Assembly: GCF_006345805.1 (NCBI RefSeq)
Contig: NC_043000.1
Span: forward strand, 21,700,001 to 21,764,000
Direction: 5' to 3'
Length of the DNA: 64,000 bases
DNA from: Octopus sinensis
Lineage: Eukaryota
In this document: positions 1 to 64,000 of the stretch, piece after piece
Layout: each line of letters starts with the position of its first letter
Numbering within the stretch: the first letter of the stretch is position 1
Program-made: the position numbers and the translations under genes
Notes under the pieces: generated by a model
The model's database searches: none
What the model was told of the DNA's origin: nothing
What the model saw: only the letters and a program-made list of their open reading frames with translations

Positions 1-452
1 GCACATTATACATACATGTGTGTATAGATGAATATATAAATACATTTAAATATCTATATACACTTTTGGGCGATCTTTCTGTTTCTTAGAGATAACTTTA
101 GATCTTATTTTCGTCCTAAAAAACTTTGTATGGAGTGAATGGTTACCTCTATGGAAATATATACATACACGTTATACATACATGTGTGCATAGATGAATA
201 TATAAATACATTTATATATCTATATACACTTTTGGGCGATCTTCGTGCTACTTAGAGATAACTTTAGATCTTATTTTCGTCCTAAAAAACTTTGTGCGGA
301 GTGAATGGTTACGTGTATGGAAATATATACACACACATTATACATACATCTGTATATAGATGAATATATAAATACATTTAAATATCTATATACACTTTTG
401 GGTGATCTTTCTGCTACTTGGATATAGGTCTTATATTCGTCCTAAAAAACTT
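1..452. repeat. Tandem ~166-bp subrepeat, ~2.7 copies, runs off the window start
   Basis: Unit 'cacattatacatacatgtgtgtatagatgaatat...' recurs at ~2, ~168 and ~334; contiguous with the array at 444-2801. Confidence 0.85.
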
Positions 453-2386
453 TCCTGTCACACACTCACGCACACGCACACACACACACACACACGCACC
501 CTCACACACACACACGCACACACACACACTCACACACACACACGTTAGCTTACAATTTTATTTATATATTTGCGTGTCTATGTGTGTAAAGAGGAAGTGG
601 CAGAGTGAAAGAGTCACTCACTACAAAAAGTGAATTACTTTCACTTTATTCGTTGCACACTGTGTGTGTGCGTGTGCGTGTGGTGTAGGCCACACTAAGA
701 GAAGCATTTGACTTAGACACCACAATGTGAGTTTTCTCTAAATTTTGCTTAATTGGGGTTGAAATTTTAAAAACTGGACCTGGCACGACCCAATGCATTC
801 TACTCTTAAAAATGCTAGGTAAATTGTAATTGAAGAAATCCTATATTGTAGATTTCTATAAGATACAAAGGGAGGCAGATAAAATCTGCCTTTTATAATA
901 AGAGATAAAAAACTTTCCTGTCACACACTCACGCACACGCACACACACACACACACACGCACCCTCACACACACACACACGCACACACATACACACTCAC
1001 ACACACGCACACACACACGTTAGCTTACAATTTTATTTATATATTTGCATGTCTATGTGTGTAAAGAGGAAGTGGCAGAGTGAAAGAGTCACTCACTACA
1101 AAAAGTGAATTACTTTCACTTTATTCGTTGCACACTGTGTGTGTGCGTGTGCGTGTGGTGTAGGCCACACTAAGAGAAGCATTTGACTTAGACACCACAA
1201 TGTGAGTTTTCTCTAAATTTTGCTTAATTGGGGTTGAAATTTTAAAAACTGGACCTGGCACGACCCGATGCATTCTACTCTTAAAAATGCTAGGTAAATT
1301 GTAATTGAAGAAATCCTATATTGTAGATTTCTATAAGATACAAAGGGAGGCAGATAAAATCTGCCTTTTATAATAAGAGATAAAAAACTTTCCTGTCACA
1401 CACTCACGCACACGCACACACACACACACCACGCACCCTCACACACACACACACGCACACACATACACACTCACACACACGCACACACACACGTTAGCTT
1501 ACAATTTTATTATATATTTGCATGTCTATGTGTGTAAAGAGGAAGTTGCAGAGTGAAAGAGTCACTCACTACAAAAAGTGAATTACTTTCACTTTATTCG
1601 TTGCACACTGTGTGTGTGGCGTGTGCGTGTGGTGTAGGCCACACTAAGAGAAGCATTTGACTTAGACACCACAATGTGAGTTTTCTCTAGATTTTGCTTA
1701 ATTGGGGTTGAAATTTTAAAAACTGGACCTGGCACGACCCAATGCATTCTACTCTTAAAAATGCTAGGTAAATTGTAATTGAAGAAATCCTATATTGTAG
1801 ATTTCTATAAGATACAAAGGGAGGCAGATAAAATCTGCCTTTTATAATAAGAGATAAAAAACTTTCCTGTCACACACTCACGCACACGCACACACACACA
1901 CACACACGCACCCTCACACACACACACACGCACACACATACACACTCACACACACGCACACACACACGTTAGCTTACAATTTTATTTATATATTTGCATG
2001 TCTATGTGTGTAAAGAGGAAGTGGCAGAGTGAAAGAGTCACTCACTACAAAAAGTGAATTACTTTCACTTTATTCGTTGCACACTGTGTGTGTGCGTGTG
2101 CGTGTGGTGTAGGCCACACTAAGAGAAGCATTTGACTTAGACACCACAATGTGAGTTTTCTCTAGATTTTGCTTAATTGGGGTTGAAATTTTAAAAACTG
2201 GACCTGGCACGACCCAATGCATTCTACTCTTAAAAATGCTAGGTAAATTGTAATTGAAGAAATCCTATATTGTAGATTTCTATAAGATACAAAGGGAGGC
2301 AGATAAAATCTGCCTTTTATAATAAGATAAAAAACTTTCCTGTCACACACTCACGCACACGCACACACACACACACACACACGCAC

Positions 2387-2437
<51 letters not shown>

Positions 2438-2801
2438 CACACGTTAGCTTACAATTTTATTTATATATTTGCATGTCTATGTGTGTAAGAGGAAGTGGCA
2501 GAGTGAAAGAGTCACTCACTACAAAAAGTGAATTACTTTCACTTTATTCGTTGCACACTGTGTGTGTGCGTGTGCGTGTGGTGTAGGCCACACTAAGAGA
2601 AGCATTTGACTTAGACACCACAATGTGAGTTTTCTCTAAATTTTGCTTAATTGGGGTTGAAATTTTAAAAACTGGACCTGGCACGACCCGATGCATTCTA
2701 CTCTTAAAAATGCTAGGTAAATTGTAATTGAAGAAATCCTATATTGTAGATTTCTATAAGATACAAAGGGAGGCAGATAAAATCTGCCTTTTATAATAAG
2801 A
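444..2801 (-). mobile_element. Five head-to-tail ~470-bp copies of a probable Helitron 5' segment
   Basis: Units start at ~444, 907, 1382, 1856 and 2329. On the minus strand each begins A|TCT(C)TTATTATAAAAGG, like the 5' ends of the complete Helitrons in this window, followed by an AGGCAGA-TAAAA-TCTGCCT hairpin. The tandem structure is certain; the Helitron identity is inferred. Confidence 0.55.
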
Positions 2802-3017
2802 GATATATATGTGTGTGTGTGTGTGTGTATATTTACATAACTATATATATATAGATATATATATATATACATACATAATATATATATATATATAGATATA
2901 TATATATATATATATACATACAATATATATATATGTATATATGGAACGTATACTCAATATATATATGAAATAATTGTATATACATATATTTACATGTATG
3001 TCTATATATATGTGTAT

Positions 3018-3051
<34 letters not shown>

Positions 3052-3227
3052 CATTATTGGTGAATTGAAGAAATAATGTTTTAATTTCAATTATCCGCAC
3101 CAACGCACGGTTGTAACGCCAGATGGTTGTACCTCCAACCGTGCTGTTTACTGCTGTGATTTTTGCTACTAAGGTATCGGTTAAACTTTTGATTAATCTA
3201 CTACAAGATTATTCATCTTTCTATTTT

Positions 3228-3304
<77 letters not shown>

Positions 3305-3767
3305 CGTAGATAGACACACAGACAGACAGATAGATATACATATATATAGAAGTTGGACCACTCATATACACAGCAAAGTTAACATGGTCAGCAGAATGTG
3401 TTCCAGGATTCTCAGATTTTTCCAGTCGAGAGATATCCTGATATCCTCACCATTATCCTTCTCTTCTCCAAATAACAATTTGGCACAATTATTTCACATC
3501 AAGTGGCCCCACTCTCTTTAATATGATATCAAAACACATTAAAGCAGAAACAGACCCCATAAAGTTCAAGAAGTCTCTGGAAAAATTCCTTCAAAAAATC
3601 CCGAATAAACTTCGTTTACCAAGATATGTCTCTGTAAACTATAACTCTCTACTTGGGTGGAACATGGTGTCCGAATTCTGATTTGACTAACATCGCAAGG
3701 TGTATATATATATATATATAATATATATATATACACATATACACATGTACATACATATATACATATA

Positions 3768-3823
<56 letters not shown>

Positions 3824-3914
3824 ATATATATATATATATATATGTGTATATGTATATATGTATATATATATATATGGCCGTATATATATATATGTATATA
3901 TATATATATGGCCG

Positions 3915-3989
<75 letters not shown>

Positions 3990-4212
3990 GGCCGTTTGCC
4001 AGCTCTGTCTGGCACCTGTGCGGGTGGCACGTAAAAAGCACCCACTACACTCACGGAGTGGTTGGCGTTAGGAAGGGCATCCAGCCATAGAAACACTGCC
4101 AGATCTGACTGGGCCTGATGAAGCCTTCCAGCTTCACAGACCCCAGTTGACCCGTCCAACCCATGCTAGCATGGAAAACGGACGCTAAATGATGATGATG
4201 ATGATGATGATG
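3990..4212 (+). mobile_element. RTE LINE 3'UTR fragment with (GAT)n tail
   Basis: Ends 'ccaacccatgctagcatggaaaacggacgctaaatgatgatg'; the same terminus is joined to RTE ORF ends at 46917-48538 and 61735-62350. Confidence 0.75.
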
Positions 4213-4894
4213 AAAGGATGAAAGGCAAAGTCGACCTTGGTGGAATTTGAACTCAGAACATAACAGCAGACGAAATACTGCTAAGCATTTCACCCAGCGT
4301 CCTAACGTTTCTGGTACTACTGTATCTCATGGTTTCACAATTTCTGCAGATCATCAGTGGCAGTCCAGCTATTTGGACATTCAGTGCAAGGCTGAGGTGC
4401 CACTGATGATCTGCAGCAATGGTGAAATCACAGGATACAGTAGTGCTATTCACTATATCAGATAATCATTTCATCAGTCAATACAGTCAATGCTTAATGA
4501 GCACATGTCATTAACATGAGATGGTATCTTTGAATGTTAATAGCAGTTTAAGTGTAATATAGACAACACACCCAATTTAAGTTGGGTGTGTTTATTATTA
4601 CTCATTACAAATACTGCTGTTGTCAATAATAGCTAATTTAATAGATTTTTAAATTAATGAGAACTTTTTGTCATTTTTTTTAGAAAATTTTTTAAGGACA
4701 TTATACATAACAGTGTGGTGAACTTGAATCTGTCTACGCATAAGTAACTAATTTTATCAGAATTTTCTTCAAATATTTTAGTGTGTAATAAAATTACACA
4801 TCTTGTAATACAATTTAAATTCTTCAATTTTGTCATAGGCTAAGAAAAAAAAACTATCCTGAAAAAAATTTTAATTTAATAGATAAATGGATAT

Positions 4895-5125
4895 ATTTCT
4901 TTACTACCCACAAGGGGCTAAACATAGAGGGGACAAACAAGGACAGACAAAGGGATTAAGTCGATTACATCGACCCAGTGCGAAACTGGTACTTTATTTA
5001 TCGACCCCGAGAGGGTGAAAGGCAAAGTCGACCTCGGCGGAATTTGAACTCAGAACATAACGACAGATGAAATACCGCTAAGCATTTCGCCCGGCGCGCT
5101 AGCGTTACTGTCAGCTCGCCACCTC
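4895..5125 (-). mobile_element. tRNA-derived SINE family B with target-site duplication
   Basis: Minus strand has B-box-like 'ctgagttcaaattccgcc' and central 'cctttcaccctctcggggtcgataaataaagtacca' (MetaSINE/MESC-like by recollection); flanked by the direct repeat taatagataaatgg. Confidence 0.8.
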
Positions 5126-5826
5126 ATAATAGATAAATGGAATACAATTAACCTTTTTATTTCCAACCCATTTGAGACCATCCTATGAAAGTATTCATAT
5201 TGTAATTAAAATATCATGGGGAATGATAGAATAAGGTTTCAGTTGGACAAAACCAACATTGTATATGCTTCCATATAAAGTTTCAGATATTTCAACGCAC
5301 CCCTTCAGAATCTTAATTATATTATAAATCAATTAAAACACAAAGCATTCTAGTAATTAGAAATACTGTCATGAAATGCTTTTAAGATATCGTCATCATA
5401 ATCATCATTTAACGTCCGTTTTCCATGCTAGCATGGGTTGGACGGTTTGACTGGGGTCTGGGGGGGGGGCAGGAGGCTGCACCAGGCTCCAGTCTGATCT
5501 GGCAGTGTTTCTACAGCTGGATGCCCTTCCTAACGCCAACCACTCCGTGAGTTTAGTGGGTGCTTTTTACGTGCCACCGGCACAGGTGCCAGGGGAGGCT
5601 GGCACAATCTTAATTTATTTTGAAGATCAAGTTGGCTCTACTCACAGTATAAATTACACCATCAGTAACTGTTATTTAAAATAATAACATTATATAAACA
5701 TTTATAATTTTTAATCAGAAGGATCAATTTTAGACACATATTATAAGTTGTCAATGATTTCATTAATGTTTCCAAACCTATCTCTTCTCTGCTGATATCA
5801 GTTTTCAAAGAAAAACAATTGATCTA

Positions 5827-5837
5827 TTTATTTTATT
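5827..5837 (-). terminator. Tandem AATAAA polyadenylation signals of the TEX36-like gene
   Basis: Plus-strand TTTATT at 5827-5832 and 5832-5837, ~120 nt downstream of the minus-strand stop at 5957. Confidence 0.5.
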
Positions 5838-5956
5838 CACATTGTGTAAAGATACACAGTTTTTCTATCACCAATAAAAAAAATATATATTGTCAAATTA
5901 TATTTCACAATTTCTATTTTCCTATGTTTAATTAAGATGAGAGAACTTTCAAACCT

Positions 5957-6412
5957 TCAGATCTGAGTGGCTTTGTCTTTTGATACTATTAAAGATGTTG
6001 TAGATGTAGAAGCATTCTCTTTAGCAGGCCGTTGTACATGAGGTTTCTCCCACCTTAAACACAGAGCAACACTTTCCTGAAGAATGGGGGGAGCAGTTTT
6101 GGGACGCTGAAAAGGTGGTTTACACTTGTGACCCAAATCTTGCTCCTTCTTTTGAATGAATTCGTCGTAAGGATTTGCATTACCATGTGAAATTTGATAT
6201 GTAGTTATTCCGTATCGCTGGTTATGTAAAGTTGATGCTGTCACATGAAAAATATTTGGTGGGGGATATTTGTGGTGATCCAGGTGGAACGTCTTTTTAT
6301 AGGTTGAAAGGTAAGGCCACGAAGAATCCAAGTGAGTTGTATCAAATTTCCGTGGCAATACTCCATCATAAGAACAGTAATATGCTGAGTCTATGTGTTT
6401 TCGACCCAAACC
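5957..6412 (-). CDS. TEX36-like: TEX36-like HDNR-domain protein, terminal coding exon 4 (GLGRKHID...KATQI*)
   Basis: Strong acceptor ttttttttctttttttcag|GGTTTGGGTCGA; 151 codons plus TGA; GLGRK matches the TEX36 'GLGRKK' block that follows HDNR. Confidence 0.85.
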   Translation of the reverse strand, partial: GLGRKHIDSAYYCSYDGVLPRKFDTTHLDSSWPYLSTYKKTFHLDHHKYPPPNIFHVTASTLHNQRYGITTYQISHGNANPYDEFIQKKEQDLGHKCKPPFQRPKTAPPILQESVALCLRWEKPHVQRPAKENASTSTTSLIVSKDKATQI

Positions 6413-6739
6413 CTGAAAAAAAGAAAAAAAAACTGCCAAGATATATGATATATATAGCATTTACTTTAAAGACTTGCATTATTGATACATTCTGCTAGGA
6501 AATCTAACCTCTTCAACCAAATATCTTATTTAGAGACATTTTATTTTTGCAGAAGCAACTAGGCAAAATATCATAGGATTGGCAGCATATTTTATTACCA
6601 TTAATATGCTTCCTTTTGTTTTATTGAAAATTCTCTAATACTGGACATATTGTTCATTGTCTGAAAAGATCTTATCAAGTTTGAGAGTAGCTATTAATTT
6701 CAAGTACAGATTACAAAAAAGGGCTACAACAGCCCTGTA

Positions 6740-6990
6740 TTATTTGTCACAGATTGTGTAAGAGGGCTACAATAGTCTTGTGTTATTTGCCACACTTAAA
6801 TGAGTGTAAATGACATTGCATACTATAATATTTATAATTGTAAAAGTAAAGACTCCAAGAAAATTATAGGATGTTGAACATGCACTTAGCTCTGAATAAG
6901 GAGAATACAGGAGGCAGTCGAAAAAGCCAGCTTCTATATATGGCTGAAGCGGGAAGACCAAAAATGGCTTGAAAGTCATAACATGCCGGC
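6740..6990 (+). mobile_element. Decayed C-terminus of a HERO/R2-like non-LTR retrotransposon
   Basis: 6905-6976 translates IQEAVEKASFYIWLKREDQKWLES, resembling the HERO C-terminal 'AAExASxWLWLKRxDxW' motif as I recall it; upstream frame is broken. Confidence 0.45.
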
Positions 6991-8195
6991 AGGAAAATAG
7001 CATCCCTAGGTGAGACAGGCTGACACTGAAGTAGCTTCGCTGACTGACAAGTGATGGTCTCATTTAGAGAATGTGTGGGCTAAGACTATGTGCCCTCCAT
7101 TGGTCAGTTAAAGTTTAGACAGTGTCATGTAACAACGTGCTGGGGCTGCCTGCTGGAGCCTATCACCAGGTATTTAAAGGGAAATTTGACAAGGCAGGCA
7201 TTCGCCCACTGACACTCATTGACATTACATCGAAGAGGCCAGGGAACAGAAGAAAGAAGGAGAAAGAAGACATGCTACTCTACACCAGAGCTGAAGACAT
7301 CTCTGAAAGGAAGCGGGCTACCACGTCAAAACGGTAGAGGAGTAGGGGCCGAAATGGACGTGGTTCCTCCTGATGATGTCTTCAGCTAACTGAATCCTAT
7401 AAAGGAGCTGTTGTGGTAGCAGACCACGAAACATGGTTGAAATTCCCACAGCAGAAACAGTTGTAAGATAATGAAATGATTACATAAATCCCATTCTTTT
7501 GTGAGTCATTGATTAATATTACACTCTGTACTCTCCTGACACTTTTTTACTCAACTAAGACGTAAGTATATTAAGCTCTATCAACTGGATATTAGTAACA
7601 TATTTCTTTATTGTCCACAAGGGGCTAAACATAGAGGGAACAAACAAGGACAGACAAAGGGATTAAGTCAATTACATCGACCCCAGTGCGAAATCATAAA
7701 ATTAAAATAGTCAATTTAAGTCTGTCTCCCATAAAATTATATGATCACAGAATTCTGTTTTGATATATACTTACACATACACACACACACACACACACAT
7801 ACACACACACTCACACACACACACACATACATACACACATACACAATTGTCGTCACCAGTAGAGTAATGTCTCCTCAAAATTTTCAGCTTCAATATTCTA
7901 TCATCATCATCGTCATCATCATCGTTAGCATCATCAATGCTTTATGTCTACTTTTCAGGGTGGCATGACTTGAATAGATTCTTATGATCCCAGTCAGTTT
8001 ACATTTGGAGTAATTGCCTTAAAAGATGAATCAACCATGTCTCACTTCATACTTTCCATTCTTTGGCATGGTTTCTACAGCTGGATGCCCTTCTTAACAA
8101 CCACCACTTTACAAGATGTACTGGGTGTATCTTATCATAGCACCCACACTAGAAAGTCTGCCTTGTCTCCCACAAACTAAAGAGTTCACTCTATT

Positions 8196-8431
8196 TTAAC
8201 CTTTTCAATACCAACCTGGCTGAAACCACTTCTGGCTCTGTAATATAAATGTCTTGTTTTCATAAGTATTGATTTCAAATCTTCCACCAAACCTTAGTGA
8301 CAATTTATGTTCCTAACACTAGTTTAATGATAACTATGTTATTTTACTAAATCCTTTGTTATGCTTAAAATTAAATTGTTATGTTTAAAACACAGAACAT
8401 CTTAACAGAAATATGGTGACAAAAGGGTTAA
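8196..8431. mobile_element. piggyBac-type MITE (TTAA...TTAA)
   Basis: ttaaCCTTTT...AAAAGGGttaa ends; homologous copies at 8447-9151 and 15915-16143. Confidence 0.75.
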
Positions 8432-8446
8432 CAAATGTAGAGGTGT

Positions 8447-8610
8447 TTAACCCTTTCGAATACCAACCCAGCTGAAACCGGCTCTGGCTCTGTAGTACAA
8501 ATGTCTTGTTTTCATAAGTTTTGAATTAAAATCTTCCACCAAACCTTAGTTACAATTTATGTTCCTAATACTAGCTTAAAGATAACTATGTCATTTTACT
8601 AAATTCTTTG

Positions 8611-8657
<47 letters not shown>

Positions 8658-9151
8658 GTTTAATGTCTGCTTTCCATGCTAGCATGGGTTGGACAATTTG
8701 ACTGAGGACTGGTGAACTAGATGGCTGCACCAAGCTCCAATCTGATCTGGCAGAGTTTCTACAGCTGGATGCCCTTCCTAACACCAACCACTCCAAGAGT
8801 GTAGTGGGTGCTTTTACGTGCCACCGGCATGAGGGCCAGTCAGGCAGTACTGGCAACGGCTATGCTCAAATGGTACTTTTTATGTGCCACCTGCACTGGT
8901 AACGACCTCGCTCGAATATTTTTTCGCGTGCCACCAGCAAAAGTGTCAGTAAAGCGACGCAGTAAATGATCGCGCTCGAATGGTGCTTTTTACGTGCCAC
9001 CAGCACAGAACCCAGTTTGTTGCTCTGGGAACAATCACGCTCAGATGGTATTCTTAGCGCTCCACTAGCATGGATGCCAGTCATCAAAATTTAGAATTAA
9101 TTGAAAGAAACACAGAGCATCTTAACAGAAATACGGTAACAAAAGGGTTAA
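8447..9151. mobile_element. piggyBac-type MITE interrupted by an RTE 3'UTR insertion (~8612-9085)
   Basis: ttaaCCCTTT...AAAGGGttaa; MITE sequence resumes after a (CAT)n-tailed element. Confidence 0.75.
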
Positions 9152-9346
9152 GTTGTTTCCATTTGTCCAATACAAATGTTGCTAAAAGTGTTAACAAAAG
9201 GGGTGAATGAGGAAAGTGAACGAGTCTGATAGAGAAACCAAAATCATGGAAAAGTAGGGGAAAGAGGCAATTCAATACCATTGGCCTGAATGAGTATTTT
9301 TTGGTCCTGTTAATTATTTAGAGAATTTAGAATAAAAACATCTTAC

Positions 9347-9424
9347 CTTGCCAAAGATATGAGCATCCCCTTTAAATGCCTTTCGGTTATCATGAATGGA
9401 AAAAACATGTTTTGACGGGGGTTG
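9347..9424 (-). CDS. TEX36-like: TEX36-like coding exon 3 (QPPSKHVFSIHDNRKAFKGDAHIFGK)
   Basis: ttctgttttag|CAA...AAG|gtaaga; 78 nt, phase 0-0; contains FSIHDNR (TEX36 FSVHDNR). Confidence 0.9.
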
Positions 9425-9710
9425 CTAAAACAGAATACAAATAATTTGACTTGAGTAATTAATATAAATTATTTGCTAATTAATTCAAACATCAATACTT
9501 AGGATTCAAGTTCAGTTGTTTATACATAAACTTTGATTATTATTCCAACAATCATATATGTGTGTGTATATGTGTGTGAGTGAGTGTATGTGCATGTGTA
9601 TGTAGGCATGTACATCCCAAAGAGATACACAGACAAAATGGTATGATTACAATCATATTCAACTTTTCCTTTTTCTTCTCTAGGCTCTACTCCTTTTATA
9701 TTTATTCTTC

Positions 9711-9812
9711 ACTCTGATGAAGCTCCGTGTTTCTGATCAGTTTTATTACCAAATATGATAAATATTTTTAGTATATCAATGGCAATACATTGGGAGCAGA
9801 AACAGCTGTTAG
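9711..9812 (+). ncRNA. Penelope-type type I hammerhead ribozyme-like motif with long stem II insert
   Basis: CTGATGA (9714-9720), A, GCTCC...GGAGC, A, GAAAC (9799-9803), palindromic AGCT, then GTT; stem I is only ~2 bp. Confidence 0.4.
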
Positions 9813-9826
9813 ATAGGATGCAATCT

Positions 9827-10365
9827 ATGAGTGAAACTGGTATGAGTGAGACTGGTATGAGTGAGACTGGCATGAGTGAAACTGGTATGAGTGAGACGGG
9901 CATGAGTGAGACTGGTATGAGTGAGACTGGTATGAGTGAGACTGGTATGAGTGAGACTGGTATGAGTGAGACTGGTATGGGTGAGACTGGTATGAGTGAG
10001 ACTGGTATGGGTGAGACTGGTATGAGTGAGATTGGTATGAGTGAGACTGGTATGAGTGAGACTGGTATGAGTGAAACTGGTATGAGTGAGACTGGTATGA
10101 GTAAACTGGTATGAGTGAAACTGGTATGAGTGACATTGATATGAGTGAGACTGGCTTGAGTGAGACTGGTATAAGTGAAACTGGTATGAGTGAGACTGGT
10201 ATGAGTGAGACTGGTATGAGTGAGACTGGTATGAGTGAGATTGGTACGAGTGAGACTGGTACGAGTGAGACAGGTACGAGTGAAACTGGTATGAGTGAAA
10301 CTGGTATGAGTGAGACTGGTATGAGTGAGACTGGTATGAGTGAAACTGGTATGAGTGAGACTGGT
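9827..10365. repeat. 15-bp minisatellite (ATGAGTGAGACTGGT)n, ~36 units
   Basis: Direct reading; one 14-bp unit near 10100 shifts the (MSETG)n frame. Confidence 0.95.
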
Positions 10366-10799
10366 ATAATGAAGAGTAAAATACTAAACTACAAAGTGCA
10401 TTACAATTTTGCATGGAAGATCTTAAGCCAAGCTAATGAGGGTGAGGCAAGCTTTATTAATTAGGTCATGTGGGCACAACACTCTTGAGTATGGACAGCA
10501 CGTTTGCTTATATACCAGCTTAATACATACATGTAAGAAGATTGCAATGCCTGCAGTAATTGTGCATTGTGAAATCTCTGACTAAGATTTCAGATTATCT
10601 AAACTTCATATCTCGCCATGGCTTCCTATCTGACTCATTAAATTCTGACATGAAATTAGCTTTCATTTATTCTGAATACACACTAATCTAATATACTACA
10701 CACAACCATTTAACAACCACCTCAGTCAGTCATTTGTTTCATGATCATGGTTCTTTCATTGCATCATTTTTTTTTGTCTTGTTTTCATTGTTAACACAT

Positions 10800-11580
10800 G
10801 ACCCCCTTTCTCTCTTTCTATCTATTTCTCTCTGTCTTTCTATAGCTATTTTTATCTCTCACTCTTTCTATTTCCCTAACTCTCTTTTTATCTCTCTTAG
10901 TATAGCTCTCTCTCTCTCTCTCTATCCGTCTGTCTGTCTCTCTATCTCTGTCTTTCTCTTTCTTTCTATCTCTCCTTCTCTTTCTATATATCTTTGTCTT
11001 TCTCTCTGTCTATTTCTCTTTCTCTCTTTCAATCTCTATCTCTTTCTATATCTTTCTTTCTATTACCTTCTCTCTACCTGTCTTTCTATATATCTCTGTC
11101 TCTCTCTTTCTATTTCTCTTTCCCTCTCTCTCTCTGTCTCTCTCTCTCTTTCTATCACTCCCTCTCTTTCTATATATCTCTGTTTCTTTCCCTCTCTCTC
11201 TCTCTATTTCTCCTTCTATCTCTCCCTCTCTATATATCACTGTCTCTCTCTTTCTGTTTCTCCTTCTTTCTCTCTCTCTTTCAATCTCTATCTCTTTCTA
11301 TATCTTTCTTTCTATTGCCCTCTCTCTATCTGTCTTTAAACCTTTTTCTATTTTCTCTCCCTGTTTATTTGTGTTCCTTTCTGTCAAAGAGCATAGGCTC
11401 GAAACGTAAAAGACTTTCTCATTTCCTGAGCGTTAAACTAATACATCTCTTTGTTGTTTACACACCCGTCTTCATCTTTTGTTTTTTTGTAAATTCTCAC
11501 TATATCTCTATATCTCTCTCTCTCTATTTCTCTTTCACCCTCTCTCTCTCTCTCTCTCTCTTTCTCTATGCTTTCCTCTA
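10800..11580. repeat. CT-rich low-complexity tract with internal duplications
   Basis: Pyrimidine-rich; the block 'tttcaatctctatctctttctatatctttctttctatt' occurs twice. Confidence 0.9.
11377..11412 (+). ncRNA. Degenerate minimal (Penelope pLTR-type) hammerhead motif
   Basis: CTTT-CTGTCAA-A-GAGC-atag-GCTC-GAAAC-GTA-AAAG: stems I and II pair, ACGT palindromic stem III, core mutated from CTGATGA. Confidence 0.5.
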
Positions 11581-11680
11581 TCAATCCTCTGACCCAATAT
11601 TTTCTCTCACCAAGAAAATGTTTTGATCCAACAAATCATATCAACTTTTTGTATTTGGCTTCCAAATACTCCTGTGTTTT

Positions 11681-11753
11681 GTCCCCATAGCTCAGTTGGT
11701 CAGAGCAAAAATCTAGTAAACTGGAGGTGGATGGTTCAAATCCTCCTGAAGCC
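11681..11753 (+). pseudogene. tRNA-Thr(AGT)-like pseudogene or SINE head
   Basis: D-arm AGCTCAGTTGGTCAGAGC, anticodon loop CT-AGT-AA, T-arm GGTTCAAATCC; acceptor and anticodon stems do not pair. Confidence 0.55.
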
Positions 11754-12712
11754 TGTTTCTCTTTTAAGGTGGTGAGCTGGCAGAACCATTAGCACACCAG
11801 GCAAATTGCTCAGTGGCATTTCGTCTGTCTTTACGTTCTGAGTTCAAATTCTGCCAAGGTCAACTTTGTCTTTCATCCTTTTGGGGTCACTAAAATAAGT
11901 ACCAGTTGAGTACTGGGGTTGATGTAATCAACTTACCCACTACCTGAAATCGCTGACCTTGTGCCAAAATTTGAAACAATTACTAGTTAACCTTTTAACC
12001 AGTTAACTGATCAATTGTATATTCTTTTACTTGTTTCAGTCATTTGACTGTGGCCATGCTTGAGTTGAACAAATCGGCCCTAGGACTTATTCTTTGTAAG
12101 CCTAGTGGTTATTCTATCAGTCTCTTTTGCTGAACCGCTAAGTTACAGGGACATAAACACACCACCATCGATTGTCAAGCGATGTTGGGGGGGACAAACA
12201 CAGACACACAAACATATATGTATACATATATACGACGGGCTTCTTTCAGTTTCCGTCTACCAAATCCACTCACAAGGATTTGGTCGGCCCGAGGCTATAT
12301 ATGATTAATCATTTGGTCAATCAATGAATCCATGTGAGCACCAGTCCTTAGTGTTTGTTGTGGGTTCTCTTTTGACCCCTTCTTCAGTTGGCAATCTCAT
12401 TTCTCCCAAGTTTTGATACTCCAGATAGGTCTGAAACATTTTTCTATGTCTTGTATCATCTTTTGTCTTTAAACCTACAGGTATGTAGATAATGTTTTAG
12501 ATCTTGTCTCTTTATTTGATATATTTTTTGCTTTTGTCAACATATGCCTTGCTTGTTTCAATTCATCCACCAGGATAGTGATTTCATCTTGCACTCAGTG
12601 AGCAATGTTGGAAAAGGTGGCAAGTGAGGAAATTGTACATTGTGTCTTCTTGTGGTGATAACAGCAAAGGTGGAAATTGCCGATGTGTTGGTTAGACAAT
12701 TAAAATTTTTGA

Positions 12713-13118
12713 TAGGCGTGGGAGTGGCTGCGTGGTAAGTAGCTTGCTTACAAACCACATGGTTCCGGGTTCAGTCCCACTGTGTGGCACCTTGGGCAAA
12801 TGTCTTCTACTATAGCCACGGGCTGACCAAAGCCTTGTGAGTGGATTTGGTGGATGGAAACTGAAAGAATCCCGTCGTATATATGTGTATGTATATATAT
12901 CTATGTATGTGTATATGTTTGTGTGTCTGTGTTTGTCCACCCAACATTGCTTGACAACCGATGCTGGTGTGTTTACGACCCCATAGCTTAGCGGTTCGGC
13001 AAAAGAGACCGATAGAATAAGTACTAGGCTTACAAAGAATAAGTCCTGGGGTTGATTTGCTCGACTAAAGGTGGTGCTCCAGCATGGCCACAGTCACATA
13101 ACTGAAACAAGTAAAGAG
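12713..13118 (+). mobile_element. tRNA/CORE-like SINE family A (probably related to octopus OR SINEs)
   Basis: A-box tggctgcgtggtaa, B-box ggttcagtccc, CORE-like accttgggcaaa, internal (TA/TG)n, tail ...actgaaacaagtaaagag. Other copies at ~12023-12300, 19410-19827, 44438-44870, 59158-59552, 60525-60988 and 61238-61708. Confidence 0.8.
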
Positions 13119-13778
13119 TATGTCTTAATTCTCCTGTTTGATATTGTAGATTTTTTTGTAGATGTTATTGTTTTTACGATTTTTTTTCATTTGTTTTGCT
13201 GTTGTTGTTGTCACCACTGTTGTTATTGCTGTTGTTGTTGTTGTCACCGCTGTTGTTGTTGTTGTCACCACTGTTGTTATTGCTGTTGTTGTTGCTTCAG
13301 CCAGCACTGGCTGTGGCACTGTTGCTGGTAGTGTTGGTCTGAGATAACAGTTTGAAAGCTGGATCAAAACTTTTGTTTTCCTGTCACCTTGCTATTTGTT
13401 GAAAGATTCAATGCTATGATTTTAAAGAAGAAAATGCAATTCCAGATGCTGAAGGGCTAAAATTGAATGAAGCTAACATCACAAAAGGTTTGTCAGTTCA
13501 TTAACAATATGGTACAACAAAAAAAAAATATGAATAAACCCCTTTGAAACAAACCAAATTGAACAAAATCAATTTGAGGTTTCAATTGTGTGCCATTTCT
13601 TATAATAATAATAGCAACAACAACAACAACAGCAAAAAAAACAACAATAATAATAATGGTTAATAATATAACAAATAATGATAATAATGGTTTGTTTTAT
13701 TTGCCACCGGGCAAGGAGGAGGAGGAGGAGAAGAAGAAGTGTGTGTGCGTGTATGTGTGTGTGTTTGTGTGTGTGTTT

Positions 13779-13819
<41 letters not shown>

Positions 13820-14244
13820 TTTGTCGCCCACCATCACTTGACAACTGGTGTTGGTTTCCTTGTCTTCCCATAGCTTAGCAGTTTGGCAATAGAGACTGAC
13901 AAAATAAGTGCCGGGCCTTAAAATTAAAGTATTGGGATTGATTTGTTCCACTAAAACCCTTCCAGGCAGTGCTCCAGCTGAGCCTCACACCAATGACTGA
14001 AACAAATAAACAATAAAAAAGACAAAAAGAGATGTTGTGTACATGCAATCTCTTACAAGAAGCAGATCTTTCTATAAAAGTTTCCTTAGTTTAGCTTAGA
14101 AAGCAAGCTTGCAAGGAATTCTCTTACAGGAATTCTACTTGTCACGGGGTTTTGTTAATTAACCCAACCCAGATACATTATTTATTCAAAACACACAATT
14201 TCATTTATAACAAAATGCTTTGGAAATAATTCACTTTATGTTAC

Positions 14245-14361
14245 CGTTACTCTCCACATGAATTTGTTTGGTGGAAGAGGTTTGGCTAGTTGCCGATATA
14301 AAGTATTTACATCATTCCGAGACTCAGCGATTTTGGTATAACCATGGAAACCAGAAGGAAA
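14245..14361 (-). CDS. TEX36-like: TEX36-like coding exon 2 (FPSGFHGYTKIAESRNDVNTLYRQLAKPLPPNKFMWRVT)
   Basis: ttcttttttatttag|TTT...ACG|gtaaca; 117 nt open, phase 0-0; W|FP and KPLPP parallel TEX36 'WFPHIG' and 'KLPP'. Confidence 0.8.
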
Positions 14362-14898
14362 CTAAATAAAAAAGAAATAAAGAAAGAGACTGATGATGCA
14401 TGTAGAAAAACAAAACACAACTGAAATTATATGACAGGTAACACTGTTTAACATGATTTTGTCCTTGGGTAGCAACTGTAATTTTCTATCTGCAGACCCC
14501 TTGAAACTGTGAGAAATGGCTAATATTTCCTTCAAACTTTGCTTTTGTTACATTTGTTCAAGCCCCAAACAATCCCTCTCATGGCTATGATGCTCCCCCA
14601 CTGATCCTGCTCACGATCAGAGATGCACATATTGTCAGCCTCTGAGGGACATGCTCAAGTGGTTACGGTCAAATAACTGGCAAGCAAATCTGTAGTATTG
14701 GGCGGGATATTTGCTATAATGATATTTCTGCTTCAGCAACTCAGTGCTGAATCTGTCTGAAACGTAATGGAAAAATAGGTCAGTTTCAAACCATTGATGA
14801 CCAGGTCACAAAAGCAAAGGGAATAGTAGTCATTTCTTTTGATTTCTGGATAAAAGCAAATAAGAAATAACACTTACTGACCAAAGACAAAAAAAAAT

Positions 14899-15427
14899 GG
14901 ATCTTTACCTTTTGACCGACAGATTTAAAAAGTAATTTTTTGTAACTAAACACTTTCAAACTTCAGACACTGGCAGAATGTGTCATATAAAACATCTTTT
15001 ACTCTTACTATCAGTGGTGTATTTTTCGTTTGTCACTGTTATTTATGACAACCCTAATCCTAAAACACTAACCCTAACCCTAAAACCCTAACCCCAAAAC
15101 CCTAACCCTAACACCCTAAAACCTTAAAACCAGTACAAACGCTCGAACAATGTCATAAATAACAGTGACAAACGAAAAATAAACCGCTGATAGTTGTTGA
15201 CAAACAACGGCAGTAATTTTATTCAGCTGAATACATGTCATTGATTAGTTGAAATTACCGAAATACAAGAACTTTAACGTGAAATAACTTCGTAAATGTA
15301 AGTTTTCCTCAAAAATGCTAAGAGTAAAAGATGTTTTATATGACACATTCTACCAGTGGCCAGAGTTTGAAAGTGTTTAGTTACAAAAAATTATTTTTTA
15401 AATCTGTAGGTCAAAAGGTGAAGATCC
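14899..15427. mobile_element. MITE with ~110-bp terminal inverted repeats and a nested inverted-repeat element
   Basis: 14899-15007 is the reverse complement of 15319-15427; inner arms 15008-15050 and 15151-15193 flank (CCCTAA)-like repeats. Confidence 0.75.
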
Positions 15428-15599
15428 AAAAAAATTTTAATGTTGTTATACAGTGTAATTCAAGGATAACTGGATTGAAGAAATGGTTTGCAGTTGGGTT
15501 TTTTGTCATTGGTTTATGATATTGCAGAGACAATAATTCAACCACTTCTGCTGTGTCTGGGCTTTTCCAGAAGCAAATACCTAGTCCCAAGTATACTTA

Positions 15600-15800
15600 C
15601 CACTTCTCCACTCATGAATATGTTCAGATCATCCATGTAGCTGCAGAAGATGCCAGATATTGGTCAAGTCTGGTAAATATATATTCGAATGAATTACTCC
15701 TGCACACCTTCCCCAAACAAATTCCACTTTCTCTGTTAATCTGACTTTGATTCCACAGAACCTCTTATGTGTTCATAGTCTGCATTGAGTACACTGTATG
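15600..15800 (-). mobile_element. Possible decayed Penelope-like reverse transcriptase fragment
   Basis: Minus frames give NRESGICLGK...EYIFTRLDQYL and, after a frameshift, GIFCSYMDDL (YxDD-like). Confidence 0.3.
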
Positions 15801-15914
15801 GGAGTTCTACCTTCACCTTGTCTACGTGTAAAACAGGGCCATTTACCTGAAGGGATTAGTGTGCAGTCTTGTTTTCCAGCTAATTAGAGTTTTAGTCTTT
15901 GGCAAATTAAAACT

Positions 15915-16143
15915 TTAACCCTTTTGTTACCAACCCGGCTGAAACCGCCTCCGGTTTTGTAGTACAAATGCCTTGTTTTCATAAGTTTTAAATTAAAATC
16001 TTCCACCAAACCTTAGTCACAGTTTATGCTCCTAACACTAGCTTAATGATAACTAAGTTATTTTACTAAATTCTTTGTTATATTTAAAGTAATTGAAAGA
16101 AACACAGAGCACCTCAAAATAAATACAGTAATGAAAGGGTTAA
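15915..16143. mobile_element. piggyBac-type MITE
   Basis: ttaaCCCTTT...AAAGGGttaa; homologous to 8196-8431. Confidence 0.8.
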
Positions 16144-17006
16144 GCAGAAATAGTCTATTCTATGGTCAAAGGAAAATTTGTGAAATTGCTTTTTTTTTAA
16201 TCATTTTATCTTTTTTACTTGTTTCAGTTATTGGTCATGCTGGGACACCAGCTTAAAGAGTCTAGTCAAACAAATCAACACTAGTTGTCAAGTAGTGACG
16301 AGAGACAAACATGGAATCACACACACACACACACACACACACAAGGAGATAAACACAGGGGGGACAAACAAAGACAGGCAAAGAGATTAAGTCAATTACA
16401 TCAACCCCAGTGCATCACTGGTACTTAATTTATTGACCACGAAAGGATGAAAGGTAAAGTCGACCTCGGCAGAATTTGAACTCAGAACGTAATGGCAGAT
16501 GAAACACTGCTAAGCATTTCATCCGGCATGCTAACGTTTCTGCCAGCTCACCGCCTTCAAGTAGTGATGAGTGCTTTCACACAGTTTCTGTCTGCCATTC
16601 ACAAGGCATTGGTTGGGCAAAGATTATTATAACTGAGAGCACTCGACATGCAAAGTAAATTTCAAAGTCATGAGGTGTAGTTTGACGGACAAAGTCATGA
16701 GGTGTAGTTTGACGGACATGTCAAGAGCAGAAGATAACAGACATGTTAGTCTGGTCAGCAATAGGGAGATCCTTTATCTACCAATCCCTATTAAAAAGCA
16801 AGAGCTTCAAGCTGGTATTTTATTCCTCTTCCATCATCATCATCATCATCTCTGTCATTTGATATCTGCTTTCCATACTGGCATGGGTTGGACAGTCTGA
16901 CAGGAACTGGAAAACCAGAGGACTGCATCAAATTTCAGTGCCTGCTTTGGCTTTGATTTTACACCTGGATGCCCTTCATAATGCCAACCACTTTACAGCA
17001 TGTTCT

Positions 17007-17431
17007 CAGTGCTGGATTAACCATTAAGCAAAATAAGCACATGCTTAGGGCATCAAGGGAAGGAGGGGGCACCACAGAAATGGTAAATGGTTTACAGCAC
17101 AAAAGAAATTACTTTAAACTTGCTAAAATAATATTCGGGATGCCTTTATCTCTACTAAATATAGGTTCAGATGTGTTACCTAAGATTAATTTTGAAGATC
17201 TTATCAAAGACTTTGTAATTCAGAAAAGTAGGAGGAAACTTTTCAAATATAAATAAAGCGGAAGTATACAAAAATAAACATTATTTTCCCTCTTAATGTT
17301 TTGTTTCATTTTGAAAAATAAAAAAAATATTTATGGTTTGTTATTGTATATATTTTAAATTACATTATCTTTATGGGGGTACCAAAATCTTTTAAGTGCT
17401 TAAGGCCTTGATGGGTCTTAATCCAGCCCTG
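17007..17431 (+). mobile_element. Internally deleted hAT transposon
   Basis: TIRs CAGTGCTGGATTAA / TTAATCCAGCCCTG; retains C-terminal dimerization-like text LSLLNIGSDVLPKINFEDLIKDFVIQKSRRKLF; TSD not clear. Confidence 0.6.
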
Positions 17432-18339
17432 AGTATACTGGGTCCTTTTTACATAGCCCCAACATGCCATGAATGTCTGTGTTACATAAAAAGTAACTCA
17501 CAAGACAAGACCTCTCCACTGAGATGAAGAGTAATCAATATTTCTAATTTTTTTTTTACATTATCTTTGTTATTTCTAAAACATCCAAACAAAAAGGAAC
17601 CCATCAAGTAAACCTACAGGTACCTACTGTCCTCGTGTCACAGAAAGGGGATTCCACAGCATGTTTGCATTTCCCTTTAATGCAGGAGAGGGGGCCAGCA
17701 TAGAGCCTGCAGGTTGGATCCAGCTCTCAGCAACGGCTAGACCAACCCTGGTGATATGAATGATGTTGAGAGGTTTTGTAACTGAAACAGGGCAAGCTTT
17801 CTATCAGGCATTAATCTCTCTTTTAAGGCACATTAAGAACTTTCAAAAACTGCATGCATTTATCTGGACAATTTCTATCTCTATTTTCAGACTGAGAATT
17901 CTGTTTAACAGAACTGTATGTGAATGAATTTTTCCACACACCTTTGCACCCAACCTAACACTTCGTACTTTTGACCCCTTTATCCATTTACGCTGGCCTG
18001 TATTATAAATAGGGTTTTCAGAAATAATTGTCCTTAATCAGCTCATGAGATCTAGTTTTTGCCTCAATGCAGCTCACAAAGCCAAATGAGTTTGATGCTT
18101 CCACTTCAAAGTATTTGGTTAAGCAAGTCCAATGAGAAGTCAAATAAGCCGTTTTCACTTACTCCATTTGAACTCAGTCTTTTGACAATTTTTCTGCTAC
18201 CTCCATCTTCGTGTCTAGTATAGCTGAAAAGGCTAACAGTCTTTTCCTTCAAATAATTGTACAAGGTCTGATGAAATGTATTGGGACTGGTGCTATAAAA
18301 AAAGAAAACTGCAACACATGTCAGTTCAGCATTTAATCT

Positions 18340-19330
18340 TTGAAGTAGTTCCCTTCTGAAGCCACACAATTTATCCAGCATCGTTCCTATTGATGGAAGC
18401 CTTCCTGGAACTCCTTTTCTGGGATAGTGAGTGGCTGCCTTGCCACATTCTCTTGGATTTCCTCAATGTCTTAAAATCTTGTTCCTTTCAAGTGGAATTT
18501 GCTTTTTGGAAAGAGGAAAAGTGGCAAGAGGCAAGATCTTATTTCTTATTTCTTTATTGCCCACAAGGGGCTAAACATAGAGGGAGCAAACAAGGACAGA
18601 CAAAGGGATTAATTCGATTATATCGACCCCAGTGCATAACTGGTACTTAATTTATCGACTCCAAAAGGATGAAAGGCAAAGTTGACCTCGGCAGAATTTG
18701 AACTCAGAACGTAATGGCAAATGAAACACTGCTAAGCATTTTGTCCGGCGTGCTAACGTTTCTGCCAGCTCGCAAGAGGCAAGATCTGGGGGATATGGTG
18801 GTTGTCGGTCCTGGGAAATGTGTTTGGCCCAAAACTCCTGCACAGGCTGCACTGAATGTCCAGGTGCATTGTCATAGTGGAGTTGCCACTCGCCAGACAC
18901 ATCCAATTCTGTCATTTTCTGACAAACAGCATCCTACAAACACTGCAACAGATCACAGTGGTACTCCTTGTTTACTGTCCGACCAGGTGGAGTAATACTC
19001 ATGATGAACAATGTGATGCTTTCATCAGTTCTGCTGGTTGTGGGTCTCCCAGAACATGTGGTGTCGCTGGCAACATTTTGTCAACCATCTTGGAAGCATT
19101 TGAACCACTTGTCCAGTTGTGTCCAGTTCATACATTCTTCTCTATACACTTTCGGCAACTTTGTATAGGTCTCTGCACAGATATCACCAAGCAAAATTCC
19201 ATGCAGATTTTTCTCAATGAGCTGTTCACACGCCACACACTTTACTTCCAAGAACTGCTACAAACAATGGAAATGAGCAAGAGTTCAAGGTTAATCTGTA
19301 CCAAGCAACTTCTACACTCTGCTTACTTTA
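18340..19330 (-). mobile_element. Mariner transposase remnant split by a SINE
   Basis: Minus frames: LHYDNAPGH, QPPYPPDLASC, LKGTRF.DIEEIQENVARQ, CVASEGNYFE; stops and frameshifts present. Confidence 0.75.
18540..18771 (-). mobile_element. SINE family B with 16-bp TSD
   Basis: gcaagaggcaagatct at 18524-18539 and 18772-18787. Confidence 0.85.
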
Positions 19331-19608
19331 ACTCTGTTACCATAGCAACAGTCTTGACACCTTTTGATCAGACTTCATATCTCTATCTACTCTTTACTTT
19401 TTTACTTGTCTCAGTCATTTGACTGTGGCCATGCTGGAGCACCGCCTTTAGTCGAGCAAATCGACCCCAGGACTTATTCTTTGTAAGCCTAGTACTTATT
19501 CTATCGGGTTTTTTTTGCCGAACCGCTAAGTTACAGGGACATAAATACACCAGCATCGGTTGTCAAGTAATGTTGGGTGGAGGGACAAACACAGACACAC
19601 AAACATAT

Positions 19609-19659
<51 letters not shown>

Positions 19660-21780
19660 TACGACAGGCTTCTTTCAGTTTCCGTGTACCGAATCCACTC
19701 ACAAGGCTTTGGTTGGCCCAAGGCTATAGTAGAAGTCACTTGCCCAAGGTGCCATGCAGTGGGACTGAACCTGAAACCATGTGGTTGGTAAGCAAGCTAC
19801 TTACCACACAGCCACTCCTACGCCTATATGTAGATAAATTCTTGTGAAACATCTACAAGATTGGTGGATATTAGGAAACTTTTCCTTAGTTTTAATTGTT
19901 GTCTTTCACAGTATTCACATAATGGATGCCTGCTTTTGTTTTTATGTTTTGATATCAATAAAAGATGGAAACATGGAAGATAATAGCATATAGTTTGAAT
20001 TAGTAGGAAGCATGTCATTTAAACTCTTAGAAGGTCACAGAGACAAGATGAGATATTGGTTACATCCAAGTTTTTTGAGGGGTCTCAATGTGACAGAAAA
20101 TTTAAAACCAGAAATCTCCTTTGTATAGACATGCCATGATCGTTACCGCGTCGCCTTACTAGCACACTTGTGGTGGTGGCATGTGAAATATCCGAGCGAG
20201 GTTGTTGCCAGTGCCGCTGGACTGGCTCCTGTGCAGGTGACAAATAAAAAGCACCATTTTGGTGTGGCTGTTGCCAGTTCCACCAAACTGGCCCTCGTGC
20301 CGGTGGCACGTAAAAGCACCCACTACACTCTCAGAGTGGTTGGCGTTAGAAAGGGCATCAAGCTGTAGAAACTCTGCTGATCAGATTGGAGTTTGGTTCG
20401 CCAGACCTCAGTCAAATCGTCCAACCCATGCTAGCATGGAAAGCGGACATAAAATGATGATGATGATGATGATGGCTGATGGAATGAGGTGAGTGTAAGA
20501 AAATTGAAAAATCAAAATCTTAGCTCCACTGAATCTAAATATAAATTATAGGAAAATTTCTAACAGTTAAATTAACTAACAATTTATCTTCTCAATAGAA
20601 TATCTGAACAATATCAGCCACAATATGTCTTAAGACAATATAGCATAATAAAATTTATTTCTTTTTACCTTTAAGGTGTGTGTTTGTGTGCGCACACGCA
20701 AGCGTGTCCACACACACATACACACGCACACACTTGTATTTCTACCTTGTTGATGTTGTCTAAACCCGCTCAAGAAAACTTTATTTTTTTTTTTTTGTTG
20801 TTGAAAATCTTCGCCAAAGAAATTTTCAAAGCAAAAACATTAATGCACACAGGCGTAGCTGTGTGGTAAAAATTTGCTTTGCAACCATATGATTCAGTTC
20901 CACTGCGGGGCATCTTGAGCAAGCGTCTTTTACGGCTGCCTTAGGATGACTAAAATCTTGTCAACGGATTTGGTAGACAAAAACTGAAAGAAGCTCGTCG
21001 TACACACATGCACGCGCGCGCATGCGTACGTGTCTCTGTGTGTGTCTGTGTTTGCCCTCCGCAACCGCTAGACAATCCGTGCTGGTTTGTTTACATCCCT
21101 GTAACTTAGCGATTGGACAAAACAGACCGATAGAATATGTACCAGGCTTGAAGAAAAAATGCACTGGGATCGATTCATTCAACTGAAACTCTTTATGTTA
21201 GTGTCCCAGCATGGACACAGTCCAATGACCAAAACAATTTAAAGAAAAAAAGATAGGATATTACAGATATATTTATGTAACGGAAATTCCTTCGAATATT
21301 AGACTACTCATTGACAAAAGAATAAGAATTCTTTCGTCAATGGGTCATCTATTTTGCGAGTGTATGTCTTTGGAATACTTCTTGTTTCCGTCTATATTTT
21401 TATATGGTTGTCATAAATACATGTAAATCACAAAGAATTTAAACGCAATAATTGTAAACGTGAAAAAGAGGTTCTGGAAAGGTTTGAGAAGTGGTCCCAG
21501 AAGAAAAGGGAGGACAGTAAGCTGACAATGTGGTCTTTTACACCCATTCATGCTCCAATTCTTGTGTCTTCATTGCCATAAGGACATTTTTATATCAATG
21601 TTAGGCCCATACAAGCCATCTCAGAACATGAATAAACTCAATGGAATCAAATTCTTGAGAGATACCTACGACGAGGACATGTATGTATAAAATATATTTA
21701 TAAAGCAAAAAAGTTTTCTTTAAAAGAATGCTTTGGTTAAACAAAACTCTTCTATCAAAACGACTGTTATTTCAACTTAC

Positions 21781-21807
21781 CCAGGTACCTGTTATATTGC
21801 TTGTCAT
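21781..21807 (-). CDS. TEX36-like: TEX36-like first coding exon (MTSNITGTW)
   Basis: ATG ACA AGC AAT ATA ACA GGT ACC TGG|gtaagt; phase 0 joins FPSG to give G-x-W-F-P as in TEX36 'GRWFP'; in-frame TGA upstream with no intervening ATG. Confidence 0.7.
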
Positions 21808-22027
21808 AACCAACGTTAAATTCAAATATTGATTTATAAATCTTGTATATACTTCGTCCCTGTCACACTTTCATTCACTTGGCATTGTTCTTGGTTGTTC
21901 AGCCATTAATTAAATTGTTGTGTTTTCACTTAATACAAGTTAATAAAAAGTATATATACAAAAACATTAAAAGGAGTCACTCCACGTCTTAAAAGTTAAA
22001 TAAACGTCAAGTCACTCGACACACACT

Positions 22028-22054
22028 TGTTTACATTGCTGCTGCCATGGCAAC
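22028..22054. promoter_or_regulatory. Forkhead site plus RFX X-box upstream of the TEX36-like gene
   Basis: TGTTTAC (22028-22034) and GCTGCCATGGCAAC (22041-22054; 13/14 to the palindrome GTTGCCATGGCAAC), ~235 bp 5' of the ATG. Confidence 0.7.
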
Positions 22055-22304
22055 AAGACAGTTAAACTAAGTTCTTTTGCTCTTTTCTATGATAGGGTTT
22101 GATTTGACTTTGTTTTGTTTTCGTTTCCCCATGTTTCCAGTTTTCTAAAACAAAACAGAAAAAAAAGAAAAGTTTTAAATCTATCATTTAGTAACCCAAA
22201 ACATTTACAAGCTAAACTTTTGGGAGTGGGTTTCCCTGGGTGTGTTTGTGTGTGTGAGCATATATCTATCTAATCTGTCTCCTTTATCTATCTATCTATC
22301 TATC

Positions 22305-22372
<68 letters not shown>

Positions 22373-22427
22373 CTTTCTTTCTCTCTCTGTGTATATATAT
22401 ATATATATTATATATATATATATATAT

Positions 22428-23560
22428 CATCATTATCATCGTTTAACGTCTACTTTCCATGCTGGCATGAGTTGGACGGTTTGACTGAAGGCTGACAAGC
22501 CAGGAGGCTTACAGCAGGCTCCAGTCTGATCTGGCAAGGTTTCTACTGCTGGATGCTCTTCCTAACGCCAACCACTCTGGGTGTACAGTGGCTGCTTTTT
22601 ACGTGCCACCAGCACGGGGGAGGGGGCAGTCTGGCGGTACTGGCATTGACCACGCTCCAATGCTGCTTTTTACATACCACTGGCACAGAAGCCAGTCAGG
22701 CAGCACTGACATCAACCACACATGAATGGTGCTTTTTATATGCCACCTGCATGGGAGCCATTTAGCCCTGATCCTAAAGACACTAACTACTAACATATGT
22801 TGTGGGTTGCATTCTTCACCTGGGAAAGTTTTGCCTTTATAAGCAGCCATCTTTCCCATTTCCTGGCAAGAATGTAGTTAATCTGACTAGTGTGTCCACC
22901 AGACTGGTAAGTGAACAGTTGACTGGCAGATTTCCTGAAGTTAGTATTAAAGAGCTTAAAATCATTTGCATCACAGAACTCCAGCAACCTGGTTCCCTCC
23001 TCGTTGCGGGAACCAAATCTGTAGCCACCATGAACACCATGGAAGCTCTCTGGATGTTGTCCAGCATACCCGTTGAATTCACCAGCCACAAAGAGAAGGT
23101 CTCAGTCATTCATCAATGAGGTAGTCTGCAAGAGGATGTCATAAAATCGGTCCTTCTGTTCATCAGGTAGCCCCGGCTGAGGGGCATAGGCCGAGATAAT
23201 GGTTGCTAATCCATGTTGCAGCACTAATCTAAGCTTAAGCATTCTGTCACAGACTCTGACTACCTCAATTACCTTATCAACCCATTCCTCTGCAAGAAGG
23301 ATACCCATGACCCCAACCCCATCAATGTTTCCTACCCAGAAAATCTTATATCTGTGTTCTTTGCCTGTGAGGAACCTAGCAGAACTTCCTCTCCACCTTA
23401 CTTCTTGGATGCAACACAAATCAACATGTCTCTGTTCAAGTATCTTGACAATCTCACCGGACCTACCTTTCATTGTGCCACCATTAAGTGTGCCAATTCT
23501 GAGGGTGTAGAAAGTGTGGGCCAGCGAGACCCTGGGATGGGGGATGCATCTGAAAAGAAA
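22428..23560 (-). mobile_element. Internally deleted RTE LINE: AP endonuclease region fused to 3'UTR/tail
   Basis: APE motifs TLRIGTLN, LCCIQEVRW, IISAYAPQ, GEFNG, INYIL, PQHMLVV; after 'RAKWLP' the sequence jumps to the 3'UTR and (GAT)n tail. Confidence 0.8.
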
Positions 23561-23599
23561 GCTCGCATTTGGCATATATATATATATATATACAGGGAT

Positions 23600-25500
23600 A
23601 CAGGGTAGGCCATAATGATGGGACACATTTTAAATGCTAGTATCTTGGATTATAAAAATGACAGGGTGCCAAATATATTTATTACGTAACTGATATACAG
23701 GAATTCAGCATATTATCAAAGACTTCTCTATTTTCTACAGGTAGTTGATGTTGGTGACCCTCATAATGTTGTGGACTCCAAAAGAAATTGCATACATGGT
23801 GAAAGCATACTTCACCAGCCAAAGATCCATCGTAACAGCCCAAAGAAAATTCCAGCAGTGTTTTGGGAAGCAACAGGAACCATCCCAAAAGGTGATCTGC
23901 ATGCTGTTACAAACTTTTGTAAGATAGACAACACCAAGAAAAAAAAATCCCTAGATGAACCTCAGATATATTATTTCTTTATTGCCCACAAGGGGCTAAA
24001 CATAGAGGGGACAAACAAGGACAGACAAGGAGATTAAGTCGATTACATCGACAGTACGTAACTGGTACTTAATTTATTGACCCCGGAAGGATGAAAGGCA
24101 AAGTCAACCTCAGTGGAATTTGAACTCAGAACGTAACGGCAGGTGAAATACTGCTAAGCATTTTGCCCACCATGCTAACGTTTCTGTCAGCTTGCTGCCT
24201 CAGATACTTTGTAGTGCAGAGAACTGCCAGAGTGTGAGGAATGCTATTAAGTCTCCCAAAGCCCACACATTGATTGGCTCAACTGTTGAATATTTCAGAT
24301 ACCAGTGTCAAAAGGATTTTTAAACAAGACCTACTCTGGTATCCATATTAGATATAATTAGGGCAGCAATTGCTCCCACCAAATAAGATGCAAAGAAATA
24401 GTTTTAGTGGTTGGTTTGTCAATATATGCAGAGAGGAAGAAGACTTTATCTATCACTTACTCATTACTCACATCAGATGAAGTTCATTTTAACCTTTTTG
24501 GCTATGTTGATAAGCAAAATTGTAGGTTTTGCAGTAGTGAAAGTCCTCAAATCATGCATGAAAGGTCTTTGCACTGTGAGAGGGCTACAGAGTGGTGTGC
24601 AGTGACTTATGCATGTGTGACTGGTCCTTGCTTTTTTGAAGACAAACATGGTGCAGCTGTAATGGTAACTGCTGAACACTACAACCATATATTGAAGACC
24701 TTGTTCTTTCCCAAGTTACAAAGACTTATCTCTTTATTGCTCTCAGGGGGCTAAAGATAGAGGGGACAAACAAGGACAGACAACGGGATTAAGTCAATTA
24801 CATCGACCCCAGAGCATAACTGGTACTTAATTTATCAACCCCGAAAGGATGAAAGGCAAAGTCAACCTCAGCAGAAATTGAACTCAGAACGTAAAGACAT
24901 ACGAAATACCATTAAGCATTTTGCCTGACGTGCTAACGATTCTGCCAGCTCGCCGCCTTACAAGTTACATAAATGTGGATGCAACAAGATGGTGCAACTA
25001 GTCATAGAGTGTGACTATCAATGACAATTCATCAAGAACAATTCCCAGAACATCTCATTTTGAGATTTGGTGATATCTGCTGGCCATCCATATCATCATA
25101 TCTAACCTCAGTGGACTACTTTCTGTGGGATAGGGTCAGGGCTGGCTCAAGGTACTGGCAACACAGGCAGTTTCCTGGGGCATCATGTGCTGGGGTATGC
25201 CAAGGAGGGCATGACAAAGACAAGGAAATTCCCACAACCATCAGCTTGTACACACCAAAGTTCAGCTTTGTGCCTGGGGTGCCAGCAACCCTGGGCTAGC
25301 TCTGGGTTAGAGTATACACATGAAGGCCTCACACAGCAGTGGAACTTAAAACAAAGCAACTGTAGTGAGATTGCAGCCATTCCAGTTGAAATGCTAAGCT
25401 GCAGTGTGCTTGATATGAGAAAGTGAGCTCATGAATATTCCTATTTGCTATTTAATCTCTTAGGCTTAATTGAAACAGCTGTAAGGTACTATGTTTGATT
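23600..25500 (+). mobile_element. Tc1/mariner transposase remnant with two SINE-B insertions (~23973-24200, ~24727-24960)
   Basis: N-terminal HTH-like WTPKEIAYMVKAYF; SDEVHFNLFGYVDKQNCR; GPCFFED; GDICWPS...DYFLW; EIAAIPVEML. Confidence 0.75.
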
Positions 25501-25544
25501 TTTGCCGATAATGAATTAGTAGGTGTAGGAGTGGCTGTGTGACA

Positions 25545-26405
25545 CCAGGGGCATCCTGTCTTGAATTCCTCCGTTATTGCTTGGAGGACTATGATAAATA
25601 GGAGGGGGTTGAGGACTGAACCTTGGTGGACCCCAACCTCTACCCGGAATTCTTAGCTGTACTCGTTGCCAACCCTCACCTTACTAACAGCGTCCCAGTA
25701 CATGGCTCATACAGCTCTTGCTAACCATTCATCTATCCCTAGTTTCCACCAGATAAGGGATCGGGGGACCCTGTCAAAGGCTTTCTCCATGTCAACGAAA
25801 GCCAGGTACAGAGATTTATCTTTGGCTAGGTATTTATTCCTGCAGCTGTCTCACCAGAAATATGGCATCAGTAGTGCTTTTTCCTGGCACGAAACCAAAC
25901 TGCATCTCATCCAAGTTGACTCTCTCCTTAATCAGTTGGGCTATGACCCTCTCCGTAACCTTCATTACCTGATCCAACAGCTTGATACCTCTGTAATTAT
26001 TTGTATCTAGGGTGTCACCTTTACCTTTGTAGCAGTTGACTATTATGCTGCTACACCAGTCATTGGGTATGACTCCTTCGTGTATCACCTGGTTAACTAT
26101 ACAGGTGACTAGGCCATAGCCGACACTGCCAGATATTTTGAGCATCTCTGCAGTAATTCCTGATGGGCCTGGGGCTTTCCCTGTCTTCATGCTTCTGATT
26201 GCCTTAACTACCAAAGAACTGTCAACTCGGATAGCTGGTCCCTCTGTTGGGTCGACATTCAGCAGACTCTCTTTATCCCATTCATTTTCTTTATTCAGCA
26301 ACCTTTCATAGTGACATCTCCAAACCTCTCTCTTTGCATCCTCATTTAGCGCAAGTGAACCATCATCCATGTGAACACATTTCTCTCCTACCACATCATG
26401 ATTCT
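25545..26405 (-). mobile_element. RTE LINE reverse transcriptase fragment
   Basis: MKTGKAPGPSG, PNDWCSSIIVNCYKGKGD, NYRGIKLL, QFGFVPGKSTTDAIF, AFVDMEKAFDRV, GVHQGSVLNPLLF. Confidence 0.9.
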
Positions 26406-26573
26406 CTCTCACACAATAGAATAAGTACTAGGCTTACAAAGAATAAGTCCTGGGGTTGATTTACTCGACTAAAGGTGGTGCTCCAGCATGGCCACAGTCA
26501 CATGACTGACACAAGTAAAAGAGTAAATACTATATCTCCATTTTCTTACTTTCCTATGAAGGATCATAAACCA

Positions 26574-26628
<55 letters not shown>

Positions 26629-26639
26629 TATATGATATA

Positions 26640-28745
26640 TCATCATCATCATCATCATCATCATCATTTAACGTCCGCTTTCCATGCTAGCATGGGTTGG
26701 ACGGTTCAACTGGGGTCTGGGGAGCCCGAAAGCTGCACCAGTCCAGTCAGATCTGGCAGTGTTTCTACAGCTGGATGCCCTTCCTAACGCCAACCACTCC
26801 GAGAGTGTAGTGGGTGATTTTATGTGCCACCGACACAGGTGCCAGACGAGGCTGGCAAACGGCCACGCTCGGATGGTGTTTTTATGTGCCACCGACACAG
26901 GTGCCAGACGAGGCTGGCAGACGGCCACGCTCGGATGATGTTTTTTATGTGCCACCGACACAGGTGCCAGACGAGGCTGGCAGACGGCCACGCTCGGATG
27001 GTGTTTTTATGTGCCACCGACACAGGTGCCAGATGAGGCTGGCAAACGGCCACGATCGGATGGTGCTTGTTACGTGCCCACAGCACGGAGGCCAGTCGAT
27101 GCGGTACTGGCTACGGCCACGTTCGGATGGTTTTCTTATGTGCCACGTGCCACCGGCACTGGTACCACAAAGATACAAATTCCATTGATGTTCATCTATT
27201 TTGTCTATTTTGATTTGATTTGATTTTCACTTGCCTCAACCGGTCTTCACAAGTGTCACAAGAAGGAAGGTATGCACAGGTGGACTGACTAGTCTTGCCG
27301 GGTCTTCGGAAGGTGTTTTTATGTGCCACCGACACAGGTGCCAGATGAGGCTGGCGAACGGCCATGATCGGATGGTGTTTGTTACGTGCCCACAGCACGG
27401 AGGCCGGTCGATGCGGAACTGGCTACGGCCACGTTCGGATGGTTCTCTTGTGTGCCACCGGCACTGGTACCACAAAGTGTGTGCCACCGGCACTGGTACC
27501 ACAAAGATACAGATTCCATTGATGTTCATCTATTTTGATTTGTTTTGATTTGATTTTCACTTGCCTCAACAGGTCTTCACAAGTGTCACAAGAAGAAGGT
27601 ATGCACAGGTGGACTGACTACGTCCCAGGTAGGGGCCATGGGTTATGGCCTGACTAGTCTTGCCGGGTCTTCGGATGGTGTTTTTATGTGCCACCGACAC
27701 AGGTGCTAGATGAGGCTGGCGAACGGCCACGATCGGATGGTGTTTGTCATGTGCCCACAGCACGGAGGCCAGTCGATGCGGTACTGGCTACGGCCACTTT
27801 CGGATGGTTTTCTCTTGTGTGCCACCGGCACTGGTACCACAAAGATACAAATTCCATTGATGTTCATCTATTTTGATTTGTTTTGATTTGATTTTGATTT
27901 GATTTTCACTTGCCTCAACAGGCCTTCACAAGTATCACAAGGAGGAAGGTATGCACAGGTGGACTGACTACGTCCCAGGTAGGGGCCATGGTTTATGGCC
28001 TGACTAGTCTTGCCGGGTCTTCGGATGGTGTTTTTATGTGCCACCGACACAGGTGCTAGATGAGGCTGGCGAACGGCCACGACCGGATGGTGTTTGTTAT
28101 GTGCCCACAGCACGATGGCCAGTGATGCGGTACTGACTACGGCCATGTTCGGATGGATTCTTGTGTGCCACCGGCACTGGTACCACAAGCGGTACTGACT
28201 ACTTTTTATGTGCCACCGACACAGGTGCTAGATGAGGCTGGCGAACGGCCACGACCGGATGGTGTTTGTTATGTGCCCACAGCACGATGGCGAGTGATGC
28301 GGTACTGACTACGGCCACGTTCGGATGGATTCTTGTGTGCCACCGGCACTGGTACCACAAGCGGTACTGACTACGGCCACGTTCGGATGGATTCTTGTGT
28401 GCCACCGGCACTGGTACTACAAGCGGTACTGACTACGGCCACGTTCGGATGGATTCTTGTGTGCCACCGGCACTGGTACCACAAGGATACAAATTCCATT
28501 GATGTTCATCTATTTTGATTGTTTTGATTTGATTTGATTTTCACTTGCCTCAGCAGGTCTTCACAAGTGTCACAAGAAGGAAGGTATGTACAGGTGGACT
28601 GACTACGTCCCAGGTAGGGCCCACGGGTTATGACCTGACTAGTCTTGCCGGGTCTTCGGATGGTGTTTTTATGTGCCACCATGTTCCCACAGCACGGAGG
28701 CCAGTCGATGCGGTACTGGCTACGGCCACGTTCGGATGGTTTTCT
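26640..28745 (-). repeat. RTE 3'UTR element with repeatedly duplicated 3'UTR modules
   Basis: (CAT)n tail at ~26641; block 'gatacaaattccattgatgttcatctatttt' at ~27172, 27507, 27844 and 28486. Confidence 0.8.
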
Positions 28746-29176
28746 ATATATTATTAATAGTTAGGGAAGGTCGCCAAAAACCCGACCATGCAACAGGATG
28801 TATTGGATTCCATGAGAAACGTCACAAGTGACCTGACTATACATACATGCATACAAAGAGAGAGTGGACGAGAGAGAGAGTGGATGAGAGAGTGTGCATG
28901 TGTGTGTGTTGGTTAGGAATTAAGATAAAAATAGTGACAGCTTGCTTCACTTTGTGACATTACACCCTTTTCATTCATGACGAGCTGTTCAATAATGAAT
29001 TTTAAAATGGCAGCCAGAAGAAAATAATCGTCCAACTATTTTCTGAAATGATTGAATAGAAGAAACTAAGGTGTGCTACGTCTGAGTTGTCTAAATTACT
29101 TATATATTGGGTCAGAGATTAAGATAAAAGACTGCAATAGAAATATGGGAAGATAAAAATAGTCATAGACAGATAA

Positions 29177-31520
29177 ATAGGTAGGTAGGTAGGTATGTAG
29201 GCTGGCAGGTAGGTAGGTTGGTGGTAGTTAGGTAGGTAGGTAGCTAGGTAGGTAGATTGGTAGGTAGGTAGGTAGGTAGGTTGGTTGGTAGGTAGGTAGG
29301 TAGGCAGGCAGGTAGGTATGTAGGCAGGCAGGTAGGTAGGTAGGTAGGTAGGTAGGTTGGTAGGTAGGTTGGTTGTAGGTAGGTAGGTAGGTAGGTAGGT
29401 TGGTAGGTAGGCTGGTAGGTAGGTAGGCAGGCAGGTATGTAGGCAGGTAGGTTGGTAGGTAGGTAGGTAGGCAGGCAGGTAGGTTGGTGGTAGGTAGGTT
29501 GGTAGGTAGGTAGGTAGGCAGGCAGGTAGGTATGTAGACAGGCAGGTAGGTAGGTTTGTAGGTAGGTTGGTAGGTAGGTAGCTAGGTAGGTAGGCAGGCA
29601 GGTAGGTTGGTAGGTTGGTGGTAGGTAGGTAGCTAGGTAGGTAGGTAGCTAGGTTGGTATGTAGGTAGGTTGGTAGGTATGTAGGTAAGTAGGTAGGTTG
29701 GTGGTAGGTAAGTAGGTAGGTAAGTTTCTTTATTGGCCACACAGGGCTGCACACAGATGGGACAAGTTACAAGGTAGAGCTTTTCTTTTGGGGGATGAGA
29801 AAAACAAAAACAAAAAAGGGGGTGGCGTAGGTTTTCGATCAAGAGGGATCGTAAAAGGGAAGAAAAGAACAAAAAGAAAAAAGAAAAATAAAGAAATAAA
29901 TAAAAGAAAAAAGAAAAAAAAGGAAAAGGAACAAAAGAAAAGAGAAATGAAAAAATAAGAAAAAAGGGGAAGAGGGAAAAAAACGATCAATAGGGATCGT
30001 GTATCACAGTGTTATGATATATGGTGTAAAGGGGAAAGCAAGTAAGGTTTATCCGTGGGAAGAAAAGCCTACGAAAAAGACCACGGTAACCTTGGTCAAT
30101 ATTGTTATATGTTACCACATTTGTTTGCAAGTGGGTAACCCTCTGTTTTCAATTTCTGGGTTCATAGGATTATGCTCAAGGTGGCTTCGTCATTCATACG
30201 TGCCATCCTTGCTACATTCACCCATCTTTTTTTAAAACATTCGCTAGACAAAACTTGCCTCTCTACTCTCACTTTCCTTTTCAAGTGGTCCTTGAAGAAG
30301 TTGATGAGAGATTGACCAGAGAGGAAAGTGCTTGTCTCCAATCCTTTCAGACGCGTCCACCAGATACATTCTTTTGCCATAGCCACAAGGATGATGAAAA
30401 TAGCTCTTCCTTCCCGTTTGAAGGAAGGAGGCGTGACAATATTGACGATAGACTCAGCTGATAAACCGACTCGTCCCACACGTGACAGCAGTTGTTCGAC
30501 ATAAGCCCACAGGTCGGAAATTGTTGGACACTGCACGAGTGCGTGCAGAACGGTTTCGTCGTTCTGACCGCATCTCGGGCAGGTCGGCCCCGTGTTTCTT
30601 GAGCCATGTCTGTAGAGCTTATCCCGTAGGTAGGTAGGTAGGCAGACAGGTAGGTAGGTATATAGGCAGGCAGGTAGGTAGGTAGGGAGGCAGGTTGGTA
30701 GGTAGGTAGGTAGGTAGGTAGGTAAGTAGGTAGGTAGGCAGGCAGGTAGGTTGGTTGGTAGGTAGGTAGGTAGATAGGTTGGTAGGTAGGTTGGTTGGTA
30801 GGTAGGTAGGTAGGTAGGCAGGCAGGTAGGTAGGTATATAGGCCGGCAGGTAGGTAGGTAGGGATGCAGGTTGGTAGGTAAGTAGGTAAGTAGGTAGGTT
30901 GGTTGGTAGGTAGGCAGGTAGGTATGTAGGTAGGCAGGCAGACAGGTAGGTAGGTAGGTAGACAGGCAGATAGGTAGGTAGACAGGCAGGTAGGTAGGTA
31001 GGTAGGTTGGTAGGAAGGCAGGTACAAAGGTAGGTATGTAGGTAAGTAGGTAGGTTGGTGGTAGGTAGGTAGCTAGGTTGGTAGCTAGGTAGGTAGGTTG
31101 GTTGGTAGGTAGGTAGGTTGGTAGGAAGACAGGTTGGTAGGTTGGTGGTAAGTTGGTAGGTAGCTAGGCAGGCAGGTAGGTAGGTAGGTATGCTGGTGGT
31201 AGGTAGGTAGGTAGGTAGGTTGGTAGGTAGATATGTTGGTTGGTAGGTAGGTTGGTTGATAGGTAGGCAGGTAGGTAGGTATATAGGCAGGCAGGTAGGT
31301 AGGTAGGTAAGTAGGTATGTAGGTAGGCTGGTTGGTAGGTAGGTTGGTAGGCAGGTAGGTATGTAGGTAGGCAGACAGGTAGGTAGGTAGGTTGGTAGGA
31401 AGGCAGGTAGGTAGGCAGGCAGGTAGGTAGGTAGGTAGGTAGGTGTGTAGGCAGGTAGGTAGGTAGGTAGGTAGGTATGTATGTATGTAGGCAGGTAGGT
31501 ACGTAGGTAGGCTAGCTTGC
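29177..31520. repeat. Degenerate (GGTA)n microsatellite, split by a Tx1 fragment
   Basis: GGTA/GGCA/GGTT tracts at 29177-29722 and 30626-31520. Confidence 0.95.
29724..30628 (-). mobile_element. 5'-truncated Tx1/L1-clade LINE 3' end
   Basis: RDKLYRHG...CPRCGQNDETVLHALVQCP zinc knuckle, ORF2 end, purine/pyrimidine-biased 3'UTR, tail gtggccaataaagaaac. Confidence 0.8.
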
Positions 31521-31831
31521 AGGCAGGTAGACAAACAATTAGATGGCATTTCCTATTGGGAAGAAAATAACTTATTAAAATTTAACAGAAAAACAAATAC
31601 TTATTCATAAGTTTTCTTAAAAGAAATTTGAAAAACAGAAGTTTATCATTTTCTTACTGATTGTAATAAACATTTAAAAAAAAAAGGAATATATCATTTC
31701 TGAAAGTAGTAGCTTCATGCCTTAAAAGATTGTAATGATAAATATGTGTGTGTCTGTGACAGACAGACAGAGGGCAGGAGCAAGAGAGATGAGTGGCTGC
31801 AAACAAAACTGGGAATTACATTATAGATAGA

Positions 31832-32224
31832 CTAGCAGTATCGCCCGGCATTGCTTGGGTTTGTTTCGACCCTTTAGAATTGGAATTTTTGAAAAGTAAA
31901 AACTTTGCATTATGTAGCTTGTTATTCTCTTTAAGTGAACATTTTACTGGTTGAAATACACCGAAAGGTAGCGGCTCAGCAGTCAAAAAAATCGTAAAAA
32001 ATAGGGATTTTCATAGAAAAAAAGCACCTTTTTGATGTAAATAATTTTTGGTCTTAACATGGTCCAATTTGAATTTTTTCTTCTACAGAAGGAAGAGCAA
32101 GCCTTCATCTATCATACTCTTAATTTTGGTCAACTTGCGCCGCAGGGTCTCAGAGGAGATAGTGTTAGTTGAAGGCTACCAAACCTGCCATACACAAACA
32201 ACCTCAGCTTTATATATATAGAGA
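31832..32224 (-). mobile_element. Non-autonomous Helitron
   Basis: Minus strand A|TCTCTATATATATAAAG ... cccaagcaatgccgggcgatactgCTAG|T; homologous to 41195-41585. Confidence 0.8.
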
Positions 32225-32458
32225 TTTGGCAAAAATTATTGTAGCAATTATACAGAACCTTGGTGCATCATCAGCTGTTTTCTGTTCACTAATAACACAA
32301 TTTCAACTGCTGGTAGGGACACCGTATTTCAGTGTTCCTCAACCATTTTACCCTTGCTTAACCCTTAAAATGAATTACATGTCTCAAGGAACCCCTGCAC
32401 AAGAAATATTATAGACCATATCTTTCTCATTTTTTACATCGTAGTTTACACAGTAAAT

Positions 32459-32506
<48 letters not shown>

Positions 32507-34449
32507 CATGCACATATGCACGCTTATATGTGCGCACACACACACACACACACACATATATATCTATGGTCATGTACTACGGATGGATCAGGAGAGATGT
32601 GTGAAGAAAAGTGCCACTCCCAAACAGTTGAAGGAATCTGAGGTAGAGGTAGACCCAGGAAGTCATGGGATGAGGTGGTCAAGCATGATCTTCGAATGTT
32701 GGGCCTCACAGAGGCAATAACGAAACACCAAGACCTCTGGAAATATGCTGTGACTGCAAAGACCTGACAAATAAAGTGAGTTCATGGCTCACAGGACGGC
32801 CTGCTGTGCTTACTTTGGATCGTAGGGCAACCTGCTGTGCTTGAGGAGACCTATTGAGTCAAGTACATCAACAACAAAATAAAAATCAAATGGAAATTGT
32901 ATTTGTAATACCCGAATGTGCCCGATGCCAGCACCACCCTGACTGGCGTCCATGTCGGTGGCACATGAAAAGCACCCACTACACTCACAGAGTGGTTGGC
33001 GTTAGGAAGGGCATCAAGCTGTAGAAACACTGCCAGATCAGACTGGAGCATGGTGCAGCCTCCTGGCTTCCCAGACCCCAGTCAAACCATCCAGCCCATG
33101 TTAGCATGGAAAACGAACATTAAACGGACGTTAAATGATGATGATGATGATGGTGATATATATATATAGGGTGTCCATAAATTACAGACATCACTAAATA
33201 TATCCCCAATGGTTGTTATATTTTTGGGGTAATATAATAGGTTAGATAGGATGATGTCTATATTACAATTATTTCAATAACCAATAATATGTTGTGCATG
33301 TATAGTAATATTACAATCATAAAATTAGCGTTAGCTTATCTCACTCTTTCTCACAGAACCCCTCGGAACCTCTTGTGGAACCCTGGTTGAGAAACGCTGC
33401 CATATTTTGTTTTGCAACCATGATATATTACCAAGTATATTGAAGTATTATGAGTCAGTACTGTGTCCTTTTGTGTTAGCAATGCAATTCAGTCAGTTTT
33501 AAGTTTACCTCTAAAGATTTTCGATAGAATTTAGAGTCAGCACTGAAAGTTATGACGTTTTGTATATGAAAACATTCATGTAAACAATACTATCAGTTGT
33601 GATTTTAGTTTTGATTACATGATTTTGATTGTCTTGATTGCTGTTATATGCCTGCACTGCGACTGCGCGGAGTTCTGTTCTGTTTGCAGACAACATGTTC
33701 AGCGTTGATTTTAGTTAGTCGAGAATGTAGAAACTCGCTGCATAAAAAATGTTATTGCGTTGAAGTTTGGTTTTGCTTACAATTTAGCAATCTTTGTTTG
33801 TATTGTATATTGCTGTATCTTTAGTTGATTAAAACTTTTTAAACTTTGATATTCGAGTTTGGGTTTATAACACTATCAAAGATAGAAAAATAGGTATATG
33901 GGTGTATATGCTTATTTTGGAGTTATTACTCCTGCTTCAGCACAACATCCTACCCATTAATCATCCACAAACACATTGCTTAAATAAATTTAGAGATGTA
34001 ACACTATTGGATATACCAATTTACACATTAAACACATTCTTTGTAACTGAAACATCATCATCATTGTTTAACGTCTGCTTTCCCTGCGAGCATGGGTTGG
34101 ACAATTTTGACTGAGGGCTGGCGAACCAGATGGCTGCACCAGGCTCCAATCTTGATCTGACAGAGTTTCTACACCTTGATGCCCTTCCTAACGCCAACCA
34201 CTCCGAGAGTGTAGTGGGTGCTTTTTATGTGCCACCAGCACGGGGCCAGTCAGGTGGGAAAATGAAGTGCTTTGCTCAACAACACAACACGTCGCCCAGT
34301 CCAGGAATCGAAACCACAATCTTATGATCATGGTGCTGACACCCTAACCACTAAGCCACGCGCCTCCACAAACATATGTATTAATGGCTGGTAGGGACAC
34401 TGTACTTCATTATGCAACAGTAATATACTACCAAGTATATAGTTAATAT

Positions 34450-34745
34450 GTGGAGGCACATGGCCTAGTAGTTAGAGCAGCGGATTCATGGTTGAGGGAT
34501 CGCGGGTTTGAATCTCAGACCAGGCGATGTGTGTGTTTATGAGCGAAACACCTAAGTTCCACGTGAAGGTAATGGTGAACTTCTGCTGACTCTTTCACAA
34601 CAACTTTCTCTCCCTCTTTCCTCCTGCATATTGCAGCTTACCTGTGATGGACTGGAGTCCCATCCAGGTGGGGAATCTGTACGCCAAGGAAACCGGGAAA
34701 CTGGCCCTATGAGCCAGGCATGGCTCAAGAAGGAACAAAGAACAA
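34450..34745 (+). mobile_element. tRNA-derived SINE with V-SINE-like 3' domain
   Basis: A-box tggcctagtagttagagc, B-box gggtttgaatctc, 'cctgtgatggactggagtcccatccagg' resembling the V-SINE domain by recollection. Confidence 0.5.
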
Positions 34746-37700
34746 TATAGTTAATATGGCAGCCTTCATTTCTGTAGCAGAGTGATTCAATCACTTCTAA
34801 TTTATCTTTCAGTGTTGCTAGCGTGGAAAACGGATGTTAAACGATGATGATGTTGGTGCTAAATTCTGTCAAGATAACTTAAAACCGAAAACACCTGACA
34901 AAAATGTTTTCAAAAATGTGTCTAAACTATAAGTATTATTATATCTGGTTTGAATATTTTGCCAGTACTGCCTGACTGGCCCCCATGCCGTGACATGTAA
35001 AAGGGCACCATTTGAGTGTGATCGTTATCAACGTCGCCTTACTGGCACTTGTGCCGGTGGCATGTGTAAAAAGATTCGAGCGAGGTCATTGCCAGTACCG
35101 CCTGACTGGCCCCCGTGCTGGTGGCTTGTAAAAAGCACCCACTACACTCTCGGACTGGTTGGCGTTAGGAAGGGCATCCAGCTGTAGAAACTCTGCCAGA
35201 TCAAGATTGGAGCCTGGTGCAGCCATCTGGTTCGTCAGCCCTCAGTAAAATCATCCAACCCATGCTAGCATAGAAAACGGACATTAAACGAATGATGATT
35301 TTTAAGAAAAACCATGAACCTTCTAAACACTCAGTACCTCACCACTTGACATTTGCTACATTTTTGTGGTCTCACAGCATTCCTAAGAAGGAATTACTGC
35401 ACTGGTTAAGAACCACTGGATTAGAAAGTAGAGCTGTTTTAAATTACTTCACAATCATTATAGCAACCAGACACGATGCTTCCATTATCATAACATGCAG
35501 ACAGACAAAGAATGTGATATGCTTTTTTGTAGATTATCAAGAATTAATTTCAGCTATATCTCAATCATTTATTTAGGCCAGTTATCACCTTTCTTCTGAT
35601 TACTATCAATGAAACCATGTCTTTCATTTGCTTTATTGTCTCTTAGCAACTTTGTTAAGATAAAAATCATATGTGTGGGGTTTGTTCTATATATAACAAA
35701 TCAGTTATTTTGTTTGCATACATATGTTCTCTTGAATAATAAATAACCCTTTAAACTTGATTAGCACAACAATTATTTTGATTATCAGATAATAAATAAT
35801 TAGTTTGCATGAATTCTATTTAAAATTTGGGCATTTGTAAACTTGTTTCATTTTTGTAGTTGAAGTGAAGTGTCAAATGGTTATTCTGACCAAAAGATAG
35901 CAGAACAGTGTTTTCCAGTCTTTCTAACTTAAGCTAGAGCTTAAAATATTTCACTTTTGTAACTGGTTTGCAAGATTCATGATATGAACTCATGTTACAA
36001 CAGGTTTTGCTGTCTCTTGGAGGGTCATTATGTCAATAATAAATACACACACTCATTCTATTTCACTTCTTTTATTATTGTTGGTTAACCATTTAACTAA
36101 TTAACTAAACAATTGTGTGATTAATTGCTAAGTCAATAAATCAATTAAGTCCTTTTGTTGCCATTCATAACCTCATCAATGACATGCCCTTTCACCAAAA
36201 AACAGAAAATCTGATAGAGTGAGTACCAGACAAGAAAAAAAAAAAAATAAATACTGGGGTTGATTTGTTTGACTAAAACCCTTCAAGGCAATGCCCCAGC
36301 ATGGCCACACTCCAATCACAGAAAGAAGTAAAAGAAGAAAAGAAAACAAAAGAAGTGTTTTCAGCCTGACATAAAAAGTGAGACTGGCTTGAACTTTAGA
36401 CTCATGAAACTGGACCTTAAATGGGTTTTTAAGGGATTTAGACTAAGAGAACATGACTACCCCTGAACCCGATGCCAGTCTGCTTCAGAGTTGATCCTTC
36501 AGTGCCACTGGTGCCAATTTTTAGCTTAGTGTAATGGAGCAAAAGGAAATGAAGAGTCTTGCTCAAGGACATGACATACCACCCAGCTAGAGAATTGAAC
36601 CCATGAACTTGTGATCACAAACACAACACTCTAACCACTTGGTCAAGTGCCTTCATTGTGTGACATTTAGTTGACATATTTTTTTAATGTGTTTACATTC
36701 CTTCTTGTCATAATTTGATATTATGATTTGTTGAAGTTGGTTATAATCTAGAGAAACTGTCACGGTAAACATAGCCATAAATTCAACTGTCACAATTGTG
36801 CCAAAACTAAAATTTGTTTACCTTTATTTGTTTACTCTTTTACTTGTTTCAGTCATTTGACTGTGGCCATGCTGGAGGACCTCTGTTAGTCGAGCGAATC
36901 GACCCCAGGACTTATTTTTTGGATGCCTAGTACTTATTCTATCGGTCTCTTTTGCCCAACCGCTAGATTACGGGGACATAAACACATCATCATCAGTTGT
37001 CAAGCGATGTTGGGGGGACAAACACAGATACACAAAAATATACACACAAACACACACACACACACACGCACACACACATATATATATATTTATATATATC
37101 TCTATATATAAAACTGAAATGCGTTTCCACCTCTTGGATCGCTTTCAAGGCCACTACATCCCGTCTGATTCACTCCAAAATTTACAGGGACATGTAAAAT
37201 CAGGTGACAATGCCCGTGGGCTACCTTAGAAATCCCTATCTTAAAAGGTGTCGTTGCTAGGGCCAAAAACCCACTTTGACAAGTCCACTCCGTTCTTTAA
37301 TGTATCTGTCTTCCTCAACTCACTCTCGCTATTTCCTCTCTTCCCAGCACTTTTTCACTCACTCTATTTCCTACCTTCCCATCACTTCAGCATTCTTTTA
37401 TGTATCTGTCTGCATTCATAGAGAGAATTACCATCGCCACAACCAACACACAATCATGGCAACAAATATTATGAATCTCGCCATTGCATTCTATTGTCTG
37501 CCTGTCAACGCGCCGATCAAGCAAATACAAACAGAACACACCCACGAGCGTTCGTGTTCTGGTGATAATGTAGGTTTTTCGTATCTATTACATTTTAACA
37601 TTTATTTAGAACCCTGCAAATTTTTCATGCTAAATTTTCATTTGTTACTACTTTATTATCTTTTCTTAAATTGATGCTTTTATTAAAATTAATTCTAATT

Positions 37701-38148
37701 GTCTGGGTCAACAGTTCGTTTCCTCGGAGGATATGGAAATTCCTATTACCCGTCAGACAAATAACTCCAGCAGCTCACAACTATTTCAACAAAGACAAGG
37801 TTACCTGCTTACCAGTCGAATTCAGCGTCAACGCTCACGTATGACAGAAACTCCAACACACACACACATCTATACATATATATATATATATAATGTGTGC
37901 ATTATGTGGTCGGTTGAGCTGAAAATATGCAGACCTATGTTAAAAGTGCTGGCAAGTTTGCATGACAAATATTTTTTTTCCTCAAATGAAAGGTGTGACC
38001 TCTAGGACAAAATTCCTCATCTTATAAAATGTGGCCCCAGTACACCCGAATGAAATCGGGTTATATTAACCAAAATGTGAAAAGGGGTCTAAATGGGGCT
38101 GGAAGGGGATTAATATTTAAAGGAGCGGGTGTTTAGGAATTCTCTGTT

Positions 38149-38500
38149 ACATCAAGCTAAAAAATTTGTGCCAGCCTTTTAATCATCAATGTGTTGCCGT
38201 CCATGATGAAGAAGTTTTGAATGCTTGCCATGGTGAGTCTACTGTCGTGAGAAAGAATCACTTCAAAACTTGGTGTTTACGAATTTTATTTTACATCAAG
38301 TTCAAAATTTTACGCCAGCCGTTAAACTGTCAAAACGTTGCTGTCCGTCGTTAAGAAATGCCAGCCATGGTGATTCTACTATCCTCAGATTCTATCCCTT
38401 CAAACTTTGGTTTCCAATATTTTATTATTTTTATTCAGCTCACAAGTTCGTCTGTCCCTTTTAAATGTTAGCGTTTTGCTGTCTGCCTTGAAGCAGACCT
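38149..38500. repeat. Diverged ~144-bp tandem repeat, ~2.5 copies
   Basis: acatcaag...gccagcc...gttgc(c/t)gtcc...gccatggtga(g/t)tctact at 38149 and 38293. Confidence 0.6.
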
Positions 38501-39220
38501 TTGTGTTGCCACTGCCTGATATTTATGATTTGATCTTTCCAAATATTTTATTTCTCAACTTACTCAAGATCTTTTGTTGTTTATAAATGGGAGAGAGAGG
38601 GATAAAGATAGAGAGTAAGAGAAAGCGAGGGAGTGTCCGAGAGAAAGGAAGAGTAAGAGAGTGGGGAAAGTGAGAGAGAAAGGAGAGAGAAACAAAGAGG
38701 GAGAATCATCATCATCATCATCATCATCGTCGTTTAACATCCGTTTTCCGTGCTAGCACGGGTTGGACAGTGTGACCGGGGTCTGGGAAGCCAGGAGGCT
38801 GCACCAGGCTCCAGTCTGATCTGGCAGTGTTTCTACAGGTTGATGCCCTTCCTAATGCCAACCACTCTGTGAGCGTAGTGGGTGCTTTTTTCGTGCCGCC
38901 GGCACAGGTGCCAGGGGGGCTCGCAGTGGCCACGATCGGTTGGTGCTTTTTACGTGCCACCGGCACAGAAGCCAGTCAAGGCGGCGCTGCCTATCGGCCA
39001 CGTTCGGATGGTACTTTTTACGTGCTGAAAGGAAGCAACAGAAAGTAACAACCACACTCTTACCCGAGTAATAAAGAGCATGGAAACTTGTTCATCCACA
39101 AAATTTACTTTATAGTTATATATACAGCTTATTATAATACCTGCATGTGTTTCTGTTGCCGTGACTACTCACTGTTGCAAGTGAAATGTCGCAATATTGC
39201 CGGTGCAGCTTCATTGGCGC

Positions 39221-39411
39221 AATGAACAATTAAATTACACCATCTAGAAAATTACATATAATAGAAATATTAAAATTAAAATAACAATAAAATACCGATG
39301 ATTAAGTAAATTTCAAAACAATAATAAAAACGTATATAATTTTATTGTTATTTTAATTTTAATATTTCTATTATATGTAATTTTCTAGATGGTGTAATTT
39401 AATTGTTCATT
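39221..39411. repeat. Perfect 73-bp inverted repeat with 45-nt spacer
   Basis: 39221-39293 is the exact reverse complement of 39339-39411 (checked base by base). Confidence 0.95.
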
Positions 39412-39484
39412 TTGAATTGATAAAAGGTGGTTCTTTCTAATTTTTTATATATATATATATATGTATGTATGTATGTCTATTTAT

Positions 39485-39955
39485 GTCAGGTCACTTTCGA
39501 GTGCTACTGGTAACATGTAATCCAGTACAACCTGTTGCATGTTTGGGCCATCGGCGACTAAACTGGCAACCCCACCAAACTTGCTTGGTGAAGAGGGTGA
39601 TTATTGGACACCCTGCGGGATGAAAGACAAAACCCGTCAAAGGGCGGAGGAACTCTTGAGAGTCAACGGCCATCCGATAAATGTGTATTTTTTTTTCTCT
39701 TAAAGCTTAAGGCTGTATCATGCGCGGGGACATAGAAATAATCGGACTGAATACCCGATCACACGGTTAAACCATTGGGAGTGAAGGACTCCTAGCCTTT
39801 GTTAGGGCATCCTTCTAGGAGAAGGTAACTCAGGTAACTGGGATAACTCCGACATAAAACCTGCGGTTCAGTGGTTACCGATGATGTTGACTTGTTCTTC
39901 TTTTCGGATTATGGCTGCTGTTGCTTAGTGAGTGGGATTGACTCAGTGCACAGCC
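39485..39955 (+). mobile_element. Probable RTE LINE 5' region fragment
   Basis: 'ggcaaccccaccaaac' and 'ctaggagaaggtaactc...ataaaacc' resemble RTE/BovB-type 5' ends as I recall them. Confidence 0.4.
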
Positions 39956-40539
39956 TTTTCTCACTTTAAAAAAATCTTCTTGCACAGGCATTGCACAATA
40001 ACAACATTGTTCATGATTGTTGATGGTGCTGTGAATCTCAACTGAATGGCTGGCTGTAGCCTTAAAAAAGCAAATAAAAGTCACATTCAATCACAGCACC
40101 AATAACAGTTAAGCTTCGTGCAATGGCCATACTCGATAACGAGGGGGCAGCCATCATGTATGTATATAATAAACAGGAAGGGAGAAGGAGAGAAAGAAAG
40201 AGCAGGTTGTGTAACTGGGTGTTACAAGTGGTTGTGAAGGACAAGAAACCCTACATCATGATAAGTGTTCCATAAATAGTAACAGTTTAGGAAATTATCT
40301 TGATCAGCAGCAGCAGCACCAGTGGCAGCAGCAGCAGCATCTATCTTCCATGCAGATTACACTACATTAATTATGGTTTTCTTTTACTTGTTTCAGTCAT
40401 GTGACTGCACCTGTTTGTGTATTGTTATTATTATTACTATCTTTTTTGTTCTATAAATGTGACCTGTTGCACTGTTTCTTGTTATATTTAAATTCTCATC
40501 TTTGTGAATTATTTACTTCATAAAAATTCACTAAAGCCT

Positions 40540-41040
40540 TCTACTGTATCTGACATGAGAATCTCTTCGCTAAACTGTTTCTCTATGAATTTCATTCTCC
40601 TGTCTTCTGTCTATACATCATTGCAGCACATGCTGACAGGACATTCGCCATCAGAACAATATTAACGCTTGCCCATCTTAAAGTTCAGCTATGTCCAGTA
40701 TGTTAGTGATATTTTTCCTGTATGTTAATGACCTACTTACTGTCACATCTAACAACACTAAGTCCTATGTATGCTATCAATCTTTGCTCTGATCTTCTCC
40801 TCATAGGTATCATCCACAAGCAACTTAAACAGCTCACATCATATCTGCACGACCTTTGTAAACAGTGGCCTCCAAGATAAGCTAATCTCTTTCAACAATA
40901 CAAAAAAAAAAAAGAAACAATTACAACTCACGTCAAGGGTGTAATTTACAATCTCTTCTCTTTCAACTCCTTAACTATGAACAATAATAAACCCTCACAA
41001 TTTCTGATCATTTCTCTTGACAACCTGATAACACTCACAC
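40540..41040 (+). mobile_element. Heavily decayed CR1/L2-like RT fragment
   Basis: FFLYVNDLLTVTSNNTKSY and LISFNNTK-like remnants. Confidence 0.4.
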
Positions 41041-41194
41041 TACTGTGTGCCCCCCCCCCCCGGCCTTTGGGTCTGTGCTGCTGCTACACACACAAGGCCA
41101 GATTAAGACTCATACAGGCCCTAAGCACTTAAAAAGTTTTGCTGTTCCCAGATGTATATATAATTCAATAGATAAACAATAATAAAAAATTCAA

Positions 41195-41585
41195 TCTCTC
41201 TATATATAAAGCTGAAGTTGTTTGTGTATTGCAGGTTTGGTAGCCTTCAACTAACATTATCTCCTCCGAGACCCTGTGGCACAAGTTGACCAAAAGTGAG
41301 AGTATGATAGAAGAAGGCTTGCTCTTCCTTCCATAGAAGAAAATATTCAAATCGGACCATGTCAACACCAAAAATTATTTACATCACAAAGGTGCTTTCT
41401 TTCTATGAAAATCCCTATTTTTTACGATTTTTTTACTGCTGTGTCACCATTTTTAGGTGTATTTCAACCAGAAAATGTTCACTTAAAGAGAATAACAAGC
41501 TACATAATGCAAAATTTTTACTTTTCAAAAATTCCAATTCTAAAGGGTCGAAACAAACCCGAGCAACGCCAGGCAATACTGCTAG
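41195..41585 (+). mobile_element. Non-autonomous Helitron
   Basis: A|TCTCTCTATATATAAAG ... cccgagcaacgccaggcaatactgCTAG|T. Confidence 0.8.
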
Positions 41586-41779
41586 TTATTTATATTTTTC
41601 AAAATGAAACAAAACTAAAAGTAAGATGAGAAATAATGTTTATTTTTGTTTACTTTTACTTTATTTATATTTTGAAAGTTTTCTTCTCCCCACCAACTTT
41701 TTTTTTTCTTTCATTGCAAAGTCTTTGATCAGATTCTCACTATGACAGCATGAACACTTTGAATATTATTTCAGCATGT

Positions 41780-42008
41780 TTAACCCTTTAGCATTTAAAC
41801 CGGCCGTATCCAGCCAAAAGTATTCTGCCTGTTTTATGTTCAAACTGGCCAGATCTGGTCTCTCGCACCAACCCTACAATATCGTTTTAAAAATTAACAG
41901 CTACCTCATCAAAATCTCATAGCTCCAAGATAATGCCTGATTAGTTCAAGGTAATGTGGATAAAAAAGGATTAATTTTGGCGGAATAATGCGAACACTAA
42001 AGGGTTAA
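41780..42008. mobile_element. piggyBac-type MITE, second family
   Basis: ttaaCCCTTTAG...CTAAAGGGttaa; partial relative at ~62598-62810. Confidence 0.8.
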
Positions 42009-43141
42009 AGTGATCTCTTTTCGTGCCGTAGACCATTTACGATTTCTGAGGTGCTCCCCCCCCACTCCCTTGATACCCTAAGAATGTGTTTATTTTGCTT
42101 AATGTTTAATCCAGCACTGCACACACAAACACACACACACACACATACACACATGTACACACACATACAGCCTTGACTGCATTCAAAAGAAAACCATCCG
42201 ATTGGAAAAACTCACTCATTAACACACAACAAACAATTTCTTGTCCACTGGCACAAGACCTGAAATTTTGGGGAAGGTACTCAACAGGTACTTATTTTAC
42301 TGACTCCAAAAGGATGAATGTAAAGACAAACAAAATACTGATAAGCATTTCACCCTACATGTTATCAATTCTGTCAGCTCACAGCCTTACAATAATAATT
42401 ATTACTTAGACACAAGGCCTTGAAAATTTTGGGGGAAAGGGTCTAGTTGATTTCATTGACCCCAGTACATATATGGTACTTATTTTATCGACCCTGAAAA
42501 GATGAAAGGCAAAGGTGACCTCGGCGGAAGTTGAACTCAGAACGCAGCAGTAGATGAAATACTGCTGAGCATTTCACCTGGCATGCTAATGATTCTGCCA
42601 GCTCACCGCCTTTACAATAATAATAATAATAATCGTTTCTACTGGGAGCACAAGGCGTCAAATTTGGAGGAAGGCACTAAGTTGATTACATCGACCCCAG
42701 TACGTAGCTGATTCTTAATTTATCAACCCCAAAAGGATGAAAAGTGAAGTTGACCTCAGCAGAATTTGAACTCAGAACACAGCGGTAGATGAAATACTCC
42801 TTAATCATTTAACGTCTGCTTTCCATGCTAGCATGGGTTGGACAATTTGACTGAGGACTGGCGAACCAGATGGCTGCACCAGGCTCCAATCTGATCTGGC
42901 AGAGTTTCTACAGCTGGATGCCCTTCCTAATACCAACCACTCCGAGAGTGTAGCGGGTGCTTTTACGTGCCACCGGTACGAGGGCCAGTCAGGTGGTACT
43001 CACAACGGCCACACACAAATGGTGATAGATAGACAGACAGACAGAAGGACAGATGGTCGGATGGACAGACAGACAGACAGAAAGGTAGGTAGGTGGATAA
43101 GTAGGTAGATAGGTAGACAGACAGACAAACAGATAGATAGG

Positions 43142-43197
<56 letters not shown>

Positions 43198-44110
43198 CAC
43201 TTATATATACACACATATACATGGATGAATGTTTGTTACAGTCTCCTATTGTGTAATAGGTGTAAATGAGCGTCACCGTCATACAAGCAGCATTCTTTGT
43301 TTCCAGTCTTCCATGTTTGGTTGTGGGGAAATATTAGCTTATTTGGAAACAGATGAGGACTAGTAACAGAAAGACCATCTGGCTGAAGGAAATCTTCTTC
43401 AATGGAAAACTGCATGTTAAAATGATGATGGAGGTGATGGTGATGGCAGTGATGGTGGGAGCAGCAGTGATGATAATGACAACAGCGATGATATTTATAG
43501 CTACATAACCAGTTTGCACTTAACTTACAGAACTTCCCTCTGCAGAACAGACCAGAAAAACAGCTCAACTGGATTAACTTCGCCTAGTTTTTGTGCCATT
43601 TTATTGAGAATGTCTACACTCTTCCAGATTACAGAGAAATGAAGCATCTCACAGCCATTTAGCAAAAATGCTATGAATAGCATTTGTTGATTCTACTCAT
43701 TTGCATATCAGCATGTCCACTGGCTGAGTACTTTAGTTAATTAGCACGGTGCTAGTTAATATAATGATAATGATGGTGATTTCATAGCTTTAGATAAATT
43801 TCCATTCTTACATTTGTGAATAATTAAATTAATTACATGAGTAATCTAATTTAATTTTTTTTTTAAATAATAATTATTGAATTAAATTAGTTTTATCCAC
43901 AAACACTGTATTAACTAAATCTCTTAGCAGATTATCTTAATATCTAAGTAGATAAAAATATAACATGGGTTTATGAATAGCTTGCTTTGTATGATGAAAC
44001 TCAAAAGCATAAAGTTTTAACAAAATATCCACGGATCAATCAATCAACAACAAGCTTAAATCATTAGTTTACAGGTTGCACTGCATCCATTGTCTGCTAG
44101 GCTGCTGCTG

Positions 44111-44183
<73 letters not shown>

Positions 44184-44595
44184 AATGACTTCTGCAGCTC
44201 TGAACTTCCCTATATACATATGCTCTTTAACCAAACCCCTCTGACATTCCCATCTACAATTCTCTTCCTCTCTTTCTTACAGAGACCCATCTTCCAGATG
44301 CTAATATTGCTTTCAGATTTTGGCACAAGGCCAGCAATTTCAGGGGAAGGGGTAAGTCGATTACATTGAAACCCAGTACTCAACTGATACTTATTTTATT
44401 GACCCCAAAAGGATAAAATATATACATATGTATATATAGGCGTAGAAGTGGCTGTGTGGTAAGAAGCTTGCTTAAAAACCACATGGTTCCAGGTTCAGTC
44501 CCACTGCATGGCACCTTGGGCAAGTGTCTTCTACTATAGCCTCGGGCCGACTAAAGCCTTGTGAGTGGATTTGGCAGATGGAAACTGAAAGAAGC

Positions 44596-44650
<55 letters not shown>

Positions 44651-45302
44651 GTATGTGTATGTATGCATTTGTGTGTCTGTGTTTGTCCCCACAACATCGC
44701 TTGACAACCTATGCTGGTATGTTTACGTCCCTGTAACTTAGCAGTTCAGCAAAAGAGACTGATAGAATAAGTACAAGGCTTACAAAGAATAAGTCCTGGG
44801 GTCGATTTGCTTGACTAAAGGCGGTACTCCAGCATGGCCACAGTCAAATGACTGAAACAAGTAAACGAGTAATATATATCCAGCGTTTGGCCAAGCCTGA
44901 ACTTTCTTTCTTGGTCTGGCCATTATCTGTGCAACATCAATATTCCTCTCTGTGCCTGTGAAATCTTGAATCCCTACCATGAGGCTTCATTTCCACGCAT
45001 GCCAGCTTAAATTAATTTGTCCTTAGTCAAAAGACACCCGTTTGCTTTTATTGCATTTCTGTAACATTGTCCGTGTTTTTTCTGTCCTTGTTTTTGTATA
45101 CATTCACTGCTTTCTTCCAAGGAATCTAATGCTCTTAGCTTAGTTTTTCCTTGGAGCTGACCAGATTGGAGCAATCTTGAGTTTAATTAGCCAAAATTGT
45201 GAAGATATCGGGTACTTGACTGAGGAAAGAAAACTTTGAATGACCAGTCCTTGTTTTCTTTGTATCATCTACCTGGATGTTTTGTGTTCTTGTCCCATTT
45301 TG

Positions 45303-45354
<52 letters not shown>

Positions 45355-46916
45355 ACCGAATTGAACCAGCCAGGATCCCTGGCCTGGTGGTACGTAAAAA
45401 GCACTATCCGACTCGTGGCCGTGGCACGTAAAATACTCCAATGCGACCGTACGACAGGCACCCATGCCAACCCCCTTTGCTTGTGAAGACATGTTGGGGC
45501 AAGCGAAATCGAAATCGAATTGAACCAGCCAGGATCCCTGGTCTGGTGGTACGTAAAAAGCACTATCCAACTCGTGGCCGTGGCACGTAAAATACTCCAA
45601 TGCGACCGTACGACAGGCACCCATGCCAACCCCCTTTGCTTGTGAAGACATGTTGGGGCAAGCGAAATCGAAATCGAATTGAACCAGCCAGGATCCCTGG
45701 TCTGGTGGTACTAAAAGCACTATCCGACTCGTGGCCGATGCCAGCACCGCCTCGACTGGCTTCCGTGCCGGTGGCACATAAAATACACCAATCTGACCGT
45801 GGCCGTTGCCAGCCCCACCTGGCACCTGTGCAGGTGGCACGTAAAAAGCACCCACTACACTCACGGAGTGGTTGGCGTTAGGAAGGGCATCCAGCTGTAG
45901 AAACATTGCCAGATTAGACTGGAGCCTGGTGCAGCCTTCTGGCTTCCCAGAACCCCGGTCGAACCGTCCAACCCATGCTAGCATGGAGAACGGACGTTAA
46001 ATGACGATGATGATGATGATGATATATATATATGTGTATGTATGTATGTATGTAGACATACATATATATATATACATATATACATACATATATATACATA
46101 CATACATATATATATACATGCATGCACACATACATGCATACATACACACACATATAATAGAAGTTGAAAATGCCCTGAGAATAGTTAAAATACATAACTT
46201 ACAAGCAGCGCTACGGATGTACCAGCGCACACGAGACTGAGACATGGCCGACCTCATGCACTTCTCATGAGGAATCCTGGAAGGACATTCGTGAGACCAC
46301 TGCTGAGACGCTTCAAAAAAATATAATAAAGAAGAAAAGCCATTGGAAAACCGATTATAGCAGAGACTCCATCTAAGAATATCTGAAGAAGGAATTTTTA
46401 TTCCGAAATGTCATATCAGACTATGGATGACTAAATTACAACAGCTATATAGCCCATTGTCTGCATTATAGTGCATTGTTGTACCATACAAAACTTTATA
46501 TTCTTTATAAACAAGACACAATGCTTCAAGCGAACAACAATACTCTCCTTGATTCTTAGTATTCATTACCTGCCACTCCTTGAATAAAGGACAAGAGTGA
46601 GTTGACAGCTCATGGCTAGGTATGGTCATAAATATTATCATATGTACTCCTTTCCCTCAGGGAGGAAATAACACTTTAGGAGTAGTCAGTTGGATATAAG
46701 TAGCTGTCTATAAATTGATGTAATGATTGCATTATTCAATTAAGTGGAGATGCTTGAAATGGTCAGACAGCATCATTACTTGAAATCCTGTTGCTTTTTT
46801 TATTTTATTCACCTTACTTTGAGCTGTGTGGATAATACTGGACTGACTTGGTGCCTTGGTGCTTCACCTTAGGTACCTAATTCAACTGAATCTCAATTAT
46901 TTCTTTATGTATGTAT

Positions 46917-48538
46917 CATCATCATCATCATCATCATCGTTTAGCGTCCGCTTTCCATGCTAGCATGGGTTGGACGGGTCAACTGGGGTCTGTGAAGCTG
47001 GAAGGCTTCATCAGGCCTAGTCAGATCTGGCAGTGTCACCGGCACGGGGCCAGGCGATGCTGGCAACGGACACGAACGGATGGTGCTTTTACATGCCACC
47101 GACACGGGGCCAGACAGAGCTGGCAACCGGCCACGAACAGACGGTGCTTTTACGTGTCACCGGCACGGGGGCCAGCCGAGGCTGGCAACGGACGCGAACG
47201 GATGGTGCTTTTACGTGCCACCGACACGGTTGCCAGACAGAGCTGGCAAATGGCCACGAGCGGACGGTGCTTTTACGTGTCACCGGCACGGGGGCCAGCC
47301 GAGGCTGGCAACGGACACGGACGGATGGTGCTTTTACGTGCCACCGACACGGGGCCAGACAGAGCTGGCAAACGGCCACGAACGGATGATGCTTTTACGT
47401 GTCACCGGCACGGGGGCCAGCTGAGGCTGGCAACGGACGCGAACGGATGGTGCTTTTACGTGCCACCGACACGGATGCCAGACAGAGCTGGCAAACGGCC
47501 ACGAACGGATGGTGCTTTTACGTGCCACCGACACGGGGCCAGACAGAGCTGGCCAACGGCCACGAACGGACGGTGCTTTTACGTGTCACCGCACGGGGCC
47601 AGGCGAGGCTGGCAACGAACACGAACGGATGGTGCTTTTATGTGCCACCGACACGGGGCCAGGCAGAGCTGGCAAACGGCCATGAGCGAATGGTGCTTTT
47701 ACGTATCACCGGCACGGGTGCCAGACGAGGCTGACAGCGGACACGAACAGATGGGTCACTTAACCCCTTCTTTCTGATATATGATTTGATTTTGATTGTT
47801 CTCACTGGTCTTGCCGGGTCTTCTCACGCACAGCATACTTCCATAGGTCTCGGTCTCTGGTCATTTCCTTGGTGAGACCTAGAGTTCGAAGGTCGTGCTT
47901 CACCACCTCGACCCAGGTTTTCCTGGGTCTACCTCTTCCACAGGTCCCCTCAACTGCCAGGGTGTGGCACTTTTTCACACACCTATCTTCATCCATTCTC
48001 ACCACATGACCATACCAGCGCAATCGTCTCTCTTGCACACAACATCTGATTCCTCTTAGGTCCAACTTTTCTCTCAAGGTACTTACTCTCAAGGTACTTA
48101 CTCTCAAGGTACTTTTCTCTCAAGGCTAACTAGGAAGATGGTTTTTGTATGTGGCAGATGCTCGGGAGCATTAACCTCTGAAAATCTGCAGAAAACAACT
48201 TCCGTCACTTTCCAGGGGGAAAAACTAGAAGTAGTTGATAGCTTCCGTTATCTTGGTGACCAAGTCAGTAGTGGGGGTGGGTGTGCTGAAAGTGTAACTG
48301 CTAGAGTAAGAATAGCCTGGGCAAAGTTTAGGGAGCTCTTACCTCTGTTGGTGACTAAAGGCCTCTCGCTCAGAGTAAAAGGCAGACTGTATGATGCATG
48401 TGTACGAACAGCCATGCTACATGGCAGTGAAACATGGGCCGTGACTGCTGAGGACATGCGTAAGCTCGTGAGAAATGAAGCTAGTATGCTCCTTTGGATG
48501 TGTAATGTCAGTGTTCATAGTCGACAGAGTGTAAGTAT
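46917..48538 (-). mobile_element. RTE LINE insertion with 5' inversion
   Basis: Tail and 3'UTR at 46917-47790, ORF end LREKLDL...RRLRWYGHVVRM on minus to ~48090, upstream ORF part FVCGRC...YLG...LHGSETW...SRQSVS on plus at 48138-48538. Confidence 0.85.
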
Positions 48539-49306
48539 GTATATATAATCAAATATAATCTGTAAGTGTTTTAAGGTATACCTTTTAATGTGAACCTCTA
48601 CCTTAATGATTCACGAAACAAAATTGGATAAAATGAATACCAGATTGTAATAAATGCCAGGCTAGATGTGATCTGCTAAAACCCTCAAGGTGATATCACA
48701 ACATGGCCGCAACCCATTGACTGAAAGCAACAAGAGAGTAAAGAAATAAATGGCTAAAGTTATGACTCTTTCGCTGCACTTTGATGCAATCTGCCATGAT
48801 AGTAAGATTTAAAGTGAAACTGCCATATTTCATGTGACCTAATTCCCCATATGTCTCGAGAGAACTTGTGATGTATTGTAACTGTACAAGTTAAAGACAG
48901 TTATAGAGTTGGACAATTAGCCAAGTGCGAGCCAACTGTAGTAGATAATTTAGTGCAAACATATTTATTGCATGGTGACAAGGCATTAAATAAGCTTACT
49001 TGAAATAACTATGTAGTTAAGCATACAGATAGATGAATAGATTATAGATAGACAAGTAGGTAGATAGGTAGGTGGATAGATAGATAGATAGATAGAGAAA
49101 GATATCTAAGTAGCTAAATAGATAGATACATACATATGTACATGCCTACATACATACATACATATATACATACACACACACAGGTGCATACATACATTAA
49201 TAGGCAGATAGACAGACAGACAGATAGATAAACACACGTATGCATTAGCTAACATACTTCATGACACCTACTACCTAAAAAATTTTAATAAAATGAATTA
49301 TATGTA

Positions 49307-49700
49307 TTAGGTTGTCCAAAAAGTCCGTGCCAATTTATAGTAGCTTATATTTCGACTTATTTTAGAACATGGTTGAGTCCATAAAATAGGATTTGACTAC
49401 ACCTCCATTTAGAGCACAGTTTAAGCTATCTTTTCATGGAAGAAGGTTTATGTTCCTATAACCTGTGTTAATTCTGTAACCCTTTAAAATGGAAGATAAG
49501 AAAGTTCATTTTCGGCACTTGATGCTTTGGGAACCAGGCAAAAATTGCTGCAGCTCAGCTTGGATGTGTTACCCCACCCTCCATATTCACCAGATATTGC
49601 TCCTTCGGATTTCCACTTATTCAGGTCTCTGCAGAATAGTCTTAATGGTAAAAATTTCAATTCCTTGGATGACGTAAAAAGATACCTTGATGAATTCTTT
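49307..49700 (+). mobile_element. Internally deleted mariner element
   Basis: TIR-like TATTAGGTTGTCC; MEDKKVHFRHLML joined directly to LPHPPYSPDIAPSDFHLFRSLQNSLNGKNF. Confidence 0.8.
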
Positions 49701-50309
49701 TAGATTCACACACTTAATGCAGCAGTCCCTCATTTTGTCTACGCCCTGTAAAAGAACTCAGAGGGTTGGGCATCAATTAGAACTTTTGTAATACCCTTAA
49801 AGCCAGGAACTTTTTAGCATCTCTTCATTCATAGTGTATATTTTGCTTAAACACCTATTTGCTGTTGGATAGTGTCCGGGTAAAACTTGCTATGCAACAC
49901 CAATTGTTAAAGAATACTGAATGTCCTAGACCAGGCAAGACAACATGCCTCAGAGTGATCAAGAATGGTAGATGCCAATATTTTACCATCAATACCAAGC
50001 ACTGAGACCATCCCAAAATTAAATGAATCACTGGTATGGAACTTGTATGCAAATAAAGTAAAGTTTATTTGCAGATGTGCTGAGGTGTAGCACATGAGAA
50101 AGAGAATTAAGTTACAAATTAAAAGCAGCTCTTGTTATTTTTGTTATTTAATTATTTGTTTATTTAGTTCCTTAAGTAACTTTCAGTTAGTGTTTATGTG
50201 TGTGTGAGGTACATACACACACAGACACAGATAAAGACACACACACACATATACATACATAATGGCCACCCACTCGCGACCAAGGAAAAACCATTACTGA
50301 CTTTTAGGA

Positions 50310-50590
50310 ACATTGTGCACTCAAGACCACCTTGTACTTTACACTTGCGGCTCCATTGGCGACTAACTTATGGTTTAGGAGTTCAGAAAAATGTTTAGTC
50401 CAGTGACCCATGGTCTCTGTTGATTTAATAAACAGAGTAGAAGACTCCTTGGAAAGCAAAGGAGCTGATGTAGAGATAATGGCAAAGTGCCAGGCATACT
50501 CACAAAGGACAGAGATCAAAATATAAATGGGATGGTTGAGTAAAGGGTAAGAGAGATATAGATTGTTAAATGCCAGGGCATACCTTTGAG
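50310..50590 (-). mobile_element. RTE (BovB-like) linker fragment
   Basis: SAPLLSKESSTLF...HWTKHFSELLN. Confidence 0.5.
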
Positions 50591-51839
50591 ATTCGAACAT
50601 CATAATATACGTGGCAGGATATTGGAAAGAAGCATGATTAGAGAGGGGGGGTGAGTGGTGAAAACCTGGATGTATATAGAGGTTGGGCTAACTGATAGCA
50701 ATGATACAGAGAAACAGGGCCGTGAGGACAGGATTTGGAAGTGAGAGGTAAGTATAGTGTATGAAGGAGGAAATGTGACGAAGAGAAGAGATGCAGAGAT
50801 GTAGATTGGTTTGTTAGGGTAGGGTGTGTGAAAAGTTTTCTTGTTACATGTGAGTGGAACACACAGGCTAGCAGATTGCAATGATATGGTGAGACAGGGT
50901 CAAGAGGACAGGATTGGGGAGTGGGAATAAGCATAGTGCATGAAGTGGAAAAGCAAGGAAAAGAAGAAGTATAAATGTAGAGATGTAATTTGGTTTGTTG
51001 TGGTATGGTGTATGAGAAGTTTTCTTCTTAAGTATGGGTGGAAAATACAGCACTTCTTGAACTCAATTTCACTGATGTGGGCGGGTCTTTTCAAGAAATT
51101 CATATCACGAGACATCTCGGTCCATTGTCATTTTCTCTGTGAGGCCCAACATTCTTAGATTGGTCCTTACCACTTCATCCCATGTCTTCCTGGGTCTCCC
51201 TCTTCCATGGGTACCATCCACTTTCAGTGATCAGTACTTCTTTATGCAGCTGTCCTCATTCATACACATCACATGTCCAAACCAACATAGTCTTCTTTCT
51301 TGCATGCTGCATTTGATTCCTCTTTTTTGATGAACTTTTCTCTTAATACATTTGCATTTTGTTGTATATGCACACTGATAGTTAACATCCAACGGAGCAT
51401 ACTACCTTCATTTCTCTCCAGTCTATGCATGTCTTCTGCATTCAAAGCCCTTGTCTCACTACCATGGAGTATAGCTGTTCACACATAAGCATCATACAGT
51501 CTGAGAGAGAGTCCTTTTGTTGGCAACAGAGGTAATACCTCTCTGAACTTCCACCACTCTTATTCTGGAAACAATACTTTCAATTCTGCCACAATAACTG
51601 TGTCACTCAAGAGTGGTGCAAAATTACCAGTGTCATTCCCCTGTTCAAGAAGGGTAATCGCACATCACCTCCCAGCTACCATCCAATCAGTTTTACTAGC
51701 TGCATCCCCAAACTGATGGAGTTCTGTGAACTTCTGGAGCTCTCACAGCCTTATTGGCCTCTCACAATTTGGATTTATCCCTAACTCCAGCTGCTGTAGC
51801 CAACTTATCAAGTTTCTTGAGGATATCACCCAAATTACT

Positions 51840-52410
51840 GATAGTGGGTGTCATCTATCTTGACTTTACTAAAGCCTTCAATTCTGTGCCACACAAACAA
51901 CTCATTACAAAATTCTCTGCAATGGAGGTGAAGGATAATCTCTGTAACTGGCTGAAGTCCTTCATTCTCAATTGAAAAGAGGTAGTTACAGTTCTAGGAC
52001 ATCATTCTGCACTCCATGAGAGGACAGCTGGTGTACCACAGGAATCCATTCTTGGACCCCTATTGTTTGTTGATTATATTAGTGTTAAGCTGTACCTTGG
52101 AATAAAAAAAAAAGATCCTATGCACTATAGATCTTTCCTGCAATCAGAACTGAACATAATGTAGAAATGGATTACTGACTGGCAACTCAAGGTAGCACTT
52201 TGGGAGGAAAAACCCAGTTTTTACATACTCCTTCAACAACACCAATCTTAAAAAGTCTGTTAGTGAACATGATCTGGAAATTATTGCAAACGGCAATCTG
52301 CATTGGACAAACCACATCTCCAAGATTGTCAAGAAGGCTGAAGATGTCTTAGCATCCCTCAGCAAGAACTTTGTCAGACACTCTCCAGCTATCTATTTAA
52401 AACTGTATAT
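51840..52410 (+). mobile_element. Decayed CR1-like RT fragment
   Basis: IYLDFTKAFNSVPHKQL, GVPQESILGPLLF, HWTNHISKIVKKA. Confidence 0.7.
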
Positions 52411-52559
52411 TACAAAGAACAGTTGGTCATTGAAATAAAATGGAAGCTGGCAATGAACTATGGAAACGAATGCATGTTCTAAGTCAGGTCACCATTATAG
52501 ATGGAATTGTGGTGCATGTTCTACATCAGGTCAACATTATAGAAGGAATTGTGGTCTCA

Positions 52560-54190
52560 TGTGGCTAGACCTTAAAATTGTTCAGGGTCTGGTTTGGATC
52601 GGATCTCCAACTGGAGAAGTGGAGCGATGTGACGAGCCAGGTAGCCAGTCTCACCCAGAAATGGGCCAAGAGAAAGCTATCCTTGAAAGGCCCAGCAGAG
52701 GTGGGGAACTCATACAACCCCTCGGTCATTTACTACCACCTCACCATCATGCCTTGCCCCAGTTTGTAGCTGGTCAGGTGCTCCATTTGCTGTCAACACT
52801 CTATAAACGGTGGGCTGAGTATGCTGTGACTATTGATGGGCAGACCTGCGCTAAGGCTGCGGCACATCCAGCGTTTCCTCGACAACAGTGAGGAGGTGTG
52901 GTCGCCGTTTGTCAGACTCGCTTTCCCACAGCTCGTCTCTTTGACTGAGCTGCAATCTCAGATCAAGCGTAGACTGAGGCTGGGGGTCTGACACTTTGAG
53001 TGTCACCAGGCGCTCACGCTCTTCAGCCAGTCGAGCAATGCGGTTCACGGAAGTTCTATATGGCATTGTATAGAGAGTTAGTGGTGAAAGGAAACGATGA
53101 CATTCTCGGGGAGACTCTAGGCGTCGATGAATTTCAACTCACCAGTCTGTTCCAGAAGACTTTTGGGCAGGGGCATATGGATGACTTCCAGAAATCCCTG
53201 GCCTGGCAGTGCTACCAGGGGGTGGGGCTTTGCCTGTTTGAGATAAACTCTACAGGCATGGAAGTGCCGTCAGTCAGACCTGCCCAAGACGTGTACCGAG
53301 CGATGAAACCGTTCTGCACACACTTGTCCAATACCCAAGCATATCTGATATAGGGGTTTATGTTGAATACCTATTTCTTTACTACCCACAAGGGGCTAAA
53401 CACAGAGAGGACAAACAAATGGATTAAGTCGATTATATCAACCCCAGTGCATAACTGGTACTTATTTAATCGACCCTGAAAGGATGAAAGGCAAAGTCGA
53501 CCTCGGCGGAATTTGAACTCAGAATGTAGCGGCAGACGAAATACCATAAAGCATTTCGCCCAGCATGCTAACGATTCTGCCAGCTCGCTGCCTTTTATGT
53601 TGAATACCTGCTGTCACATATAGGATGTGTCCGCTTGTCAGCTGATTCCATCATGAAAATTGCCCTGCCGCCTTCCTTTGGCCGGCAAGGGGAGGCAATT
53701 TACATCTGTTTTGTGGCTGTAGCGAAAGAGGTTGTGTGGTGGTCGAGACTGAAAAGGCTGAAGACAGGTACTTTTTTCTTTGACCTACCCCACATCAACT
53801 TTTTCAGATATCATCAGAAAAGGAAAGTGAGGGTTGAAAGAGAAGTGCTAACTTCCAGCATATTTGTTAAAAGGTGGGTGAATGTCACGAAGATGGTCCG
53901 TATCAATGGGCCTACTTTGAGCATGCGCTTTTGAGCTTCCAAGGACGAGAGAGAAAGAAAGATGGGGAGCGGGTTCTTGCCCTAGTGGTCGGAGCACTTG
54001 TGTATTTTCGTGGGGGGGGGGGGTCTCCATGAGTAGCTCTGAGTTGCTTGCCTCTTGTTGACATTCTTTCGTCATATTTTTCATTGTTATCGACTTTTTA
54101 CGCGACACTTTAAGTAACCCCACTTTGTCCTTCAGGTTTTGTAATGTCCAATCTGATTTTTGTCGGTCCTTGTGGCTAATAAAGAAAGAA
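52560..54190 (+). mobile_element. Tx1/L1-clade LINE 3' portion split by SINE-B (53373-53593, 16-bp TSD tttatgttgaatacct)
   Basis: VWFGSDLQ, RKLSLKG, DKLYRHG..TCPRC..DETVLH, KRKVRVEREVL; tail gtggctaataaagaaa. Confidence 0.8.
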
Positions 54191-57100
54191 TTATTATTAC
54201 TATTATTATTATTATTGTTATTATTATTATCAATCAATACATTCACACACACACATATACATACATAGATACGTCTGAGCGTGCGTGCGTATGTGTGTGC
54301 GTGTGTGTAGACTATTGCTTCCGCCGTCACGGGCACCGCTACTGCAATAGCAACTACCACTACTACTACTGCTACTATCACCACCACGATAACTACAACA
54401 GCTACTACTGCTGCTAGTAGTATTACTACTATTACTACTACTATTAAAACTTGCCCTGCTCATAAAGCCGCAACTTGAAACCTTTAATCTTCCTTCTCAC
54501 ATTGTAGTTTTTTCTAAACAGGATGCGAAAAAAGAAAGAGAAAAAATAACAGTACATGAAAGGCAGCTAAATATAAAAAAGAAAATAATAAATCAATGGT
54601 AACTGATAAGCTGAGCATCCAACCAGAACGACTGACCTATGCCAATAAAACAAAAACAAAACAGATCACTGAATCTTACAAATTATATGTATATATATCA
54701 CCATATAAGCCCACAATTTGGATGCAGCGCAACAGCTAGTGACCAGAAGTGGGCATTGCACCACATTGTACTAACTTCATAATTCATTTTCCCGATTGTA
54801 TTGTCCCATCTATGTAGCCCCTAGTGGGTAATAATAAAACAAACAGCTAGTGACCAGGTCGCAATTTCGCGCGACGGAAATTTTGGTACCATATTACTAA
54901 CAACAAATGTTTAAGTGAAATTAACGGTTTCTGGAAGGCTAACATGTACTAGCACGTTGTGATGGTTTTACTTTCAACACACTATCTCGCATGAAAACAC
55001 TTGCCGTGAAAGTACATCTCCATACCAATGGATTTTATTTGTGAGGGAAATAAATGTGGATTGCTTATACATTAGAAGGTTATCTTTACCTGCGTGGCTA
55101 ATAAAGAAATCTTTTACCTTACGGTGAGTTTGTCTTTTAATATACGGTTCTTCATATACTTTTGCGTTGCACTGTTATTGGGATTCTTGTGTGAAATAAA
55201 CCAATCTAAAGATATTATTCAACATGGTTTATTTACAATTTGATGATGTTTCTTTGGTGGGTATTTAGGAATGATTAAACTTAACAGGTGACAACGGTTG
55301 AAATATGTATATAGTGACTGTCTGCCAGAGACGTCTAAATTTCTATTTTGGTTTCTACCATTATGATAATTAGCTGGAAGCTGCTTTATTTATATAATAT
55401 TCCGTGTTGATTGTTTCTAATTAAATGATAAACTGTTCATATCATCACAGCACTTTAGAAATGCCTGCGAAAATGTGTTTTCTTACTCCTTAATTAAAAT
55501 TGATGGTATTCATTTTCAAAAATACCTTTTTGTTTTTGTTTTAGTTATTTCTTACCAGTTTAACAAAGAAAAGGGTACAACTTTTGACTGTGGAATTAGA
55601 CCACGTAACTGCATGTAGTACTTAGCAATTCTTATCGCACCATCATCGCACTTTAGTGAGTCGGTGCCGTTTTAATTGCTTGACTCCTCTGGTCAATTTT
55701 ATTGTAATTCCAACTTTATTTACCCTCCCCCTTCGCGCTACGTTCATAACTGCTTCTGAGATATTTATCCTAACGTACCTCCAGGTTTATTTATGAGGAT
55801 GGGAATTAACAATTGTCTATCAGCTTATCCTGTATTTTACTTGTAGCCATTTATTCTTCCTCATCCTCTCTCTATCGGCTGCTATACAAATGTGACTCGA
55901 ACCCTGCCATGCAGGTCAACCTCGTGCATCGTCTTATGATTTGCTTTGATTTAAAGCATTGGTATCAAAGTTATATTTAGCGGCAAAGTTATTGGGTTTA
56001 GCTCGGGAAATTATGTTTGTTCTGAGATTTGTGGGACTACTCTAAAATATTAATTCTTAATGCCTGTCATTTCATTTCGAGGAAACCTCTATATGGTTGT
56101 CTGACTGCTAAAAATATCGGCCAATTTCCTTCTGTGTCAGACCCTGCTGTTTTGAAAAAAGAGAAAAACATAGGCCTGAAGAAAAAAAGCAAATAGGATG
56201 GTCACAGATAGGCTGGTCATCTGTGAAATGTTTATAAGTCTACTAGTTTGGGGCAGGCCTAGGGCTAAACAACAACTCGTGTCGCCAAATACGAGAGAGT
56301 CTTAAGAAAAGATCCTTTTCTTTTGGGTGTAAAAGGGCTGGAGAAATTGACCGAAGTTCTTATTCACCGCTTTACTAAATAATTGAAGTTGAATAAAAGT
56401 TTCAGTGTTTAATTTGTTATATTTCGATGAAATCGAATTTATTTTGCGTCAATCCGGAGTCAGTGAATTAAATAGCCTGGTATACAGCTTAGCCGGCCCT
56501 TAAAATAATAACATTAAGGATAAGGTCAAAAAGATATGTCGGCGATCTTTGCTTCTTATGTAAATAAAAGTGCGAATTAAAGATCGCCGATAGGGAAGGT
56601 CTCGCGAGTTGGCAGAATCATTAGAATGCAAGGATAAATGTGTTGTGCTATTTCTACAGGGTCTTCACAATCTGAGTTCAAATCAAGCCGAGGTCGACTT
56701 TGCTTTTCATTTTTCTGGAGTCGATAAAATAATGTACCTTCCAATGAAGTAAGAATGGTGGTACAAAATAATCCCCTGCTCCTTAAAATTGCTGGATTTG
56801 TTCCTAAATTTTCTAGTAATCTACACAGACTCTGTATGTGTGTGTGTTCAATTTCAGTAGTGTCACACTCAGATTTCGTAACATACTCTTTCAGCACATA
56901 CGAAGCAGTCTACTTTTCATTAAATATCTGTCACTTACGTAGGTTATGTAAAAATAGTATCAGATGATGGGCACGAATTGAATGAGTCTTTAATTATAAG
57001 AATAATTATTGGGGCATGGAAAAGGACAATTACCGTATAACCTAGAAAGTCGTACACTAGAAAATATCCTTTACATTTTGGGTTCGTTAATGCACCGCTG

Positions 57101-58246
57101 AAGAGACTACAGTCAGCGTGACGAACTTGAGCCACTCATAGCTTATGAACCACTCCTCTATTATATGTAACTCATTGATTAAAGCTTTAAGCTATGACTC
57201 ATTTCAGATTTCCTATTGCCGATGAATAAATAGATAAATAATAAACAATAGTTATTGTAGTGGGTGACCCGGTCGTTAAGCAATCGATATGTACCTTCGG
57301 ATTTTGTTGAAAATTTCGTTAAAAAGTATTCATTTTTCTGGAAGTTATGTGGTGGTCTTAGGATGTGTTAGAAACAACAGCCAAATCTCCCTTAAATCAC
57401 ACACTTTTTCCTCTGGAAATATTCACAGATTTTTTGTTGTTTTTAACCGAAAAGGTTTCACCCATGGGTTTTAACTGCGTAGTGCCAAAAAAATTGGCCA
57501 AAATCAGTCCAGAGTTGGGTGGTGAGAGTGAGGATTGAAAAAAAATCATAAATTTTCCAAATGTAATTTTTTCCTAATATTTCGATTATTTTCGCATTTT
57601 TGATCCCTGGTTTCCGTACTCCTTTTTTTTTTCTTCGAATGAGGTATGATACTTCAAAGGGCAGCTTTTTCGAAACTCCCTTTAGATATTGTAGTCATAG
57701 ATACAGTAAACAATGCCTGAGAAAAATTAGTGAGATTCTTCTGTTCGCGGGCTTGAAATTGCTTTGTCTCGGCGTGGTTGCTGTCCAATAACTGAAACAA
57801 GATATGGTATCGCATCTGTTCTGTTCTTTTAGTTCGTTTGCTTTTTTATTTTATTTTACTTGTTTCAGTGGTTTGACTGTGGCCATACCATGCTGGAGCA
57901 CCACCCTGAAGGCTTTCAATTAATCAAATTTACTCCCATACTTATTCTCTTCCGAAATTTGTAGGAAGGACAAACACACGTGCATGCACACACACTTGTA
58001 ACTCATAATTTCTTTGTGGATAACCTGAAGGTTTATACTAAAAAATATTTAGAATGTCAAAAACAGCTAGTTAAGAAATTTCGGTCAAATTAAGTATTTG
58101 TATTCAATTGTTGAATGTGAAAAATCATCCACCCACCCCCAAATGCCCAACCTGTACGACAATGGTCTCTCTAACATTACTTTTCTATTCAAAGAATAAA
58201 ACAAAAAAAATATCTAAGCATTGATGAAAATATATCACACGAAGAC

Positions 58247-58375
58247 CTGGGATATTATCTTGGAAGAGGAAAGTTCTAAGTGTCATATTTTTCTAAGTCT
58301 GGTGTAATATTCTTTACACCAGACTTAGAAAAATATGACACTTAGAACTTTCCCCTTCTAAGATAATATCCCAGA
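58247..58375. repeat. Near-perfect ~62-bp hairpin with 6-nt loop
   Basis: 58247-58308 pairs with 58315-58375 with one G-T, one A-C and one bulged A. Confidence 0.9.
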
Positions 58376-58497
58376 ATGCTTTTGCAGTACTATTTTTTGA
58401 TACAAACATTTGGACACTTGACTGGTCTTGTAGAAGGAATCCATTGTATAAACATTGAAATGGGTCTATAAAACTTCGTAAACATTTTATAGACCCA

Positions 58498-59001
58498 CTA
58501 GCAGTATCGCCCGGCGTTGCTCGGGTTTGTAAGGGAAATGACTATATAAGCATTTTTAGAGAGTTACTTCCCATATAGATGCCAATTCGGGCTTTCTTAG
58601 CCATTTCTGTTTTGGTGTCTTCAAGCCATGAAGTCGTTGTTCTAAAAGAACGCTGGTCTCCTTGACAACGCTTTACGACGTTGATTTCCTTACACTCCCT
58701 TCCCCACAGCTTCACGAGGGAGGGAAGAAGGGGGAGAAGCAAACAGGTGCAGGTGTGACCATGGACGCCAACTCCTCCGCCATCGACACACGAAAAATTA
58801 TGCATTAAAATGGAATAAAAAATTATGCATTAAAATCGTAGACTCATCGTAGACGCGCGCTAATACCCAGACGGGCTCGATATGAATCACGACTATAAGA
58901 TACCCGAATTTGGTTAAACTGCACCGCAAAATGTGGGAGTAGTTAGGAATCTAAATCGAAGGGGACAGACACTCACACAACTACAGTTTTATATATATAG
59001 A
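58498..59001 (-). mobile_element. Non-autonomous Helitron with unrelated interior
   Basis: Minus strand A|TCTATATATATAAAAC ... cccgagcaacgccgggcgatactgCTAG|T; termini shared with the 31832 and 41195 copies. Confidence 0.8.
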
Positions 59002-60299
59002 TTTCATATCAAAATGACCACACCAAAAAATTCCCTTTCTTTCTTCTTGATCTACTTAATTCTTTTTTCTTTCTTTATTTGTGTATGTGTATGAATATAT
59101 GTGAATGAATACATATGTATGTGTTCTTTTATTATATACTCTCTTTTTTTTTACTCTCTTTTACTTGTTTCAGTCATTTGACTGCGGCCATGCTGGAGCA
59201 CTGCCTTTAGTCGAGCAAATCGACCCCGGGACTTATTCTTTGTAAGCCTAGTACTTATTCTATCGGTCTCTTTTGCCGAACCGCTAAGTGACGGGGACGT
59301 AAACACACCAGCATCGGTTGTCAAGCAATGCTAGGGGGACAAACACACACACACATACACATACACACACATATATATATACATATATACGACAGGCTTC
59401 TTTCAGTTTCCGTCTACCAAAACCACTCACAAGGCATTGGTCGGCCCGAGGCTATAGCAGAAGACACTTGCCCAAGATGCCACGCAGTGGGACTGAACCC
59501 GGAACCATGTGGTTGGTTAGCAAGCTACTTACCACACAGCCACTCCTGCGCCTATGTGTTTGTGTTTCTCTGCATTTATGTTTGTGTGAAGTCCTATATT
59601 TTTGTGTGTGTACATGTTTATGTGTGCATATGTATGTGTGTGTACATCTCCCTCTATATATGTTTATGTATGGGTATATGTATATTTGTGTGCGTGGGTG
59701 TGTGATGTATGTATGTGTGTGTGTTAGCAGTTAAATACATCCTATTTAAACAATGAGTAACAAACTCTCAAATATCAGTTTGAAAACTGATCTTAAGCTA
59801 TAAATTCCAGTCAGTCACCTTTCTATATATTTATACACCTCTATTAATGTGGGAAAATTATCAGTAAAGCCATTTCTATTCATTTTTTCAAATATATATA
59901 TGTGTGTAGTTAAGCAAAAATTTAGATTTAGATGAATTAGCTGCATAAGTTGAGGCACCAGAATTTAGTACAGTATTATCCATACAGTTTCAAAATAAGG
60001 TGATTAAAATCAAAATAAGCAACAGGATATCCAGAGGTAATGCAGTACAATCGTTTCAAGCGACTCCATTTAATTGAACAATGCAGCCATTACATCAGTT
60101 TAAATGCAGAGCAATCCTCAGTTGCATAAATACATAGAATTAAATCAAATTAAAACAGATGGACACATTTGTATAATTTTACCTAAAACCTCCAAGAAGG
60201 TAAGGAGATAGACAAAGAGCATGTTGTCATCTCTTCAGCTTAGAAGTTACTAAATATGTGTGTGTGTATATATATATATATATATTATATATATATATA

Positions 60300-61728
60300 C
60301 ATGGATATATGGGTACAGGACATCACCAACTGTGCTAATAGCATGAAATACACAAACAAGAAAAAATGGCAAACAGGACAAGTAAACAGAGAAAGGACCC
60401 TTCATCAGTTGTTGGCTGTCTATCTACTCATTGTGAGCATGCTTTACATATCATCCATTTATACATTTTGTACAATTTCTCCAGTTTACATATATATATA
60501 TAGATAGATATATATTCTATCCCATAGGCACAGGAGTGGTTGTGTGGTAAGTAGCTTGCTTACCAACCACATGGTTCCGGGTTCATTCCCACTGCATGGC
60601 ACCTTGGGCAAGTGTCTTCTACTATAGCTTTGGGCCAACCAAAGCCTTGTGAGTGGATTTGGTATATATATGTATATATATATGTGTATATATATGTATA
60701 TGTGTATATATGTGTATATATATGTATATGTGTATATATATATATATGTGTATATATATGTATATGTGTATATATATATGTATATATATATGTGTATATG
60801 TTTGTCCCCCAACATCGTTTGACAACCGATGCTGGTGTGTTTACGTCCCCGTAATTTAGTGGTTCGGCAAAAGAGACCTATAGAATAAGTACTAAGCTTA
60901 CAAAGAATAAGTCCTGGGGTCGATTTGCTCAACTAAAGGTGGTACTCCAGCATGGCCACATTCAAATGACTGAAACAAGTGAAAGAGTATATATATATAT
61001 ATATATATATACATGGATATATGGGTACAGGACATCACCAACTGTGCTAATAGCATGAAATACACAAACAAGAAAAAATGGCAAACAGGACAAGTAAACA
61101 GAGAAAGGACCCTTCATCAGTTGTCGGCTGTCTATCTACTCATTGTGAGCATGCTTTACATATCATCCATTTATACATTTTGTACAATTTCTCCAGTTTA
61201 CATATATATATATATAGATAGATATATATTCTATCCCATAGGCACAGGAGTGGTTGTGTGGTAAGTAGCTTGCTTACCAACCACATGGTTCCGGGTTCAT
61301 TCCCACTGCATGGCACCTTGGGCAAGTGTCTTCTACTATAGCTTTGGGCCAACCAAAGCCTTGTGAGTGGATTTGGTATATATATGTATATATATATGTG
61401 TATATATATGTATATGTGTATATATATGTATATGTGTATATATGTATATGTGTATGTATATGTGTATATATGTGTATATATATGTATATGTGTATATATA
61501 TGTATATATATATGTGTATATGTTTGTCCCCCAACATCGTTTGACAACCGATGCTGGTGTGTTTACGTCCCCGTAATTTAGTGGTTCGGCAAAAGAGACC
61601 TATAGAATAAGTACTAAGCTTACAAAGAATAAGTCCTGGGGTCGATTTGCTCAACTAAAGGTGGTACTCCAGCATGGCCACATTCAAATGACTGAAACAA
61701 GTGAAAGAGTATATATATATATATATAC
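60300..61728. repeat. Tandem duplication, ~712-bp unit containing SINE-A
   Basis: catggatatatgggtacagg at 60300 and 61012; units near-identical apart from microsatellite length. Confidence 0.9.
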
Positions 61729-61734
61729 ACACTG

Positions 61735-62350
61735 GTCTCACTGAGGAAATGACTAGAGACCGAGACCTCTGAAAGTGTGCTGTGCGCGAGAAGACCCGGC
61801 AGGACAAGTGAGACCATAACCTGTGGCCTTCTACATGGGATGGAGCCAGCCTACGTATGCATACCTTCCCTTCTTGGGACACAAAACTCTACTTGTGAAG
61901 ACCTGTTGAGGCAAGTGAGGATCAGAATTGAAATCGATCAATGGAAATTGCAGATGTGCTACCAGTGCCGGTGGCATGTAAGAGAACCATCCATTCATGA
62001 CCGTTGCCAGCGCTGCCCCGACTGGCCTCGTGCCGGTGGCACGTAAAAAGCACCATCCGTTCGTGTCCGTTGCCAGCCTCGCCTGGCCCCCGTGCCGGTG
62101 GCACATAAAAATCACCATCCATTCGTGGCCGTTTGCCAGCTCTGTCTGGCACCTGTGCGGGTGGCACGTAAAAAGCACCCACTACACTCACGGAGTGGTT
62201 GGCGTTAGGAAGGGCATCCAGCCGTAGAAACACTGCCAGATCTGACTAGGCCTGATGAAGCCTTCCGGCTTCACAGACCCCAGTTGAACCGTCCAACCCA
62301 TGCTAGCATGGAAAACGGACGCTAAACGATGATGATGATGATGATGATGA
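61735..62350 (+). mobile_element. RTE LINE 3' end (ORF terminus, 3'UTR and (GAT)n tail)
   Basis: ...EMTRDRDL.KCAVREKTR then 3'UTR modules and the catgctagcatgg terminus. Confidence 0.8.
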
Positions 62351-63154
62351 AAGACAAACCTGGACATGCAAGGATCACATCTTGTTGCCACCGCAACTGC
62401 TAAGCCTCATAGTCCCTGTCATTTCATACAGTCACCTCACCTGACACTTCCACCAGCTTAGAAGGCTTTGTAAATGGTCATGAGCATTTCCTTTCTTCTT
62501 CATTCATCATCATTTTTAACTCGCACACACCATCCATCTTGGTTCTGTATTAGATGAGGGAGGTCTTCAGGAAGGCATCCAGTGTTTCTTCTTCATCAAC
62601 CCTTTAGCATTTAAACTGGTCGTATCCAGCCCAAATATTCTTCCTGTTTAATGTTCAAACCAACCGGATCCTGCCTCTCACACCTACCATACAATGTCAT
62701 TCTAAAAGTAAACCATCACACCATCAAAATATTAATGCTGTGAGATAATGCATGATTACTGCAAAGCAATATGTATAAATAAGCCTTACATTTGATAGAG
62801 TAAAGACTAAAGACCCCCTTCGAGTATGAATGACGGTGCAATTTCAACTTTAAAGTTCCCCTCCAAGGCACAAATCCAAGCAAGATTGTGGAAGACCAGC
62901 AGTCACCCATGTATACCTATTTCTTTACTACCCACAAGGGGCTAAACACAGAGAGGACAAACAAGGACCGACAAACGGATTAAGTCGATTATATTGACCC
63001 CAGTGCATAACTGGTACTTATTTAATCGACCCCAAAAGGATGAAAGGCAAAGTCAACCTCGGCGGAATTTGACTCAGAACGTAGCAGCAGACGAAATACC
63101 GCTAAGCATTTTGCCCGGCATGCTAATGTTTCTGCCTGCTCGCCGTCTTTCACC

Positions 63155-64000
63155 CATGCATATCAGCCTCCCCTATCCATGCCACTGATGTTAACCAAGG
63201 GAAAGGCAAAGGCTGATACAACTTGGCATCAGTGATGCTGCAACTTGTTTCTCCATCCAGGTAAAGCCAGAGGTGCCTCAGCCTTAATGCGAATTTTCGC
63301 ATCCTCAGCCAAGGCATCCTTAGCCCACCCTTTAGTGGCTTCTGGCAGCAGACAGAGCGCTTCACAAGAGGCTTTCCTCCTTTCCACAGAAAGGATTCTC
63401 TCCAACTTGTTCAGCCACAAATCAGGGCAAGGCACCACAGTCAGACGGTAGGTGATAACAGATGCTATAAACATCTGCACCACTTCTGCCTTCCCTAGCA
63501 AGGATAATGCCCATCCAGACTAAGTCTGGGTTAGAGCAGTCACCTTACTGGCTACCTCACTCCAATTTTTCTCTATCTGGAGGTCTGATCCAAACCAGAC
63601 CCCAAGCAGCTTAAGAGGTCCTTCTGTCCAATGCCCTATGACGTTATTGGACGTCATCGGCTTGCCTCTCCAGGTGCCGAGTTGCAAACCGACTGACTTG
63701 TCCTTGTTAATCTTTGCTCCTGCCACCACCTCGTAACTTTTGGTGGCCTCTTCCACCACTGGAAGCTGGCTCTCATCCACTACGATGATGGAGATGTCAT
63801 CCGCATATGCCGTAGCTCCACCCCGCACCACAGATCATTCAGTGCGCCTCCTAGTGCTTCCAACTTCTGCAGCAATAGCTCAAGAACTAGTACATTCAAA
63901 AGCGGAGTCAGGGGACATCCCTGATGCACTGAGCATTCGATCCTGAATGGTTTCAAGAAGAATCCATTTACTTTGGCTGCAGACTCAATGTCGATGTACA
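63155..64000 (-). mobile_element. Tx1/L1-clade RT fragment running off the window end
   Basis: SVHQGCPLTPLL, AYADDISIIV, GAKINKDKS, LLGVWFG, LSLLGKAEV. Confidence 0.85.

Follow-up and report, generated by a model that had tools for sequence, protein, structure and literature searches.

The window, a stretch of 64,000 nucleotides of the Octopus sinensis genome, carries on its minus strand a gene of four coding exons (Table 1), which join to give 27+117+78+456 = 678 nucleotides and read openly from ATG to TGA, encoding a protein of 225 amino acids. All three introns are of phase 0 (every exon length being a multiple of three) and of the GT-AG type, with donor sites GTAAGT, GTAACA and GTAAGA, and all three acceptors consist of an AG preceded by a pyrimidine-rich tract (TTTTTTATTTAG, ATTCTGTTTTAG and TCTTTTTTTCAG). 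Splicing reproduces exactly the peptide of the four-exon model put forward in the first-pass annotation, and the exon lengths and splice sites bear out the phase-0 GT-AG introns that it described. Exon 4 alone is visible as a long open reading frame (5957..6460, 167 aa) in the list of such frames, and exons 1-3 are absent from it, as expected from the earlier remark that three of the exons were too short to appear there; the placement of the gene among repeats was likewise accurate, its introns being rich in repetitive sequence.

Table 1. Coding exons and candidate regulatory elements of the octopus HDNR gene (window coordinates).
Feature	Position	Strand	Description
Candidate RFX X-box, GTTGCCATGGCAGC	22041..22054	-	Matches the palindrome GTTGCCATGGCAAC at 13 of its 14 positions; 234-247 bp before the ATG
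Candidate forkhead core, GTAAACA	22028..22034	-	Agrees with RYMAAYA; follows the X-box by 6 bp in the direction of the gene
Coding exon 1	21781..21807	-	27 nt; MTSNITGTW; start codon 21807-21805; donor GTAAGT
Coding exon 2	14245..14361	-	117 nt; FPSGFHG...KPLPPNKFMWRVT; phase 0 at both ends
Coding exon 3	9347..9424	-	78 nt; QPPSKHVFSIHDNRKAFKGDAHIFGK; contains the HDNR motif
Coding exon 4	5957..6412	-	456 nt including the TGA stop codon; GLGRK, STYKKTF, TTYQISH, ESVALCLRW
Candidate poly(A) signal, AATAAA	5832..5837	-	120 nt past the stop codon; of little weight in AT-rich DNA

The gene was not, as first supposed, hidden. Its protein is 100% identical, over the full length, to XP_029635775.1, which is annotated as 'C3orf84-like isoform X1' of O. 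sinensis (LOC115211045), and the called gene span of that entry (15,851 bp on CM016862.1) corresponds to window positions 5957-21807; a second RefSeq isoform, X2, begins at M44, within exon 2. O. bimaculoides, O. vulgaris and numerous further molluscs already have annotated orthologues, and for three Octopus species RefSeq includes the gene together with its exon structure and family assignment; the locus, an ordinary gene that was previously annotated, is of small value as a discovery. When the octopus protein was the only query, a word-indexed protein search returned no match beyond the protein itself. The vertebrate orthologue is now named ciliary microtubule inner protein 7 (CIMIP7), a name that was found in NCBI and UniProt records only and not in the literature searched.

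Membership in the HDNR family was established by the comparison with Pfam that the first-pass annotation had proposed as a check: the protein passes the gathering threshold of PF15115 (39.1 bits versus a cut-off of 27, E 1.2e-9), with residues 5-82 corresponding to profile positions 13-96 of 182. The motifs FSIHDNR and GLGRK lie at residues 56-62 and 75-79, and across 26 aligned relatives there is no variation at F56, D60, N61, G75 or G77, and conservation of H59 and R62 reaches at least 90%. The exon chain is not due to chance, which is excluded by the Pfam match, by the full-length identity and span of the RefSeq model, and by the presence of the same structure in O. bimaculoides (exons of 27/117/78/459 nucleotides). 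Three phase-0 introns, placed after the GxW motif, before the exon with the HDNR motif and before GLGRK, occur in both of these octopuses, in the C3orf84 genes of Patella and Anolis, and in vole TEX36, with the intron after GxW at the same place in octopus, Patella, Anolis and vole. The use of shared introns as a criterion of HDNR membership is our own and not a published definition. These three positions are common to the whole HDNR family, in molluscs and vertebrates, a modest new point that provides independent support for the common descent of CIMIP7 and TEX36.

The first-pass annotation had described the gene as 'TEX36-like', a description that is sound in so far as the protein is a real member of the family with a motif order resembling that of TEX36, and that fails on the question of orthology, which lies with C3orf84/CIMIP7. 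Searched exhaustively with phmmer, 1.84 billion representatives yielded 88 relatives at E <= 1e-3; all 88 possess a C3orf84-type N-terminus, none is a TEX36, and all those for which names were looked up (from Patella, Liolophura, Babylonia, Latimeria, Anolis, Podarcis, Macrotis, Thomomys and human) are C3orf84/CIMIP7 proteins. A hidden Markov model of vertebrate CIMIP7 scores 111.6 bits and covers residues 1-165 of the octopus protein, whereas a TEX36 model scores 26.1 bits and covers residues 23-83 only. The BLASTP match to the C3orf84-like protein of the coelacanth Latimeria (99 bits, 40% identity over 159 aa) compares with a pairwise match of 31.6 bits to chimpanzee TEX36 (E 4e-6, 32% identity over 87 aa).

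The octopus protein displays the same N-terminal module as CIMIP7 (G-x-W / FPxGFHG ... YRxxAKPxPP ... FSxHDNR ... GLGRK), including the block G[ST]W-x3-G[FY][HY]G...R-x-[DE]...[YF]R-x2-A-x-P-x-PP, in which the family-invariant residues G7, W9, G13, G16, R24, R32, A35, P37 and P40 are kept; it departs from the family consensus GHFRSKxR at a single segment, GYTKIAESR, which is one residue longer. The gene also has the coding exons typical of CIMIP7 (27/114-117/78/long, all of phase 0), with sizes of 27/114/78/522 in Patella and 27/114/78/531 in Anolis, as compared to 51/132/81/300 in vole TEX36. With TEX36 it shares an HDNR core of approximately 60-85 residues (GxWFP, K-LPP, FSxHDNR and GLGRK), and similarity beyond that core was not found, given the residues matched by the TEX36 model and the differing exon sizes. 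TEX36 itself is devoid of the GFHGHFRS...R.D..YR block and of the C-terminal STY, TTY and ESVAxCLxW motifs found in CIMIP7.

Those C-terminal motifs bear on a further claim, that the octopus protein ends in a divergent C-terminus. Exon 4 encodes STYKKTF (residues 110-116), TTYQISH (144-150) and ESVALCLRW (187-195), corresponding to motifs (STYxxx[FY], T[TS]Y and ESVAxC[LM]xW) that can be aligned in almost every one of the 26 relatives. The octopus protein aligns with the family up to approximately residue 200 and retains the invariant or nearly invariant residues S110, Y112, Y146, V189, C192 and W195; its tail past CLxW is shorter than that of other molluscs (225 aa in total, compared to 246-290 aa). 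The C-terminus is divergent only when measured against TEX36, and is conserved inside the CIMIP7 orthologue group, which is a useful correction.

It is in the light of these results that the original interpretation, in which the gene is the molluscan orthologue of TEX36 of vertebrates and its C-terminus is specific to the lineage, should be weighed. The common HDNR core and motif order, the matches to chimpanzee TEX36 and to the TEX36 model, the identical positions and phases of the three introns in vole TEX36, and the existence of a C. gigas gene that is named Tex36 in the literature (PMC8945556) all speak for it. However, no TEX36 occurs among the 88 relatives, the CIMIP7 profile score is four times higher and extends over 165 residues rather than 61, the N-terminal block and the C-terminal motifs are features of CIMIP7, the exon sizes fit CIMIP7, and the NCBI name is C3orf84-like. 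With profile scores, relatives, motifs and exon sizes all of the CIMIP7 type, orthology to TEX36 is largely refuted and is retained only as a very improbable reading. On these sequence comparisons the gene belongs to the CIMIP7 rather than the TEX36 branch, which usefully corrects the choice of paralogue, and LOC115211045 is in all probability the O. sinensis orthologue of C3orf84/CIMIP7 (TEX36 being the family's other paralogue type), a presumed microtubule inner protein of cilia and sperm tails.

Additional evidence comes from the region upstream of the start codon. RFX X-boxes and FOXJ1 sites are marks of motile-cilia genes across animals, and the octopus gene is preceded by a candidate pair of such elements that spans -247 to -221. 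Strict X-box consensus patterns gave no match; a looser pattern picked out the site, which was afterwards scored against the 14-mer palindrome. It is one base removed from the strict consensus GTNRCC N0-3 RGYAAC (AGC in place of AAC), and with at most one mismatch allowed it is the single such site in the 64 kb window (expected number 0.011). O. bimaculoides retains the X-box, again at -247, together with an identical GTAAACA, and Patella C3orf84 has a counterpart, ATTGCCATGGCAAT, at -136, followed after 3 bp by GTCAACA. No X-box with up to two mismatches was found within 1 kb of the ATG at the Anolis, sturgeon and vole TEX36 loci, where the first exons may lie elsewhere. As a lone 7-mer GTAAACA is weak evidence, and it is the pairing with the X-box that counts.

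The arrangement is that of genes under RFX/FOXJ1 control: in both Octopus and Patella a near-palindromic X-box sits no more than 250 bp from the start codon, and a forkhead site of the RYMAAYA type is found 3-6 bp from it. The octopus promoter pair points to putative motile-cilia regulation. Its conservation upstream of mollusc CIMIP7 genes is a second modest new point, and would independently support a motile-cilia role.

The same promoter bears on the possibility that the locus is a gene copy in decay or without function, or a product of faulty gene prediction. In favour of this, the dN/dS ratio for O. sinensis and O. bimaculoides is 0.55, only moderately below 1 for two close species (dS 0.11 and 47 differences, giving little power), and at the 5' end there are departures in the O. 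vulgaris model and in isoform X2 of RefSeq. Such a reading is opposed by the intact reading frame and consensus splice sites in O. sinensis and O. bimaculoides, the 40% identity to the coelacanth protein, the retention of family-invariant residues over the whole length, and the conserved promoter motif, and was rejected on those grounds, its probability being negligible.

The question of function follows from the family assignment. The first-pass annotation regarded HDNR proteins as being of unknown function, which is outdated, and usefully corrected here: databases name the vertebrate protein as a ciliary microtubule inner protein, and Mn microtubule-binding repeats have been reported in TEX36 and C3ORF84 (PMC10973386). 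The same paper says, in a secondary statement, that sea-urchin TEX36 had been defined as a microtubule inner protein of sperm flagella. By the Mn syntax given there, [TS][TS]x4[YF], the octopus protein contains one exact minimal unit (residues 110-116) and a second, Mn-like one (144-150) that ends in H instead of Y or F, a motif so short that it is weak evidence by itself.

In its short units, of which STYKKTF is conserved as S-x-Y-x3-[FY] in all 26 aligned relatives, in the non-conserved linkers between them, and in its predicted extended conformation, the octopus protein resembles the Mn-repeat microtubule inner proteins (those with units of the MAP6/SAXO type, CFAP95, CFAP107, SPAG8 and SPMIP3/6/9), but it is without their NWE seam module and long Mn array. 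The likeness is at the level of motifs only, and does not show common descent.

On the mechanism that we propose, octopus CIMIP7 would be expressed in cells that assemble motile cilia or sperm flagella, with regulation of the RFX/FOXJ1 type, and would lie as an extended, mostly unstructured chain along the luminal wall of the axonemal doublet microtubules. The STYKKTF and TTYQISH units, together with the N-terminal HDNR module, would touch tubulin, and those contacts may stabilise the doublet against bending stress, as with other microtubule inner proteins. A phmmer search of the PDB with the octopus protein, chimpanzee TEX36, rodent CIMIP7 and a 410-aa relative (P0035) as queries identified no HDNR chain, nor did a profile of the 26-member family, and the sole matches were noise at E > 0.3. 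Since no HDNR protein is present in any solved structure, we infer the microtubule inner protein role of the octopus protein, and its luminal location is based on the database name and one secondary statement. An AlphaFold2 monomer model, built with the family alignment, is mostly extended and of low confidence (pLDDT 59.7, pTM 0.24), which amounts to no positive evidence; the predicted extended form would be consistent with folding on a lattice.

Alternatively, the octopus gene may encode a conserved HDNR protein that acts outside the axoneme lumen, for example as a microtubule-associated protein of the cytoplasm or the centriole, or in an unrelated role in spermatogenic cells. The absence of HDNR chains from solved structures and the uninformative structure prediction leave room for such a role, and units of the Mn type are also found in MAP6/SAXO proteins and in centriolar MDM1 (PMC10973386). 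Against this stand the curated name, the X-box and forkhead pair kept in two mollusc lineages, and the report of sea-urchin TEX36 in sperm flagella, and we consider a location outside the lumen to be unlikely. Mice in which Tex36 has been knocked out remain fertile and their sperm show normal motility (PMC7401030), so that loss of an HDNR family member may give a subtle phenotype.

The placement of the octopus gene on the CIMIP7 branch can be refined with respect to the number of ancestral genes. TEX36 may be a duplicate confined to vertebrates, in which case the octopus gene would be the single pro-orthologue of both CIMIP7 and TEX36, with CIMIP7 having kept the ancestral form and TEX36 having quickly diverged to become testis-specific; such a history refines orthology to CIMIP7 and does not oppose it. 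The identical intron positions of the two paralogues, the restriction of matches named TEX36 to mammals and squamates, and the CIMIP7-like character of all invertebrate relatives are in its favour, but the TEX36 search was word-indexed, and groups missing from it are not evidence of absence; we judge the chances of this history to be about even.

The fuller scenario, in which the HDNR gene structure and its RFX-forkhead promoter date from the protostome-deuterostome ancestor, the octopus gene is the single pro-orthologue of CIMIP7 and TEX36, and TEX36 arose as a vertebrate duplicate that evolves fast and is restricted to the testis, is offered more tentatively, at somewhat less than even chances. 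If it is true, molluscs would represent the ancestral one-gene state in which the function of HDNR proteins as microtubule inner proteins can be tested without compensation by a paralogue, and such compensation might account for the fertility of Tex36 knockout mice.

When read on the minus strand, four segments of 27, 117, 78 and 456 nt were found to join into a 678-nt open reading frame that starts with an ATG at 21807, ends with a TGA at 5959-5957, and encodes a 225-residue product identical to the peptide quoted in the first-pass annotation. The phase 0, GT-AG character claimed for all of its introns was confirmed from exon lengths and splice sites: all three introns lie in phase 0 because every exon length is divisible by three, the donors read GTAAGT, GTAACA and GTAAGA, and an AG follows a pyrimidine tract at all three acceptors. 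Exon 4 alone is visible as a long open reading frame, and the introns contain many microsatellites, minisatellites and interspersed repeats. The original observation of the gene is therefore confirmed in every detail. Its description as ‘hidden’ was contradicted, since a called gene with an identical protein and span is already on record: a protein search matched the full-length product at 100% identity to the RefSeq entry XP_029635775.1, named C3orf84-like isoform X1 of Octopus sinensis, and the called gene on chromosome record CM016862.1 (GCA_006345805.1) has a 15,851-bp span corresponding to 5957-21807, so that the window occupies 21,700,001-21,764,000 of that sequence. The gene is thus already known; its 90% cluster also holds isoform X2 (XP_036357781.1, 182 aa), the O. 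bimaculoides orthologue (XP_014781310.1, 226 aa) and an O. vulgaris model.

The protein's membership in the HDNR family was established by a match to Pfam PF15115 across residues 5-82 (39.1 bits; gathering score 27; E 1.2e-9), while its assignment to TEX36 within that family did not hold. When 1.84 billion representative proteins were searched exhaustively with phmmer, 88 relatives were retrieved at E <= 1e-3, all of which possess the N-terminal block G[ST]W...G[FY][HY]GH.RS..R.[DE]...YR..AKP.PP and among which TEX36 was not found. The names looked up among them were C3orf84 or ‘ciliary microtubule inner protein 7’ (CIMIP7); the entries consulted were from Patella vulgata, Liolophura sinensis, Latimeria and Lingula (the last without a name), Babylonia areolata (‘CIMIP7-like’), Anolis, Podarcis, Salvator, Thomomys, Macrotis, human (a C3orf84 isoform), lungfish, sturgeon, Spea and Rhinatrema. 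A TEX36 set, gathered using a human query sequence, comprised 122 named proteins from mammals and squamates. The octopus protein scored 111.6 bits (residues 1-165) against a hidden Markov model of 12 vertebrate CIMIP7 proteins, versus 26.1 bits (residues 23-83 only) against one of 18 TEX36 proteins; similarly, BLASTP gave 99 bits and 40% identity over 159 aa to a coelacanth C3orf84-like protein, versus 31.6 bits and 32% over 87 aa to chimpanzee TEX36. The earlier interpretation was therefore partly supported, having named the right family and the wrong paralogue.

Coding exon sizes were obtained by mapping proteins onto their own genomic loci, and corresponded to 27/117/78/456 nt in O. sinensis, 27/117/78/459 nt in O. 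bimaculoides, 27/114/78/522 nt in Patella C3orf84, 27/114/78/531 nt in Anolis C3orf84 and 51/132/81/300 nt in vole TEX36, with every intron in phase 0. These sizes group the octopus gene with CIMIP7. All five genes share three intron sites (after GxW, before the FSxHDNR exon and before GLGRK), an agreement that backs the octopus splicing model and reveals an ancestral gene structure common to CIMIP7 and TEX36. Invertebrates may possess only one HDNR gene, pro-orthologous to the two paralogues. This family-wide intron conservation represents one of two small additions to what was known of the gene.

The C-terminus had been described as divergent but is conserved. Across 26 aligned relatives, no variation is seen at S110, Y112 or Y146, and V189, C192 and W195 are nearly invariant; STYKKTF (110-116), TTYQISH (144-150) and ESVALCLRW (187-195) align in almost every relative with STYxxx[FY], T[TS]Y[RQ]Y.H and ESVAxC[LM]xW, respectively. 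Only against TEX36, in which these motifs are missing, does the octopus tail look divergent.

Nor does the description of these proteins as being of unknown function stand, as the orthologue in vertebrates is now listed in databases as a ciliary microtubule inner protein. Mn-type microtubule-binding units, with the minimal pattern [TS][TS]x4[YF], have been reported in TEX36 and C3ORF84, and, according to the same paper, sea-urchin TEX36 had been defined as a microtubule inner protein of sperm flagella (PMC10973386). STYKKTF fits that pattern and TTYQISH nearly does. An AlphaFold2 model of the octopus protein is mostly extended and of low confidence (pLDDT 59.7, pTM 0.24), which is no proof but is compatible with a chain that becomes ordered on a lattice. 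Sequence and profile searches of a PDB copy found no HDNR protein, and for that reason we only infer a luminal location. The dN/dS ratio between O. sinensis and O. bimaculoides (0.55, from 47 differences) amounts to weak constraint at that short distance, although constraint over the long term is evident from the 40% identity to the coelacanth protein. Mice in which Tex36 is knocked out are fertile, and their sperm motility is normal (PMC7401030); phenotypes in the HDNR family may therefore be subtle.

The second addition is a conserved pair of promoter elements. In animals generally, motile-cilia genes are marked by X-boxes that bind RFX factors and by forkhead sites of the FOXJ1 type. Upstream of the octopus gene, GTTGCCATGGCAGC matches the RFX X-box palindrome at 13 of 14 positions and is followed by a forkhead core; no other site in the 64 kb window comes within one mismatch of that palindrome, against an expectation of 0.011 such sites (~1e-4 in a 500-bp promoter window). 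O. bimaculoides carries the pair at the same distance (GTTGCCATAGCAGC ... GTAAACA), and Patella C3orf84 has ATTGCCATGGCAAT at -136, with GTCAACA three bases on. On the basis of this conserved pair, expression would most likely occur in ciliated or flagellated cells. At a tolerance of two mismatches the window contains three X-box-like sites, versus 0.18 expected.

Two alternative 5' ends were noted. An intron 1 segment that serves as first coding exon in O. vulgaris model CAI9721995.1 would splice in phase 0 to exon 3, omitting the conserved N-terminal module; it may be either a genuine alternative first exon or an artefact of gene prediction. Isoform X2 starts at M44, within exon 2; a different promoter or 5' exon is thereby implied, with loss of the GxWFPxGFHG block.

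The satellite content of the window is dense. An Rfam tRNA match in intron 2 (30.8 against a cut-off of 29 bits; no ARAGORN call) probably represents either a tRNA pseudogene or the head of a tRNA-derived SINE. Degenerate non-LTR retrotransposon fragments, one of them just upstream of the promoter region, contain endonuclease-like (Exo_endo_phos, 16.4 bits) and reverse-transcriptase-like (RVT_1, 21.5 bits) reading frames, both below Pfam cut-offs. One interspersed family has 8-9 copies of ~230 nt (66-86% identity to a reference copy), two of them within intron 1; a second family adjoins TA/CA microsatellites, and a recurring pseudo-ORF overlaps or adjoins three of its copies.

Coordinates of the gene, its candidate regulatory sites and neighbouring repeats
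Feature	Position	Strand	Detail
Exon 1	21781-21807	-	
Exon 2	14245-14361	-	
Exon 3	9347-9424	-	
Exon 4	5957-6412	-	long ORF 5957-6460
Candidate RFX X-box	22041-22054	-	GTTGCCATGGCAGC; 234-247 bp upstream of ATG
Forkhead core	22028-22034	-	GTAAACA; six bases after candidate X-box
X-box-like site, two mismatches	19336-19349	+	GTTACCATAGCAAC; intron 1
X-box-like site, two mismatches	62384-62397	+	GTTGCCACCGCAAC
O. vulgaris first coding exon	15601-15636	-	ATGGATGATCTGAACATATTCATGAGTGGAGAAGTG then gtaagt; encodes MDDLNIFMSGEV
Rfam tRNA match	11681-11754	+	intron 2
Non-LTR fragment	22790-26412	-	
Non-LTR fragment	48138-48548	+	
Tandem repeat	670-2867		475 bp, 5 copies
15-mer array	9826-10367		36 copies; intron 2
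CT-rich array	10809-11335		
Telomere-like run	15070-15119		short; AACCCT
Periodic arrays	29096-31550		8-12 bp; produce long spurious ORFs
~230-nt repeat copies	4891, 16323, 18545, 23967, 24725, 42378, 53360, 62916		
Second repeat family	12712-13115, 44436-44865, 60524-60983, 61238-61705		pseudo-ORF overlaps or adjoins last three
Same pseudo-ORF, further copies	19560-19847, 59318-59734
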